From contig JBHOQL010000107.1 in NCBI GenBank assembly GCA_042408195.1, positions 31,976 through 95,975 of the forward strand: a stretch of 64,000 nucleotides of DNA, read 5' to 3'. The position numbers were made by a program, and so were the translations under genes. Each line of letters opens with the position of its first letter. Position 1 is the first letter of the stretch. Below, in pieces: positions 1 through 64,000 of this stretch. Under the pieces are notes generated by a model that saw nothing but the letters and a program-made list of their open reading frames with translations, made no database searches and was not told where the DNA came from. Source of the DNA: Anaerolineae bacterium (lineage in GTDB: Bacteria; Chloroflexota; Anaerolineae; SpSt-600).

Positions 1-1
1 C

Positions 2-883
2 GAGCTGTACGGCTTTAAAAGAGGTATCCTGGGGATAGATGCAGGCGGGATGCACACAGTAATGGTCGGGGTTACTGGGGAGAACTTCTTTACCAGCGTA
101 CGGAGCGACATAAGCTTGAACCGGGCCGAGTTCCTCTTGCGAGATTCGGAAAGAATCGCCCGCTGGCTTCCTTACAAGATAGATCAGGAAAAAATAGCCG
201 AAGCAATATTAGAAAAAACTCTTCGCCCCGAAACCATACCCCTTACAAAGGAAGAACTTGCTCTGGAAATGGCCATCCTCAGAGAGGTTCTTCGGGAAGC
301 TTTTTCCACTGCACGGGAACCTCTCAAATCTGCTTTTGGTCCCGAGCTCTCAGTGGACACGATATTACTGACAGGGGGAACTCTGAGTTCAATCCCTGTA
401 ATAGGATGGATGATCTTGGCGGCAATAGATGCCCTTCAGCCTTCTGGGGTAACCATGCTTGTGGTAGACAAAGTAGGCCTCTGTTCCCCATTAGGTTCTC
501 TTGCTTACCTCCATCCTCAAGCTGTCCTTGAAGTTCTGGAACGCGATGCTCTCGTGCCCGTAGGGACTTTGATAGCTCCTCTGGGCATTGCTCCGGAAGG
601 AAGTGTTGCCATGAGAGCCCGCATATCCTTTGATGATGGAAGACATCTTGAGGCAGAAGTCAAATCTGGTGAAATAGAGGTCATACCGCTGGCTCCTGGC
701 CGTAAAGCTTCCATAAGCGTTTCCCTTTCAAAGGGGCTGAGTTTGGGCCCAGCACAGACGGAACGGACTATAGAAGTAAAGGGAGGGCTCGTAGGCATTA
801 TCATGGACCTCAGAGGCCGACCTTTGCCGTTGCCCGCACGGCGGGAGAAAATCCAAAAATGGCTCTGGGGGATGGAAACATGA
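2..883 (+). CDS. ASKHA-fold (actin/HSP70/sugar-kinase-like) ATPase, 5'-truncated at window edge; the reading frame is open from nt 2 (…GILGIDAGGMHTVMVGV…)
   Basis: Phosphate-1-like motif GIDAGG at the very start of the open frame and an LLTGGTLS adenosine-type motif later; a C-terminal beta-rich extension follows. No stop between nt 2 and the listed ATG at 50, so the gene begins upstream of the window. Confidence 0.45.
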   Translation, partial: ELYGFKRGILGIDAGGMHTVMVGVTGENFFTSVRSDISLNRAEFLLRDSERIARWLPYKIDQEKIAEAILEKTLRPETIPLTKEELALEMAILREVLREAFSTAREPLKSAFGPELSVDTILLTGGTLSSIPVIGWMILAAIDALQPSGVTMLVVDKVGLCSPLGSLAYLHPQAVLEVLERDALVPVGTLIAPLGIAPEGSVAMRARISFDDGRHLEAEVKSGEIEVIPLAPGRKASISVSLSKGLSLGPAQTERTIEVKGGLVGIIMDLRGRPLPLPARREKIQKWLWGMET

Positions 884-1917
884 ATTTTGCCAGCACTGTT
901 CGCATAACCCCTTTCTCCTCGATTCAGGTGGAAAGGCGTCTGCCGATACCTGGAGAGGTCCTCGTTCAGCCCGGGGAACCTGTAGAACCTTCCCAAACCA
1001 TCGCTATCGCGGAAGTTAATAGCTGGGTTTGCCTTGACGTTGCCAGGGAAATCGGGGTGAAGGAAAGCGAGTTGGAGCGTTTCCTCAAGAAAAAGTGCGG
1101 GGAAAAAGTTAAAGCCGGAGAAGAGCTCGCCTCCCGAAAAGGTCTCCTACCCTTTACCTTTGTTAGCTATGCCTCTCCTGTATCTGGCCAGGTGGCTGCT
1201 GTTGGCATGGGAATGGTTATTCTGGAGACAACCTCGGGCTCTATAGAGCTCAAAGCCGGCCTGAAGGGCACGGTAAGCAGATTAATCCCATACTATGGAG
1301 CAATCATAGAAACCAAAGGCGCATTGGTGGAAGGTGTGTGGTGCAACGGAAAAGAGAAGGCAGGAATCCTGAAAGTCCTGGGGGACAGAGAAACTCCCCT
1401 TTCTGCCGAAAGCATCCAAGTTTCGGCCAGGGGTTTCATTTTAGTATGTGGGACTATCCGGGATGAGGCTGTCCTTTCCAAAGCCGCTGCAGTTAAGGTG
1501 GACGGTATAATAGCTGGAAGCCTAAGAGCCTCCCTAAAGGATATAGCTTCAGCCATGCCTTACCCCGTAATCCTTACGGAAGGATTTGGAGAGATACCCA
1601 TGAGCACCCCTGCCTTTGAACTTCTGCGCAGTTCTGAAGGTTATGAGGTGGCATTAATTGCTTCACCTCCTTCTGTAATTATATCAGTTCCGGAGGAGAT
1701 AGTGTCTCCCGTTCACATTCTCAGGAAAGAAGAGGCTGGCCTCAAGGTTAAAGTAATCCGAGGGCCTCATAAAGGCTTGTTCGGGGAAATCCTGGAAGTG
1801 GGTCGGCGCGAGACTCTTCTGGAAAGTGGATACCTCGTTCCTTCCGCTCTGGTTCGCTTGGAAAACGGAGCGGAAGTGGAGTTGCCCACCCTCAACCTGG
1901 AAGTGATTGAATCGTAA
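859..1917 (+). CDS. hypothetical protein with a C-terminal KOW-like motif (…GLKVKVIRGPHKGLFGEILEV…)
   Basis: 352-aa ORF overlapping the upstream ASKHA gene by 25 nt, suggesting translational coupling. The C-terminus resembles NusG/L24 KOW motifs (GxxVxVIxGPxxGxxGxI); the central region looks like a hybrid-barrel fold. No confident family assignment. Confidence 0.4.
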   Translation: MALGDGNMNFASTVRITPFSSIQVERRLPIPGEVLVQPGEPVEPSQTIAIAEVNSWVCLDVAREIGVKESELERFLKKKCGEKVKAGEELASRKGLLPFTFVSYASPVSGQVAAVGMGMVILETTSGSIELKAGLKGTVSRLIPYYGAIIETKGALVEGVWCNGKEKAGILKVLGDRETPLSAESIQVSARGFILVCGTIRDEAVLSKAAAVKVDGIIAGSLRASLKDIASAMPYPVILTEGFGEIPMSTPAFELLRSSEGYEVALIASPPSVIISVPEEIVSPVHILRKEEAGLKVKVIRGPHKGLFGEILEVGRRETLLESGYLVPSALVRLENGAEVELPTLNLEVIES

Positions 1918-1928
1918 AGGAGGGAAAA

Positions 1929-2360
1929 ATGTCAATAAAATTGCCGAGGTTATCTTTAGGCGAGGGACGCGATAGGCTTTTCAACTTGCTGGCCCTTGCC
2001 CTGGTGGCTATCCTAATAGTAGGACTATGCTTGCTCGGCTTCGTTGCCCTGTTCATGAGGCCCGGAGTGCGCGCTACTCCAGCTCCAGCCACTCTAACTC
2101 CTCCTTTGGCAAGGCTCACGCCGGTAGCTACCTGGACTTTCACTCCTACTCCAATTTTAACACCCACTCCCACCTTTACCCCAGTACTGGCAGGTATACC
2201 CACTCCAACCCCCACCCCAACCCCTACCCCTCTAGCCCCAACGCCTACTCCTACCTCGACTCCGACAGCTACCCCCCCGACTGGTTACGGATTGCCATTG
2301 GTAGCCGTTGGCGCTGCGCTTTTCTTTCTGATAGTGCTGTTCAGAAAACTGCGCTCCTGA
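1929..2360 (+). CDS. small bitopic membrane protein with a Thr/Pro-rich (TPTPTPTP) low-complexity linker
   Basis: An N-terminal hydrophobic helix (LLALALVAILIVGLCLLGFVALF), about 70 aa of TP/TPxP repeats, then a C-terminal hydrophobic helix followed by a basic tail (LVAVGAALFFLIVLFRKLRS). An RBS (aaggaggg) lies upstream of the ATG. Confidence 0.45.
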   Translation: MSIKLPRLSLGEGRDRLFNLLALALVAILIVGLCLLGFVALFMRPGVRATPAPATLTPPLARLTPVATWTFTPTPILTPTPTFTPVLAGIPTPTPTPTPTPLAPTPTPTSTPTATPPTGYGLPLVAVGAALFFLIVLFRKLRS

Positions 2361-2367
2361 AGGAAAC

Positions 2368-2733
2368 ATGGAAGAATTGATCCTCGAGAACTTGGAAGAG
2401 GGTAAACTTCCCTGCGAGAGAGCTTTTGCCATAGCCCGAAAGCTCAGGGTAAAACCTTTAGCAGTAGGGCAAAAAGCGGATGAAATGGGCATAAAGATAA
2501 GCCGGTGCCAGCTTGGCTTGTTCGGTTACGCGGGTAAAAAGCTTATCGCTCCCATGGCCGAAATCCCTCCCAAGCTAGAAGAAGAGATAAAACGCCGGAG
2601 TAAAGAAGGAAGATTGACATGCGCGGGGGCGTGGGCTATAGCGCGTAAGCTCAACCGGAGCAAGCTTGAAGTTTCAAGCGCTGCCGAAACTCTTGATATC
2701 CACATAATTCAATGCCAACTCGGATGCTTCTAA
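2368..2733 (+). CDS. small protein built from two homologous ~45-aa repeats, each carrying two Cys (C-ERAFAIARKL…KISRCQLGLF and C-AGAWAIARKL…IIQCQLGCF)
   Basis: The internal duplication is evident from the translated ORF. Four to five conserved Cys suggest metal or cluster binding. It is tightly packed between the TP-rich gene and the MoaD-like gene. Confidence 0.45.
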   Translation: MEELILENLEEGKLPCERAFAIARKLRVKPLAVGQKADEMGIKISRCQLGLFGYAGKKLIAPMAEIPPKLEEEIKRRSKEGRLTCAGAWAIARKLNRSKLEVSSAAETLDIHIIQCQLGCF

Positions 2734-2744
2734 AGGAGGTACTT

Positions 2745-3140
2745 ATGCGAGTGGAAGTTTGGCTCTATGGTCCTATAGCGAAATATGGAGGAGGCGAACA
2801 CTACGCCAAAGTGGAATTGGACTTGCCCGAGGGTGCCACTCTGAAAGAAGCGCTGGAAAAACTTGGCATCCCGCTGGAAGAGCGAGGTATAACGTTTATA
2901 AACAGCCAGCTTTCAGCCATGCCAGGCTTTTACCCCGATATGGATGTGCAACTTAAGGAAGGGGACAGAGTCGGAATATTTCATCACAAAAGCATGTGGC
3001 CTTTCCAGTATCGCTTTGGAGCCAAAATGCACCCAGCTTTTGAAGAGGGCTTAAAGAAAGGGGAAGTCGGCTATCTGCGCCATTCCTACCGCCAAATCGA
3101 ACAAACCAATCCTGAAACCAGTAAGGATGAGCAAACTTGA
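2745..3140 (+). CDS. MoaD/ThiS-like beta-grasp sulfur-carrier-like protein lacking the C-terminal Gly-Gly, with a ~50-aa C-terminal extension
   Basis: A perfect RBS aaaggaggt lies 4 nt upstream of ATG 2745, making the 2712 start less likely. MRVEVWLYGPIAKYGGGEHYAKVELDLPEGATLKEALEKL…LKEGDRVGIF matches the MoaD/ThiS pattern (LPEGATv…L…GDeVaIipPvsGG), but it ends …VGIFHHKSMW… with no GG. Confidence 0.5.
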   Translation: MRVEVWLYGPIAKYGGGEHYAKVELDLPEGATLKEALEKLGIPLEERGITFINSQLSAMPGFYPDMDVQLKEGDRVGIFHHKSMWPFQYRFGAKMHPAFEEGLKKGEVGYLRHSYRQIEQTNPETSKDEQT

Positions 3141-3659
3141 GGGTACATAGGATCGAGTCCAATGCTGGGGGAGTGAAGATATCTCCCCCAAAGAGATAAG
3201 AGGAGGGGGTTAAAGGACAAATTCCTGCCATTGCCCGCGGGCGGGACTCTAAACCACAGCGAGCTCGAGGCCTACGGGGGTTAGAAAGATTAAGGCACCG
3301 ATGGGCGCAAACCCTTTGCCAGGGGTTTTCTTAAGAGAGTCCAAGCTGTTGACTTCAGCCATCTGCTTACGAGAGGAGCCCTCCGAGGCAACCCCAAAGC
3401 TAATGGAGGCAGACAAAATCGGGGGAGCAAGGGACAAAGCCCTTGCGGGGGAACTTAAGATGTCTCCTCAAGAAGGCAAAAGAGGGGGTATAGATCCTGG
3501 CTGTCACCTACGATGGGGATCAGTAACCGAAGCGGACCCGAAGCCAATGAGGATAGGCAGAATCTAACGAGGGTGGGTCCTCAGCCTGTCAAAGCCGTGG
3601 ACAGGATGTGAACCCCACTGAAGTAGGCAGAATCGAACACAGGCAGACGAAAGAGAAAA
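3141..3659 (+). promoter_or_regulatory. 520-nt GC-rich, highly structured non-coding leader between the MoaD-like gene and moaA; candidate Moco/Wco riboswitch region
   Basis: No convincing ORF; the listed ORFs at 3249-3437 (-), 3301-3567 (+) and 3589-3777 (-) are short, overlap each other and have no RBS. Contents: many perfect hairpins (e.g. GCAAGGG-ACAAAG-CCCUUGC at ~3425-3445, CCUGUC…GACAGG at ~3586-3608); an imperfect direct repeat, AGGCAGAAUCUAAC at 3556-3569 and AGGCAGAAUCGAAC at 3625-3638 (13/14); and a CUCCGAGGC element reminiscent of Moco RNA motifs. Its position immediately 5' of moaA (ATG 3660) is where Moco riboswitches occur. Confidence 0.3.
3215..3284. repeat. copy 1 of a conserved two-block structured motif (GGrCAAAyTCCTGCCmTTGCCCGCG..GGGAC + variable hairpin + ACGGG(GG)TTAG)
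   Basis: Block A runs 3215-3247 and block B 3274-3284. They are separated by the short palindromic hairpin GCGAGCUCGAGGC. A second copy sits at 60508-60574. Confidence 0.4.
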
Positions 3660-4643
3660 ATGGGTTGCATTGATGCCTACAATCGCTCGATAAGTTACCT
3701 CCGAATATCAGTAACAGACCGGTGCAATCTCCGCTGTATCTACTGCATGCCGAGGCAGGGTGTCCCCTTGAAACCACATCATGAACTCCTCACCTTTGAA
3801 GAAATCGCCAGAATCGTGAAAATTTCCTCCTCTCTGGGTATAACCAAAATCCGCTTGACCGGAGGAGAGCCTCTCGCCCGCCGGGGCATCGTTGAATTGG
3901 TAAGGATGATAGCCTCGATTCCGGGGATTGAGGATCTGGCCATGACCACCAACGGGACTTTGCTACCCCCTCTTGCCCACCAGCTAAAGGAGGCGGGCCT
4001 CCAGAGAGTGAACATAAGCCTTGACACCCTCAAACCTGAGCGCTTTCACCGGATAACAGGGGGAGGAAACCTGGAGGATGTCCTCAGGGGAATAGAAGAA
4101 GCCAGAAAGGCTGGCTTAACCCCCGTTAAAATAAACGTCGTGGTCCTTGACGGGTTCAACCGAGACGAGGTGGTGGACTTTGCCCGTCTCACCTTGCACG
4201 ACGAATGGCACATCCGCTTCATTGAAGTAATGCCATTAGGGCTTGAGGCAGAAAACAACCTGGGGAAATATGTCTCCATGCAGGAGGTTCGGGAAGACAT
4301 TGAAAAGGCTCTCGGGGAGTTGATACCCGCAAATCTGAAAGGCAACGGGCCTGCTCGTTACTTCCGATTAAAAGAAGCTAAAGGCACCATAGGATTCATA
4401 ACCCCTGTGAGCGAGCACTTCTGTTACGAGTGCAACCGTTTACGCCTCACCTCTGACGGCAAGCTGAGGCCTTGCCTTCTATCGGACTTTGAGGTAGACA
4501 TTAAAACAGCCCTGCGTTCCGGGGCTACCGATGAGGAATTGAAGGAGATCCTTAGAGGAGCTGTTCGCCTTAAACCTGAACGCCATCAACTGGAGGCTTC
4601 TTCCTTCCCTACCGGAAGGGCAATGGCAGAAATCGGTGGATAG
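3660..4643 (+). CDS. moaA: GTP 3',8-cyclase MoaA (radical SAM, molybdenum/tungsten cofactor biosynthesis)
   Basis: The N-terminal radical-SAM motif LRISVTDRCNLRCIYCMP and overall MoaA layout (GGEPL, second C-terminal Cys cluster CYECNRLRLTSDGKLRPCL) are present; length is 327 aa. Confidence 0.9.
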   Translation: MGCIDAYNRSISYLRISVTDRCNLRCIYCMPRQGVPLKPHHELLTFEEIARIVKISSSLGITKIRLTGGEPLARRGIVELVRMIASIPGIEDLAMTTNGTLLPPLAHQLKEAGLQRVNISLDTLKPERFHRITGGGNLEDVLRGIEEARKAGLTPVKINVVVLDGFNRDEVVDFARLTLHDEWHIRFIEVMPLGLEAENNLGKYVSMQEVREDIEKALGELIPANLKGNGPARYFRLKEAKGTIGFITPVSEHFCYECNRLRLTSDGKLRPCLLSDFEVDIKTALRSGATDEELKEILRGAVRLKPERHQLEASSFPTGRAMAEIGG

Positions 4644-4657
4644 GAGGGTGGGAGCGT

Positions 4658-5470
4658 ATGGATGAGATCTTCCGGGAGATAACCAGAGCGCTGGAAAGGG
4701 GGGAAAGTGTAGCCCTTGCTACCATCGTAAAAGTTAGCGGGTCTGCCCCGAGGAAGGAGGGCGCTAAAATCCTAATAAAACCCGATGGTTCCACTGTGGG
4801 CACCATAGGGGGTGGACCTTTAGAAAACGCCGTAATCCAAGAAGCTCTCAAGGCTATTACCGAAAAGAAGCCCCGCCTCCTCCACTATGGCCTAAGGGCT
4901 GACTTACATCCCGAAGATCTGGGGATATGCGGTGGAGATGTAGAAGTTTTCGTGGACGTAATTTCACCGACTGAAACCCTCCTGTTAATCGGGGGTGGAC
5001 ATGTTAGTCTAGCTTTAGCCAGGTTGGCAAAGGAGCTAGGCTATCGGATTGTCGTGCTGGATGAGAAGAGCGAATTTGCCTCAAAGGAACGCTTCCCTTT
5101 CGCCGACGATGTGCAAGCTGGTGAGTTGGCTTCGCTCCTTGAAAACTTCCCCATAACTTCCCATACCTGGATAGTCATAGCCACCAGGTCCCACGAGAGC
5201 GATGCTTTGGCTCTGGAAAAGGTCATAAATTCCCCTGCTTCTTACATAGGGCTCCTGGGAAGCCGCCGCAAAGTGGCCCTTATCTTCAAAGGTCTTAGGG
5301 AGAAAGGGGTTGAGGAAAGCCTGCTGGCCAGAGTCTTTGCTCCCGTGGGCTTGGATATAGGGGCTGAAACCCCCGAGGAAATCGCCATAAGCATAATGGC
5401 TGAGATGGTCATGCGAAAGCGAGGGGGAAGTGGAAAACCGCTCAGCAAACTCCAGGAGGGTGAAAAGTGA
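4658..5470 (+). CDS. XdhC/CoxI-family molybdenum (tungsten) cofactor insertion chaperone
   Basis: An N-terminal XdhC_CoxI-type domain (ALATIVKVSGSAPRKEGAKILI…GTIGGGPLE) is followed by the Rossmann-like XdhC C-domain (LLLIGGGHVSLALARLAKELGYRIVVLD). Sits between moaA and a Mo/W enzyme gene. Confidence 0.75.
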   Translation: MDEIFREITRALERGESVALATIVKVSGSAPRKEGAKILIKPDGSTVGTIGGGPLENAVIQEALKAITEKKPRLLHYGLRADLHPEDLGICGGDVEVFVDVISPTETLLLIGGGHVSLALARLAKELGYRIVVLDEKSEFASKERFPFADDVQAGELASLLENFPITSHTWIVIATRSHESDALALEKVINSPASYIGLLGSRRKVALIFKGLREKGVEESLLARVFAPVGLDIGAETPEEIAISIMAEMVMRKRGGSGKPLSKLQEGEK

Positions 5471-6396
5471 GCGCAGGCCCTGTAGCGTTTGTCCTGAGCG
5501 GAGGAGGCAACAGAGGAGCTTTGGAAGTGGGAGCTCTACAGGCTCTCTTTGAACATGGAATAAAGCCCGATATCTTGGTGGGAACTTCCGCTGGAGCTAT
5601 GAATGCTGCCTTCATCGCCACTGACCCTACTTTGGAAGGAGCCTATAGGCTCGGGGAACTGTGGAAGAGCATCCGGAGGGAAGACGTCTTTCCAGGCAAT
5701 AAGTTCACTATGTTCTGGCGCCTTATAACAGGCAAAGACAGCCTCTTCCCAAGCGATCACTTGCGCCGCCTGGTGGAAAAATACATCCCGCCCAACAAGA
5801 AACGTTTTGGCGATTTGAGCATCAAACTTTACATTACTGCAGCCAACCTCAACACTGCTACCCTTTACCTCTTCGGCGATGACCCTGATGCACTGTTGGT
5901 GGATGCGGTGATGGCCAGCGCAGCCCAGCCTGTAACTTTCCCACCACTAGAATACAATGGCTGGCAGTTCGTGGACGGAGGTGTAGTAGCCAATGTCCCA
6001 ATAGAGGTAGCCATAGAAAAAGGAGCAAAGGAAATATATGCCATTGATGTAAGCTACGGTGGACAAGTAGAGCCTCGGGTCAGTGGATTGGTGAACATAG
6101 CCCGGCGTTGCATCACTATAATGCTCTACGAACACCTGCTGGAAGATCTGGAAGATGCTGCCCTCAATCCCGAAATCACCCTCCACCACATCAAAATCAC
6201 AGCCTTTGCGGGCCTTGACCCACAGGACTTTTCCAAGACGGCCGAAATGATAGCCGAAGGCAAGAGGATAGCAGAAGAATACCTCCGCTCGCCTGCTCCC
6301 GGATACCGGCCTGAAATCCGCCCTACACTGGCAATACAGGCCCCGCCTGGCTCTCATCCTTGGCGTCGTAAAAGGAGAAGAACCGCGGATAAATGA
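5467..6396 (+). CDS. patatin-like phospholipase
   Basis: The oxyanion/Gly-rich motif SGGGNRGALEVG, nucleophile elbow GTSAG (GxSxG) and catalytic Asp motif DGGVVANVP are all present. Start overlaps the xdhC-like stop (ATGA-type coupling). Confidence 0.8.
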   Translation: MSAGPVAFVLSGGGNRGALEVGALQALFEHGIKPDILVGTSAGAMNAAFIATDPTLEGAYRLGELWKSIRREDVFPGNKFTMFWRLITGKDSLFPSDHLRRLVEKYIPPNKKRFGDLSIKLYITAANLNTATLYLFGDDPDALLVDAVMASAAQPVTFPPLEYNGWQFVDGGVVANVPIEVAIEKGAKEIYAIDVSYGGQVEPRVSGLVNIARRCITIMLYEHLLEDLEDAALNPEITLHHIKITAFAGLDPQDFSKTAEMIAEGKRIAEEYLRSPAPGYRPEIRPTLAIQAPPGSHPWRRKRRRTADK

Positions 6397-9300
6397 GCAG
6401 CTCTGGAAAGGGTGATCGGGCCTTGAAAGCAGTGAGGATTTCACCTATCTTCTGGCTTTTTCTGATCCTTACCGTAAGCCTCACCCTTCGCCTCTACAAC
6501 ATCAATTGGGATGAATTCCAGCATGCTCACCCCGATGAGCGCTGGATAACCATGGTGGCGGTGAAACTCCGACCGCCCCGGAACCTTCCGGAGGCTTTTA
6601 ACCCTCGCCTTTCACCCTTAAATCCTCTCTACGATCCGGAAACCCAAACTCCGAGGAGCTTCGCCTATGGCCACTTACCCCTCTACATCCTCACAACCCT
6701 GGCTTGGCTCCTTTCGGCCTTAGGCAAGACCTTATTCCCGCAATCTTTCCTGCCCTTGATTACTTCTTACGACTACATAAACCTACTGGGCCGGGTCCTG
6801 TCGGCCCTTTTCGATACCGGAACCGTAGGGCTTATATACCTAACGGGGAGAAAGCTCTACGGGGAAAGGGTGGGATTATGGGCTGCCGCCTTCGTGGCTT
6901 TGACCGTTTCCCATATCCAGCTGGCTCACTATTACGCCTTTGACCCCGTTGCTGCTTTTTTTGTGGTGCTTTCCGTCTATTTCTCTGTGAAACTAGCCGA
7001 GGGGGGCTCTTGGAAAGAAGCTCTCTTGGCAGGAGCAGCTGCAGGACTAGGGGTTTCATCAAAATTTAGTGCTATCCCCGTGACGGCGGCTGTCGCTATC
7101 GCCTGTTTGCTCGCTCCAGGAAAGGGGCGTTTCCGGTTTGGACTTCTGATTCTTTCGGCTCTGGCCGCCTTCCTGGCCTTTGCCCTGACCTCCCCCTTCG
7201 CCTTATTGGACCTTAGGTTATACCTCATCCAGATCGGAGAACAAGGCCAGATGGTCCGAGGCATACTTGATTATCCTTACACTAGGCAGTACCGAGGGAC
7301 AGTGCCTTTTGCCTATCACATTGAGCAACAACTCCGCTGGGGTATGGGCTGGGCTCTTGGGCTGGCGAGCTTCATCGGCTTTGCCTGGGCAGTGATTCGA
7401 TTGCTGCTTAGGAGAAGCCCCCCTGGCGAGATCGCAATCATGGCTTGGGTCTTGCCCTATTTCCTTATTAACGGCTCCTTCATGGTCAAGTTCATGCGTT
7501 ATATGCTCCCTATTTTGCCCTTCCTCTGTCTTTTCGGTGCCCTATTCCTTGAGCATCTTTCGGCAAAAACCCGTCGGTTGCCCCTTGCTCTTCTCGTCCT
7601 AATCCCCACTGCCCTCTGGGCGCTGGCTTTCGTGAAGGGAGTTTACGGTCACACTCACCCCTGGATCGAGGCCTCGCGCTGGATCTACCGGAACATCCCC
7701 CCTGGTTCCACCATTGCCGTGGAACACTGGGACGACGAATTGCCCAAGCCTCTCGAAGATGAGCCATACCCTGGTTACAGGCACCTCGTCCTCCCCCTTT
7801 ACGAAGAGGACACTCGTGAGAAATTCGCCATCATAAAGGAAACCCTCCGCCAAGCCGATTACATAGTTATTGCCAGCAACCGGCTTTACGGTTCAATCCC
7901 TCGCTTGCCCTTCCGTTACCCAATGACCACCCGCTATTACGAACTGCTCTTTTCGGAAAAACTGGGCTTTGTGAAAGTGGCCGAATTCTCCTCCTACCCC
8001 CGCCTTGGTCCATGGGTTATCCCCGATGATGGGGCTGATGAAAGCTTTACCGTTTACGACCACCCTAAGCCTATGATCTTCAAGAAAATCCGAGATCTGA
8101 CCGATGAGGAATGGGAGAAACTGCTCGGTGGGCTCTGGGAAGAAGCAATTCCTGGCCATCTGGGAGGACCACCCAATGAAAAGCGGAAGCCTTCGCTACT
8201 TCTGAATACTCCTGTGGACAAGCTGCCCGTGGTAGACGATTACCGATGGAACCATATCGCCTCTTCCAACCCTTTCCTTGCGGCTATGACTTGGTGGCTT
8301 GTCTTAGAGGTTATCGGCATTGCTGCTTGGCCTCTGGCTTCCCTCCTCTTCCGACGGGTTTACCTGAGAGGTTACCCCCTAGCTAAGGCATTGGGATTGG
8401 TGCTGCTCGCTTACGTAAACTGGCTTGGGGCAAGCTTGCACTTCACTCAGAATAGAACCAGCACAATTGTTATAATCCTGCTCCTTATGGCTGTTGGAGG
8501 CTTATGGTGCTTCTGGAAGAACCGACGGGAAATTTCCGGCTTTTATCGCACAAACCTCAAAGGGATTTTCCTGAGCGAGCTCCTCTTTCTTGCCAGCTAT
8601 CTCGCCTTCGTTTTCCTGCGCTTCCTGAACCCAGATCTATGGCATCCATGGAATGGTGGGGAGAAACCCATGGAGCTGGCCTTCCTCAATGCCATCCTCA
8701 AGAGCGCTTACTTTCCACCTTACGACCCCTATTACGCTGGAGGTTACATAAACTATTACTACTACGGCCTTTACATGGTCTCGGTTCTGGTTAAACTTAC
8801 GGGCATAACCCCCACCGTTGCTTTCAACTTAGCTATTCCTACTCTGTTTGCCCTCACCTTCTCCGGTGCTTTCTCCATCGGAGCCACAATTGGGGGCAGG
8901 ATTAGCATGGGTCTCTTGAGCGCTTTTTTCGTAACCCTTCTGGGCAACCTGGCACCCATCCGCAATTTCGCCGAAGAATTGCTCAAGGGAAACCTGCAGC
9001 AGGCTCTTGTCGCTTTTGATTACTGGGCACCGAGCCGCGTTATTCCTTACACCATTAACGAATTCCCCTTCTGGAGCTTCCTCTTTGCCGACCTGCACCC
9101 CCATGTTGTGGCAATGCCTTTGGATATTCTCTTCCTAATTCTTGTTATGGAGGCATTCCTTGGAGGGATTGAGGGTTGGCACAGAAAAGAGCTCGTCTTG
9201 ACGCAGATCCTGACTTTGGGAACGGTGGCTGCGGTTAACACGTGGAATTTCCCAACCTTGACGTTCGTCGCCGTCCTCACCCTCCTTTTCACCCTTTACC

Positions 9301-10484
9301 GGGAAAGGAGGAAGTGGGGAACCCTGGCTTTAGTCCCAATCCTTCCCCTTTCAGCTCTTGTCCTATTTTCCCCTTTTTTCCTCTCTTACAAGCCTGTAAG
9401 TGCGGGCATAGGGCTTGTCCGCCAGCAGACTGAATGGTTTCCCTTCGTAACCTTTTGGGGTTTTTTCCTCGCGCTCTCAATCCTGGCAGGCTTCGGTTCC
9501 CTTTCGCTTAAGAGCATTACGAGGTCTAAAGGCCTCATGGCTTTCTTGGCTGTGGTCGCCATGGCCTTCGCCATCAGGCGCCTGTGGACCCCGCTGACGA
9601 TACTCCTGGCTGCTGCTCCCTTCATCCTCGGAAGCAGCGAATGGCAGATGAGGCATAGCGGAGGGGAAACGGATGAAAAACATGTCCTTCGCCTCTTCTC
9701 TGCCCTTCTGGTGTTGGCTGGCTTTGCAGTGCTCATAGGCTGTGAGTTCTTCTACTTCAGGGATTTCCTCCATGGAAGCGAATATTATAGGATGAACACC
9801 GTTTTTAAGTTCTATGTCCAAGCCTGGGTCTTGCTGGGTCTTGGGTTAGCTTCTTACTTTCAGGTCCCTTTTGAAGGGAAAGGGAAAGGATGGGAAGTGG
9901 CCAGGGTCTTCGTCCTGCTCCTTCTGGTTTTGTCTTCCATCTTCTTGATTTACGGAACGATCGCCAGGGTGCGCGACAGGTTCCCAGGGGCTAAACCTCC
10001 TCTTGGGACCCTGGACGGCATGGAGTTCATGCGTTATGGTTCTTTCTTCTGGCCCGATGAGGCGCATCCCATTTACCTCCGCTACGATTACGAAGCTATC
10101 CGTTGGCTACTGGAAAACACCAGGGGAACACCGGTCCTGGCTGAGGCCCCTATCGGTTATTACCGGGAGTTCGGAGTGAGGGTTGCAAGTTTCACGGGCT
10201 TGCCCACCCTGCTGGGCATGCACCAGAGCGAACAACGCTATGGTGACCAGGTTGGAAAGAGGTCAGAAGAAGCATGGCAGTTCTTTGCCTCCACTGATAA
10301 GAATTTAACGCTGAAGCTTGTGAGAAAGCTCAGAATCGGATATATTTATATTGGACAGTTGGAAAGAATCCTCTTTTCCCCCGAATCCCTGGCCAAGTTT
10401 GAGGAGTTGGCCAAGGAAGGCTGGCTCAAAGAAGTTTTCCGCAATGAAGGCACTGTAATTTATAGCACTTTCCTTGCACCTTAG
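6393..10484 (+). CDS. 1363-aa polytopic membrane protein; N-terminal half is GT-C-like (ArnT/PMT-family glycosyltransferase-like), C-terminal half is a second multi-TM domain
   Basis: More than 20 predicted hydrophobic helices. The first extracytoplasmic loop carries the DE motif typical of GT-C glycosyltransferases (NWDEFQHAHPDERW). Start overlaps the patatin stop. Confidence 0.6.
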   Translation: MSSSGKGDRALKAVRISPIFWLFLILTVSLTLRLYNINWDEFQHAHPDERWITMVAVKLRPPRNLPEAFNPRLSPLNPLYDPETQTPRSFAYGHLPLYILTTLAWLLSALGKTLFPQSFLPLITSYDYINLLGRVLSALFDTGTVGLIYLTGRKLYGERVGLWAAAFVALTVSHIQLAHYYAFDPVAAFFVVLSVYFSVKLAEGGSWKEALLAGAAAGLGVSSKFSAIPVTAAVAIACLLAPGKGRFRFGLLILSALAAFLAFALTSPFALLDLRLYLIQIGEQGQMVRGILDYPYTRQYRGTVPFAYHIEQQLRWGMGWALGLASFIGFAWAVIRLLLRRSPPGEIAIMAWVLPYFLINGSFMVKFMRYMLPILPFLCLFGALFLEHLSAKTRRLPLALLVLIPTALWALAFVKGVYGHTHPWIEASRWIYRNIPPGSTIAVEHWDDELPKPLEDEPYPGYRHLVLPLYEEDTREKFAIIKETLRQADYIVIASNRLYGSIPRLPFRYPMTTRYYELLFSEKLGFVKVAEFSSYPRLGPWVIPDDGADESFTVYDHPKPMIFKKIRDLTDEEWEKLLGGLWEEAIPGHLGGPPNEKRKPSLLLNTPVDKLPVVDDYRWNHIASSNPFLAAMTWWLVLEVIGIAAWPLASLLFRRVYLRGYPLAKALGLVLLAYVNWLGASLHFTQNRTSTIVIILLLMAVGGLWCFWKNRREISGFYRTNLKGIFLSELLFLASYLAFVFLRFLNPDLWHPWNGGEKPMELAFLNAILKSAYFPPYDPYYAGGYINYYYYGLYMVSVLVKLTGITPTVAFNLAIPTLFALTFSGAFSIGATIGGRISMGLLSAFFVTLLGNLAPIRNFAEELLKGNLQQALVAFDYWAPSRVIPYTINEFPFWSFLFADLHPHVVAMPLDILFLILVMEAFLGGIEGWHRKELVLTQILTLGTVAAVNTWNFPTLTFVAVLTLLFTLYRERRKWGTLALVPILPLSALVLFSPFFLSYKPVSAGIGLVRQQTEWFPFVTFWGFFLALSILAGFGSLSLKSITRSKGLMAFLAVVAMAFAIRRLWTPLTILLAAAPFILGSSEWQMRHSGGETDEKHVLRLFSALLVLAGFAVLIGCEFFYFRDFLHGSEYYRMNTVFKFYVQAWVLLGLGLASYFQVPFEGKGKGWEVARVFVLLLLVLSSIFLIYGTIARVRDRFPGAKPPLGTLDGMEFMRYGSFFWPDEAHPIYLRYDYEAIRWLLENTRGTPVLAEAPIGYYREFGVRVASFTGLPTLLGMHQSEQRYGDQVGKRSEEAWQFFASTDKNLTLKLVRKLRIGYIYIGQLERILFSPESLAKFEELAKEGWLKEVFRNEGTVIYSTFLAP

Positions 10485-10492
10485 GAGGATAT

Positions 10493-10972
10493 ATGCTGGA
10501 AAAAGAAGTGGGCAAGCTCCTGAGGCAGCTTAGGTTGACCCTCGCCGTAGCTGAATCCTGCACTGGTGGCCTCCTGGCTCACCGCATAACCAACGTCCCT
10601 GGAAGCTCTTATTACTTCATCGGCGGAGTTGTGGCCTACGCAAACCAGGTAAAAAGTTCCCTGCTCAAGGTAGGCGAAGAAACTCTGAACACCAAAGGGG
10701 CCGTAAGTGAGGAGACAGCCCTCCAAATGGCCAGAGGAGTGCGGGAACTCCTGGGGACCGATATCGGCATCGGGATAACAGGGATTGCGGGACCGGGAGG
10801 TGGAACCCCTTCTAAACCTGTCGGACTTGTGTATGTGGCCCTTTCCGCCCCCGACTATGAAGAGTGCCGCCAGTTTAAATGGGAAGGCCATCGGATTCAG
10901 AACAAGAGACTCTCAACAGAAGCTGCTCTGGAAATGCTCTTACAATACCTGAGACAACGGAGCGGGGATTGA
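10493..10972 (+). CDS. pncC: CinA C-terminal domain protein / nicotinamide-nucleotide amidohydrolase PncC
   Basis: [40 protein letters not shown] is the conserved CinA_C signature; 159 aa. Confidence 0.8.
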
Positions 10973-12735
10973 TAATCAAAGTTGAACCTTCTAAAGATGC
11001 CACCCTGTTGGAAATCACCCGCACTAAAGGCATTGCCCTGATAGCGCCATGCGGTGGACGGGGCAAGTGCGGCCGTTGTATAGTCCGAATCGTTGAAGGT
11101 GAGGTCTCCCCACCTACTCACGCTGATCAACGATTTCTCTCCTTAGTACAACTCGCTCGTGGATACCGACTGGCTTGTCAGGCTAGGCCTCTTTCCCTTT
11201 GTCACATTTACATACCCCCCGAGTCCTTATCTTTCTCCCAGCGAATCCAGCTCGAAGGCCAAGAAGTTCCGGCAAAGCCCGAACCTCCTGTCCGGGCGTA
11301 TCATATAACCCTTTCCCCGCCTTCCTTACAGGACCTTCGCTCCGATGCTGAGAGGATTGTCCAGGCCCTCGAAAGCCTTTACGGGATAAAGGTTTCTCTG
11401 GATTTCTCTTTCCTCCGCGAGCTCCCTGAAAAGCTCCGGGGCCAGAACTGGCAAGGGAAAGTTGTAGTCCGCGGGGACGAGGTCATTTCCCTCCTCCCTC
11501 CGGAAGCTTCCCTTCTGGGCTTGGCCATAGACCTGGGAACCACCAAAATCGCCTTTTACCTTGTAGACCTTGAAAGTGGCCGGACCCTATCAGTGCGGGG
11601 TATTGTGAACCCTCAGAGCTCATACGGCGAAGACATTATCTCCCGGATAACCTATGCTCTGCAAAAACCGGAGGGGGCGACCGAGCTTCAGAAGATTGTT
11701 ATAGGGAGTATAAATGAGGTGACAAAAGAGATGTGCACCGAGATAGGGGCAGACCCCTCCCAGGTGGTTGAATCGGTAGTGGTGGGGAACACCGCCATGC
11801 ACCACTTGCTGCTTGGGTTGCCAGTCCGCCAACTCGGATACGCTCCTTACGTTCCGGCCGTCCAGAGCGCCTTAGAGGTAAAGGCGCGGGAACTGGGCCT
11901 GAACTTTGCTCCCGGGGCTGTGGTTTATTTCCCGCCCCTCATCGCTGGATTTGTCGGAAGTGACCACGTGGCAGCCCTCCTGGCCACGGGTTTTAGCGAG
12001 GTAGAAGGTCCAGCTCTGCTCTTGGACATCGGCACTAATACCGAAATATGCCTGGCCCACGGGGGCAGATTGATAAGCCTTTCCTGTGCTTCCGGCCCTG
12101 CTTTTGAGGGAGCTCATATTTCTTGCGGGATGAAAGCCTCTCCGGGAGCCATTGAAAGTTTCTCCTTAGACGACGATGGGGTTAAATTCCAGACCATAGA
12201 TGACCTACCCCCGGTAGGGCTGTGTGGGTCAGGTATTCTGGACGTGGTGGCGCAACTCCGAAAAGCTGGAATAATAGATCCCAGTGGACGGATGGGTACG
12301 CATCCTCTGGTGCGTAGGGTGGATGGTCAGGCTGCCTTTGTAATTGTGGAGGAAACCCCTGAACAGCGCCCAATCCTCTTAACTCAGAAGGATGTAAGAG
12401 AAATCCAACTGGCCAAAGGGGCTATCCGTACGGGCATCGAAGTGCTCCTCAGGGAAACGAACTCTAACCCGGAAGATGTCCGAGAAGTAGTGCTAGCCGG
12501 AGCCTTTGGCACATACCTTAGAACCGAAAGCGCTGTGGAGATCGGGATGTTCCCCAGGATACCTCTGGAACGTTTCCGCCAGGTGGGGAACGCCGCCGGG
12601 ACTGGGGCGACGGCCATGCTCATTTCTACCTGGATGAGAGCTGAAGCTGAAAAGCTGGCCCGGAGAATTGAATACATTGAACTTGCCGCCGTCCCCGACT
12701 TTGCCCAGCTATTTGCCAAAGCAATGCTCCTTTGA
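10969..12735 (+). CDS. 2Fe-2S ferredoxin + ASKHA ATPase fusion (DUF4445 / RACo-like reductive activator of corrinoid proteins)
   Basis: A plant-type ferredoxin Cys cluster ([10 protein letters not shown]…C) precedes a long ASKHA-like domain ([19 protein letters not shown]…). The listed ATG at 10879 lies inside pncC; an in-frame TTG at 10969 overlapping the pncC stop (gaTTGa) is the more plausible start. Start uncertain. Confidence 0.65.
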
Positions 12736-12862
12736 CTGATTTTGACGGAAGCTGCATTCCGTGGTAGAGGTTTTCCAGAAAGCAAAACAAGTATTTCAGG
12801 CAGATGAAGCTCAGCATGCTCTCAAAACGATGGCGACAAAATCTGTATTAGCGAGGTGTAAG

Positions 12863-14671
12863 ATGGCATACGTTTACCATGGCCGATTGCTGCTAGTAGA
12901 CCTTAACGAGTGTTCCATTCAAGAAGTCCCGGTGGAGGAAAAAGACGTGAGGGAATTCCTCATGGGGAGTGGACTTGGCGCTGAGCTCTTCCGCCGGGAT
13001 GAAGCTTACCGAAAAGCTCCCCTTTCCCCTCAGAGCCCCCTTTATGTTATAAATGGTTTGCTCACAGGTTCTTTCATCCCGACTGCCTCCAAGACGAGTT
13101 TCTGTGCCCGCTCGCCCTTAACGAAAATCTGGTGCGAGGCGACAGTCGGGGGATATTTCGGTTCAATGCTCCGCTTTGCTGGTTACGATGGGATAATTTT
13201 CACGGGAAAAGCTGAAAAACCCCTTTACCTCTGGGTAACTGAAGGCAAGGCTGAGTTGCGCGATGCTTCACGCCTGTGGGGGCTGGATACCTACCGCACA
13301 GCAGAGGCCATCAGAGCCGAAACGCACCCCAAGGCCCAAGTGGCTGCCATTGGTCCTGCAGGGGAGAATCAGGTTTTCACTGCCTCCGTAATGATCGGCG
13401 GCCTCGATGGGAGGGCTGCGGGGAGAGGTGGCATGGGGGCAGTGATGGGATCCAAAAATCTCAAGGCCATAGCTGCTTTCGGGACCGCGCGCCTCCGTTA
13501 CTACAACGAGCAGGGCCTCAAGGAAGAGATCCGGCGAGTTAATCCCAGAATAAAGGAGAACACCGTCGCCCTTGGGATGTGGGGGACGGCAGGGGGTGTT
13601 CTCAGAGCTGAGGCCTACGGTGATTTCCCCCTGAAGAACTGGCGTGAAGGGAGCTGGCCCGACGGAGCCGCAAAAATCTCCGGTCAACGCATTCGGGAGA
13701 CTATCTTCGTAAGGGATTACCGCTGCTTTGCTTGCCCCATCGCCTGCGGGAAAGACGTGAAACTCAAAAGAGGCGACCAAGAGGTCATAGTATCGGGACC
13801 AGAATACGAAACGGTGGCCGGGTTTGGGGGAATGTGTCTCATAGACAACCTTGAGGCCATAGCTGAGGCTAACGATCTATGCAATCGCCTGGGCCTTGAT
13901 ACTATTTCCGTATCGGCAACCATAGCTTTTGCTATAGAAGCCTTTGAAAGGGGACTCATCACCGAAAAGGACACAGGAGGATACGCCCTTCAGTGGGGCG
14001 ACCCGGAAGGCGTTCTGAGCTTAATAGAGGACATAGCTTACAAGAGGGGACTTGGAGAACTTTTAGCCATGGGTGTAAAGCGAGCAGCTGAAGCCCTGGG
14101 CCCCCAAGCTCAAGAATTTGCTGTCCACGTCAAGGGCATGGAAGTGCCATACCATGACCCGAGGGCCTTCACAGGGATGGCCCTCAACTACGCCACTGCC
14201 AACCGCGGAGCCTGCCATCTGGAATCCCTCACGTACTGGGTAGGCTACGGAGTGAGAATAGATGAACTCTACATTCCTGAGGATTATCACCCTCATTCTT
14301 CCCGAGGCAAAGCCAGGATGGTGGTGGACTTTCAGAATTACATGACTCTCTACAACGCTCTGGGACTTTGCAAGTTTGCCGGAAGAGGCAATCTTCCGCC
14401 CAGTCTCCTGGCCCGTTGGCTCAACCTTGCGCTGGGGTGGGAGGTTACGGGAGAAGAACTGATGGCCACGGGCGAGCGCCTCTTCAATCTCAAAAGGGCT
14501 TTAAATGTGGAAATGGGGATCACCCGGTCCGATGATACCCTACCCTCTCGCTTGCTGAAAGAGGCCAGGCCTTCCGGCGGAGCGGCCGGAGTACTCCCTG
14601 AACTTGAACTCATGCTGGAGGAATACTACCAGATCCGAAAGTGGGATAAAAGAGGAAGACCTTTTATTTAA
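12863..14671 (+). CDS. aor: aldehyde:ferredoxin oxidoreductase (tungsten/molybdopterin enzyme, AOR family)
   Basis: AOR-family N-domain (MAYVYHGRLLLVDLNECSIQEVPV…) and C-domain are present, about 600 aa. ATG 12863 is preceded by gaggtg; the listed 12761 start lacks an RBS. Co-localised with moaA and xdhC. Confidence 0.85.
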   Translation: MAYVYHGRLLLVDLNECSIQEVPVEEKDVREFLMGSGLGAELFRRDEAYRKAPLSPQSPLYVINGLLTGSFIPTASKTSFCARSPLTKIWCEATVGGYFGSMLRFAGYDGIIFTGKAEKPLYLWVTEGKAELRDASRLWGLDTYRTAEAIRAETHPKAQVAAIGPAGENQVFTASVMIGGLDGRAAGRGGMGAVMGSKNLKAIAAFGTARLRYYNEQGLKEEIRRVNPRIKENTVALGMWGTAGGVLRAEAYGDFPLKNWREGSWPDGAAKISGQRIRETIFVRDYRCFACPIACGKDVKLKRGDQEVIVSGPEYETVAGFGGMCLIDNLEAIAEANDLCNRLGLDTISVSATIAFAIEAFERGLITEKDTGGYALQWGDPEGVLSLIEDIAYKRGLGELLAMGVKRAAEALGPQAQEFAVHVKGMEVPYHDPRAFTGMALNYATANRGACHLESLTYWVGYGVRIDELYIPEDYHPHSSRGKARMVVDFQNYMTLYNALGLCKFAGRGNLPPSLLARWLNLALGWEVTGEELMATGERLFNLKRALNVEMGITRSDDTLPSRLLKEARPSGGAAGVLPELELMLEEYYQIRKWDKRGRPFI

Positions 14672-15079
14672 ATCCGGCACATTCTCTTCTAATTGGCCGG
14701 AAAGTCTCTCTTACGGGCAAACCCGGAGTCAGCAGGGGAGGAAAACATAGGGTGGAGAGGAACTCTTCCTCGAAACCCAACTTTTTAAGTATTTAAAGCT
14801 CGGGCATGAGTTGGGACGGACAAGACGATGGCAACAAAGTGGTCTGGGTCCTTTCTGCTATTTTCTCCTCATCTCGGGCCAAAAGCGATTATTTCTGTTT
14901 GAGCGAAGTAAAAGGGCCTAAATATCCCTTGTCTGCGCAGACATTGAACCTGCCTATTTGCATAGCCGGCAGAGCCGGAAAAGATGTCAGCCTCTGAAAC
15001 AAAGCGTAGGTAAAGGAAACAGGACTTATTAAGCCTCAGGAGTTACGGGGTAGCGCTTAAATCCCTAGGGAGGTAGACC

Positions 15080-16438
15080 ATGAGGGAATTCAAGAAAATC
15101 CTGTTTTACATCCGCTATTCTCTGGGCAATTTCGCCAACACAATCGCCTATCAAGTCTTCGGCAACCGCATCCAGTTTTACTACGTGGACATTTTGGGAC
15201 TGAATGCGGCGATCGCTGGAATGATCTGGAGCCTTTACGGTGTCTGGAATGCCCTCAACGACCCACTCATGGGCCAAATTTCTGACCGAACTCGCACTCG
15301 GATGGGCAGACGCGTCCCTTACGTTCTTTTCGGGGCGATCCCGTTAGGTCTTTCGTTCTTCTTCCTTTGGACACCGCCAGGCCACAGCCCCCTCTTGTTA
15401 GCCATTTACTTTTTCCTCATTCTCTTCATCTTTGACGGCCTCTACAGCCTTACTTGGATTGCATATACCTCCTTGTTCCCGGAAATCGCAGTTACTGTGC
15501 GGGACCGAGTCAATTTATCGGCTGCACGTGAGGTCCTGGCAGTCATCGCCCTCTTACTTTCTTACATTTTAGCACCTATCCTGGCCGAGACCATGGGATA
15601 CATATGGATGGGAGCCATCATGGGGGCTACCATCGCACTTGGATACTTGATCTCAATTCTGGGCATCCGGGAACGTCCGCTGGCAAAAGAGGAGGACACT
15701 GTAAGCTTGCTCCAAGCCTTGAAAATCGTCCTTTCCAGCCGTCCCTTTCGCTGGTTCCTGGGCGCCAACATGGCCAAAGAATACATCTGGCTGGTTCTGG
15801 CCGCGACACTCCCCTTCTGGCGCAAGTACGCCTTGGGCATCACGGGCAAGACCGAAATCTTCGGGATCATGATGAATCCTGGGGATGTGGAAGCAATCCT
15901 GCTGGGATTGCCCATATTGCTCACTGCGCCCTCCATCCTGCTTTGGCGCCCTATCGTTCCTCGCTTGGGCTATCGCAGGGCCTGGATTCTGGCCAGCTTT
16001 GCCTTTATTCCCGGTCTCCTGCTGATGGCTTTCGCCCACAATTTCTACACAGGCCTGTTGGGGACTATCTTGGCCGCACCAGGGCTGGCAGGCTCCATGA
16101 TCATGCCGTTTCCGGTCCTTTCGGAAATCGTGGACCACGATGCAGCCCAGCACGGCTACCGCCGGGAGGGTATATTCTTCGGAATGAATGCCGGGATCAT
16201 CAAATTGGCTTTCTCCGCTCAAGGGCTCTTGTTCGCGGGAATAATGGCCGCTGCCGGATACGTAGCTGGAAGCGATGTCCAGCCTGCCAGCGCTATTTGG
16301 GGCATTCGCTTCCTCATCGGTATTACACCGGTGATCGCTTGCCTCATTATCGCTTATTGCATGTACAAGTATCCTCTGGGAAGAACCCGCACGGTAAAGG
16401 AGATGCCCTTTCAGGAGATCGCACTGGCCGACGAATAA
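15080..16438 (+). CDS. MFS transporter, glycoside-pentoside-hexuronide (GPH):cation symporter family
   Basis: 12-TM layout and a GPH-family N-terminus (GNFANTIAYQVFGNRIQFYYVDILGL…DRTRTRMGRRVPY). An RBS gggagg lies upstream. Confidence 0.8.
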   Translation: MREFKKILFYIRYSLGNFANTIAYQVFGNRIQFYYVDILGLNAAIAGMIWSLYGVWNALNDPLMGQISDRTRTRMGRRVPYVLFGAIPLGLSFFFLWTPPGHSPLLLAIYFFLILFIFDGLYSLTWIAYTSLFPEIAVTVRDRVNLSAAREVLAVIALLLSYILAPILAETMGYIWMGAIMGATIALGYLISILGIRERPLAKEEDTVSLLQALKIVLSSRPFRWFLGANMAKEYIWLVLAATLPFWRKYALGITGKTEIFGIMMNPGDVEAILLGLPILLTAPSILLWRPIVPRLGYRRAWILASFAFIPGLLLMAFAHNFYTGLLGTILAAPGLAGSMIMPFPVLSEIVDHDAAQHGYRREGIFFGMNAGIIKLAFSAQGLLFAGIMAAAGYVAGSDVQPASAIWGIRFLIGITPVIACLIIAYCMYKYPLGRTRTVKEMPFQEIALADE

Positions 16439-16449
16439 GGAGGAGAACC

Positions 16450-17877
16450 ATGCCCATCCCACAGAAAGGCTTATCCAAGGAGGAAATTCTCACTGCACTG
16501 GAACGCTTCAAGGCCCACGACCTAAACTGGAAAGCAGGGCGAGTGTGGGCATATGTTTATAATCCTGGGGACGAAATCCGCGAAGTGGTTGAGCAAGCTT
16601 ATACAATGTTCCTCACCGAGAACGCCCTGGATCCGACCGTCTTTCCCAGCCTATTGCGGCTGGAGGTAGAGGTTGTCCGGATGCTGGCGGATTTGCTGAG
16701 AGGGGATGAAAATGTTGTAGGAAATGTAACCTCCGGAGGAACGGAAAGCATCCTGTTGGCGGTAAAAGCGGCAAGGGACTGGGCCCGCGCCCAACGGCCT
16801 GAAATCACTATCCCGGAAATGGTGCTTCCGATGACTGCGCATGCTGCTTTCCACAAAGCTGCCCATTATTTTGGAGTTAAGCCTGTGATTGTTCCATTTA
16901 ATCCTGAAACATACCGCGCTGATGTAGAGGCAATGCGAAAGGCCATCACCGAGAACACAATCCTCCTGGTCGCCTCCGCACCTTGCTATTCTCACGGAGT
17001 AGTAGACCCTATAGAAGAAATCGGAGCTCTAGCCCTGGAAAAGGGGTTGCTCTTTCACGTGGACGCTTGCGTAGGAGGCCTCCATCTCTCCTTCATGAGG
17101 AAGATGGGCTATCCGGTGCCCAACTTTGACTTCAGTGTACCAGGCGTCACGTCAATCTCCGTGGACATGCACAAGTACGGGTATGCAGCTAAGGGATGTT
17201 CCATCATCTTGTATCGAAACAAGGAGTTAAGACGGTACCAGATTTTCGCTTGCTCGGAAACCACAGGCTACGCCTTGATTAACCCCACTCTCCTTAGCAG
17301 CCGCACCGGTGCACCAATCGCCGGAGCGTGGGCAATCTTAAACTACCTCGGGGAAGAGGGGTATTGCCGCATTGTCCGAGCCGTACAGGAAGCCACCCAG
17401 AAGCTGATAGAGGGAATCAGTGCTATAGAAGGGTTGCGGATCCTGGGCCAGCCGGATATGTGCATGTTCTCCTTCACCTCCGATACGGTAAACGTCTTTC
17501 TATTAGCGGATGAGATGCGGCGGCGAGGATGGTACCTACAGCCCCAGTTCTCCACCCCCCTCTCTCCGCGCAGCCTACATGTATCCGTGACTTACGGGAC
17601 AATCCCCGCAGTAGATGCACTTCTGGCCGATTTACGGGATGCGGTGGAAGTGATCCAAAAGATGCCCGAGCCAGATCCGCAGCTCGTTCAAGCAATGGTT
17701 ACAGTACTGCTGGAAAACCCTACTCCAGAAGCCATAGCCCATATGTTATCTGCAGCAGGCATTAAGACCACTGAGTTGCCTCGGGATATGGCTCTCATCA
17801 ACGAAATTCTGGATGCACTACCCTCTGAAGTGGTCAATGACCTTTTGATCGGCTACTTTAATGACCTTTACGCATAA
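16450..17877 (+). CDS. pyridoxal-phosphate-dependent decarboxylase/lyase, group II (sphingosine-1-phosphate-lyase / MfnA / glutamate-decarboxylase-like)
   Basis: A PLP-lysine motif (SISVDMHKYGYAAKGCS) and group-II fold pattern are present. The true start is ATG 16450 after RBS aaggaggag; the long listed ORF 15604-17877 is an in-frame read-through artefact across the MFS gene. Confidence 0.8.
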   Translation: MPIPQKGLSKEEILTALERFKAHDLNWKAGRVWAYVYNPGDEIREVVEQAYTMFLTENALDPTVFPSLLRLEVEVVRMLADLLRGDENVVGNVTSGGTESILLAVKAARDWARAQRPEITIPEMVLPMTAHAAFHKAAHYFGVKPVIVPFNPETYRADVEAMRKAITENTILLVASAPCYSHGVVDPIEEIGALALEKGLLFHVDACVGGLHLSFMRKMGYPVPNFDFSVPGVTSISVDMHKYGYAAKGCSIILYRNKELRRYQIFACSETTGYALINPTLLSSRTGAPIAGAWAILNYLGEEGYCRIVRAVQEATQKLIEGISAIEGLRILGQPDMCMFSFTSDTVNVFLLADEMRRRGWYLQPQFSTPLSPRSLHVSVTYGTIPAVDALLADLRDAVEVIQKMPEPDPQLVQAMVTVLLENPTPEAIAHMLSAAGIKTTELPRDMALINEILDALPSEVVNDLLIGYFNDLYA

Positions 17878-17943
17878 CAACTTAATAGGGCCTTGGCTCT
17901 AATGCGCTAACTCAAGGCCTATATGGGCTGGACTGGCCTGGTA

Positions 17944-18828
17944 TCAGAACCCGAACCACCGCAGGACCAAATCGGGTACCCAAAACCCTCCAATCCCCAA
18001 GCCAATTCGCACGAAGGTAGAGGCTACCAATAGCAGCACGCTAAAGGCGATGAGGGCATAGTCTCGCGGCGCGTATCGCAACTCGTGAATCCATGTGCGG
18101 GGGCGCAGGCCGAAACAGCGCAGGTCCATCGCGTTGATGATGTCCTCCGCCCCAACGATCGCGTTGATGGTCACTGGAACGATGAGAGGAGCCATCTTCC
18201 GAATCTGAGCGATTAGCCCCCCTGTCAGTTTTTCAACCTCGTAACCCCGCGCTCGCTGTGCATCCAGCGTAATGCTGAAATCCCGCGCCAACGTAGGCAC
18301 GAACCGGAAAGCCAAGTCCATGGAAAAGGCTACCTTATCGGGCAGCCCCAAATATCGGAAAGTTACCCCGTAGTGATTGGGGTTGAAAGTGTATGCCACG
18401 GGGATAAAGAGGGTGGCGACGGTAAGCATCCGAACCATCTGGCTTACAGCAAAGACCAATTTCTCCACCGTGATGGTAGGGTGGATCTCCCATCCCACCC
18501 TCGGGATGACCCACCGAACCTCCCAGATAACGTGGTAGCTCCCCCGCAGGACCTCCACAGGCCCGCCTCGCCCTGTTAGAACCGCGTTGATTCCGATGAT
18601 AACCACCACCAGAATCAGAACAAAGGTCCATATCCGGCGGGTCTCCCGCCACGTCAGCCGACAAAGGAAATAATATACCAAGGTGAGGCCGAAGAAAAAG
18701 AGCAAAAACCGCAGATCCCAGAACTGGATCACCGAAAAGAGGACAGCCAGCATAAAGATCCACCGCGCTCGCGGGTCCAACTTTTGGATGAAGGTATTGC
18801 GCTCCCGGTAACGCCACGAGACCAGCAT
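17944..18828 (-). CDS. ecfT: ECF transporter transmembrane (T) component, EcfT/CbiQ family
   Basis: EcfT-like polytopic layout with coupling-helix region (…ARDFSITLDAQRARGYEV…). Last gene of the ecfA-A/S/T module. Confidence 0.8.
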   Translation of the reverse strand: MLVSWRYRERNTFIQKLDPRARWIFMLAVLFSVIQFWDLRFLLFFFGLTLVYYFLCRLTWRETRRIWTFVLILVVVIIGINAVLTGRGGPVEVLRGSYHVIWEVRWVIPRVGWEIHPTITVEKLVFAVSQMVRMLTVATLFIPVAYTFNPNHYGVTFRYLGLPDKVAFSMDLAFRFVPTLARDFSITLDAQRARGYEVEKLTGGLIAQIRKMAPLIVPVTINAIVGAEDIINAMDLRCFGLRPRTWIHELRYAPRDYALIAFSVLLLVASTFVRIGLGIGGFWVPDLVLRWFGF

Positions 18829-18889
18829 CCGTCCTCCTGGGTTGGTTTACAGCGGCGGCCTAAAAGGCCGCCGCTGATGGACCCTTAAT

Positions 18890-19438
18890 TTACCGCCCGG
18901 TCCGGGCGGTTATGGCGCTGTAGGCAATCATCAAGATGGGCACCAGGATAACACCATTGACGACGTCCGTCAAGCCTGCGGGCAAAAAGTAGCCAACAAG
19001 GGCTGTCCTGAGGTCAATCCCGGAGACCCATATCTCCGAAAGTGATGCTAAGAGCATTCCCACAATCGCGCCCAAGGCAGAAAAGATATCGGCAATGACT
19101 AAGGACCGAGTGCTGCGGAAATCCCGAATTAGAAGCCCCGCGAATCCCGGGATCAGCCCCATGATGCCGTTGCCCAGGTCCCACCAAAACCAGAAGCCCC
19201 AGCCGGAGAGGGCATCACCAATGATGTTCCCCAAGAAACCGCTGATAAAGCCCACCCATGGCCCAAAGGCAACGCCGAAGAACATGGGGATACAAACGGC
19301 AGGACGAAAGGCTATGTTGCCTGCGGCGGGAAGGGCTAACATGTTTGTGGCAAAGGAGAGGACGCCATAGAGAGCCGCCCCTAGTGCCGCAAGGACTATT
19401 TAGCGAGTCCCAAAGGCATACCACTTTTTCTCTCGCAT
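18890..19438 (-). pseudogene. ECF transporter substrate-specific (S) component interrupted by an in-frame TAA after codon 12 (MREKKWYAFGTR*IVLAALGAALYGVLSFATN MLALPAAGN…)
   Basis: ATG 19438 sits 12 nt after the ecfA-A stop and has an RBS (aaagaggttacc). The frame then hits TAA at 19402-19400 and continues open, in the same frame, through a canonical S-component first TM helix to the listed ORF 19342-18890. The substrate class is not recognisable from the sequence. Confidence 0.55.
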
Positions 19439-19450
19439 GGTAACCTCTTT

Positions 19451-21073
19451 TTATGAAAATTTTGCAACCGCATGGGCCAGGGCTTCCGCCCTCATAAAAC
19501 GGCCCGTCTGCGGCAAATACTCCAGGTTCAATCGCAAAAGGGACGTGGGCACAATCCGGCACCGACGCAGACGGTCTATGTCCGCTAGAACGGCCTCCGG
19601 CGCACCGTCGGCAACGATTTCCCCTTCCGCCATGAGTATAACCCGATTTGCGTAGCAGATAGCCAAGTCCAGGTCATGGGTAACAAACAAAACTGCTGCC
19701 AAGTCCGGCATCCGAAGAATAGAATCCATGAACGCCATGTAATTCCAGTAATCCTGGCCTGCCGTCGGCTCATCCATGATCAGGATTCGGGACCCCATTG
19801 TCAGGATGGCTGCAATGCTCACTCGCTTTTGCTGCCCAAAAGAGAGGGCCAGAGGCGGGTAATCCTCCTGTCCTCTCAGGTTGACAACCTCCACCGCCCG
19901 AGCAATTCCTGCGGCAATTTCCTCCGGCGAAAAGCCTAAGTTCTTCGGTCCAAAGGCCAATTCCTCCCTAACCGTTGGGGCAAAAAGCATGTGGCTTGGG
20001 CTTTGGAAAACATAACCAACGGTATGGGCTAGCTGGGCCACACTCAATTCCCGAGTGTCCCATCCCTCCACCAGCACCCGGCCGCGTCGAGGCTTAAGAA
20101 GACCAATGACGTGCTTGACTAGCGTCGTCTTCCCGGCACCGTTAGGGCCTAGTATGGCGATGATGTCTCCCCGATAAATGGTCAGGTTAACATCGCGGAT
20201 GACCGGTGGACCCTCCTCGTCGTAAGCGAAGGTCACGTTCTCAAAGACCACAAGGGGTTCACGACCGTTAGGCCGGATAGCGGGTTCAAAGGTAGGAGGT
20301 GAGGCCTTGACAGCACGCTGAAAAACCAGAGGTGCGGGCAACTTTACCTCCTGGTAGTCCACCGCTTCCGTCATCCTTTCCGGTGGGCCCTCGTAGATTA
20401 CCCGTCCGTCCCGCATGAATAGGACACGGTCAGGCCGGATGCTCAGAGCGTCCTCCACTCGGTGCTCCACCAGCAAAATACTGATGCCCTCGTCGGCTAA
20501 GTGGCGGAAGAGAGCCAAAGCTTCTTGCGCGCTGACAGGATCCAGGTTCGCCAGCGGCTCGTCCAACAGCAAAATCCGGGGCCGCATTGCCAGAACCCCT
20601 GCCAGAGCCACTTTTTGCTTTTCACCACCAGAAAGGTAGAAAGTCTCCCGGTCCCGAAGGTGAGAGATGCCCAGGTGCGCTAAAACCTCGTCCACCCGCC
20701 TGAGGATTTCCGACCGAGACAACCCCAGGTTTTCCAGGCCAAAAGCCACTTCGTTGAGAACGAAACTCCCCACAATCTGCCGCTCCGGATCCTGCAAAAG
20801 CGTCCCCACCTGTTGGGAGAGTTCAGGCATGCTCATGGAGCGGGTATCCCGACCGTAGAGCAGAATCCGTCCTTGGAGTTCGCCTTTGTATGTGCGAGGG
20901 ATCAGTCCGTTGATACAACGGATGAGAGTGGTCTTCCCACAGCCGCTAGCCCCGGCAACCAGCACGATTTCCCCTGGTTTCAGAGCAAAGGAAACATCTT
21001 TAATGGCAGGCTCCGGTCGGGCTCGATAGCGGAAGCTCAAATTCTCAATTAACAGAGGTAGTTCTCCGGACAA
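19451..21073 (-). CDS. ecfA: ECF transporter ATPase, fused tandem EcfA1-EcfA2 (two ABC nucleotide-binding domains)
   Basis: Two Walker A motifs (GASGCGKTT and GPNGAGKTT) and two ABC signatures (LSGGEKQKVALA / LSFGQQKRVSIA) are present. Confidence 0.9.
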   Translation of the reverse strand: MSGELPLLIENLSFRYRARPEPAIKDVSFALKPGEIVLVAGASGCGKTTLIRCINGLIPRTYKGELQGRILLYGRDTRSMSMPELSQQVGTLLQDPERQIVGSFVLNEVAFGLENLGLSRSEILRRVDEVLAHLGISHLRDRETFYLSGGEKQKVALAGVLAMRPRILLLDEPLANLDPVSAQEALALFRHLADEGISILLVEHRVEDALSIRPDRVLFMRDGRVIYEGPPERMTEAVDYQEVKLPAPLVFQRAVKASPPTFEPAIRPNGREPLVVFENVTFAYDEEGPPVIRDVNLTIYRGDIIAILGPNGAGKTTLVKHVIGLLKPRRGRVLVEGWDTRELSVAQLAHTVGYVFQSPSHMLFAPTVREELAFGPKNLGFSPEEIAAGIARAVEVVNLRGQEDYPPLALSFGQQKRVSIAAILTMGSRILIMDEPTAGQDYWNYMAFMDSILRMPDLAAVLFVTHDLDLAICYANRVILMAEGEIVADGAPEAVLADIDRLRRCRIVPTSLLRLNLEYLPQTGRFMRAEALAHAVAKFS

Positions 21074-21492
21074 AGCTCCCTCCCTATAACGACCTTACAA
21101 AACAGCATTCGTACGAAGTGGGTCTTCAAAATGTTAGCGCTAACTACTGGGCAAAACGAGAACCGCCCCGGTGTTGCCAAAGAGATGCAGACAATGCAGC
21201 TGCGGCCTCGGGGGATCATCCCCCCCCATCAATTGCTAAGTTTTACCATTCACTGGCCTTTTTAGGGCTGAAATCGCCGTCGGCAGTAAAATTATATACC
21301 TATCAGGCAAGAGTAGCAACTTACTAATTGGGGCCAAGGCCTTTCCCTTTCGCTTAATTGTCCGCAAAATCAAACACATCACCTCGAGCCCTAACTAACT
21401 GAGGAGCCGAGGCTGCAAGCTATTTCGGGCCCGCTTGCATATGTAAAGCTCGGGAAAACAGCGTTAAAGTTGCCAAGCAAGAGGGGAAAAGC

Positions 21493-21897
21493 TTATCCCA
21501 TATACCATACCCACTTGGGGCCGCGCATATCCCTTATGATGTCAGTAGTGGAAAGGACACCAATGGGCTCGCTTCCTTTCTCGGAATCAATGGTAACTAT
21601 TACCCTGTGGATTTTATTTTCTAGCATTATCTTGGCCGCATCTTCTACCGGGGTGTCTGGATGCACAGAAATAACGGGCGATTTCATAACGTCTTTGGCT
21701 TTATAACCAGATATGTCCTGGCCGTAAAGAGGGAGGAGGTCCATGTGAGAGATTATGCCCATTATATAGCCTTCGGGGTCGGTAACTACTATAGCATGGA
21801 CATCGGTATCGGCTATGACCCGCACCACTTCCTGAAGGGAGGTTTCCGGACCGCAAGAGATAACACCTTTGTGCATTATGTCCTTAACGACCTTCAC
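21493..21897 (-). CDS. CBS-domain pair protein
   Basis: Two CBS motifs in 134 aa (DIMHKGVISCGPETSLQEV… / …HRVIVTIDSEKGSEPIGVLSTTDII). Confidence 0.7.
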   Translation of the reverse strand: MKVVKDIMHKGVISCGPETSLQEVVRVIADTDVHAIVVTDPEGYIMGIISHMDLLPLYGQDISGYKAKDVMKSPVISVHPDTPVEDAAKIMLENKIHRVIVTIDSEKGSEPIGVLSTTDIIRDMRGPKWVWYMG

Positions 21898-21992
21898 TTT
21901 CCTGCCTCCTTGCCTTAATGTTAAAATAACGGCGAGGCCGTTACCGTGGTGGAACGAACGGCCTCGCCGATCACCTTCACCCGGTAGCCCCT

Positions 21993-24278
21993 TTAGAACA
22001 ACGGCGGCATGCTGAGAGCTGGATGGCCTTTCTCCTCAAGGTAGGCTAAGAGCTCTTCCACTGTGGTGGCAACCCGCTCATCAGCAATCTTGTCCAGAAG
22101 GTCGGGGTCACCTTCTCGCTCGCAGACCTTCTGAAGCTCCTCTTTCATAGTCTCCTTAAGGAAGCTGGACATCCACACAATGCGCTTGAAGCCGCCATCG
22201 GCCCGGATGAATTTCCTGGAGAGGAGGAAATACTTACCAATACCCATCACGCCCGGGGTTTGGAGGCCACCACCAGCCGTTCCTGCCAGGGTTGAGAAGG
22301 TCATTCCAGCTGGGGTCATGGACGGATCCTCGCGGCTGACCACCATAAAGCCGTTGGCTTCAGGGATTATCATCATTATGCACTCAAAGCAGCCGCAGGC
22401 GGTCATCGGGTTCTCCATAATGGAATACATGGCTACCTGGTCGACGGCCCCGCGGGAAGCCTGCTTTACGAACCGGTTAACTCCTTCAAAGTAACCTTTC
22501 CATTCGTCCAAGACCTTGCCTTTGGGAACCGGCTGGTTGGGGCCTGTGGGGTTGATCTGGTGAGAAGCCTTGCAGTCCAACCAGTTGTAGGCACCACACA
22601 GCCCTAAGCGCTCAGGGCTGATGATGCAGACGTGGTTGGGAGCAAAGCTCTGGCAGAGGGTGCAGGAGTAGAATTCCTCCACGCTTTCGTCCGTCATCTC
22701 TTCCAGGCGGCGGTTGCGGAAGTTATAAGCTTCACGTGCTTTCTGGAGCCACTCTTGCAGGAGACTCTTGTCAGTGATTATCTTGACCTGAACCTTGTCC
22801 ACAATAGCGCCAAAATCGGAGTGGAAACGAGCGTGGAGGATCTTACCAAAATGCTCGAGCCTAAAGCCAGCCTGGGAAGCTTTCTTGGAAACTCGGATCC
22901 AGGCTATATCCCTCTGACCTATGTGCTGGATGCCGGAGGCACCGTTAATAAAGTAGTGGATCTGGCGCTCCAAGACGGGCTCAAAGTCCTTCTGCATCTT
23001 GCGCCCGGCGACTTCTACTATGATGCCCATGTCCATAGCTCCGCCTTCCGGCACCTCGTCAAAATCTGGTCCTATGACTTCAATCTTGCCATCCTCCACT
23101 TCCTCCATAGGCTTCATGTAGAGGTACTCGAAGCAACGGGAGTCCTTGCCACCAAACTCCACCCTCATGTCCTGGCGGCGGACTCTCTCCCCCTCAAAAG
23201 CGGAACCGTAAGGAACCGGAATGTCAATGCGGGTTATCTTTACCTTGACTCCGCGCACCTCAATGCACTTTTCTACAAGCCTCTTGACCCTCTCTATATC
23301 GTCTTTGCCCTCAATATCGTCAAATGGCATAGAGATAACGTGTTCATACTGGGTTACGCCGGTGGGGAGGATCTGCGGAATAATGGTATCGGCAATGACT
23401 GGGAAACCATAGTTAATGGCACCGGCGGCGGTTGCGTACTTGAGGTCATCCACTTCACCGAGAGCCAGGACGAAAGCAAAAACCCTGTACTTGTTGTAGA
23501 GAAGGATTTCCTTAGCCTGGCCGGGCTTGAGGCCGCCGAAGCTCAGGGCAGAGCGGGTAGCAAAACCAAGGGCGTAAATAGCCGAGATGGTATCAGTTCC
23601 GAAGGGGACGATATAAGTATCGTAGCCCATCTCCACCCCTTCTTCCATGAGCTGATGGATTATAGAGCGCCCGTTCACATTGCCGGCAAGGAGGACAAGG
23701 ATGTTGCGCTGCTGGAGCTCACGGACAAGTTGGACTGCTACCTCGTTGGATTTGGCACAGCCGACAATGGCCGCAAAGCCCGGCATTCGTCCGTCTACCA
23801 ACTGAATGCCCCACGCTCGCATCTGAGAGTCATCAATGGGGCCATTGAGGCGGGTTCCTTCCTCGCCTTTCATAAAATCAGGGGCGGTGAAGCTGGCAGA
23901 AGGAACGTAATAACCTCCCCAGGTTATCTTTTCGGGCTCAAGGCCGTAGGCGAAGCGGATGCCTTCAATGGCCTCTTCGGCCAGTAGGGTAGCGATTCCG
24001 CAGTCCAAGGCCTCCCCCAGATAAGGAAGCCAGTGCTTCTCTTCGGGAATAGGGTGCAATAGATTCTTGGCTATGTTCAGAACCTGTTCCAGGTCCTTAA
24101 GTTTTGTGACCGGGATGCCGGTAAGGCCGTAAATGACTGGAAGGTAATATGCAGTGTTAGGGAAAGCCACCTTGGCCTCCGGGCCAAGCTCTTGAAGGGC
24201 CTTTTGGAGCATCTTCTCGGCTTCGTTGACAATGTAGTTGGCGCCTCTTATCGCACGGGTGGCAATATATCTGGACAT
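21993..24278 (-). CDS. acsB: acetyl-CoA synthase (CODH/ACS complex, ACS catalytic subunit AcsB)
   Basis: About 760 aa with the characteristic N-terminal region (…FPNTAYYLPVIYGLTG…), matching the ACS alpha-subunit family. Adjacent to cooS/acsA. Confidence 0.85.
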   Translation of the reverse strand: MSRYIATRAIRGANYIVNEAEKMLQKALQELGPEAKVAFPNTAYYLPVIYGLTGIPVTKLKDLEQVLNIAKNLLHPIPEEKHWLPYLGEALDCGIATLLAEEAIEGIRFAYGLEPEKITWGGYYVPSASFTAPDFMKGEEGTRLNGPIDDSQMRAWGIQLVDGRMPGFAAIVGCAKSNEVAVQLVRELQQRNILVLLAGNVNGRSIIHQLMEEGVEMGYDTYIVPFGTDTISAIYALGFATRSALSFGGLKPGQAKEILLYNKYRVFAFVLALGEVDDLKYATAAGAINYGFPVIADTIIPQILPTGVTQYEHVISMPFDDIEGKDDIERVKRLVEKCIEVRGVKVKITRIDIPVPYGSAFEGERVRRQDMRVEFGGKDSRCFEYLYMKPMEEVEDGKIEVIGPDFDEVPEGGAMDMGIIVEVAGRKMQKDFEPVLERQIHYFINGASGIQHIGQRDIAWIRVSKKASQAGFRLEHFGKILHARFHSDFGAIVDKVQVKIITDKSLLQEWLQKAREAYNFRNRRLEEMTDESVEEFYSCTLCQSFAPNHVCIISPERLGLCGAYNWLDCKASHQINPTGPNQPVPKGKVLDEWKGYFEGVNRFVKQASRGAVDQVAMYSIMENPMTACGCFECIMMIIPEANGFMVVSREDPSMTPAGMTFSTLAGTAGGGLQTPGVMGIGKYFLLSRKFIRADGGFKRIVWMSSFLKETMKEELQKVCEREGDPDLLDKIADERVATTVEELLAYLEEKGHPALSMPPLF

Positions 24279-24508
24279 AGCCTCTACCTCCTTCAGAAGG
24301 TTCTCTCAAAGAAATTCTCGGCCAGATGCACACACTGGCACGCAGCCTCTAGAACTTTACACGCATATTCTTCTTCATTGTGAGGCCTGGAAACAAGCCC
24401 GTAGCTTGCTCCCCTTTTCAGTAGCCAATTGCGCACTGAACACGCTCCTTGCCTACCCCCTGTGCCGGAAACTAGTTTAAGCCCACTCCAGGTAACGCCA
24501 AGCTAATT

Positions 24509-25024
24509 TCAACCGGAAGTCAGCATCTTCTCCGAAAAGCATCCCTTGAACCCTTCCCGGGTCAGGGACCAGCCGGGTTTGGATGGTAGTCCTTCCCACC
24601 ACCAATAAAGGATACCCAGCGAATCTCTTCGGCGGACAAGCTTGGCCTCTTTTATGAACTGTCGTACCTCTTTAAGACGAGTTTCCAGAAAGCCCTCTAG
24701 GTCAGAAATTATAACAGTATGTTGGGAAAGGTCAAGATGCAGAGATGTTACATCGGAATTGAATTCTTCAACTGTGCGGGCCAGGATAGAAATCCTACCC
24801 TGGCCCGCCCTGTCCACTATCGGTTTATAGCCTACCTTTCCCCGCTCAATGGGATTGAGCGGCAATTCTCTGGTTATAAGGAGCAGGTCAATATCGCTTT
24901 CTTCCCTCGCTTTTCCCTTAGCCCAGGAACCGAAGAACGCTAATGCCATTGGGTTGTCTTCCAACCCTTCTTTCATCCTCTGGGTAAGCTCTACAGCGAG
25001 CTCATCGAAATTGACCTGCTCCAT
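24509..25024 (-). CDS. Pol-beta-superfamily nucleotidyltransferase domain protein
   Basis: The hG[GS]x9-13Dh[DE]h motif is present (FFGSWAKGKAREESDIDLLLI). The start lies only 10 nt after the acsA stop, so it is probably co-transcribed. Confidence 0.6.
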   Translation of the reverse strand: MEQVNFDELAVELTQRMKEGLEDNPMALAFFGSWAKGKAREESDIDLLLITRELPLNPIERGKVGYKPIVDRAGQGRISILARTVEEFNSDVTSLHLDLSQHTVIISDLEGFLETRLKEVRQFIKEAKLVRRRDSLGILYWWWEGLPSKPGWSLTREGFKGCFSEKMLTSG

Positions 25025-25034
25025 GCTTCCGCCT

Positions 25035-27023
25035 TTATGCCTCCGCTAAGCTTTTGGCGCTGTAGAGGCTCACTTCCCTGCCCTCTTCCAGGGCCTTCAG
25101 GAACTGCAGCATCACACGGTCGCCGCTCTTCCCAAACTTGGCGGGATTGTATTCCTCCAGGCCAAGGGCAGCCCGCTTCTTGTCAATATGCTCAAGGGCT
25201 CGACGAACGATCTCTTCGGGGTCCTCTACGAACTCAAGTTTGCCCCCTACCGTCTTTTCCCAGCCCTCGCTCATTATGCGCTGGACTTCCGCACTGGCTT
25301 TAATGGGTGAGCCGACGCCAAACATGACGTATACACCCGAAGCAGCGAAGTAGGTCCCAATAGCGAGAGCCTTTTCGCTCATCCACTCAGGAGCAATGCC
25401 CACTGCCGGGAGATCGGCTATGTCCTCACCCAGGCCACCCTCAGTGGCCATTTGACTAGCTACAGTGAGGATGCGAGAGTTATCCACACAGGCACCCATG
25501 TGCAGCACAGGCGGAATACCTACAGCTTCACAGATCTCTCGCAAGCCAGGACCAACTTCTTCCATCGTTTCCGGGAGCAACAGCCCATATTTAGCGGAGG
25601 CAATGGCTCCGCACCCAGTTTGAACCACAAGCACATCGTTTTTGATAAGCTCTTTAACAATGTATTCGTGGGCGGCGTCCTGAGTGCAGTGTGGGTTATT
25701 GCAACCCACTACTCCAGCCACGCCCCGGATGCGTCCGTGGATAATGGCATCGTTGAGGGGGCGGAAGGAACCACGGTAGTAACCACCGAGGGCGTAAGTT
25801 ATGTATTCGTGCGAGAAACCAGCCACCACCTCGGAAACTTGCTTAGGTATGCGAACTTTGCCCCGGTTGGGGAAGTTATCAATGGCCATCCTAACAATTT
25901 GCTTGGCGATTTCCAGGGCGCGGCTCTCATCGAATTCTACATGAAGGGCGCCCTTGACTTTTACCTTGGGGGAAGTGGTGATAAGCTTGGTATGGAACCG
26001 TTCGGCCAGTGGGGCGAGGGCCTCCATTATGCATTGAATATCCACAGCCATCAAATCAACGGCACCAGTTAGAATAGCCAACTCTTGGTGCAAGAAGTTA
26101 CCAACAGTCGGAATACCCTGGCGCATAAGGGTTTCATTGGCAGTGCAGCAGATTCCGGCCAGATTTATCCCTTTGGCCCCCTTGGACCTGGCATACTCAA
26201 TAAGTTCGGGGTCATTGACTGCTAGGACCATCATTTCGGAGAAGAGAGGTTCATGGCCATGGACTACGATGTTAACTTCGTCCTCCTTAAGAGCTCCCAG
26301 GTTAGCCCTGGTCTTGAGAGGAGCTGGGGAACCGAAGAGGATATCGGTGATATCAGTGGACAACATGGAACCACCCCACCCATCAGCCAGGGCGCAACGC
26401 ATGGCTCCCAAAAGCAAGTGCTCGGGGTCCTGGTCGTTTCCCATGACGGTTCGGTGCATTAGTTCCACCACTTCCCGGTCAATACCCCGGGGAGCTATCT
26501 CGTATTTTCGCCATATCTCCTGACGGCGCAGAGGAGCTCGTTTAAGATAGGTAAGCTCTCCCTTTTGCTGGCCAAATTCAGCCAGAACTTTTAGGGCTAA
26601 ATCTCTGGCTATTTCCCTTTCATTCCGATCCTTGTAGGGCACGCCAAAAATGTCGGCTATCTCCAACAGCTTCTGCAAGTCCCTTATGCGGTAATCAGGG
26701 GCCTCACCTTCAGCCGCAGCCAAAAGGGTAAGGGCCATATCGCGTCCATGGTCACTGTGAGCAGCCGAGCCAGCAGCGATGGCTCTTGCCAGGTTGCGGG
26801 CTACTACTGTATCAAGGGTCGCACCGCAAATCCCGCGGGTGATCTTGCCCACCAGACGGCAAGGACCCATAAAGCAATGCTTACAGCACGCCCCGTCCCG
26901 CCCTATTGGGCAGGGTTTAATTTCTTCTACTCTGGAGAATACTGTTTCATAGCCTTCCTCTTCCGCAATCTTCAGCATTTCCAGAGCAGCTGGGTCTATG
27001 CTCTTATATCCGTTCCCTCCCAT
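25035..27023 (-). CDS. acsA: Ni,Fe carbon-monoxide dehydrogenase catalytic subunit (CooS/AcsA)
   Basis: CooS/hybrid-cluster-family Cys motifs (CPIGRDGACCKHCFMGPC…CGATLDTVVARNLA) and overall 660-aa CODH layout. Confidence 0.9.
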   Translation of the reverse strand: MGGNGYKSIDPAALEMLKIAEEEGYETVFSRVEEIKPCPIGRDGACCKHCFMGPCRLVGKITRGICGATLDTVVARNLARAIAAGSAAHSDHGRDMALTLLAAAEGEAPDYRIRDLQKLLEIADIFGVPYKDRNEREIARDLALKVLAEFGQQKGELTYLKRAPLRRQEIWRKYEIAPRGIDREVVELMHRTVMGNDQDPEHLLLGAMRCALADGWGGSMLSTDITDILFGSPAPLKTRANLGALKEDEVNIVVHGHEPLFSEMMVLAVNDPELIEYARSKGAKGINLAGICCTANETLMRQGIPTVGNFLHQELAILTGAVDLMAVDIQCIMEALAPLAERFHTKLITTSPKVKVKGALHVEFDESRALEIAKQIVRMAIDNFPNRGKVRIPKQVSEVVAGFSHEYITYALGGYYRGSFRPLNDAIIHGRIRGVAGVVGCNNPHCTQDAAHEYIVKELIKNDVLVVQTGCGAIASAKYGLLLPETMEEVGPGLREICEAVGIPPVLHMGACVDNSRILTVASQMATEGGLGEDIADLPAVGIAPEWMSEKALAIGTYFAASGVYVMFGVGSPIKASAEVQRIMSEGWEKTVGGKLEFVEDPEEIVRRALEHIDKKRAALGLEEYNPAKFGKSGDRVMLQFLKALEEGREVSLYSAKSLAEA

Positions 27024-27120
27024 AGTCTTTTCCTCCTGAAGAAATTTTAATACCTACGGGAGGCCCTTACTTCCCTTCAGGGAAGCCGCTTTCTCCACTC
27101 CCGTGGTCCAGAATAGCTAA

Positions 27121-27453
27121 TTAATACTTCCTGAAGTCACCTGCCATCTCAATGTCGCGTCGGTCAGTCCAGGTAATGCGCTTTATCACTTTGAACCAGG
27201 GCGAATTGTCATCAATATGGCGCGGAGGGCGTGGGATTTCAGGCTCTTTTCCAGGTTCATATCCGGCTTCCTTGAGCTTCGATTCTAGAACTGTGGGGTC
27301 GAGCTTAGAACTGTCGTAGGAAACGACAACCTTTTTCAACATAGAGCTGGCATATACATCCTTAACCCCGTCCAGGCTGAGGAGCACTTCTCTAACCTTT
27401 TTTACATGATGGTCCGCATACATTGAGGGCAGGTCAATTGTTACCTTTTCCAT
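27121..27453 (-). CDS. HMA (heavy-metal-associated) fold-like small protein with the CxxC metal site replaced by ADHH
   Basis: VTIDLPSMYADHHVKKVREVLLSLDGVKDVYASSMLKKVVVSYDSSKLDPTVLESKLKEAGYEP aligns with the CopZ/HMA pattern (V.GM.C.HCV..VE..L..L.GV.........V.V.D......I...I...GY), but the loop reads M-Y-A-D-H-H. No Cys in the protein. Has its own RBS (gggaggtaaagg) and a -10-like TATAAT. Lies between fhs and cooS. Confidence 0.5.
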   Translation of the reverse strand: MEKVTIDLPSMYADHHVKKVREVLLSLDGVKDVYASSMLKKVVVSYDSSKLDPTVLESKLKEAGYEPGKEPEIPRPPRHIDDNSPWFKVIKRITWTDRRDIEMAGDFRKY

Positions 27454-27551
27454 AGCCTTTACCTCCCTGGAATAAATTATACCATTTTAATCCGTTTTAT
27501 GCAAGTTCAATCAGGGGGAGGCAGGGGTGCCCCCACCTCCCCCGTCCTTCT

Positions 27552-29333
27552 TTAGAACAGGCCTTTTATCTTCCCGGTCTCCAAGTCAATGTCCACATCC
27601 ATGAAGGCCGGGCGGCTGGGGAGACCGGGCATGGTGCGCATCTCGCCGCAGAGTGGATAGAGGAAACCAGCTCCCACCGAGGCCCTTATGTCACGGATGG
27701 GAAGCCGGAATCCCTTCGGTCGGCCTCTCAGGTTGGGGTCGTGGCTCAGGGAGTACTGGGTCTTGGCCATGCAGATGGGGAATTTATCGTAGCCAAGCTT
27801 GGTATAGAGGGCGATCTTGCGCTCGGCTTCCTGGCTGTAATCCACTCCATCGGCTCCGTAGACCTTAGTGGCGATGATTTCGATCTTGTCCTTGATGGGT
27901 ATATCCAGCGGGTAGAGGAAACGGAATTGGGAAGGTTTGTTGGCAGCAGCAATTACGGCTTCGGCGAGTTCGACTCCACCCTCGCCGCCCTTGGCCCAGA
28001 CTTCGGAGATGCAAGCGGCTTCAGCACCAAACTCTAGGGCCGCCTTCTTTATTAGCTCCAACTCAGCTTGGGTGTCAGTGGGGAAGCGGTTTATGGCCAC
28101 GACTGCGGGGACGCCGAAGAGTTTCACGATGTCAAGAGTGGCCTCCAGGTTGCTCAGCCCTTTCTCCACAAGCTCCAGGTTCTCCTCAGTGTAAGCGGGA
28201 TCGAGAGGTCTTCCAGGCACAACCCTGGGACCACCGCCGTGCATCTTCAGAGCCCTGACGCTGACCACCACCACTACGCAATTGGGGATAAGGCCAGAAA
28301 CGCGGCACTTGATGTTGAAGAACTTCTCCATGCCGCAGTCAGCGCCGAAGCCTGACTCGGTCACCACGTAGCCATCCTCGCCCACCAGTTTTAGGGCTAT
28401 GTAATCGGCCACGATGGAAGAGTTGCCATGGGCGATGTTGGCGAAGGGCCCGGTGTGGACAAAGGCCGCATTGCCTTGCAGGGTTTGCATTAGGTTGGGC
28501 ATCAGAGCATCCTTCAGGATTACCGTCATAGCTCCGGCGACCCCAAGATCTTCAGCCGTGACGGGGTTTCCCTTTTTATCCATGCCGATGACGATCCTGC
28601 CCAGGCGCTCTCTTAGGTCCTTGAGGCTCGTGGCGAGGGCAAGGATGGCCATGATCTCTGAAGCCACAGCGATGTCAAAGCTGGCCTCCCTGGGGCGACC
28701 ATCCTCCTCCGTGCCCAGGCCGATAATTATTTTGCGCAGAGCACGGTCGTTGACGTCAACTACTCGTGGCCAAGTGATGGTATAGGGGTCAATGTTCAGA
28801 CGCCTGAGGCCTATCTTGGCCAGCTGTTCATCGGAGAGGCGGTCTTCGTGCATTATACGGGCGTCTATGGCCGCCGCCAGGAGGTTATGGGCTATGGATA
28901 CAGCGTGGATATCACCAGTGAGGTGAAGGTTGAAATCCTCCATCGGAACAACCTGAGAATAGCCACCACCCGCCGCCCCTCCTTTAATGCTGAAGGTAGG
29001 CCCCATAGAAGGCTGGCGGATGCAAGTGAAAACTTTCTTGCCCAGATAATAGAGGGCTTGGCTAAGGCCTATAGTAGTTACGGTCTTGCCTTCGCCCAAG
29101 GGCGTGGGGTTTATGGCGGTAACGTCAATATACTTCCCGTTGGGCTTATCCTTAAAACGCTCAAGCACCTCTAAGTGGACCTTGGCCTTGTATTTACCGT
29201 ACAGTTCGATGTCATCCTCGGTGAGCCCGTACTCTTCGGCGACCTCTATAATTGGGCGCAGCTTAGCGGACTGGGAAATCACAATATCAGGGGGTACTGG
29301 CTCAACGCGTTTGACTAAGAGTTCCCGTGCCAT
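27552..29333 (-). CDS. fhs: formate--tetrahydrofolate ligase (formyl-THF synthetase)
   Basis: Full-length FTHFS family match: N-terminal [38 protein letters not shown]-loop region [15 protein letters not shown]; 593 aa. Confidence 0.9.
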
Positions 29334-29705
29334 GTTTACCTCCTCCTTGGGATTTTAAGTTTAACCGTAGCTTATAAAGCCCTAACGGGTATGGTCTTAC
29401 AAATGGATCTTGAACAGCTCCCACTCCGCCCTTTGTTACGCTTGCCAGCCTCCTTTTCTCCTTGCGCATAAGAGCCGATGTATCCGATGTACAGCGCTTT
29501 TCTCTTAATGTCCAGGAGCTAAAAGCCTGGTTGATTTCTTCAGCATTTGGCTATCTGAGCACGGATAAACTCAAGGATCGCTGGGTATAGTTTACAGTTG
29601 CTTGCTGAGCAGCAAAGCAAAGCCCATTTATGCCAACCAACTTCTCTGGCTTTTTCCGCAAGGCCGAGCTCTCGCTCTACCCGTCTGAACCAGTCAGAGG
29701 CCCAG

Positions 29706-30290
29706 TTAGGCATCGGACTTGCTCCGCCAGATCAATTTCCACGCCGAAGGTAAAGCAAGTGTTGCTATTACAAGTTTCACCAGATCACCCGGGATGAAGG
29801 GGTAAAGTCCCGCCACCAACACTCTTTCCATTCCTATAAACCGGGCCAGCCATGGAAGCCCGAAGACATAAATGATGATGTTCCCGATAAGCATTGCCAA
29901 AAAGTTGCTCCAGAACTTCCTGTCCCAATGGCGCTCGGCCAACCAGCCAGTTACGAAAGCAGCGGCCACAAAGCCGAACAGGTAACCTCCGGTAGGCCCG
30001 AAGAGGCGGTAAAGGTTGCTTGTCCCTCCAGCGAAAACTGGAAGGCCAGCAGCACCTTCGAGCAAATAGAGGAGCAAGGATAAGGCTCCCCGTTTGCTGC
30101 CTAGCAAGGCCCCTACCATAAGTACTGCCAAGGTCTGCCCCGTAATGGGAACCGGGGTGAAGGGAAGGGGTATAGCAATGCGAGCCGCCAGAGCTACAAA
30201 AGCACTACCTCCAAGGATAAGAGCTAAGTCGTAAAGAATCGCTATCTGCTTTCTGGCAATAGGAGGCCGCAGAGCTTCGGCTATGGTCAC
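29706..30290 (-). CDS. bioY: BioY-family biotin ECF transporter S component
   Basis: BioY signature (IPLPFTPVPITGQTLAVLMVGALLGSKRGAL…GLPVFAGG), 194 aa, about 6 TM. Confidence 0.8.
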   Translation of the reverse strand: MTIAEALRPPIARKQIAILYDLALILGGSAFVALAARIAIPLPFTPVPITGQTLAVLMVGALLGSKRGALSLLLYLLEGAAGLPVFAGGTSNLYRLFGPTGGYLFGFVAAAFVTGWLAERHWDRKFWSNFLAMLIGNIIIYVFGLPWLARFIGMERVLVAGLYPFIPGDLVKLVIATLALPSAWKLIWRSKSDA

Positions 30291-30301
30291 TGGAGTGCCT
30301 C

Positions 30302-31180
30302 CTACTTCATTTGTCTCTTTGCTGCTTCCAGCACGTTCTTGAGCAACATGGCATTAGTCATTGGGCCGGTTCCCCCAGGGACAGGGGTTATTGCTCCGGC
30401 CACTTCCTTCACTGACTCAAAGTCAACATCACCCACCATTTTACCATTAATAAAGTTAACGCCAAAATCCACCACTACAGCACCAGGCTTGACCATGTCG
30501 GCGGTAACGAGATTAGCTCGACCGACGGCTACGCATAGGATATCGGCTTCCCGGCAAATGGCTCCCAGATCCGGCGTGCGTGAATGGCATATAGTTACCG
30601 TGGCATCTTCTCTGAGGAGGAGCAAAGCCATCGGTTTGCCTACAATATTGGACCGGCCCACCACTACTGCCCTCTTGCCGCTTATCGTTATGCCATAGCG
30701 CTTGAGGAGTTCGAGACCACCAAGAGGGGTAGCGGGGACAAAGTAATCCATTACTCCAGGAGGACGCCCCACAGGAGCCACTTGGGCCAGCCTTCCAGCA
30801 TTAACTGGGTGCACCCCATCTACATCCTTGGCAGGGTCAAGGCTTTCTTTTATGAGAGCTTCGTCCCAGCCTTTGGGGAAAGGCTCCTGCAGGATTATGC
30901 CGTGGACAGTGGGATCGGCACTCAGTTCTTTTACCAGTTTTATCATCTCTTCCTGAGAAGCCGTCTCCGGGAGGACGTAGAGCTTAAAACCGAGGCCATT
31001 GCTCTCAAAGGTCTTTTTTATAGCATTGGCATAGCTGACAGAAGCAGGATCTTCTCCAGCCCTAACTACGGCTATGGTTGGGATTACGCCATAATTATCC
31101 TTGAAAGAAGCCACCTCTGCTGCTACTTCGGCCTGAATATCCTTAGCTATAGAGCGGCCGTCCAAGATCTGGGCAGGCAT
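30302..31180 (-). CDS. folD: bifunctional methylene-THF dehydrogenase / methenyl-THF cyclohydrolase
   Basis: FolD family: MPAQILDGRSIAKDIQAEV…; NAD(P)-binding VVVGRSNIVGKPMALLLL; 292 aa. Confidence 0.9.
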   Translation of the reverse strand: MPAQILDGRSIAKDIQAEVAAEVASFKDNYGVIPTIAVVRAGEDPASVSYANAIKKTFESNGLGFKLYVLPETASQEEMIKLVKELSADPTVHGIILQEPFPKGWDEALIKESLDPAKDVDGVHPVNAGRLAQVAPVGRPPGVMDYFVPATPLGGLELLKRYGITISGKRAVVVGRSNIVGKPMALLLLREDATVTICHSRTPDLGAICREADILCVAVGRANLVTADMVKPGAVVVDFGVNFINGKMVGDVDFESVKEVAGAITPVPGGTGPMTNAMLLKNVLEAAKRQMK

Positions 31181-31191
31181 TTAGCACCTCC

Positions 31192-31848
31192 TTAAAGTTT
31201 GCTCTTGACAAATTCATATACTTCTTCTTTCAATTGCGATTTGCCTTCCAACAGTTTATCGAGCCGGGTCTGGGCTTCTTTTTTGAAGTTCTCGTCTTTG
31301 AGCCAGCCCAAGTTTATGAGCACGTTGAGAGCAGCGCTACGCAGGCCTGCCTCTGCCATCACCACGGCTACGCCCGCATCGCTTACAGCATTTACATTGC
31401 CCTTTTCAGCCACCGGCCGGCAGAGGTCTATGACCTTGACACAAGCTTCCGCCACCCGCAGAGGGACTTCGGTGGCCTCTTTGAGAGCTTTATCCAATGC
31501 TTCTTCTCGGATCGCCCTCTGCTCCTCAGTGTCTCTCGGCATCTTCATTGCTTCCGATACTTTGGTGTAAGCAGCTATGTCCCCCTCCAGAAGATCTAAA
31601 AGCTCCCGACGCAGGGCTTCCGATTGCTCCAGGATTGCTTTTATCTCTCCTTCTACATCAGCATACTTCTTTTTGCCGATGGTGAGATTGCAGACCATGC
31701 TTACTAAGGCAGCCCCCATCGCCCCGGCAAGAGCAGCAACGCTTCCACCACCGGGAGCAGGGGCTGAGCTAGCAAGCTCATCCATAAATTGGGTTATGGA
31801 TTTTTCGGCCAGCATGGTAACCTCCGTTTTCCTTAAATAGACGGGCAC
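31192..31848 (-). CDS. fchA: formiminotransferase-cyclodeaminase C-domain family protein (methenyl-THF cyclohydrolase FchA-like)
   Basis: FTCD_C signature (APAPGGGSVAALAGAMGAALVSMV…). The true start may be the internal MLAEKS at about 31815. Confidence 0.75.
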   Translation of the reverse strand: MPVYLRKTEVTMLAEKSITQFMDELASSAPAPGGGSVAALAGAMGAALVSMVCNLTIGKKKYADVEGEIKAILEQSEALRRELLDLLEGDIAAYTKVSEAMKMPRDTEEQRAIREEALDKALKEATEVPLRVAEACVKVIDLCRPVAEKGNVNAVSDAGVAVVMAEAGLRSAALNVLINLGWLKDENFKKEAQTRLDKLLEGKSQLKEEVYEFVKSKL

Positions 31849-32039
31849 CCCTTAGAGGCCTGCAGCTTCGAAACCAGGCCCCAGAGCGTTGAATTCTTCC
31901 CCTCATGTAGACATGCGGCTCCAGTCCTGGAACACTGACAATTTTTCAGCAAGGAAAAAGGGCCCTTTCCCTTTTCGCTCCTTCATAAATCCACACGCTG
32001 GTGACTGGCTTAACCTCTTCATTTCCTTGCTACGCTATA

Positions 32040-33422
32040 TCAGGCTGCCACTACCTTGAGGACTGGACTCACATCTACAAAGTGTTTCTGGAAACCAAGC
32101 TCAACTGGCTTTACTCCGAAGGCCAAGCCCAAAAGCTGAGTTATGTAAATCACTGGCATGCGGTAATCAAGCCCCAGCAGGTCCTGACGGGTGTCCAGAT
32201 TTATCTGACACAGCGGGCAAGCTACCACGATAGCGTTAGCCCCTACATTGTGGGCATCTTCAAGGATGCGACGGATCATGTCCAACACCGCTTCAGTCTT
32301 GCTCAGAGCAATGGAACCACCACAGCAATAGGTCTTGTAAGACCAATCCAAGCTCCGAGCTCCTGTGATTTCCACTAGCCTGTCCATTATCATTGGGTAT
32401 TCATAATGAGGCGCTTGCACAATTTTAGGCGGCCGCGTGATAAGGCAGCCGTAGTAGTTTACAACTTTGAGGCCGCTTAGGGGATGGGTAACTTTCTGGG
32501 CTATTTTGTCCATCCCAACATTTTCAAGGGCTTCAAGTAGATGCAGTATCTGTATGCCTCCCTTGTATTTGTACCCCGTTTGCTCTTCAACCGCTTTGGC
32601 CAGCTCTTTGTTCCGCTGAACATCGTAAACGGCGGCCTTGAAGCGGGAATAGCAGGCAGAGCAAGGCATCATAACCTTGTTGAGGCCTGCTTTTTCAAAT
32701 ATGGACATGTTCTGCATGGGCAAAGCAGCCGCAAGGACGTGATCGGTAGAGTGAGCGGGGGAAGTACCACAACAGACCCAGCCCTCGGGCTCGTAAAGGG
32801 ACACACCCAAATGCTGGAACACAGCCCTTACGGACATGTCATATTCGGACGAGGTGGAATGGAGAGAACAACCAGGGTAATATCCCAATACACCTTCTGG
32901 TGCTTTGCCCTCAGGCTTGCCGGAACGAGCGGGAAGAAGCCGGAGCTTGCCTTTGAGGAACATCTTTATACCCATCGGGACATCCCGCCGCAGGACGCCT
33001 CTGAAATCCAAACTCCTGCTAAGGAGCATGCGGAGATACATCTCCACCATCATCCCCAGCTCATACATCCTGCCGAAAATACGTATATTGTTCACCCCCG
33101 CCTTGGCAAAGGCGTAAACCTCCGGCAGCGGCGAAGGAATGCCCCGCTTCTGAGCCTCCACTTTGACTACATCCATTATGCGGGCGATGTCCAAGTCCTG
33201 AGGGCAGCGAGTGCTGCAGGTGTAACAAGTGGCGCAGAGCCATGCCGTGCGGGAACGCAGAACTACATCATCGCGCCCAAACTGAAGGTATCGCATGAGC
33301 TGGTGGGGGGTAAGGTCAAACTTATCGGCCAGAGGACAGCCATTTGTGCACTTCTTGCATTGGTAGCAAAGGTAAACGTTAGTGCCGAGTTCCTTGTTGA
33401 TCAGTCGTGCCAGTTCTCCCAT
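32040..33422 (-). CDS. heterodisulfide-reductase-like Fe-S oxidoreductase, fused HdrC-like (2x[4Fe-4S]) + HdrB-like (two CCG domains)
   Basis: Two ferredoxin motifs (CYQCKKCTNGCP, CATCYTCSTRCP) are followed by two CCG domains (…WVCCGTSPAHS…, …YCCGGSIALS…). Confidence 0.75.
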   Translation of the reverse strand: MGELARLINKELGTNVYLCYQCKKCTNGCPLADKFDLTPHQLMRYLQFGRDDVVLRSRTAWLCATCYTCSTRCPQDLDIARIMDVVKVEAQKRGIPSPLPEVYAFAKAGVNNIRIFGRMYELGMMVEMYLRMLLSRSLDFRGVLRRDVPMGIKMFLKGKLRLLPARSGKPEGKAPEGVLGYYPGCSLHSTSSEYDMSVRAVFQHLGVSLYEPEGWVCCGTSPAHSTDHVLAAALPMQNMSIFEKAGLNKVMMPCSACYSRFKAAVYDVQRNKELAKAVEEQTGYKYKGGIQILHLLEALENVGMDKIAQKVTHPLSGLKVVNYYGCLITRPPKIVQAPHYEYPMIMDRLVEITGARSLDWSYKTYCCGGSIALSKTEAVLDMIRRILEDAHNVGANAIVVACPLCQINLDTRQDLLGLDYRMPVIYITQLLGLAFGVKPVELGFQKHFVDVSPVLKVVAA

Positions 33423-33606
33423 TGTAGAGCCTCCTTATGGGATGTTGAACGGGGAATGGCGAAATGGTTATTTGTCCCCCGACTTTTTAACTTGGTAAAA
33501 CGGCAACGCCAACCCTCAGTGGTCACCTCTTTATCTCTGTAAGAGGCTATTTATCCCATTCCTCGTAACTTATATTCACCATCCGCCATGCCTCGTCCGC
33601 TATTCC

Positions 33607-34542
33607 TTAAATTTGCGGCCTGGGAAGGAGACCGGCCATCTCTGCAATCTGCGGCACGGCTTCTTCCCATTCTATAGCCATTATGTGGACCCCAGCCACA
33701 CCCGGGATTTCCTTTATCTGCTGGATTATTTCCACGCAGATTTTTATTCCCTCTTCTTTTTGTTGTTCCTTGGGAGTCTTGCGCATCCTTTCCACAATTT
33801 CTTCGGGGACATCCATTCCCGGCACTTTCGTAGCCATGTACTTAGCTGCGCCATAGCTCTTTATGGGCCCAACGCCAGCCAAAATGTAAACTTGCTTGTC
33901 AAGACCAAGGTCCCTCACTCGGCTCATAAAGTGGGCAAACTTTGGAACATTGTAAATGAGCTGGGTCTGAATGAAGCGAGCTCCAGCTTTGACCTTTTTG
34001 GCTAATCGGTAAGGACGGAAATCGAAAGGATCAGCGAAAGGATTCTCCGCTGCCCCCACGAAGAAGCGAACCGGCCCCCCTTCAATCTCCTCACCATTGG
34101 CAAATACACCTTCTTCCCCCATCCTGTGAACGATCTGAAGGAGCTGGATGGAATCTAGGTCAAAAACCCCTTTGGCCTCGGGGTGGTTACCGAAGCTCTG
34201 GTGATCGCCGGTGAGGGCGAGGAGGTTGCGGACGCCAAGAGCATAGGCTCCCAGAAGGTCGCTCTGAATGGCAATGCGGTTGCGATCCCGACAGGTCATT
34301 TGCATTACTGGCTCTATACCGAGCTCCAGCAATATCTTGGCCACGGCCATAGAGCACATTCGCACCACCGCCGTCTGGCAATCGGTGATATTGACGGCAT
34401 CTACGATACCCTTGAGGTGCTGGGCTTTGTGCTCAATAACGGAGCGTTCGGCTCCCTTGGGTGGACCCAGCTCACCTGTAACCGCAAAATAGCCTTTGGT
34501 CAATATCTTCTCAAGCCGACTAACAGGCTCACGCTCGCTCAT
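33607..34542 (-). CDS. metF: 5,10-methylene-THF reductase
   Basis: MTHFR family match across 311 aa (…YFAVTGELGPPKGAE…TDCQTAVVRMCS…). Confidence 0.85.
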   Translation of the reverse strand: MSEREPVSRLEKILTKGYFAVTGELGPPKGAERSVIEHKAQHLKGIVDAVNITDCQTAVVRMCSMAVAKILLELGIEPVMQMTCRDRNRIAIQSDLLGAYALGVRNLLALTGDHQSFGNHPEAKGVFDLDSIQLLQIVHRMGEEGVFANGEEIEGGPVRFFVGAAENPFADPFDFRPYRLAKKVKAGARFIQTQLIYNVPKFAHFMSRVRDLGLDKQVYILAGVGPIKSYGAAKYMATKVPGMDVPEEIVERMRKTPKEQQKEEGIKICVEIIQQIKEIPGVAGVHIMAIEWEEAVPQIAEMAGLLPRPQI

Positions 34543-34659
34543 CTTGTTTGCTCCTCCTTAAAAGCTTCGAGGATAACGTAGCCATATCCACAGGGGAAGC
34601 CCAAACATCTCCTCAGCTTTCTCCCAAGGCTTCCCGTAACCTTTTCGAGGCCCATCAAG

Positions 34660-35343
34660 CTATACCTCCATAAATTCCAGCCTTTCCTCTTCTCTGATGA
34701 TTTTTCTCGGACCGCCGCCACCAGCAGGACGCCAATCCTTGGGTCCTCTGATTTCCATCAGGGCATCAAGCCTACCCATGGCTCTGAGTTTCTCGTAAAT
34801 AAGTTGCCAGGCACAATCAATATCGGGATTGACTTCGCACTTGCCGTTCTGAGAACCACCGCACGGTCCATTGAGGAGGTTCTTGGAACAGCGTGCAATG
34901 GGGCAAATAGCGCCGGTAAAAGCAAGGACGCAATCCCCACACCCGGCACACCGCTCCACGAAAACTCCAGCCTCCGTAGGCATTCCCATCATGACCGTGT
35001 TGAGGGCCGGCAAGATAATTTTATCAGGGTAGCGCTCAGCCATTGCCTGAACACCAACCCCACAAGCCATGGAGAGCACAGCATCTACCCCGCGCACCAT
35101 CTCCCCAATGGGGTCTATGAATTCCCACTCACATTGCCTTTGCACGGTATACTCCACTGTTTCCAAAGGCTTACCTTCAAGCTGGCGGGCCATCCTCAAT
35201 TCCGCAGCCAGTATACCCACCTGTTTTTCTCCTCCCGAGAAATCCACCGTAACGCAGGTGCCGCACCCCAGGATCAGAATGCGGTTGAAGGGGGCTACCA
35301 TCGTTTTGATCTCCTCGAATGGTTTCCGGTTGGCGATTATCAT
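34660..35343 (-). CDS. metV: MetV-like methylene-THF reductase-associated zinc-ribbon/Fe-S protein (MTHFR C-terminal-domain family)
   Basis: Cys-rich protein (CGTC…, CAGCGDCVLAFTGAICPIARCSKNLLNGPCGG…) adjacent to metF, as in acetogen metVF pairs. Confidence 0.7.
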   Translation of the reverse strand: MIIANRKPFEEIKTMVAPFNRILILGCGTCVTVDFSGGEKQVGILAAELRMARQLEGKPLETVEYTVQRQCEWEFIDPIGEMVRGVDAVLSMACGVGVQAMAERYPDKIILPALNTVMMGMPTEAGVFVERCAGCGDCVLAFTGAICPIARCSKNLLNGPCGGSQNGKCEVNPDIDCAWQLIYEKLRAMGRLDALMEIRGPKDWRPAGGGGPRKIIREEERLEFMEV

Positions 35344-35795
35344 TTCTTGGCCTCCTTTCGCAACGGATTAGGGCCGAGGCTCCTTATCTTTTCCGTCATC
35401 TCGGCCACTACTTCGGCAAAGCGAGCTCCTTCAGCTGAAGACATATAATAAATGTTTAAGCGCTCTCCGTCAAGACCTATTTCCTCTAAAAGTTTCTTAG
35501 CGTACTGAACTCTTTTCGTGGCCTTTACATTCCCATCCTTAAAATGACAGTCTCCTATCCTGCACCCAGCGACTATCACTCCATCGGCCCCCTTTTCAAA
35601 GGCCGTAAGGATGTGGTGGACGTCAATCCTGCCGGTGCAGGGGATCTTCACAATTCGGATAGAGTCAGGATACTGTAGACGCATCACCCCTGCCAGGTCG
35701 GCAGCTCCATAAGCGCAGTAATGGCAAGCAAAAGTCACGATAATCGGCTTAAAGTCCTGCATAGTCTCTGCCTCCATATCACACCCATGCCGCAA
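35340..35795 (-). CDS. mvhD: MvhD/FlpD-like hydrogenase delta-subunit-type [2Fe-2S] electron-transfer protein
   Basis: MvhD signature (IVTFACHYCAYGAADLAG… IRIVKIPCTGRIDVHHILTAFEKGADGVIVAGCRIGDCHF). Confidence 0.8.
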   Translation of the reverse strand: MRHGCDMEAETMQDFKPIIVTFACHYCAYGAADLAGVMRLQYPDSIRIVKIPCTGRIDVHHILTAFEKGADGVIVAGCRIGDCHFKDGNVKATKRVQYAKKLLEEIGLDGERLNIYYMSSAEGARFAEVVAEMTEKIRSLGPNPLRKEAKK

Positions 35796-38700
35796 ACAGA
35801 GCCTCTACTTTCGCTTCAATCTGGTCATCCCGGTAATGCAACAGTTGTATCGCCTTGGCTGGACATTCGGCAACACAGACGCCACAGCCGTGGCACTGAA
35901 CGGGTTCAATATAGGCTGCCCCCTTTATTCCCCCAACTCCTATGAGTGTCGGGTCAATCTTGGGGACACTGTAAGGGCAAACACGTACACAAGTGAGGCA
36001 GGCTGTGCATTTTTCCGGGCTGACTACCGCCACGACTCCACCAACTTTCAGGGCATTTTGAGCCAAGATCGTGGCAGCACGGGCGGCGGCGGCTTTGGCT
36101 TGGGCTATTGTTTCATCCAGATGTTTAGGCCAGTGAGCCACCCCTGCCATGAAAATCCCATCCGAAGCAAAATCCACAGGGCGGAGTTTTATATGGGCCT
36201 CCCAGAAGAAGCCCTCCGGCATGAGTGGAACCTTGAGGATTTTGCCCAGCTCTTCGGCTCCCTCCGAGGGCACAATCCCCACGCTCAGGACTAAAAGATC
36301 AGCCCTCAGTTCCGTTTCCTCCCCGATCTCCGCATCCCTCACGCGCACCCTTAAGGTTCCATCTCCATCTGGTTCCACTTGAGGCCTTGAATCTCCATCG
36401 TAACGGATGAAAATGACCCCCCTTTCACGGGCCTTAGTATAGTACCGCTCTCTGAGCCCGTAAACCCTTATATCTCTGTGGAGAATGTAGACAGGTAAAT
36501 CGGGCCAAAGCTCTTTCAGCTTGAGGGCATTCTTGAGAGCCTGGGTGCAGCATACACCTGAACAGTACTTATCAGCTAGATCATCAGCGCACTGGATCAT
36601 CACCACAGGCCCGTAAGGGGCTTCACCCCGGGCGAGCTTTTCCTCCAGTTCCCGCTGGGTGTAAACTGCAGGATGCAGCCCATATAGGTAAAAGGCAGGT
36701 TTGTTCTCTTTTCCGCCCGTGGCCACGATGGTCACTCCGTGCTCGATGGAAAAACGCTGCCCATCGGGACCTTCCAACAGGGCAAAGAAGTTCCCGACAA
36801 ACCCCGAATGCTCTACAACCTTGGTATTCAAGTGAATGGTTATAAGGGGATTGGAGGTTACTTCAGCCACAAGTTTTTGGAGGAAAGCTTGCGGATCATC
36901 GCCTTCAAGGGTGTAATGGATGTGCCGGAGGTTGCCACCCAGCACATTCTCCCTCTCCACCAGGTGGACAGAAAACCCCTGCCGGGCGAGGGAGAGAGCA
37001 GTCGTCATCCCAGCCACACCTCCACCTATGACCAGGGCCGATTTGCGGACCGGAACATCTATAGTGTGGAGGGGCTCAAGACGGGCAGCCCTCGCCACAG
37101 ACATCCTTAGCAGGTCTTTGGCTTTCTCAGTGGCCTCCTTCCAGTTGCGGGAATGGACCCAGGAACACTGGTCCCGGATGTTGGCCATCTCAAATAGGAA
37201 GGGGTTTAGACCTGCCTGGCGGATAGTGTCCTGGAAGAGGGGCTCATGGGTGCGAGGAGTGCACGCGGCCACGACTATCCGGTTCAGGTTATGCTCCTTA
37301 ATAGCCTGTTTGATGAGCTCCTGAGTATCCTGCGAGCAAGTGTATAGGTTGTGGGTAGCATATACCACCCCCGGCAGAGAGCGAGCGTATTCAGTTACAG
37401 CTTCCACATCTAAATAGCCTGCAATGTTGGAACCACAGTGGCATACAAATACTCCGATGCGGGGCTCCTGGCCGCTTACGTCGATCTCAGGGGGATAGAC
37501 CGGGACTGTCACCTCTGTACCCCTGGCTGAAGCCAGCAACTCACCAATAGCTCCCGCAGCAGCGCTACCTTCTACAACCGAAGAGGGAATGTCCTTAGGG
37601 GCTGAGAACACCCCTGAAACGAAAACTCCTTCCCTCCCGGTTCCGAGGGGGTCGAAGAGGGAATTTTCCACAAAACCAAATTCGTTAACCTTAATGCCCA
37701 GCCTCTGGGCCAGCTCCCTCAAATCTTCCGGTATCTCCATCCCCACCGAGAGCACCACAAGGTCAAAGCGCTCTTCTTTGAACTGGCCGTTCTCCTGGTA
37801 GCGGACCAGGATGTCTCTTGTTTGAGGGTCTTCAAACAGGGCTGAAATGCGGCTGCGGGTGTAGACGATGCCGTATTCATCCTTGGCCCGGTTGAAATAA
37901 GCCATGTAGCCCTTGCCGAAAGCCCGCATATCCATCAGGAAAATCTGGCATAAAGTATCGGGCTCGTGCTCCTTGGCCATTATCGCCTGTTTGGTGGCAT
38001 ACATGCAACAGGCCGAGGAGCAGTAATCGCGCTCTTTATCCCTGGAGCCTATGCACTGGAGCCATGCTATGCGCTTAGCCTTCTTGCCATCGGATGGGCG
38101 AACAACGTGGCCTCCGGTAGGGCCAGAAGCGGAAAGGAGCCTTTCAAACTGGATTGAGGTCACCACGTTCGGGAAACGGCCGAAGCCGTATTCCTCCAAG
38201 GTGGAAGGGTCAAAGGGTTTATAGCCCGGAGCCAGAACTACAGCTCCCACTTCCAGCTTCAATGTCTGTTCCTTTTCCTCATGAGTCTCCTTCGTAACAG
38301 CCTGGGCTTGGCACACATATACGCACTGCAGGCACTCGGAACAGATCCCGCATTGGAGACAACGCTCAGCTTCGGCCCGGGCCTGCTCTTCGCTCAAAGG
38401 CAAGACTATTTCCCTAAAGGTGGTCTTGCGCTCATCGAGGGGGATAAGTTCAGGCTCCGCCCTTGGGACAGGTTTAAATTTGCCCTCTTCCACCAGTTTA
38501 AGGGCTTGTTCCTTTGTCCATCTGGCTACCTTCCAAGACTTCCCCTCTTCCTTAAGGGGCAACCCTTGGAGGTAACGGTCTATCATCCGGGCAGCCTTGT
38601 GACCCAGGGCCACTGCATGGATTATAAAGTTAGTCCCGGGCACTATCCCGCTACCGGCAAATATTCCGGGGATTTGGGTCTGAAGCGTTTCCAAGTCACC

Positions 38701-40206
38701 GTAAAGCTTATCGTAAGGCGGATCAAGGAAAGAAAGGTCTGATAGCTGCCCAACCGCCCTTATTACCGCATCCACTTCCAGAGTGAACTCTGTGCCAGGG
38801 ATGGGGACACGGCGCTCCTGACCTCCTTCGATTACGGTCTTCACCTTAGCACACTCTACCCCTGTGACTTTGCCATTTTGGCCTAGAATTCTGGTTACGG
38901 CTACCCCTTCCAGGAGCTCAACCCCTTCCCTTGCCACTTCTTCCAGTTCCCAGCGGTAAGCCGGGAGTTCTTCCCTGGTGCGCCGGTATATCAAATAAAC
39001 CTTTTCGCTTCCCAACCTTACCGAAACGGCAGCGGCATCTATGGCCGTTATTCCCCCACCGATAACGGCAACCCGCCGGCCAACTTTATGACGCCACCCG
39101 AGGTTTACTTCTCTCAGGAACTTCAGGGCTGGGATAACCCCTTCCAGATCCTCCCCTTCAATGTTCAAACGCCTGTCCCCGGCCACTCCAACAGCCAAGA
39201 AAACGGCGTCGTAACCTTCCTGAAGGAGCTTCTCAGGGTTGCGAACGGGGGTATTGAGGCGAAGTTCAACGCCCAGGGCGAGTATTTCGTCAATATCTCG
39301 CTGCAGTATAGCTTTAGGGAGACGATGTTCAGGTATACCAACACGCATCATCCCCCCGGCCACGGGCAAAGCCTCAAAAACGGTCACACCATAGCCCATG
39401 AGGACCAAATCTTTAGCAGCTGTGAGGCCAGCTGGCCCAGCACCCACAATGGCTATCTTCTGAGGCTTAGTCCGGGGAGCAGGCTTTGGAGGTTCATAAG
39501 GCCCATGGGTATAAACGTAATCCACCACGAAACGCTTCAGGGCCATAATGGCTATGGGTTCGTCTATATAGCGGCGGTTGCAGTGGCCTTCACAAGGGTG
39601 ATGGCAGGTGCGACCGCACACGCTGGGGAAAGGGTTATCTTCTTTAATAACTCGGAGAGCATCGTGGTAGCGGCCTTCCCGGATTAAAGCGATGTAACCC
39701 TGAGCCCTCTGTCCCGCAGGACAAGCATCCCTACAAGGGGCGACGCCCTCTTTCTCAACGGCGTAGGCATTAGGTACAGCCTGGGGGTACCGTTTGTAGA
39801 TAGCTTTGCGTTTCGATAGCCCTCCTTCATAGTCGTTGGGCAAAGAGATAGGGCAAACTCTGGTGCAATCGCCACAGGAGGTGCACTTGTTTTCATCTAC
39901 ATAACGGGGTTTGCGGCGAATGGTAGCTACAAAATGGCCTGGCTCCCCCTCCAGGTTAATAAGTTCAGCTCCGGTGATTATCTCTATATTGAGGTTTCGT
40001 TCCACTTCCACTAACCAGGGGGAAAGGATGCACATAGCGCAATCGTTGGTGGGGAAAGTCTTATCAAGCTGGGCCATCCTCCCCCCGATGGCGCTCTCTT
40101 TGTCCAAGAGGTAAACTTTAAATCCAGCAGCGGCCAAGTCCGAGGCTGCCCGAACTCCGGCTACGCCACCTCCTATTACTAGGACGGAACCTTTGACCTC
40201 AGGCAC
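35779..40206 (-). CDS. hdrA: giant HdrA-like flavoprotein (1475 aa): HdrA N-part with an inserted GltD/NfnB-like NAD(P)H-binding FAD domain, ferredoxin domains, and a second complete HdrA-like module
   Basis: Two FAD dinucleotide motifs of HdrA type (VLVIGGGVAGVRAA…, SALVIGGGVAGMTTA…). A GltD-type insert is present (CRDACPAGQRAQGYIALIREGRYHDALRVIKEDNPFPSVCGRTCHHPCE…KIAIVGAGPAGLTAAKDL). Several 4Fe-4S motifs (CLQCGICSECLQC…, CHGCGVCVAECP). One continuous ORF with no internal stop. Confidence 0.8.
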   Translation of the reverse strand: MPEVKGSVLVIGGGVAGVRAASDLAAAGFKVYLLDKESAIGGRMAQLDKTFPTNDCAMCILSPWLVEVERNLNIEIITGAELINLEGEPGHFVATIRRKPRYVDENKCTSCGDCTRVCPISLPNDYEGGLSKRKAIYKRYPQAVPNAYAVEKEGVAPCRDACPAGQRAQGYIALIREGRYHDALRVIKEDNPFPSVCGRTCHHPCEGHCNRRYIDEPIAIMALKRFVVDYVYTHGPYEPPKPAPRTKPQKIAIVGAGPAGLTAAKDLVLMGYGVTVFEALPVAGGMMRVGIPEHRLPKAILQRDIDEILALGVELRLNTPVRNPEKLLQEGYDAVFLAVGVAGDRRLNIEGEDLEGVIPALKFLREVNLGWRHKVGRRVAVIGGGITAIDAAAVSVRLGSEKVYLIYRRTREELPAYRWELEEVAREGVELLEGVAVTRILGQNGKVTGVECAKVKTVIEGGQERRVPIPGTEFTLEVDAVIRAVGQLSDLSFLDPPYDKLYGDLETLQTQIPGIFAGSGIVPGTNFIIHAVALGHKAARMIDRYLQGLPLKEEGKSWKVARWTKEQALKLVEEGKFKPVPRAEPELIPLDERKTTFREIVLPLSEEQARAEAERCLQCGICSECLQCVYVCQAQAVTKETHEEKEQTLKLEVGAVVLAPGYKPFDPSTLEEYGFGRFPNVVTSIQFERLLSASGPTGGHVVRPSDGKKAKRIAWLQCIGSRDKERDYCSSACCMYATKQAIMAKEHEPDTLCQIFLMDMRAFGKGYMAYFNRAKDEYGIVYTRSRISALFEDPQTRDILVRYQENGQFKEERFDLVVLSVGMEIPEDLRELAQRLGIKVNEFGFVENSLFDPLGTGREGVFVSGVFSAPKDIPSSVVEGSAAAGAIGELLASARGTEVTVPVYPPEIDVSGQEPRIGVFVCHCGSNIAGYLDVEAVTEYARSLPGVVYATHNLYTCSQDTQELIKQAIKEHNLNRIVVAACTPRTHEPLFQDTIRQAGLNPFLFEMANIRDQCSWVHSRNWKEATEKAKDLLRMSVARAARLEPLHTIDVPVRKSALVIGGGVAGMTTALSLARQGFSVHLVERENVLGGNLRHIHYTLEGDDPQAFLQKLVAEVTSNPLITIHLNTKVVEHSGFVGNFFALLEGPDGQRFSIEHGVTIVATGGKENKPAFYLYGLHPAVYTQRELEEKLARGEAPYGPVVMIQCADDLADKYCSGVCCTQALKNALKLKELWPDLPVYILHRDIRVYGLRERYYTKARERGVIFIRYDGDSRPQVEPDGDGTLRVRVRDAEIGEETELRADLLVLSVGIVPSEGAEELGKILKVPLMPEGFFWEAHIKLRPVDFASDGIFMAGVAHWPKHLDETIAQAKAAAARAATILAQNALKVGGVVAVVSPEKCTACLTCVRVCPYSVPKIDPTLIGVGGIKGAAYIEPVQCHGCGVCVAECPAKAIQLLHYRDDQIEAKVEALFAAWV

Positions 40207-40239
40207 CTTTGCCCCTCCGTATTTTAAACAGCGATCGGC

Positions 40240-40674
40240 TTATCTTTTATTACCTTCAGGCTTAAAGCCGTTCTTGATGGGATTGGGCCCTAATTTCTTA
40301 AGCCTTTCCACCATGGTGTTCACAGCGTTGGCGAAGGTTCCTCCCTGTCCACCGGACATGTAAAAGATTTCCAAGCGTTCTCCTCCAAGCCCGATTTCAT
40401 TCAGAAGTTTTTTAGCAAATTGAACTCGCCTTGCGGCCTGGATATTGCCGTGGACGTGATGGCAATTGCCGATAGGGCAAGCTACCACTATCACTCCATC
40501 GGCTCCCTTTTCAAAGGCTTCGAGGATGTAACGGACATCCAACTTTCCAGTGCAGGGGAAACGTATTAATTTTGTATTAGGGTGGTATTGAATGCGTAAA
40601 GCTCCCGCTGTATCCGCAGCCATATATCCACAGTATATACAGGTGAAAAGAGTAATTTCAGGCTGAAACTCCAT
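40240..40674 (-). CDS. mvhD: MvhD/FlpD-like protein, second copy
   Basis: MEFQPEITLFTCIYCGYMAADTAG…FPCTGKLDVRYILEAFEKGADGVIVVACPIGNCHH is a paralogue of the 35340-35795 gene. Confidence 0.8.
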   Translation of the reverse strand: MEFQPEITLFTCIYCGYMAADTAGALRIQYHPNTKLIRFPCTGKLDVRYILEAFEKGADGVIVVACPIGNCHHVHGNIQAARRVQFAKKLLNEIGLGGERLEIFYMSGGQGGTFANAVNTMVERLKKLGPNPIKNGFKPEGNKR

Positions 40675-40738
40675 GCTTTCGCCTCCCTCTCACATTAGGC
40701 TAATCCCTTCACCCCTTACCGTTCGCCATTCAAGACAC

Positions 40739-41761
40739 TCAAAAAGTAATAAGACTCCTTCTCAGTCTATCAAAGTCCTCCAATGCCTTCCCCGCTCCCA
40801 GGGCTACACAAGCCAGAGGATTATCAGCTACATAGCAGGGCACGCCTGTCTCTTTGGTCAACAATCGGTCCATGTTCCTGAGAAGTGCTCCCCCTCCTGT
40901 GAGAAGCATACCCCGGTCAATTATATCCGATGCCAGCTCAGGGGGAGCTTTCTCCAGCACTCTCTTGACCATCCCAATGATTGCTTTCAGCGGCTCAGAA
41001 ATAGCTTCGGTAACCTCATCGGAATTTATTACAACAGTTTTAGGCAAGCCTGTCACCAAGTCCCTGCCTTTGACTTCGGTCTGGAGTTTCTCTGGAAGGG
41101 GAAGCGCACTGCCTATTTCAATCTTCACTGCTTCGGCGGTCCCCTCGCCTATCTGCAGGTTATATTTCTTTCGGATGTAAGAGGCAAGGGCCTCATCAAT
41201 TTTCAGCCCACCCACCCTGACAGCATCAGCCACCACAATTTCATTCATTGAAATAATGGCCGCCTCACTTATTCCTCCGCCAATATCCACTACCATGTTC
41301 CCGGTAGGGGTGTGAATGGGCATACCAGCTCCCAAGGCAGCGGCCAGTGGTTCGGGGATTAAGTAAACCTCTTTACCTCCAGCCTGAATCCCAGCATCAT
41401 GGACGGCCCTCGTTTCCACACTAGTTATACCCACTGGCGCACTTATCATAACTCTGGGTTTAAAGAGACTGAAGCGACCACAAACCTTTTCCAGAAAATA
41501 ACGCAACATGGCTTCTGTCACGAGGTAATCGGCTATAACGCCGTCCTTAAGGGGCCGGACCACATCAATGCTTTCCGGGGTCCGCCCCTGCATGGTCATA
41601 GCTTCTTTGCCTATAGCCACGATTTTCTTGTCTTTTTTAGATATGGCTACAATGGACGGCTCCTGGATTACAATCCCCTTTCCCTTCACGTAGATTATAA
41701 TGTTGTAGGTGCCCAAGTCTATGCCAATTAACTTCTCAAACATTTTCCCCTTCCTTTTCAA
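40739..41761 (-). CDS. mreB: rod-shape-determining actin homologue MreB/Mbl
   Basis: [27 protein letters not shown]… matches MreB throughout. The likely real start is [12 protein letters not shown] at about 41743. The 5' end overlaps the atpC stop. Confidence 0.85.
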
Positions 41762-42185
41762 TCTGAGGAACCTGAAGGCAGCGGTAGCGCTGGGCGATCT
41801 TTATCCTGGTCATAGCCTTGCGGAGCCTCGCTTCAGCCTGAGCGAACTCCTCACGGCTGAGCCTGCCCCTTTCCTTGAGCAGCTCCATAGCCCTACGACG
41901 GGCTTCCTCCGCTCGGGCAATGTCAATCTCCTCAGCTCTCTCAGCGGTATCTGCCAGGACTATGACCCTATCCTTGTAAACCTGCATGAAGCCTCCGCCT
42001 ATGGCGAAAGAGAGCTCCTCTTCGCCTTTCCGTGCCTTTAGTTCCCCTATGCTCAAAGCTGTAAGTAGGGGGGCATGCTTGGGCAATATACCAAGTTGCC
42101 CGTCAACCCCCGGCGCTATTACTATATCCACCTCATCGGAAAAAACCATCCTCTCTCCAGTGACTATCTCCAAACGAAGGGGCAT
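41736..42185 (-). CDS. atpC: F1 ATP synthase epsilon subunit
   Basis: Epsilon family ([46 protein letters not shown]). Confidence 0.85.
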
Positions 42186-42195
42186 TGCTCTCTCC

Positions 42196-43641
<1,446 letters not shown>

Positions 43642-44535
43642 TCACCCTGTAAATCCGGCTTTCATGGCTTTGGCTTTGCGGAGGGCCTCGGCCCCCCCTG
43701 CTATGTCCATCATCTCACGGGTTATGTTCCATTGCCTAACCTTATTGAATCGGATGGTCAGTTCATTTATCAGTTCTTGAGCGTTTTCGGTGGCATTGCG
43801 CATTGCCACCATCCTGGCGGAATGCTCGCTAGCCTGAGCTTCCAGAATAGCCTGATAAACCTGAAGCTCAGTGAAACGGGGGAGGACTTCTCCCAGAACT
43901 GTCTGGGGATCGGGTTCAAAGATGTAGAGGGCAGCAAGCCTTTCCTCAGGGACAGGCCTTTCTATGGGCAGAAGCTTTTTTATCGTTGGAGTTTGGGTTA
44001 TTGTTGAGATAAAACGGGTGTAGGCCAGATAGACTTCATCCACCCGTCCAGATGTGAATTCATCCATGGCTATCCTGGCTATCGGAGCTATCTCCATAAG
44101 GGTGGGGCGGTCCCGTACCCTGGTAAATTCGGCTATGATGTTATGCCCGTAGCGGAGCATGAAATCCCGCCCTTTCCTCCCCACTGTAATCAGCCGCAGC
44201 TCTATTCCTTTGTCCATGCATCCCAGCATGAACTGTGCAGTTGTCCGGAGGATGTTGTGGTTGTAAGGGCCACACAGACCACGATCGCTTGTGATCAAGA
44301 TTATGCCGACAGCTTTTACAGGCCGGACTTCGTAAAGAGGGTGGTCAATCCTTTCAGGCTGTCCGGCAAGATAGGTTAAAACCTCCCAAGCCTTCTGCGC
44401 GTAGGCTCTTGAAGCCATGGCCTGCTGTTGCGCCCTCAGCATTTTGGACGCAGCAACCATCTCCATGGCCCTGGTAATCTGAGAGATATTGCGGACGCTT
44501 CTGATGTGCCGGCGTATTTCCCTGAGGGTTTCCAT
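43642..44535 (-). CDS. atpG: F1 ATP synthase gamma subunit
   Basis: Gamma family (METLREIRRHIRSVRNISQITRAMEMVAASKMLRAQ…). Confidence 0.9.
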   Translation of the reverse strand: METLREIRRHIRSVRNISQITRAMEMVAASKMLRAQQQAMASRAYAQKAWEVLTYLAGQPERIDHPLYEVRPVKAVGIILITSDRGLCGPYNHNILRTTAQFMLGCMDKGIELRLITVGRKGRDFMLRYGHNIIAEFTRVRDRPTLMEIAPIARIAMDEFTSGRVDEVYLAYTRFISTITQTPTIKKLLPIERPVPEERLAALYIFEPDPQTVLGEVLPRFTELQVYQAILEAQASEHSARMVAMRNATENAQELINELTIRFNKVRQWNITREMMDIAGGAEALRKAKAMKAGFTG

Positions 44536-46044
44536 TTAGATCACCACAGTTCTCTTAAATTCTTCTATAGCTGCCCTGAGGGCCTTTTCAGTTTCCTCGT
44601 CCAGATCCTTGGTCTCGGCAATGCGGTTGCCTATTTCGGGATGATGGAGATCCATCCAGCGGTGGAATTCCCTTTCCCACCTCTGGATCTTGTGCACCGG
44701 GACATCATCCAGGTAGCCCTGGGTTCCAGCGAAGATGATCATGACTTGATGCTCTACTGGCATGGGCTCGTACTGGGGCTGCTTGAGGATTTCTTGAAGC
44801 CTCTGCCCCCTCTCTATTACCTTGCGAGTGGCCGGGTCGAGTTCAGAAGCGAACTGAACGAAAGCAGCTAGTTCCCGGAACTGAGCAAGTTCCAGGCGCA
44901 GTTTGCCCGCCACTTTACGCATCGCCTTTATCTGAGCGTTCCCGCCAACCCTTGAGACTGAAAGGCCCACGTTGATGGCCGGACGAATTCCAGCGTTGAA
45001 GAGCTCAGGCTCTAGGTATATCTGGCCATCGGTTATGGAAATTACGTTGGTGGGGATGTAGGTAGTGATATCGCCAAGCTGGGTTTCAATGATGGGAAGG
45101 GCGGTAAGGGAACCCCCACCATATTCAGGGGCGAGGCGAGCAGCTCTTTCCAGGAGGCGAGAGTGAAGGTAGAAGATATCACCGGGATAAGCTTCCCGGC
45201 CCGGCGGCCGCCTGAGGACCAGGGAAATCTGGCGGTAAGCCCAGGCGTGCTTGGTGAGGTCATCGTAAACAATGAGGGCATCCTTGCCCGATTCCATAAA
45301 TTCTTCGCCCATGGCGCAACCGGCATAAGGGGCGATGTACTGCATTGCTGCCGGTTCTGCGGCCGAAGCCACCACTACAATGGTGTGCTCCATGGCCCCG
45401 TATTTTTCCAGAGTAGCCACTACCCTTGCCACCTGCGACATCTTCTGCCCTATCGCAACATAGATACAGTAAAGGTCTTTGCCCTTCTGGTTTATGATGG
45501 TATCGATGGCGATGGCCGTTTTACCCGTCTGCCGGTCGCCGATTATAAGCTCGCGCTGCCCTCTCCCGATCGGTATCATAGAGTCAATGGCTTTGATCCC
45601 CGTCTGCACCGGTGTATTAACGGGGAGGCGGGTCACCACGTTGGGGGCGATGCGCTCTATGGGGCGGTACTTTGTGGCCCTGATAGGCCCCTTACCATCA
45701 ATGGGCTGGCCGAGGGCATTCACCACTCTGCCCAAAAGCTCCTCTCCCACCGGCACAGATATAATTCTTCCAGTGGAGCGGGCTATATCCCCTTCTTGAA
45801 GGCGGCTGTAGTCCCCAAGGAGGATTACTCCCACGTTATCCTTTTCCAGGTTAAGAGCCATACCGTAAAGCCCCCCGGGGAACTCCACCAGCTCTGAGGC
45901 CATAACCCCGCTCAGTCCTCTGACCCGGGCCACGCCATCCCCCACTTCTATAACTGTACCTACCTCAACAGCTTCTATGGGGGCCTCAAAGGCCTCTATT
46001 TGCTTCTTGATTTCCAGAGCTACATCTGCAACCCTTAAGGCCAT
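44536..46044 (-). CDS. atpA: F1 ATP synthase alpha subunit
   Basis: Walker A GDRQTGKT and full alpha-subunit match; 502 aa. Confidence 0.95.
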
Positions 46045-46056
46045 ATTAACCTCCCT

Positions 46057-46593
46057 TTAGATCTCCCGCTTCAACCTCTCCCTCAGACTTTCAAGTCTTC
46101 CAGCTATGCTTCCATCTATGACCGTATCCCCGATCCTTACGATAACTCCTCCCAGGATTTCGGGGTCAACGTTGTAACGGAAGTCAAGGTCGGAGCCAAA
46201 GCGGGCTATCAAGCGGGCTTGAAGAGCTCTCTTCTCATCGTCAGTAAGAGGCACCGCGGTGGTAATGTTGACCACTCGACGGGCAGCGCCACCTCTGGAA
46301 AGCCTGCCCAGTTCATCCAGGATTTCGGGGAGATAATGGAGGTGTCCTTTAGAGGCCAGAAGGTAGATGAAGTTACGTATTTCTACAGGGGTCTCATCAT
46401 CCATCAACTTATTTATCAGCTCCTGTTTATCCTGGAAAGGAACATTGAGGTCATCCAGCTTTTCCAGAAGGTCATTCTGGGCGATATCTCCCCACATTCG
46501 GGCCAGTTTTTTAATCCACCCTTCCAAAGCGGCTTCGTAAAAAGCCCTGGCGTAGAGGTCGGCTTTCTCCCTTCTTTCGAAGATTTTTTCCAA
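46057..46593 (-). CDS. atpH: F1 ATP synthase delta (OSCP) subunit
   Basis: Position between atpF and atpA, 178 aa, OSCP-like pattern. Confidence 0.8.
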   Translation of the reverse strand: MEKIFERREKADLYARAFYEAALEGWIKKLARMWGDIAQNDLLEKLDDLNVPFQDKQELINKLMDDETPVEIRNFIYLLASKGHLHYLPEILDELGRLSRGGAARRVVNITTAVPLTDDEKRALQARLIARFGSDLDFRYNVDPEILGGVIVRIGDTVIDGSIAGRLESLRERLKREI

Positions 46594-46609
46594 ATTTCAC
46601 CTCCCCGGA

Positions 46610-47104
46610 TCAATCGGTTCGCTCAAGGGTGGAAAGGAAATCGCTTATAATCCGGCGTTGAGCCTTTTCATCCAGAGCTTGGCCCACAATCTTGCGGGCG
46701 GTCAAAACGGCCAGGTCAATGGCCTGACGGCGGATTTCAGCCATAGCCATTTCCTTTTCCCTTTCCGCCTCCAACCTGGCCCTTTCAAGGATACGGCCAG
46801 CCTCTATCCTGGCCTGGGCTATTATGTCTTCTTTAAGCTTGTTTCCCTCTTGAGAAGCAAGGGCTATAATCTCCTGAGCTCTCGCCCTTGCTTCTGCCAG
46901 AATACGTTCGGCCTCAGCTTCTGCCTCAGCCAAGCGCCGGGAAGCTCTTTCTGCCTCTTCTAGCCCTTTTTGTATTCTTTCCTGCCGGGTTTTTATGGCG
47001 TTTAAAATCGGCTTATAGAGAAATTTTTGCAGGATGAAAAGCAATAGAAGGAAATTTATCGCCTGTAAAATTAGACCCGGAAGGTTTACTCCAAGCTTTT
47101 CCAT
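46610..47104 (-). CDS. atpF: Fo ATP synthase b subunit
   Basis: N-terminal TM helix plus a long charged coiled coil (AEAEAERILAEARARAQEI…). Confidence 0.8.
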   Translation of the reverse strand: MEKLGVNLPGLILQAINFLLLLFILQKFLYKPILNAIKTRQERIQKGLEEAERASRRLAEAEAEAERILAEARARAQEIIALASQEGNKLKEDIIAQARIEAGRILERARLEAEREKEMAMAEIRRQAIDLAVLTARKIVGQALDEKAQRRIISDFLSTLERTD

Positions 47105-47107
47105 CCC

Positions 47108-47344
47108 TTATCCTCCGCCCACGAATATGAGGGCAAGGGCTACTACGAGGCAATATATAGCCACCGCCTCAGCGAGGCCAAGTCCCACGATCATGGGGGT
47201 GAAGAGTTTATCAGCGGCCTCAGGGTTGCGCCCTATAGCCTCCATAGCCTTGCTTACCCCCATTCCTATGCCCAAACCAGTGCCTATGGAACCTACACCC
47301 ATAGCGAAAGCTGCTCCAATATTGGCTGCTACTTTAGGATCCAT
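47108..47344 (-). CDS. atpE: Fo ATP synthase c subunit (proteolipid)
   Basis: 78-aa hairpin with a conserved carboxylate helix (…LGLAEAVAIYCLVVALALIF). Confidence 0.85.
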   Translation of the reverse strand: MDPKVAANIGAAFAMGVGSIGTGLGIGMGVSKAMEAIGRNPEAADKLFTPMIVGLGLAEAVAIYCLVVALALIFVGGG

Positions 47345-47366
47345 CTCTGCTCCTCCTCAGTTGAAT

Positions 47367-48113
47367 TTAATGCTTTGCCTCGTGGGCAGCTGTAGACATG
47401 GAAAAGTAAATTGTGCTCAGCACAGCAAAGATCACCGCCTGGATCAGGCCAAAAAGGGATTCCAGTATCATAAATGCGACAGGAACGAGGGCCGGAAGCA
47501 TGACGAAAATCACGGTAAGAACCACATCGCCCCCGAATATATTCCCGAAAAGTCGTGCTGAGAGGGAAAGGATATGGGAAAGCTCACTAATAACGTGGAT
47601 CGGAGCCATAAGGGGTGCAAGGATAGGAGGAGTGATGAACTCTTTAAGGTAACCTTTTATACCCCTGTAAACAATTCCAGCCACCTGGACTAGAAATACG
47701 GTGATTAAAGCCATAGCTAAAGTGGTGTTGAGGTCACTGTTGGGTGGACGAAAGATAGGGACGTGGTGATAAGTTATAGTGCCAAAGCCTGGCATAAGGG
47801 CAAGCCAGTTGGCCGTAAGGATGAAGATGAAGAGGGTCATGATAAGGGGGAAGATAACGCGTCCCACCTTTTCCCCTGTTACGCCTTTCACCAGGTTGTA
47901 GACAGTTTCGATTACTATCTCCGCTACGCTTTGCAGAGCTCCGGGGATAAGGCTGAGGCGCTTTCTCACCACAAGAGCCAGAGTTACAAGAAGCGCCATC
48001 ACAATCCACGTGGTAAGAATAGTGTTAGTGATAGGGAAAGGGCCAAGGTAGAAAAGTTTTTCCGCTCCCATGGAGATTTCGTGAAATTCAATTCCGAGCA
48101 GTTTTCCCAGCAT
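47367..48113 (-). CDS. atpB: Fo ATP synthase a subunit
   Basis: Subunit-a pattern with the conserved Arg helix (…SLSARLFGNIFGGD…). Confidence 0.85.
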   Translation of the reverse strand: MLGKLLGIEFHEISMGAEKLFYLGPFPITNTILTTWIVMALLVTLALVVRKRLSLIPGALQSVAEIVIETVYNLVKGVTGEKVGRVIFPLIMTLFIFILTANWLALMPGFGTITYHHVPIFRPPNSDLNTTLAMALITVFLVQVAGIVYRGIKGYLKEFITPPILAPLMAPIHVISELSHILSLSARLFGNIFGGDVVLTVIFVMLPALVPVAFMILESLFGLIQAVIFAVLSTIYFSMSTAAHEAKH

Positions 48114-48123
48114 GCTCTATCCC

Positions 48124-48432
48124 TCAGGATGCGGGTTTATTATGGGCATACCACTTGTAGACTTTGTAAAAGATCCGAAAGACCTGATGGGTTAAAATTC
48201 CAGCTATAACGCCCCAAAGGTTAAAATTAAGGAAACGGATGACCGCATAACAGTAGGCGAAGAAAAAGAAGAGCTTAGTCACAAAGAAAAATCCGAAAAG
48301 GCCCCCAAGCCACTTGGGAGCTTGGGGAGAAAAAAGAAGTTTCCTCACAGAAAACTCTGTAAGGAAACTATTGAACCATGAACCTATTGCCCCCGCCAGG
48401 AACCCAGCCGCGATCAGACCAAAACCTGTCAT
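48124..48432 (-). CDS. atpI: AtpI-like small membrane protein of the ATP synthase operon
   Basis: Hydrophobic 102-aa protein immediately upstream of atpB; its start overlaps the atpZ stop. Confidence 0.5.
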   Translation of the reverse strand: MTGFGLIAAGFLAGAIGSWFNSFLTEFSVRKLLFSPQAPKWLGGLFGFFFVTKLFFFFAYCYAVIRFLNFNLWGVIAGILTHQVFRIFYKVYKWYAHNKPAS

Positions 48433-48629
48433 TTCCTCACCATAGAAGAAAGGCGGTAAAGGTTATAGATCGCTGAAGCTAAGCCCAGGAAAAGTCCAAT
48501 CAGCGTGAATATGGGCTTGGTACCAAGCTTCCCGTCCAGCCACCACCCTGCCCCGATCCCGATAAGAAGGCTAAACCCGATGGTAAAACCTAATTCCGTG
48601 ATAAAAGCTACCACCCGCCATCTTTTCAC
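48429..48629 (-). CDS. atpZ: AtpZ-like (ATP synthase protein I/gene-1) small membrane protein
   Basis: 66-aa two-helix protein (WWLDGKLGTKPIFTLIGLFLGLASAIYNLY) at the head of the atp operon. Confidence 0.5.
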   Translation of the reverse strand: MKRWRVVAFITELGFTIGFSLLIGIGAGWWLDGKLGTKPIFTLIGLFLGLASAIYNLYRLSSMVRK

Positions 48630-49170
48630 CAGCCCGGCTCCGCAGGAAATAAACCAAATCTATTATAGTCAAGAACGGCGAAAATGCAAGAGCAATAAGC
48701 TTTCTTGACTTTACCCACATCTTGGAGCAACTGGAGAAACAGACCCCTTTGCGGTTTGATAAAAGTCCTCTATCCCATTGCAGGAGATCAGCGATGGCTC
48801 AAGCCCTTCAGTGCGCTACCAAGACTGCTCTTCCCATCCCTCTTTCCTCGCCCAATTGGCCACTTATCTTCTGCCTTATAGCGCCGTTTCCCGCCGTTTC
48901 CTCCAGGCCGTCCAAGGCCTCGTCGCCCGGATCGCCGCTGGAATCCTCCAAATTGGTTTGGCCACAGCTCGTAATCCCTACGGCGGGCGGGGTCAAAGTC
49001 CCAGCCCTTGTCCTCCCCTTCGGTTCGGGGCACACTTCTTAGCTATCGTCGTTGACTTTAAAGATTTGCAGCAAAAAGGCGCTCTTTCTGCCATTGCTTC
49101 TTTAATTTGCGCTATACAGCCTTCCAGGTATAATTCTTACGGAAATTCCCACGGACCGGGGAGGATAGCC

Positions 49171-49761
49171 GTGCGGAAGGTTAGAATTATTATAGCCGAT
49201 GATGAGCCTATAATCCGGATGGACCTCAAAGAAATGCTTACCCACCTCGGTTACCTCGTAGTGGGAGAGGCAGGCGATGGAAGGAGCGTAGTCAACATGG
49301 CCAGGGAGCTCCGTCCAGATCTCGTGATCATGGATATAAAAATGCCTGATATGGACGGGATTGAAGCTGCCCGTATCCTTACCCAGGAGGATATCGCTCC
49401 TGTCATATTCCTCACTGCTTACAGCCAGAAGGAACTGGTGGACCAGGCCAAAGAGGCCGGCGTCGTGGCTTACCTTGTGAAACCCTTCCGCGAGTCAGAT
49501 CTTGCCCCTGCTATCGAAATCGCCCTGGCCCGCTTTGAACAGTTCAGAGCTTTGAAAAAAGAGGTGGCTGACCTGAAAGAGGCCCTTGAAACCCGCAAGC
49601 TTGTGGAAAGGGCCAAGGGAATCCTCATGGACACCCAAGGCCTATCCGAAGCTGAAGCCTTCAGGCGCATCCAGAAGTTGAGCATGGACACCCGCAAACC
49701 TATGAAGGAAGTAGCTGAAGCCATAATTCTGGCTTACGAGGCCACTAAAAAACAGGAGTAA
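49171..49761 (+). CDS. response regulator with receiver + ANTAR RNA-binding antitermination domain (AmiR/NasT-like)
   Basis: Receiver domain (IIIADDEPIIRMDLKEMLTHLGY…DLVIMDIKMPDMDG…) followed by ANTAR (…LETRKLVERAKGILMDTQGLSEAEAFRRIQKLSMDTRKPMKEVAEAII…). A GTG start at 49171 sits after RBS gggagga; the upstream portion of the listed ORF (from 48778) has no RBS and a -10/-35 promoter lies inside it. Confidence 0.8.
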   Translation: MRKVRIIIADDEPIIRMDLKEMLTHLGYLVVGEAGDGRSVVNMARELRPDLVIMDIKMPDMDGIEAARILTQEDIAPVIFLTAYSQKELVDQAKEAGVVAYLVKPFRESDLAPAIEIALARFEQFRALKKEVADLKEALETRKLVERAKGILMDTQGLSEAEAFRRIQKLSMDTRKPMKEVAEAIILAYEATKKQE

Positions 49762-49770
49762 GAGGGAAGC

Positions 49771-50496
49771 ATGGACTACGAAGAACTTGAAGAGAAAATA
49801 GTCCACTGGCTTGGAAACAAAGTGGAGGAGGCTGGAGCCAAGGGGTTAGTCTTTGGCATAAGCGGAGGACTTGATTCCTCTATTACAGCCGTCCTTGCTA
49901 AGAAAGCTGTGGGCGAGAACCACTTGGCCCTGATCATGCCCTGCTACAGTTCCACGACCGATCTGGAGCACGCAAACCTTATAGCACGAACTTTTGGTCT
50001 TAAAACTGAAACCGTGGATTTAACACCGGTCTATGACCTTCTCCTCACTATCCTTCCTCCAGGCACCCCCATGGCCAAGGCCAACCTAAAACCACGCCTT
50101 AGGATGCTCACCCTCTACTATTACGCCAACACCATGAATTACTTGGTGGTAGGCACCGGGAACAAAAGCGAATTGCAGGTAGGATATTTCACCAAGTATG
50201 GCGATGGTGGAGTCGACCTTTTACCCTTGGGTAACCTCTACAAGACCCAACTCCGAGGCTTTGCCCGTTACCTTGGAATTCCCGAGGAAATTATAGAAAA
50301 ACCTCCCAGTGCTGGACTCTGGGAGGGCCAGACCGATGAGGGCGAAATGGGCATTACTTACCCGGAACTGGATGCCATTCTGGAAGCTTTGGAAAAAGGA
50401 GAAGCAGATCTCTCTTCCCCAAAGGTCCTTAAGGTAATGGGGATGGTAAAGGCATCAGCCCATAAGAGAGCTCTGCCTCCGATATGCCCCTTGTAA
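49771..50496 (+). CDS. nadE: NH3-dependent NAD+ synthetase
   Basis: PP-loop SGGLDSS and NadE pattern (…LVFGISGGLDSSITAVLA…). Confidence 0.85.
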   Translation: MDYEELEEKIVHWLGNKVEEAGAKGLVFGISGGLDSSITAVLAKKAVGENHLALIMPCYSSTTDLEHANLIARTFGLKTETVDLTPVYDLLLTILPPGTPMAKANLKPRLRMLTLYYYANTMNYLVVGTGNKSELQVGYFTKYGDGGVDLLPLGNLYKTQLRGFARYLGIPEEIIEKPPSAGLWEGQTDEGEMGITYPELDAILEALEKGEADLSSPKVLKVMGMVKASAHKRALPPICPL

Positions 50497-51185
50497 AGAA
50501 GGTAACAATGCGCGGACACTATGAACTTCATACCCATTCGTTTTTAAGTGATGGAGAACTTTTGCCTAGCGAACTGATACGTCGTGCCTATGTTAAAGGA
50601 TGCATTGCTATAGCCATAACTGATCACGCTGATGCCTCGAACCTTGAAAGGGTTGTTAGAGAACTGGTGAGATTAGCCATGGAGCAGAACGATAATCTGC
50701 CCATCACTTTCATCCCTGGGGTGGAAATAACCCATGTACCCCCTTCGGCGATACCTCGTTTGGCTCGAAGAGCCAAGGAACTGGGGGCTGGCATCGTTAT
50801 AGTGCACGGTGAAACCCTAATGGAACCAGTTCGCCCAGGGACGAACAGAGCAGCTGTGGAATGCCCTGATGTAGACATCCTTGCCCACCCTGGCTTCATC
50901 ACGGTTGAAGAGGCGGCTATCGCCGCTGAAAACGGCGTTTACCTCGAAATAAGCGCCCGGAAGGGGCACTGCCTTACCAACGGTCACGTGGTCAAAGTGG
51001 CGAATATTGCTGGGGCGAAACTCATTGTAAGCTCCGATGCTCACTCTCCGGGTGACCTCATGGACCCTGAACTAGCGAGGAAGGTGGCTATGGGGGCGGG
51101 TCTAGAGGGGGAGGAGCTTGAGTTAACCCTTTTCCACAATCCAGCCAACCTTGTAGAAAAGGCTCTGCAAGCCTCGAGGATTTAG
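50484..51185 (+). CDS. PHP-domain metal-dependent phosphoesterase
   Basis: PHP His motifs (ELHTHSFLSDGELLP…AIAITDHAD…IVHGE…). Confidence 0.7.
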   Translation: MPLVKKVTMRGHYELHTHSFLSDGELLPSELIRRAYVKGCIAIAITDHADASNLERVVRELVRLAMEQNDNLPITFIPGVEITHVPPSAIPRLARRAKELGAGIVIVHGETLMEPVRPGTNRAAVECPDVDILAHPGFITVEEAAIAAENGVYLEISARKGHCLTNGHVVKVANIAGAKLIVSSDAHSPGDLMDPELARKVAMGAGLEGEELELTLFHNPANLVEKALQASRI

Positions 51186-51290
51186 CCCGGAGAACAGGTT
51201 TTGCTCTCCCTGGATTGTTGCGCAGAGATGTCCGTTTATTTTTGCTTCATCGGTGCAGCTGGGTTATAATTTCCCCGAGAGGGCGAAGCC

Positions 51291-51980
51291 GTGAGTAAAA
51301 TTATATCTCTGGTTCTCATTCTAACAGGGCTTATCTCGATAGCAGCCGGAGCCTTTTACTGGGAGCAGGAAAAGGAAATTCTGGAATCCAGCAGTTTAAT
51401 TATCACTGAACCGCTGACCACACCTGAACCTTCTCCGAGCATTGCTGCAAGCCCCACTCCCCAGCCCTCGCCATTTAAAAATGTCTACCCCACCCGTGCC
51501 CCGAAGCCTGTCAAAATTGTGATCCCGAAGATCGGAGTTAACGCTCCAGTTGTGGAAGTGGGAATCAAGTTGGTGCACACTGAAAGAGGCCTTGTAGCGC
51601 AGTGGGAAACCGCAGATTACGCCGCCGGCCACCATTCAACCAGCGCCAATCCTGGCGAAAACGGGAACATTGTGATTTCGGGCCACAACAACATAAAGGG
51701 CAAAGTTTTCCAGAGATTATGGGAACTCAGGCCGGGCGACAGAGTTTTACTCTTCAATGCTGAGGGGGAGGGGTTCATATATGAGGTCAAAAAAGTCTTG
51801 ATAGTAAGGGAAAAGGGAGCGAGCGAGGAACAACGCAGAGCCAACGCAAGATATATAGGACCCACTCCGGATGAAACTCTGACACTGATAACATGTTGGC
51901 CTCCTCATGGGAACTCTCACAGAGTCATAGTCATAGCTAAGCCGGTTGGGGTTCCTCTTTATCGGGAGCAAGTAAAATAA
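51291..51980 (+). CDS. sortase family transpeptidase (class E-like), membrane-anchored with a Pro/Ser-rich linker
   Basis: Catalytic triad context: His (VISGHNN), Cys in TLITCWP, Arg (HRVIVIA); N-terminal TM helix. Confidence 0.75.
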   Translation: MSKIISLVLILTGLISIAAGAFYWEQEKEILESSSLIITEPLTTPEPSPSIAASPTPQPSPFKNVYPTRAPKPVKIVIPKIGVNAPVVEVGIKLVHTERGLVAQWETADYAAGHHSTSANPGENGNIVISGHNNIKGKVFQRLWELRPGDRVLLFNAEGEGFIYEVKKVLIVREKGASEEQRRANARYIGPTPDETLTLITCWPPHGNSHRVIVIAKPVGVPLYREQVK

Positions 51981-51994
51981 AGTAAGAGGGACAT

Positions 51995-52381
51995 ATGATG
52001 AAGGAGAAGAAGCGCATCCTTTGCATAGAAGATGAACCGGAAATGATAGAGCTCATCAAAATCATCCTGGAAAAGCGAGGCTTTGAAGTCAAAGGGGCTG
52101 TGGGGGGGAAGGAGGGTATAGAAAAGGCAAAAGCTGAAAAGCCCGACCTAATTCTTTTAGACTTGATGATGCCCGAAATGGATGGGTGGGAGGTTTACCG
52201 CCAGCTCAAAACCGATGACGAACTTAAGGATATCCCGGTGATCGTCGTCACCGCTAGGTCCCAGAGCATAGATAGAATCTTGGGGCTTCACATAGCTAAG
52301 GTGGATGATTACATCACGAAACCTTTTGGCCCGGGCGAATTGATTGAAAGCATAAAGAAAGTGCTCGGACTTCAAGATTAA
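51995..52381 (+). CDS. single-domain CheY-like response regulator receiver
   Basis: ILCIEDEPEMIELIKIIL…DLILLDLMMPEMDGWEV…DIPVIVVTA…; 128 aa. Confidence 0.8.
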   Translation: MMKEKKRILCIEDEPEMIELIKIILEKRGFEVKGAVGGKEGIEKAKAEKPDLILLDLMMPEMDGWEVYRQLKTDDELKDIPVIVVTARSQSIDRILGLHIAKVDDYITKPFGPGELIESIKKVLGLQD

Positions 52382-52408
52382 AAGCAAAAAGCCGGGCTGA
52401 AGCCCGGC
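52381..52408 (-). terminator. Rho-independent terminator (perfect 7-bp GC stem GCCGGGC-uuca-GCCCGGC followed by a U6GCU4 tract on the minus strand)
   Basis: Plus strand aaagcaaaaaGCCGGGCtgaaGCCCGGC. On the minus strand the hairpin is followed by UUUUUUGCUUUU and lies just downstream of the 52417-52602 gene; it may also act for the convergent plus-strand gene. Confidence 0.6.
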
Positions 52409-52416
52409 CTGTATAA

Positions 52417-52602
52417 TTACTTCGCTTTTGAAGGTTTAGGCGGCAACTCGATAGGAGCCCAAGGGCTTATCCTGCGGATCTTTTGGATGATACGTTCCCG
52501 TTCTGCTGGATCGGTGGTAGTAGCAAGCTTGGCACGTAGTTTACGGAGCTTCTGTTTACGGACTCTCCTTCTCCTCAGTTCCTGTTCCCTTTCTCTAACC
52601 AT
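52417..52602 (-). CDS. small highly basic Arg/Lys-rich protein (61 aa)
   Basis: The ORF ends 9 nt before a strong terminator. Very basic helical sequence (EQELRRRRVRKQKLRKLRAKL…). Its 5' end overlaps the downstream gene by 28 nt. Confidence 0.4.
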   Translation of the reverse strand: MVREREQELRRRRVRKQKLRKLRAKLATTTDPAERERIIQKIRRISPWAPIELPPKPSKAK

Positions 52603-53558
52603 ACCCTCCCTCCTTTAGAATTGTTAGCTTTTCTGCTTCGCCACCAAAGGAAAGCCCCTGGGAGGCTTGTAAGGTAAATTATAGCTTGCATTAGCAAAGA
52701 GAGGGAAAAAGCGCCTGCTGGGGTCGCTACACCCGCCAGATTACTGTAAAGAAAAACGAAAGCCCCCTGATTCACCCCCAACCCGCCAACTGAAGGGATA
52801 AGGACTGGTGCAAAAGGCGTTAGAGGGTTCAGGATGAAGATGTAAAGGGGAGGGATACCCGCCTGAATAGCTTCCGAAGCACACCAATTCACGAGGCTCG
52901 TCAGAGTAAGACCAACAAGGGCTATGAGGAAGGCTTTTGCCAGAGCTTCTGGCTTAGTTCTGTAGGCTTCTACAGCTTTGGAAAGCCGCACGAAAAGGGG
53001 GCTGAGCCCGAAAATTCTCCCCATTAGCCCCCGGAACCGCCGGCTCAAGAGAGAAGCGAAACCTGCAAAGAAAAGGATGTTCACAATAGTCACTACCGCC
53101 ATCAGCCCGGAAAGGTCAATCCTTTTCATCCCCCATAGGGCGAAGGCTACACCAACCAGTCCTCCAAAGAGGAAAGAAGCTAACCCTACCAACCTGTCCA
53201 CAAGCACGGATATAGCCGCTTCGGGTACCTGTTCCGAATCTACCGCCAAACCATAGCCCCTCATAACATCACCTGCTACCATCGGGAAGAGGAAATTTCC
53301 AAAGAAAAGGCCAGTGAAAAAATAGGAGGTCAAGGTACCAAGAGGCACCTTCATGCCCATTGCTCTGAGAAGCAGACCCCACTTGAATATGTTGGCGAAT
53401 ATGGCCAGGAAGTAAAGGACAAAGGCCAGGGCAATTAATTCAATTTTAGCTCTTGTGAAGAGTTCCCAAGATTGGTGTATTTCAGGCTTTGTTAGAAGAA
53501 AGGCTAACAATCCCAGGCTTACCGCTACTTTGAGCGCAGAAGTGAGAGCCCTTTTCAT
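52575..53558 (-). CDS. UPF0104/flippase-like membrane protein (lysyl-phosphatidylglycerol-synthase TM-region family)
   Basis: About 8-TM protein with the family's N-terminal pattern (LKVAVSLGLLAFLL…IELIALAFVLYFLAIFANIFKWGLLLRAMGMKVPL). Overlaps the stop of the GT2 gene. Confidence 0.65.
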   Translation of the reverse strand: MKRALTSALKVAVSLGLLAFLLTKPEIHQSWELFTRAKIELIALAFVLYFLAIFANIFKWGLLLRAMGMKVPLGTLTSYFFTGLFFGNFLFPMVAGDVMRGYGLAVDSEQVPEAAISVLVDRLVGLASFLFGGLVGVAFALWGMKRIDLSGLMAVVTIVNILFFAGFASLLSRRFRGLMGRIFGLSPLFVRLSKAVEAYRTKPEALAKAFLIALVGLTLTSLVNWCASEAIQAGIPPLYIFILNPLTPFAPVLIPSVGGLGVNQGAFVFLYSNLAGVATPAGAFSLSLLMQAIIYLTSLPGAFLWWRSRKANNSKGGRVWLEKGNRN

Positions 53559-54547
53559 TCCTCTGTGTGCTCCACATCAATGAGGGGTGCAAAGGGGTCC
53601 AGAGTTAACCTCGTTAAAACAGAAGGTGATGCCTTTTCCAGCTTTGGGGGAGGCTCCACCTTCTTTGTGGTCCAGGCCATATCCCAGACCACATGCTTAC
53701 GTCCCCTAATGTAATAATCATAAGCCCCAAGAAGCCGTGCGAAAGCCTCAATGGCAGCCAAAGCTATGAGGACATAGATAAGCCTTATGGCTCCCCACAG
53801 TTCCCCGAGCCAGAGGCGCACAACTCGCCAGGTGTCCAGGCTTGCTACTTTGTAACCGTATTTGCGCATAAGATGTAGGTGACCGGCATAATTGCGGCGG
53901 CGCTGACGGATAAAGTCCCCAAGAGTTGTCGGGCCCATGTTGAAGACCACAGCGTCGGGGGCGTAGCGCACTTCAAGGCCACGCTTTATGACCAACGCTT
54001 CCACGAAAGCCTCATCCATGGCCACATCGGGCGGAATCTGGTCAAAGACCCTGCGGAAAGCAATAAGCTCTCCAAGGCGCGGGATTTCCATACACAGCTC
54101 GTGCTCGAGCTTCAACCGCAGGTGGGAAAGAGCAGCGATAATGTGATCGGGAGTGTTGACTGCGACTTTCTGAGCGCCCGTCATTCCAACTTTGGGATCC
54201 CTGAACATCCTAACCAGGTTCTCAATGGCATCGTAGCGCGGCAGGGTATCGCCGCTTTCCAAAACGCATATATCCTCTTTGGCGTGTTTGAGGAAAAGAT
54301 TGACGGCGGAGGTTTTCCCCTCCCGGCGTTCCTGGACCAGCAACTTTATCCTGGGGTCTTTCTTCTGATATTCCTGGACTATATCAACAGTGCGGTCAGT
54401 GCAACCCGAGGCCACCACAATTATTTCCGTAATTTCAACCTCGTGGAGCTTCTGGTTGAGGAGGGCATCCAGGAGTTTACCAATATTGGCCTCCTCATTG
54501 TAAGCAGTAACACCTACACTGCAGCGGATTTTCCCCTCTCCGGTCAC
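53555..54547 (-). CDS. family-2 glycosyltransferase
   Basis: GT2 N-terminal signature (SVGVTAYNEEANIGKLLDALLNQ…) and DxD region. Confidence 0.8.
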   Translation of the reverse strand: MTGEGKIRCSVGVTAYNEEANIGKLLDALLNQKLHEVEITEIIVVASGCTDRTVDIVQEYQKKDPRIKLLVQERREGKTSAVNLFLKHAKEDICVLESGDTLPRYDAIENLVRMFRDPKVGMTGAQKVAVNTPDHIIAALSHLRLKLEHELCMEIPRLGELIAFRRVFDQIPPDVAMDEAFVEALVIKRGLEVRYAPDAVVFNMGPTTLGDFIRQRRRNYAGHLHLMRKYGYKVASLDTWRVVRLWLGELWGAIRLIYVLIALAAIEAFARLLGAYDYYIRGRKHVVWDMAWTTKKVEPPPKLEKASPSVLTRLTLDPFAPLIDVEHTEE

Positions 54548-54627
54548 CTCTTTTCCTCTGGAGAAAATTCTGTGAAGCGATTATAGCACAAAAGGGGAGC
54601 GAACGCAAAGGAGAAGCCGGAAAAGGG

Positions 54628-55944
54628 GTGGCATTGTTTTTCATGTTCCGATGTGATATAATCGAGCAGGAGGGCAGGGTGAGAGAGAAAGGTAAGGTGC
54701 CTCTTCTGTTTGTCCTCTGGGTTGTGAGTCTGGCCCTTATGCTCAGCACCGGCCACGCCCTTTTCCGCTTTTTCTTTTACCTTTTCACGAGCTTAATGGC
54801 CTTCTCGATCCTCTGGGTTTGGCAAAACCTGTGGGGGTTAGAAGTTGAAAGGTCCGTCGCTTCCCCCAAGGCGCAGGTGGGAAAAATCCTGGAAGAGGAA
54901 ATTGTAGTACGCAATCGCAGTTTCCTGCCCAAATTCTGGCTTGAAGTTAGAGATCATTCCTCACTTCCCGCCCATGTGGCCGGTAGAGTTATAAGCTCAA
55001 TACCCAGGAAGGGAGAAAACCGTTGGTCCGTGAAAACCCTGTGCCGGAAAAGAGGAGTCTTCACCCTCGGCCCCACCACAGTGGTCAGTTCCGATCCCCT
55101 GGGGCTCATTGCAATTGAGAAGACTTTCCCCGCGAAGCTGAGGGTTACAGTTTACCCACCCATTTACCCGTTGCCATATTTTAAGCTCTATTCCGGAATA
55201 TTGCCCGGGGGAGAGGTAGTGCGCCAGCGCGCTCCTTACGCCACGACCAATGTGGCTGGAGTAAGGGAATATTACCCGGGCGATAGCTTCAACCGCATCC
55301 ACTGGCCCACCACAGCCCACGTTGGCCGGTTGATGGTCAAAGAATTCGAGCTGGACCCTTTGAGCAACGTTTGGATATTTCTCGACCTGGACAAGAAGGT
55401 TCAGAAGGGAGAACCGTGGCCTCCCTCTTTTGTGGAAAGCCGTGGACCAAGCCTTTTCTGGGCAGAAGGGTGGGCCCTGAGGCCTGAACCTACTACGGAA
55501 GAATACGCTGTGGCCATCGCCGCATCCCTGGCTAGCCGCCTGTTGGGAGAGAAGAGAGCACTGGGTCTTGTCACTTACTCCACTACAAGGTATGTCCTGA
55601 GGCCGGAAAGGGGTCTAAGGCAATTGATAAAAATCCTGGACCTCCTAGCCGTGGTCAGGGCCGAAAGCGATAAACCTTTTGAAGAACTGCTGGCTTGTGA
55701 AAGCCCACTGCTTGAAGGGAACTCCACGGTAATAGCCATAACTTCTTCGGAAAGCACAGGATGGGTTAAGGCTCTCCAAAGTATAAAGATGAAAGGGCTT
55801 GCCGCCTTGGCCATAATCGTCGCTGAAAGCCCTGAAAGTTACCAAGAGGTCCTGGCCGAACTGAAAGCTGTGGGTGTACCTTGGATTTTCATTCACCTTG
55901 GTGATGAAATACCTGCTGTTATGGATCTGGGGAGGGTAAAATGA
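54628..55944 (+). CDS. DUF58-family (vWA-like) membrane-anchored protein
   Basis: DUF58 core (VREYYPGDSFNRIHWPTTAHVGRLMVKEFE) with N-terminal TM helices. Alternative internal starts are possible. Confidence 0.7.
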   Translation: MALFFMFRCDIIEQEGRVREKGKVPLLFVLWVVSLALMLSTGHALFRFFFYLFTSLMAFSILWVWQNLWGLEVERSVASPKAQVGKILEEEIVVRNRSFLPKFWLEVRDHSSLPAHVAGRVISSIPRKGENRWSVKTLCRKRGVFTLGPTTVVSSDPLGLIAIEKTFPAKLRVTVYPPIYPLPYFKLYSGILPGGEVVRQRAPYATTNVAGVREYYPGDSFNRIHWPTTAHVGRLMVKEFELDPLSNVWIFLDLDKKVQKGEPWPPSFVESRGPSLFWAEGWALRPEPTTEEYAVAIAASLASRLLGEKRALGLVTYSTTRYVLRPERGLRQLIKILDLLAVVRAESDKPFEELLACESPLLEGNSTVIAITSSESTGWVKALQSIKMKGLAALAIIVAESPESYQEVLAELKAVGVPWIFIHLGDEIPAVMDLGRVK

Positions 55945-56933
55945 GGACCGTGGTGGCTGTTGATCTGGGTGGAACCAACGTTAGGGCAGCCCTTTACACC
56001 GAAGACGGGAAACTTCTGTCTCACTGCATTCTCCCTACCCTCGCTCACGAAGGGTTGGAGCCGACCTTAGGCCGAATTTTTGCCGCAATTGAAGAGGTAA
56101 TTAAAGGTCATGAAAGGCCTATGGCTATAGGGGTTGGAGCACCTGGGCCTTTGGACCCATGGAAGGGGGTTATATTGTCGGCACCAAACCTGCCGGGCTG
56201 GGAGAACATCCCCTTGGCCGATATCCTTTCGGAACGTTTCGGGATACCTGCTTTTGTGGGAAACGATGCCAACTTGGCAGCTTTGGCTGAACACAGACTC
56301 GGTGCTGGCAAAGGTTTCTCCAATATCATTTACGTTACGGTGAGCACAGGCATAGGTGGGGGTGTGATTGTGGATGGTTCTTTGCTCCTGGGAGCAAAGG
56401 GCTTCGCAGGGGAAGTGGGGCACATCATTGTTAAACCTGATGGGCCTCCTTGTAGCTGTGGAAGCGTGGGATGTTTGGAAGCTGTGGCTTCGGGACCGGC
56501 CATTGCCCGGGAAGCTTTGAGGCGCATCAGGGAAGGAGAGGTCTCTTCCATCCCAAAGTTCGTGGAAGGCCCTCTTGAGGGCTTGAGTGCAAGGGAGGTA
56601 GCAAAAGCTGCTTTGGAGGGGGATCCCTTAGCTCGGGAACTTTTCAGGGAAGCTGGATACTATCTGGGGATTGGCTTCGTAAGCCTCATCCACATTTTCA
56701 ACCCATCAAGGATAATAGTGGGGGGAGGGGTTGCAAAGATTGGGAAATTGCTTCTTGAGCCTGCTGAAGAAACGGTCAGGAAGTTTACAATGAGGGAATT
56801 TTTGGAGGACTTTAAAATAGTACCTACCGCCCTTGGGGACGAGGTTGGGCTTTTAGGAGCCTATATTCTGGCTAAAGAGAGCCTTTACTCTTCCTCCTCA
56901 AATTCCTCAAGCCAGTCCTCTGGCTCCTCGTAA
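55941..56933 (+). CDS. glk: ROK-family glucokinase
   Basis: N-terminal VVAVDLGGTNVRAAL and the ROK zinc motif CSCGSVGCLEA. The Ser-rich C-tail is translated from the antisense of the convergent HEAT gene. Confidence 0.85.
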   Translation: MRTVVAVDLGGTNVRAALYTEDGKLLSHCILPTLAHEGLEPTLGRIFAAIEEVIKGHERPMAIGVGAPGPLDPWKGVILSAPNLPGWENIPLADILSERFGIPAFVGNDANLAALAEHRLGAGKGFSNIIYVTVSTGIGGGVIVDGSLLLGAKGFAGEVGHIIVKPDGPPCSCGSVGCLEAVASGPAIAREALRRIREGEVSSIPKFVEGPLEGLSAREVAKAALEGDPLARELFREAGYYLGIGFVSLIHIFNPSRIIVGGGVAKIGKLLLEPAEETVRKFTMREFLEDFKIVPTALGDEVGLLGAYILAKESLYSSSSNSSSQSSGSS

Positions 56934-57763
56934 AGCTCACACCCCTCGAGGGCTGCCTCTGCTACTTCCCGAACATCAGGGTCAGGGTCCGCACAAAGTT
57001 TGGAAAGAACCCTTTTGGCCTCTTCCCCGCCGATGAGGCCAAGGGACCATATGGCTTCCATGCGGATGTCCTTGTTCTCTTCGGAAAGGGCAACTTCAAT
57101 GAGATTAGGTACAGCTTCTGCCACTGAAGCTTCTCCTGCGGCTTTGATAGCCTCGTAGCGGATATCGTAGATATTGCTTTTGAGTTCTTTTAGGATTATG
57201 GGCCCCCACCTATGATGGCCGTTTCTGCCCATGGCGAAGAGAGCGCTTACCTTCATCCCCACATCGGGGTAATTGTAGGCTTCTTCAATTATCTCAACCA
57301 CTTCCGGATCCGTGAGGAAGCCAAGAGCTTCTACGGCACATCGCCTCGACTCCAGAGGTAGATCATCGTTGCGGAAAACACTTATGAGGAAATTCTTCAC
57401 CCTAAGGAAATCCTCAAGGGGGAGTTCCGGCCCGAGGATATCAGCCAGGGGGTCAGAAGAGAAAAACTCATACTCGTTTATTGAGCCCTCATATATGTAT
57501 CGTCCCAGTGTTTTGATGGCCTGGGAGCGGACTTCTTGAGCCGGGTCGTTTACAGCGAGGTCGAAGAGTTTATCAATAAAACGGACCTCCGGGTAATTCC
57601 AAATAGCCATGGCAGCCCCTGCCCTGACATCCGGGTCTTCATCTTCCAACAATACTTCCAAAACTTTTACATGCTCTTCATTGTATTCATCGCTTTCAGA
57701 GATGTTGTCCAGCAGCCTCAGTTTATCCCTCTTGCTCCATTGCTTTACTTTTTCCACCTTCAT
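56885..57763 (-). CDS. HEAT-repeat (PBS-lyase-like) protein
   Basis: Repeated DPDVR/AAxALG motifs (…DEDPDVRAGAAMAIWNY…, …DPDPDVREVAEAAL…). Confidence 0.7.
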   Translation of the reverse strand: MKVEKVKQWSKRDKLRLLDNISESDEYNEEHVKVLEVLLEDEDPDVRAGAAMAIWNYPEVRFIDKLFDLAVNDPAQEVRSQAIKTLGRYIYEGSINEYEFFSSDPLADILGPELPLEDFLRVKNFLISVFRNDDLPLESRRCAVEALGFLTDPEVVEIIEEAYNYPDVGMKVSALFAMGRNGHHRWGPIILKELKSNIYDIRYEAIKAAGEASVAEAVPNLIEVALSEENKDIRMEAIWSLGLIGGEEAKRVLSKLCADPDPDVREVAEAALEGCELYEEPEDWLEEFEEEE

Positions 57764-58874
57764 CTTCTCCCCTCTCTTTTGCGATCTTCCGGAGACGGAC
57801 TTTCCCTATTCGCCTTCCCACTAAAGATAGGACTTCAAAATCGAAGCCTTCTAGTTGAAAATGGGCGCCTCTTTCAGGTATCTTTCCAAATTTACTATAC
57901 ACCAAGCCTCCCACAGTGTCAATACCTTCCAGATCCAGTTCTTTTCCTATTATCTCTTCCAGATCCTCGAGGCTGAGCCTACCATCCAGAATGTATTCTC
58001 CTTCCCCGCTCTCTCGCAGGAGGGGTTCTTCTCGGTCATATTCGTCTTGGATCTCTCCCAGGATTTCCTCTAACAGGTCCTCCAGGGTGATTATCCCAGC
58101 CGTGCCTCCGTATTCGTCCACCACTATGGCCATGTGGATCCTCTGGCGCTGCATCTCCTTCAGAAGTTCGGCAGCGTTCTTGGTTTCAGGGACAAAATAC
58201 GGGGGACGGAGAATGCTCTTCACTTCTTCAGTCCACTTTCCTTCCCACGCTTTCTGGAGAAGGTCCTTCACGTGGATTATCCCGACTATGTTATCTATAG
58301 TCTCTTCGTAGGCAGGAAGACGGGAATGCCCGCTTTCGTTGGCAATTTTCACAGCTTCTGAAACAGTGGCCTCCGCCTTGACGGCCACCAGATCTATCCT
58401 TGGCACCATTATCTCCCGCACGATGGTTTCCTCAAGGTCCAGAGCCCCTTCCACGATCTTGCGCCTCTCCCCTTCCAGCACGCATATAATTTCGCCGGAT
58501 TTTTCATCACTAAAGGAAATCTCGCGAGCCTTTTTGTAGAAAAAGGCAAACGGAGCGAAGAGCAGAGCGACAAACTCAGCAAACCCCTCAAGGAAATTAA
58601 TGCGGCTGCCCACCTTTTCACCGAGACCATGGAGCAGCATAGCGGAAAAACTGTTAATTGCAAGCATTAAAAGAACAGTTAATCCCAAAGGGAAAAAGGG
58701 TTCCAGGAGCTTGAACAAGCTTGCCCCAGCCATCAGGAGGGAAGCACCGGCCAGAAAGTCAAAAGAATATTGTCTTTTTTCCTCGGGTTTATGTCTTTTC
58801 AACCACAGGTTCTTTAAGGCAAAACTTGCCCAGAAACCAACCAGACTTGCAAGCCAGAGCCCCGCATAAATCAT
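57723..58874 (-). CDS. corC: CNNM/CorC-HlyC-family transporter (DUF21 TM domain + CBS pair + CorC_HlyC domain)
   Basis: N-terminal 4-TM DUF21, CBS pair (IMVPRIDLVAV… / IVGIIHVKDLL), and a C-terminal transporter-associated domain. Confidence 0.8.
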   Translation of the reverse strand: MIYAGLWLASLVGFWASFALKNLWLKRHKPEEKRQYSFDFLAGASLLMAGASLFKLLEPFFPLGLTVLLMLAINSFSAMLLHGLGEKVGSRINFLEGFAEFVALLFAPFAFFYKKAREISFSDEKSGEIICVLEGERRKIVEGALDLEETIVREIMVPRIDLVAVKAEATVSEAVKIANESGHSRLPAYEETIDNIVGIIHVKDLLQKAWEGKWTEEVKSILRPPYFVPETKNAAELLKEMQRQRIHMAIVVDEYGGTAGIITLEDLLEEILGEIQDEYDREEPLLRESGEGEYILDGRLSLEDLEEIIGKELDLEGIDTVGGLVYSKFGKIPERGAHFQLEGFDFEVLSLVGRRIGKVRLRKIAKERGEDEGGKSKAMEQEG

Positions 58875-60208
58875 TTTTTCTCCTTAGCTGGGACCCCATA
58901 AACTAATGCTCCGGGAGGGACATCTCTCGTAACTACCGAGCCAGCTCCAGTCCTGGCTTTCTTACCCACTTTGACCGGTGCCACCAACATGGTATCGCTT
59001 CCAATGAAGGCCTCATCCTCTATGATAGTCGGATGCTTTGTGTAACCATCAAAATTGCAAGTTATGGTTCCTGCTCCTATGTTTACTTTGGCTCCCACCG
59101 TGGCATCACCCAGGTAACTGAAGTGATTTACCTTGGTACCGGGGCCCAGGTAACTTTTCTTGATTTCGGCAAAGTTTCCGATGTGGACTCCACGGGCGAG
59201 GTGGGTTCCAGGCCGGAGGTGGGAGAAAGGGCCAACTCTGACTTCTTCCTCTAATACGGCTCCTTCAACCACCGAAGCCTCTATAATGCAGGCATTCCCT
59301 ATTTTGGAATCCCTGATGATAGTTCCAGGCCCTATCACACACCCTTCCCCGATCTGTGTTTTGCCTAGAACGAAAGAGTTGGGGTAGATAACCGTGTCCA
59401 TGCCTATCTCTACTCCCGCTTCCACATAAGTGGCTTCGGGGTTCACAATAGTAACCCCGTTTTCCATCCAGTAACGGTTTATCCTTTGGCGCATGATGGC
59501 CTCAGCCATAGCCAGGTGGACTCTAGTGTTCACTCCAAGGGCTTCTTCAGGGTCCTTAAGGGCGACCGTATGCACAGGGGAATTTTCCTCAATGGCGATA
59601 GCGACAAGGTCCGTCAGGTAATATTCACCATTGGGGTGAGGTTTGAGCAAGGGCAGGTGAACTTTCAGCCACTCAGTCTGGAAGCAATAAACCCCTACGT
59701 TAAGTTCCGTCAAAGTTTTCTCCTGGGGAGTAGCTTCTGCTTCCTCTACTATCTTTACCACATTACCATTCTCATCCCGGACCACTCTTCCAAAGCCCAT
59801 GGATTCGGAAGAATGGACGGTTAAGAAAGTCACCGGTGGCTTCCTCTCAAAGTGAGCCTTGATCAATTCTTCTACGGTCTCTTTCCTCAACAAGGGCATA
59901 TCGCCATAGAGGACAAGGGTCGTTTGAGGCCAGGAAGGCACAGCTTCCAGAGCTTTGAGGACAGCGTGGCCTGTGCCCAGAAGCTCCCCCTGGTGGACCG
60001 TTATGGCTCTTTCACCTATTAATTTGGCTACTTCTTCTCCCCCGTAGCCTATCACGACCACAGGCTTGTAAGCAGTTAAGGCAATGGCTGTTTCCAAAAC
60101 GTATTCCAGCAGGGGCTTGCCGCAGAGGGGATGTAAGACTTTCGGGAGCTTTGATTTCATTCTCTTGCCGAGCCCTGCAGCTAAAATTACGACTTTAAGT
60201 TCTTCCAT
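58871..60208 (-). CDS. glmU: bifunctional UDP-GlcNAc pyrophosphorylase / GlcN-1-P N-acetyltransferase
   Basis: N-terminal nucleotidyltransferase (VVILAAGLGKRMKS…) and C-terminal left-handed beta-helix hexapeptide repeats; 445 aa. Confidence 0.9.
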   Translation of the reverse strand: MEELKVVILAAGLGKRMKSKLPKVLHPLCGKPLLEYVLETAIALTAYKPVVVIGYGGEEVAKLIGERAITVHQGELLGTGHAVLKALEAVPSWPQTTLVLYGDMPLLRKETVEELIKAHFERKPPVTFLTVHSSESMGFGRVVRDENGNVVKIVEEAEATPQEKTLTELNVGVYCFQTEWLKVHLPLLKPHPNGEYYLTDLVAIAIEENSPVHTVALKDPEEALGVNTRVHLAMAEAIMRQRINRYWMENGVTIVNPEATYVEAGVEIGMDTVIYPNSFVLGKTQIGEGCVIGPGTIIRDSKIGNACIIEASVVEGAVLEEEVRVGPFSHLRPGTHLARGVHIGNFAEIKKSYLGPGTKVNHFSYLGDATVGAKVNIGAGTITCNFDGYTKHPTIIEDEAFIGSDTMLVAPVKVGKKARTGAGSVVTRDVPPGALVYGVPAKEKK

Positions 60209-60507
60209 CCCTTACTCCCGGGGTAAAATTTACAATTCTTTACCGATAATTTTAGCACAGCGCCCTACACCGGGGCAAGCTTCAAAAGGGTGAACACTCA
60301 GAGGTACACGAGGAAAATTTGGTTAAGGCAAGTTGCTGTCTTCTATAGCTCGCCCATAGGTGGTGGAAACGTAGAGGGCGTCTCTTCACCCGCAAGCGGG
60401 ATCCTCAAGGCGGTAAACTAAAGACCCGAGAGGCAAGCAAAGCTGAGGGCTAGGAAGGCCTTTTCCTCCTTGGGGGTATCCCCGCAGGAAGAAAGAATGA
60501 GGGCACA

Positions 60508-60574
60508 GGGCAAACTCCTGCCCTTGCCCGCGAAGGGGACCGGAGCTGGAATGGCTCCAGGGTCAACGGGTTAG
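60508..60574. repeat. copy 2 of the conserved two-block structured motif (block A 60508-60540; hairpin GGAGC-UGGAAUG-GCUCC; block B 60566-60574)
   Basis: Block A matches copy 1 at 29 of 33 positions, including GGRCAAAYUCCUGCC, UUGCCCGCG and GGGAC. Block B (ACGGGUUAG) also matches. The intervening hairpin differs in sequence from copy 1 but is still a hairpin. It lies in the 368-nt ridA-glmU spacer. Confidence 0.4.
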
Positions 60575-60576
60575 GG

Positions 60577-60957
60577 TTAATTTTGCAGTAGTGCTATAGC
60601 GTCTATTTCTACCAGAGCTCCCCTTGGGAGAGCCGCCACCTGCACAGTGGTCCTGGCCGGAGGAGATTGGGGGAAAAATTCAGCATAAACAGCGTTCATG
60701 GCCTGAAAATCATTGAGGTCCTGGAGGAAAACCCCTACTCTTACAACATCATCCAAAGAGGCCCCTGCTGCCTCCAGGATAGCCTTGAGATTCAACAGAG
60801 CCTGTCTGGTCTGAGCTTCAATCCCTTCCTCAAGTTGTCCGGTAGCAGGATTGATGCCAATCTGCCCAGCTACGAAAAGGAAATTCCCAGCTTTTACTGC
60901 CTGAGAGTAAGGCCCTATGGCTGGAGGAGCCTTTTCAGTGCTTATCACTTCCCTCAT
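60577..60957 (-). CDS. ridA: RidA/YjgF-family reactive-intermediate deaminase
   Basis: [42 protein letters not shown]… is the canonical RidA N-terminus. Confidence 0.85.
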
Positions 60958-61134
60958 CTTCCCCCCTTTTCAGCAGGGATTTTTTACGGGCGGAATGCGA
61001 CGCAGAGTTGCTATTTGCTGTTTTTATCCCGGTTTTATAAATTCATTACAAAGGTGCGGGAGGAGACAAAGTGGAAAAATCGCCTTAATGCTCAAGGGCA
61101 TTTGGGATATTTGGGATAAATTTGGGATATCGGA

Positions 61135-61644
61135 CTAAACATAGAGGTATTTCTTCCAGACTTCGTGGCAGCGGACTTCCCCCAGAAGGACAAAGACTAT
61201 ATAGCGAGGACGGGAAGGTTTGGAGATGAGGCGAAGGCCAGCCTCTTCGGGGGTCCGAGAGCCTTTGCGGTGATTGCAACTCTTGCACGCAGTCACCACG
61301 TTTTCCCACTCTGTCTTACCACCTCTATGGCGGGGGATCACGTGGTCCAAAGTTAATTCGCTCTTCGGCAACTGTCTTCCGCAGTACTGGCAGGTATAAT
61401 GGTCTCGAGCGAAGACGGTCTTGCGTGTAAGGGGGACGTTCACGAACCTCGGAACTCTCACGTAAGCCACAAGCCTGATGACCGATGGAACTGGTAAGCA
61501 CAGTTTTTCGGAGCGCAAATAGGCATCAGTAGCTTCCACGATCTCGGCCTTCTCTTTAAGGACCAACACGATAGCCCTTTTAACCGAGACCACACTCAGG
61601 GGTTCATATGTAGAGTTAAGGACCAGTACTGAGCCTTCCAACAT
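61135..61644 (-). CDS. HNH endonuclease family protein
   Basis: HNH motif (CQYCGRQLPKSELTLDHVIPRHRGGKTEWENVVTACKSCNHRKG). Confidence 0.75.
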   Translation of the reverse strand: MLEGSVLVLNSTYEPLSVVSVKRAIVLVLKEKAEIVEATDAYLRSEKLCLPVPSVIRLVAYVRVPRFVNVPLTRKTVFARDHYTCQYCGRQLPKSELTLDHVIPRHRGGKTEWENVVTACKSCNHRKGSRTPEEAGLRLISKPSRPRYIVFVLLGEVRCHEVWKKYLYV

Positions 61645-61716
61645 TTTCGCTTCCCCCTCCCAGCTTTCAGGGAAGCCTTAAAAACAAAGCCCCTTTGGGG
61701 GGCTCTGTTTTTAAGG

Positions 61717-61788
61717 TGGGCGAGGAGGGTTTCGAACCCCCGACCTCGCGGATGTGAGCCGCGCGCTCTACCGCTGAGCTACTCGCCC
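61717..61788 (-). tRNA. tRNA-Val (anticodon CAC)
   Basis: The reverse complement folds as a cloverleaf: acceptor GGGCGAG/CUCGCCC, D-arm GCUC-AGCGGUAGA-GAGC, anticodon stem CGCGG/CCGCG with loop CUCACAU (anticodon CAC), T-arm GGGGG-UUCGAAA-CCCUC, discriminator A; CC is encoded after it. Confidence 0.85.
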
Positions 61789-62231
61789 CTTTTGATTTTA
61801 TTATATGGCAAATTCAGGGACTTGTCAAAATTTGTGAAAGCTTGCCTTCGAAAAACAGGCCCCGCTCACAAAGCTTGGCCCAATTTAACAATCTCAAGCC
61901 AGACCAGGGACCGGCTTTCGCTGGCCTTTTGAAGAAGTAACGGGATGTGCTTCAGAAAAGACGAAACAGGTAGTTAATTGCTATCCATGCAATTTGTCCG
62001 CGAACACAGCCATGAGCCAAGCAAATCCAAACCTGGAGGGGTAAGTAGAAAGGGCATAGAGCAATTTCCTGCATCTGCCTACAAGTGGGACCTACAGCCG
62101 AAACAAACCCGGAGCTCACAAGGGGAAGCGAACGCAGGATGAGTTTTCAGAATTGCCAATTTGAGGAGGCGCTGGAAGCTTCCAAGCACAGATCCAAAAC
62201 CGGCGGTATGTTAACTGTACCTCCAGAAAAA

Positions 62232-62259
62232 TTGCAAACCCCTGAGCACGGAGTATAAT
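62232..62259 (+). promoter_or_regulatory. sigma70-type promoter (TTGCAA-16 nt-TATAAT) for the downstream YfhO-family gene
   Basis: -35 TTGCAA at 62232-62237 and -10 TATAAT at 62254-62259 with a 16-nt spacer. Followed by the leader hairpin CUUGAG-agaacucccuggagg-CUCAAG that encloses the SD. Confidence 0.5.
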
Positions 62260-62288
62260 AGCTTGAGAGAACTCCCTGGAGGCTCAAG

Positions 62289-64000
62289 TTGAGCAAGAAA
62301 GCGAACCTATTGGCCTTCCTTTTCCTCCTCTGCACAGTGCTGCTCTTAGCCCACCGTATCCTTTTCACCAACCGCATTTTGGTTGGCCTTGACCTTTTCA
62401 CTTATTTTTACCCCTATTGGCACCTTGCAACTGAAGCCTTGAAAAGAGGCCAAATCCCTTTGTGGAACCCCTACCTCTTCATGGGCAGTCCGCTTCTGGC
62501 TAACATCCAGCTCTCCTTTTTCTACGGGATCAACTGGCCTCTTATAGTCTGGTTTTCCCCTCCGCAAGCTGTAAAGTTTTCCATAGTCCTCCACCTCTTC
62601 TTGGCGGGTCTTTCTACCTGGCTTCTAGCCAGGAAGAAACTCGGACTTTCCCCGGCCGCCTCTCTGCTTTCAGCCACGGGATTCTCTGCAGGGGGATTCC
62701 TTGTGGCCCAGGCTGAGCATGTAAACCAACTGGCGGTGATTACTTGGCTGCCCCTTTTCATTTTCTTAGTAAACTACAGCCCTTTAGCTGCAGCTTTTAT
62801 CTTCTGTCTTATGGTTTTCGCTGGTCACCTGCAAGCTTTGTACATAAGCCTTGCCGCCGCAAGCCTTTATCTCCTCTTCTCCAGTTTTTCTGATAGAGGT
62901 AGAAGCCTACTTAAACTGCTTATCGCCTGTGGGGCCGGACTTGGTCTATCAGCTATCCAGCTCATCCCTACACTGGAACTGGCAGGCCTCTCCATCCGCA
63001 GTCAGGGTCTATCGTTTCAGGATGCAACCGCTTTTTCCCTGAGGCCTTTTCTCCTTGCCTATTCTCTGCTGCCTCCCATAGGCATAAAGCTTGAAGTCTT
63101 TTTCGGAAGCAGAGCCTTCACCGAATATGTAGCCTACGAGGGGGTTATATGCTTGCTTCTGGCCATCGCTGGCCTGATTTCTCCTGAGAAGAAAAAGTGG
63201 CCTTGGGCGGCGATGGTCTTAGTGGGTTTGTTTCTGGCTTTCGGGCGAGCCAATCCCTTCTACCGTTTCCTGTATGAATTTGTCCCGGGTTTTTCTTCCT
63301 TCCGGGCTCCTGCACGTTGGATGTTGCTCTACGCTCTGGGGCTACCGGTGCTTGCGGGAATAGGCCTGGATCACCTGCGCTTTCTTTCTCTGAAGATTTA
63401 CTTACCATTGCTGGGGGCGGCATCCATCATCCTTGTCCCCTCTTTTATCGTTTCACCGCCGCCTCTCACGACATTAATGGCCTGGCTGGTCGCAGGCTTA
63501 CTGGGGTTAATTTTAATCCTCGGGGTGCGGATGAAAGGCTTTCCCACCTGGCCCGCTGCCTTTATTCTGATCGCTGAATTGATCCTGGCTTCAGGCAGCA
63601 TGCCCCTAAGTAACCCAACTGCTCCTCAGGCTTTCTCCAGCTGGCGGACCGCCCCTCTTCACCTAGCCCTCGTCCAAGAAAAGGGGGAAATCTTCCGCTT
63701 TCTCTCCTTTTCCTCCCTTGTCTTCGACCCGGGCGATCTTGGGGAAATGCGCTCCGCTTACCTTGAACCGTTGGGGGAGGAAGCTTTTTACGATTTAGTC
63801 GTCGCTGTAAAGCAGAAGGAAGTATTAGCTCCTAACCTCCCCGCTCTTTACGGCTTCCATACCGTTGACGGCTATGACGGAGGGCTATTACCCCTGAGAG
63901 ATTTCGTGAAAGTAACGGGGCCCATGCATTATGCCGGCCGGAAGGCCATGGACGGTAGGCTCTATCAGTTCATCCATGCGCCGCCCCCTGATCCATTGCT
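62289..64000 (+). CDS. YfhO-family polytopic membrane protein (GT-C-like glycosyltransferase), 3'-truncated at window end; absent from the supplied ORF track because it has no stop inside the window
   Basis: Open frame from TTG 62289 (RBS ggagg 6 nt upstream) to the window end. The translation …LDLFTYFYPYWHLATEALKRGQIPLWNPYLFMGSPLLANIQLSFFYG… is the YfhO family signature, followed by many hydrophobic helices. Confidence 0.7.
   Translation, partial: MSKKANLLAFLFLLCTVLLLAHRILFTNRILVGLDLFTYFYPYWHLATEALKRGQIPLWNPYLFMGSPLLANIQLSFFYGINWPLIVWFSPPQAVKFSIVLHLFLAGLSTWLLARKKLGLSPAASLLSATGFSAGGFLVAQAEHVNQLAVITWLPLFIFLVNYSPLAAAFIFCLMVFAGHLQALYISLAAASLYLLFSSFSDRGRSLLKLLIACGAGLGLSAIQLIPTLELAGLSIRSQGLSFQDATAFSLRPFLLAYSLLPPIGIKLEVFFGSRAFTEYVAYEGVICLLLAIAGLISPEKKKWPWAAMVLVGLFLAFGRANPFYRFLYEFVPGFSSFRAPARWMLLYALGLPVLAGIGLDHLRFLSLKIYLPLLGAASIILVPSFIVSPPPLTTLMAWLVAGLLGLILILGVRMKGFPTWPAAFILIAELILASGSMPLSNPTAPQAFSSWRTAPLHLALVQEKGEIFRFLSFSSLVFDPGDLGEMRSAYLEPLGEEAFYDLVVAVKQKEVLAPNLPALYGFHTVDGYDGGLLPLRDFVKVTGPMHYAGRKAMDGRLYQFIHAPPPDPL

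Follow-up and report, generated by a model that had tools for sequence, protein, structure and literature searches.

A probable Chloroflexi version of the Moorella-type Hdr-linked methylene-THF reductase in an Anaerolineae genome

The window, by which we mean the whole 64,000-nucleotide stretch of Anaerolineae DNA that was analysed, contains on its minus strand (32040-40674) six open reading frames within 8.6 kb, separated by intergenic gaps of -4 to 184 nt. The first-pass annotation had read their order as mvhD, giant hdrA, mvhD, metV, metF and fused hdrCB, and this order is confirmed, as the ORF coordinates and the Pfam assignments agree. The genes of the locus and of its surroundings are given below.

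40240-40674, minus strand: mvhD1, 144 aa; Pfam FlpD (4e-43, full profile); predicted [2Fe-2S] electron-transfer subunit
35779-40206, minus strand: hdrA (HdrL/Moorella-type), 1475 aa, GTG start; assigned from Pfam, solved-structure mapping and motifs
35340-35795, minus strand: mvhD2, 151 aa as listed; Pfam FlpD (8e-52); adjoins hdrA downstream
34660-35343, minus strand: metV, 227 aa; Pfam DUF5981/MTHFR_C (6e-38); Cys-rich small subunit of acetogen-type MTHFR
33607-34542, minus strand: metF, 311 aa; Pfam MTHFR (1e-43, full profile); predicted catalytic methylene-THF reductase subunit
32040-33422, minus strand: hdrCB fusion, 460 aa; Pfam Fer4_17 and two CCG domains
27552-31848, minus strand: methyl-branch block fchA-folD-bioY-fhs, downstream
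31192-31848, minus strand: fchA; Pfam FTCD_C; methyl-branch gene
30302-31180, minus strand: folD; Pfam THF_DHG_CYH; methyl-branch gene
29706-30290, minus strand: bioY; Pfam BioY; sits among the methyl-branch genes
27552-29333, minus strand: fhs; Pfam FTHFS; methyl-branch gene
21993-27023, minus strand: carbonyl-branch block, CODH and acetyl-CoA synthase
25035-27023, minus strand: CODH; Pfam Prismane (2e-165)
21993-24278, minus strand: acetyl-CoA synthase; Pfam ACS_CODH_B_C and CdhC

From the Pfam scan of adjacent ORFs, the hdrA-metVF locus stands in a Wood-Ljungdahl setting that comprises fchA, folD, fhs, CODH, ACS and RACo. The operon boundaries were drawn from gene spacing alone, because neither a search of 31000-42000 for promoters and terminators, in which the signal was no higher than the shuffled expectation, nor the Rfam scan, with a tRNA at 61717-61788 as its sole match, gave a signal there.

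The largest product, HdrA, is made up of four segments.

39748-40206, minus strand: HdrA aa 1-153; start of the module 1 FAD-binding domain and first half of the inserted ferredoxin domain (C108-C118)
38344-39747, minus strand: HdrA aa 154-621; NfnB/GltD-like insert
37471-38343, minus strand: HdrA aa 622-912; second half of the inserted ferredoxin domain (C622-C632) and the remaining module 1 TrxR-like domain
35782-37470, minus strand: HdrA aa 913-1475 (module 2); N-terminal Cys domain, TrxR-like domain and C-terminal 2x[4Fe-4S] ferredoxin domain

In module 1, aa 9-153 align to residues 147-291 of M. thermolithotrophicus HdrA (5ODC_A, 5e-49), with a GGGVAG motif at 12 and the NDCAMC motif (aa 54-59) that is the equivalent of Cys197. 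The alignment resumes after the insert, where aa 622-805 match 5ODC_A 293-475 (3e-52); here we find the [4Fe-4S] cysteines 718, 729, 733 and 734 and the pair E688/K739, which aligns directly to E356/K409 of M. thermolithotrophicus HdrA, the mark of a bifurcating flavin. In the insert itself, Pfam matched Fer4_20 at aa 155-234 (2e-18) and Pyr_redox_2 at aa 250-531 (1e-49), and in the PDB aa 155 to about 620 matched T. maritima NfnB best (4YLF_B, chain residues 45-461, 3e-82), besides P. furiosus NfnI (5JCA_L, 4e-73) and GltD (6S6S_G, 1e-49). With its Cys-rich N-terminal FeS region (C158, C162, C197, C201, C205 and C209) and its Rossmann motifs for FAD (GAGPAG at 255) and NAD(P)H (GGGITA at 383, with YRR at 407), the insert is assigned from motifs to the NfnB/GltD family. 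In module 2, aa 913-1085 align to 5ODC_A 2-174 (1e-61) and aa 1283-1471 to 467-650 (2e-38); between the two, 5ODC_A has about 95 aa more. Its motifs are CHCG at 922, GGGVAG at 1061, Cys 1206, 1215, 1219 and 1220, and E1188/K1225, a pair that was placed by motif and is invariant in 10 homologues.

Module 1 has neither the N-terminal Cys domain nor the C-terminal ferredoxin domain, and it carries the Cys197 motif and a ferredoxin domain split by the NfnB/GltD-like domain; in module 2 the Cys197 motif is missing, as is the inserted ferredoxin domain. FAD is predicted to bind at 12, 255 and 1061, and NAD(P)H at 383. The mapping on 5ODC_A, NfnB and GltD, together with Pfam, bears out the earlier description of a tandem HdrA in which an NAD(P)H:FAD domain is embedded, and the window HdrA is, as predicted from its domains, a single-chain asymmetric pseudo-heterodimer.

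MetV contains 12 Cys, and the start of its gene overlaps the mvhD2 stop by 4 nt. MetF matches solved MTHFRs at 1e-15 at best and more weakly for the others; its gene adjoins metV on the same strand, the arrangement of the acetogen-type MetVF core. In the hdrCB product, aa 9-101 match the HdrC chains and aa 179-457 the HdrB chains (3e-44) of solved Hdr complexes. The HdrC part holds two CxxCxxCxxxC motifs, and the HdrB part two CCG motifs of the form CX31-39CCX34-36CXXC with the complete set of 10 Cys ligands (C185/C217 C218/C254/C257 and C326/C366 C367/C402/C405), so the fusion retains every ligand needed for two [4Fe-4S] clusters and two non-cubane ones. It is one uninterrupted ORF in 12 related loci.

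We compared the locus with the MetFV-HdrABC-MvhD enzyme of Moorella thermoacetica (Moth_1191-1196; Mock et al. 2014, as described in PMC5861303 and PMC9430772). The HdrA of this enzyme (162.8 kDa, 1487 aa; Kremp et al. 2022, PMC9430772) has an N-terminal TrxR-like module in which a GltD/NfnB-type FAD/NAD(P)H domain splits the ferredoxin domain, a C-terminal module (aa 922-1487) without the inserted ferredoxin domain, and E/K bifurcation signatures at E696/K750 and E1204/K1246 (PMC9430772). By published residue numbers and domain order, the window HdrA differs little from it (1475 vs 1487 aa, second module from aa 913 vs 922). The description of the window HdrA as non-canonical is thus not upheld, since the same layout is published for the archetypal protein (PMC9430772). 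Both loci encode the same six protein functions in a Wood-Ljungdahl context, with hdrA, hdrB, hdrC and mvhD homologues clustered with metVF and mvhD-metV-metF directly 3' of hdrA. On the other hand, Moorella, of the Bacillota, has separate hdrC and hdrB genes upstream of hdrA, whereas the window, from the Chloroflexota, has one fused hdrCB downstream of metF and an extra mvhD upstream of hdrA. The Moorella order hdrC-hdrB-hdrA-mvhD-metV-metF, which the window does not follow, was found with the same HdrA in five other loci (L014, L029, L031, L044 and L056), and the difference in order is a feature of operon layout, not a functional one. From the sequence and by analogy with the Moorella enzyme, we consider it likely that the locus is the Chloroflexi version of the Moorella-type Hdr-linked methylene-THF reductase.

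The cluster as a whole had also been called non-canonical. This is correct insofar as the locus departs from Moorella in its order, its additional mvhD and its fused hdrCB, but all three features recur in Chloroflexota relatives and are typical of this lineage. The order mvhD-hdrA-mvhD-metV-metF-hdrCB is common to L001, L003, L005, L006, L011, L021, L069 and L081-L083. The shorter linkage hdrA-mvhD-metV-metF is kept in dozens of loci from the Chloroflexota, Desulfobacterota, Planctomycetota, Bacteroidota and Bacillota. Clusters of hdrABC-mvhD-metVF were described for the marine Anaerolineae DscP3, An-B22, SM23_63/83 and 4484-236 (Sewell et al. 2017, PMC5736913). These are Moorella-like clusters from the same class as the window, with hdrC translationally fused to hdrB; the cluster is regarded there as unique to marine subphylum I Chloroflexi, and the text of that paper does not discuss a second mvhD or a domain insert in HdrA.

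The two mvhD genes are 55% identical in product. Against solved MvhD chains, MvhD1 scores 2e-41 to 9e-31 and MvhD2 3e-46 to 1e-38. The true start of mvhD2 is likely 35762, as called in relatives, which would give 140 aa, and the gene lies 16 nt downstream of hdrA. All MvhD and HdrA proteins of the window use Cys, not selenocysteine. MvhD1 groups with the upstream MvhD of Chloroflexota relatives as orthologues (a clade of 11). It had been proposed that the duplication of HdrA and MvhD implies a pseudo-dimeric architecture. The HdrA part of this proposal holds, and the idea of a single-chain tandem-HdrA pseudo-dimer is already published (Chadwick et al. 2022, PMC9012536); the second mvhD, however, is not implied by the HdrA duplication, because Moorella has only one mvhD with the same tandem HdrA (PMC9430772).

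This count in Moorella also favours another explanation for the upstream gene, namely that mvhD1 is the leftover of a lost hdrA'-mvhD1 pair and not a subunit here, in which case there would be no two-MvhD architecture. We hold this to be a real but somewhat doubtful possibility. In Chloroflexota relatives the upstream mvhD usually comes after a GltD-less hdrA' of about 1000 aa, which several of them carry and the window lineage is without; in six loci (L002, L003, L006, L011, L021 and L069) the MvhD1 orthologue directly follows it, in keeping with the general rule that hdrA and hdrL genes each have an mvhD of their own behind them (PMC2702500). Nevertheless, mvhD1 is an intact gene whose product keeps the five conserved Cys without exception, its conservation relative to the L081 and L082 copies (88-92% identity) at least equals that of mvhD2 (85-88%), and just 33 nt separate it from hdrA, which follows on the same strand. 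It is therefore maintained by selection and probably co-transcribed. A hdrA' gene may also be sited elsewhere in the genome. As a separate candidate, MvhD1 was considered as a stand-in for the missing N-terminal domain of HdrA module 1, and this found no support, as it gave only a marginal local match to HdrA aa 913-1051 (E 0.06).

For the Moorella-type reductase that we prefer, an electron path can be proposed by analogy with the enzymes of Moorella and of methanogens. NAD(P)H would be oxidised at the GltD-like flavin, and electrons would pass through the FeS clusters of the insert and the split ferredoxin domain to an HdrA flavin with the E/K bifurcation signature. From there one path may lead through FeS relays (C-terminal ferredoxin domain, HdrCB and/or MvhD, MetV) to MetF, which would then reduce methylene-THF, and the other to a low-potential acceptor; the reaction may reverse when the pathway oxidises acetate. 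NAD(P)H entry through the built-in domain, as the first-pass annotation had suggested, seems reasonable by this analogy, but it is not new, as it is already part of the Moorella archetype. Moorella HdrA oxidises NADH, and the complex, with two FAD in HdrA, shows NADH:benzyl viologen activity and reduces methylene-THF with reduced benzyl viologen (PMC5861303, PMC9430772). The Moorella-type complex is not known to reduce methylene-THF with NADH alone.

Alternatively, HdrA-MvhD-HdrCB may be an independent NAD(P)H-dependent oxidoreductase beside a stand-alone ferredoxin-dependent MetVF, as in Clostridium ljungdahlii; it could then be an HdrL-type bifurcating NAD(P)H:ferredoxin or thiol/disulfide enzyme. 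The HdrA module is not tied to MTHFR, because in many relatives, among them Acidobacteriota and Syntrophales, an hdrA-mvhD pair of this architecture has no metVF beside it (class D loci). The original proposal for HdrL was a role in NADH-linked sulfite reduction (PMC2702500), the complete non-cubane ligand set in HdrB may suggest a thiol/disulfide substrate, and the MetVF of Sporomusa ovata does not co-purify tightly with Hdr subunits. Yet pull-downs in S. ovata show MetVF interacting with HdrA, HdrB and MvhD, the Moorella subunits were co-purified as one complex, as reviewed, and the adjacency hdrA-mvhD-metV-metF is conserved across five phyla, with the mvhD2/metV overlap in the window. We judge the independent enzyme decidedly unlikely. 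A methanogen-type CoM-S-S-CoB heterodisulfide reductase was also rejected, as the adjoining ORFs that were scanned encode ATP synthase, mreB and tetrahydrofolate/CODH/ACS functions and include no mvhA/G or mcr.

Colinear homologues and two independent assemblies effectively rule out that an assembly error or a frameshift created the 1475-aa ORF by fusing two hdrA genes and a gltD-like gene. In the protein database search, the best 120 homologue clusters were 1460-1593 aa long, mostly with 99-100% query coverage, and matches were colinear over aa ~4-1471 in 80 species-representative genomes of many phyla (best 80 loci listed, with Moorella, whose published HdrA is of similar length, not among them); these counts are lower bounds, at least 120 protein clusters and at least 80 species genomes. 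Among the matches listed, the nearest HdrA homologues are bacterial Chloroflexota. Assembly GCA_034431695.1 has a 91%-identical HdrA, also of 1475 aa, in the identical gene order, and the order in GCA_033580795.1 is the same.

Other known systems share parts of this architecture. HdrL of Desulfobacterium autotrophicum HRM2 is a large HdrA/GltD fusion with an NADH-binding site that is always followed by mvhD (Strittmatter et al. 2009, PMC2702500), and the window hdrA, with its GltD-like NAD(P)H domain and mvhD2 directly downstream, fits this definition. Unlike the window locus, HdrL1 is associated with dsr genes, and a role in sulfite reduction was suggested for it; several D. autotrophicum HdrL and MvhD proteins contain selenocysteine (PMC2702500). 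The S. ovata HdrA (101 kDa) has two TrxR-like modules, the C-terminal one without the inserted ferredoxin domain, and its gene is clustered with mvhD-metV-metF, as in the window (PMC9430772); lacking the GltD/NAD(P)H domain, it resembles the hdrA' product of Chloroflexota relatives and not the window HdrA. ANME-1 HdrA9-11 share the NfnB insertion, and the fused HdrA3/4 share the complementary loss of Cys197 and of the N-terminal domain, but the N-terminal domain belongs to the first module in HdrA3/4 and to the second in the window HdrA, and all these proteins come from archaea, where their genes do not cluster with metF (Chadwick et al. 2022, PMC9012536). Methanogen MvhADG-HdrABC (5ODC) and NfnAB (4YLF) provide structural templates for every window domain (HdrA 9e-199, HdrB 3e-44, HdrC 1e-13, MvhD 1e-31 to 1e-43, NfnB 3e-82). 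In contrast to these systems, the window has no hydrogenase, CoM-S-S-CoB context or NfnA partner, and one asymmetric chain takes the place of the homodimeric methanogen HdrA. The PDB search returned methanogen Hdr, Nfn/Stn-type proteins and ordinary MTHFRs as best matches and no MetFV-Hdr complex, and no cryo-EM structure of an MTHFR-Hdr complex was found in the literature searched.

By itself the locus is ordinary and adds no new kind of enzyme. HdrA/GltD fusions (HdrL, 2009), tandem-HdrA pseudo-dimers and Anaerolineae hdrC-hdrB fusions (2017) are all published. A more far-reaching reading, which we regard as rather improbable, combines the single-chain HdrA with two distinct MvhD proteins, MvhD1 being under purifying selection after the loss of hdrA', and with an NAD(P)H cassette exchangeable by recombination. 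If true, the asymmetric complex would gain a second [2Fe-2S] port that is absent from the Moorella enzyme, and replacing a domain could change the electron donor that the Wood-Ljungdahl methylene-THF reductase uses. The wider comparison shows the Moorella-type giant HdrA as the standard form across many phyla, and the Chloroflexota as carrying a consistent layout variant with the fused hdrCB after metF and the extra mvhD. The comparative set, which covers four synteny classes, Sec vs Cys MvhD, GltD-containing vs GltD-less HdrA paralogues and a swapped NAD(P)H cassette, could guide the choice of constructs for structural and biochemical work. The swap was seen in a sister genome, where the whole NAD(P)H-binding cassette, that is, the inserted ferredoxin domain and the GltD module, is exchanged.

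Six successive ORFs on the minus strand occupy positions 32040-40674 of the window. Together with two nearby genes on the opposite strand, they are as follows.

40240-40674, minus strand: mvhD1, the mvhD upstream of hdrA, 144 aa (Pfam FlpD, 4e-43)
35779-40206, minus strand: hdrA, 1475 aa
35340-35795, minus strand: mvhD2, the mvhD downstream of hdrA (Pfam FlpD, 8e-52)
34660-35343, minus strand: metV (Pfam DUF5981, 6e-38)
33607-34542, minus strand: metF (Pfam MTHFR, 1e-43)
32040-33422, minus strand: fused hdrCB, 460 aa (Pfam dicluster ferredoxin domain and two CCG domains)
10879-12735, strand opposite to the cluster: RACo
12761-14671, strand opposite to the cluster: aldehyde:ferredoxin oxidoreductase

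The six genes are spaced by -4 to 184 nt, and the cluster sits among Wood-Ljungdahl genes, with fchA, folD, bioY and fhs downstream, followed by those for CODH and acetyl-CoA synthase (ACS), while mreB and an F-type ATP synthase operon lie upstream.

The segments of HdrA were assigned by alignment to solved structures, with the HdrA chain of M. thermolithotrophicus (5ODC_A) as the reference for two HdrA units, module 1 (N-terminal) and module 2 (C-terminal). Residues 9-153 correspond to 5ODC_A 147-291, in which the thioredoxin-reductase-like FAD domain begins and the first cluster of the inserted ferredoxin domain is located. An NfnB/GltD-type segment follows at residues 155 to about 620 (T. 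maritima NfnB, 3e-82; P. furiosus NfnI, 4e-73; GltD, 1e-49), and the HdrA alignment resumes at residues 622-805 (5ODC_A 293-475). Residues 913-1085 match 5ODC_A 2-174, covering the N-terminal Cys domain and the opening part of another FAD domain, and residues 1283-1471 match 5ODC_A 467-650, including the C-terminal ferredoxin domain. From the motif map, FAD-type GxGxxG motifs are located at 12, 255 and 1061, and an NAD(P)H-type GGGITA at 383 is followed by YRR at 407. There are four CxxCxxCxxxC motifs, and the E/K pair that marks bifurcating HdrA flavins occurs in both modules (E688/K739 and E1188/K1225). Module 1 has the inserted ferredoxin domain and, as the only one of the two, NDCxxC with the Cys197 equivalent, and it is without the N- and C-terminal domains; module 2 has these terminal domains and is without Cys197 and the inserted ferredoxin domain. 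The modules thus complement each other in domain content. The tandem HdrA with an embedded NAD(P)H domain and the gene order reported in the first-pass annotation are both present.

The long ORF is not an artefact. The best 120 database homologues are 1460-1593 aa long, mostly with 99-100% coverage and 55-91% identity, and those with a named source come from Anaerolineae, Anaerolineales, Promineifilaceae and Thermoflexales MAGs. A genome scan found at least 597 HdrA-related stretches in species-representative genomes, the best 80 of which are all colinear over HdrA residues ~4-1471. These 80 are distributed over Chloroflexota, Desulfobacterota, Acidobacteriota, Bacillota (including the cultured Desulfotruncus arcticus DSM 17038), Aminicenantes, Planctomycetota, Nitrospinaceae, Spirochaetes and Gemmatimonadota. 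The order atp operon-mreB-mvhD-hdrA-mvhD-metV-metF-hdrCB-fchA-folD is also found in two related assemblies. The full-size homologues, the colinear loci and the syntenic assemblies all speak against a frameshift or misassembly having fused two hdrA genes. Two archaeal-binned contigs also appear among the best 80, in a Thermoplasmatota MAG (L073) and a Promethearchaeota MAG (L076); their HdrA is full-length and colinear with 47-49% identity and an adjacent mvhD, and reflects either cross-domain transfer or mis-binning.

When compared with the MetFV-HdrABC-MvhD methylene-THF reductase of Moorella thermoacetica, the window HdrA agrees point for point with the published residue numbers and domain order. 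The M. thermoacetica HdrA has 1487 aa (162.8 kDa) and is predicted to bind FAD at three sites and NAD(P)H at one, with E/K signatures at 696/750 and 1204/1246 (Kremp et al. 2022, PMC9430772). It has also been described as a fusion of two HdrAs, one of which has lost Cys197 and the other the N-terminal domain (Chadwick et al. 2022, PMC9012536). The latter study also reports NfnB insertions within the ferredoxin domain of ANME-1 HdrAs. HdrL was defined as a fusion of HdrA with glutamate synthase, with mvhD as the next gene (Strittmatter et al. 2009, PMC2702500), and in marine Anaerolineae Moorella-like hdr-mvhD-metVF clusters were reported in which hdrC and hdrB are translationally fused (Sewell et al. 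2017, PMC5736913). The features of HdrA that had been called non-canonical are therefore features of the archetype itself; the direct coupling to pyridine nucleotides suggested for them is likewise already documented, as NADH oxidation by the Moorella HdrA (PMC5861303, PMC9430772). The locus represents the known Hdr-type enzyme in a Chloroflexota version typical of the lineage; the first-pass observation is confirmed, and its interpretation is partly supported.

Placing the window proteins in 83 related loci by tblastn gave four recurring layouts.

Layout A (Chloroflexota type): an optional separate hdrA' of ~1000 aa, mvhD1, hdrA, mvhD2, metV, metF, fused hdrCB
Layout B (Moorella order): hdrC and hdrB as two genes ahead of hdrA-mvhD-metV-metF (L014, L029, L031, L044, L056)
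Layout C (Desulfobacterota type): hdrA-mvhD-metV-metF preceded by an additional metF-like gene
Layout D: hdrA-mvhD without metVF

Layout A is found in L001, L003, L005, L006, L011, L021, L069 and L081-L083, and apparently in L002. L001 carries a full-length second hdrA copy with its mvhD upstream, L072 follows the layout in its downstream part but has no upstream mvhD, and in L013 the fused hdrCB comes straight after hdrA-mvhD, without metVF. The window's fused hdrCB follows metF, whereas the separate hdrC and hdrB of Moorella precede hdrA. In 12 loci a single uninterrupted ORF encodes both HdrC and HdrB, downstream of hdrA every time; where hdrC and hdrB lie upstream of hdrA, they are separate genes (9/9 cases). 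Residues 9-101 of the window HdrCB match HdrC chains and residues 179-457 HdrB chains of solved structures; the protein has two CxxCxxCxxxC motifs, and the ten Cys of its two CCG motifs are all present.

Both window MvhDs align with MvhD chains of known structure, have all five of the conserved Cys and are 55% identical to each other. The first-pass annotation took the duplicated HdrA and MvhD together as a sign of a pseudo-dimeric single-chain architecture. The upstream MvhDs, including window mvhD1, form a single clade of 11, and in six loci of this clade (L002, L003, L006, L011, L021, L069) mvhD1 directly follows hdrA'. This hdrA' matches window HdrA residues 3-165 and 622-1475, and so corresponds to the tandem protein minus the GltD insert. 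Because the mvhD1 orthologues accompany hdrA' in relatives, the extra mvhD is best explained by history, each hdrA gene having its own mvhD, and not by the duplication inside HdrA. In the window (40675-41761), L081 and L082, mreB occupies the hdrA' position and mvhD1 stands there alone; no second hdrA was found within the 64-kb window. Among these three loci mvhD1 is 88-92% identical, a conservation at least that of mvhD2.

More than 40 related loci have an in-frame TGA that falls precisely on one of two conserved Cys positions in the hdrA-adjacent mvhD (for example L003:9788-10171, L011:13418-13792, L063:5100-5519, L083:5911-6309 and 12524-12940), and gene callers split these genes in two. 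They probably encode selenoproteins (Sec MvhDs), as known for D. autotrophicum. Both window MvhDs have Cys where relatives have TGA.

The cofactor-binding motifs and their order are seen in the sequence, and an electron path can be proposed by analogy with the Moorella and methanogen enzymes. NAD(P)H would reduce the GltD-like flavin, from which electrons would reach the module 1 flavin through the GltD FeS clusters and the split inserted ferredoxin domain. The N-terminal cluster would be shared in the pseudo-dimer via Cys59 of module 1 (the Cys197 equivalent). One electron would be relayed through the C-terminal ferredoxin domain, HdrCB, MvhD and MetV to MetF, and the other would pass to a second, low-potential acceptor. 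The reaction could run in the direction of acetogenesis or of acetate oxidation; syntrophic acetate oxidation has been proposed for Anaerolineae with the Wood-Ljungdahl pathway.

The cluster DNA is ~80-85% identical overall to that of L082, the sister genome GCA_033580795.1, except over 1.75 kb (window ~39930-38170, HdrA residues ~93-680, compared with L082:8001-12467), where the identity is 43-63%. At the protein level it is 32-66% over these residues and ~90% elsewhere. For the L082 insert the nearest relatives (~50%) are Aminicenantes and Desulfobacterota loci, for the window insert Anaerolineae loci (57-59%); the L081 cassette is of the window type. From the identity dip and these different nearest relatives it follows that the whole NAD(P)H cassette, comprising the inserted ferredoxin domain and the GltD/NfnB module, was replaced in one lineage.

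Several other features of the neighbourhood were observed. In relatives a HEPN/nucleotidyltransferase pair lies between hdrCB and fchA (L081:15965-16679, L082:16136-17459), an interval that is just a 191-nt gap in the window (31849-32039), and a nucleotidyltransferase-domain ORF is located between the window's CODH and ACS genes (24509-25024). Two long plus-strand ORFs, 15080-16438 and 15604-17877, share ~800 nt, and the PLP-dependent decarboxylase/aminotransferase domain of the 757-aa member is confined to its C-terminal half; a mis-called start or a frameshift may be responsible. Adjoining RACo and the aldehyde:ferredoxin oxidoreductase gene, a plus-strand ORF of 1363 aa (6393-10484) has a PMT-type glycosyltransferase domain and DUF2298, and thus encodes a large membrane protein.
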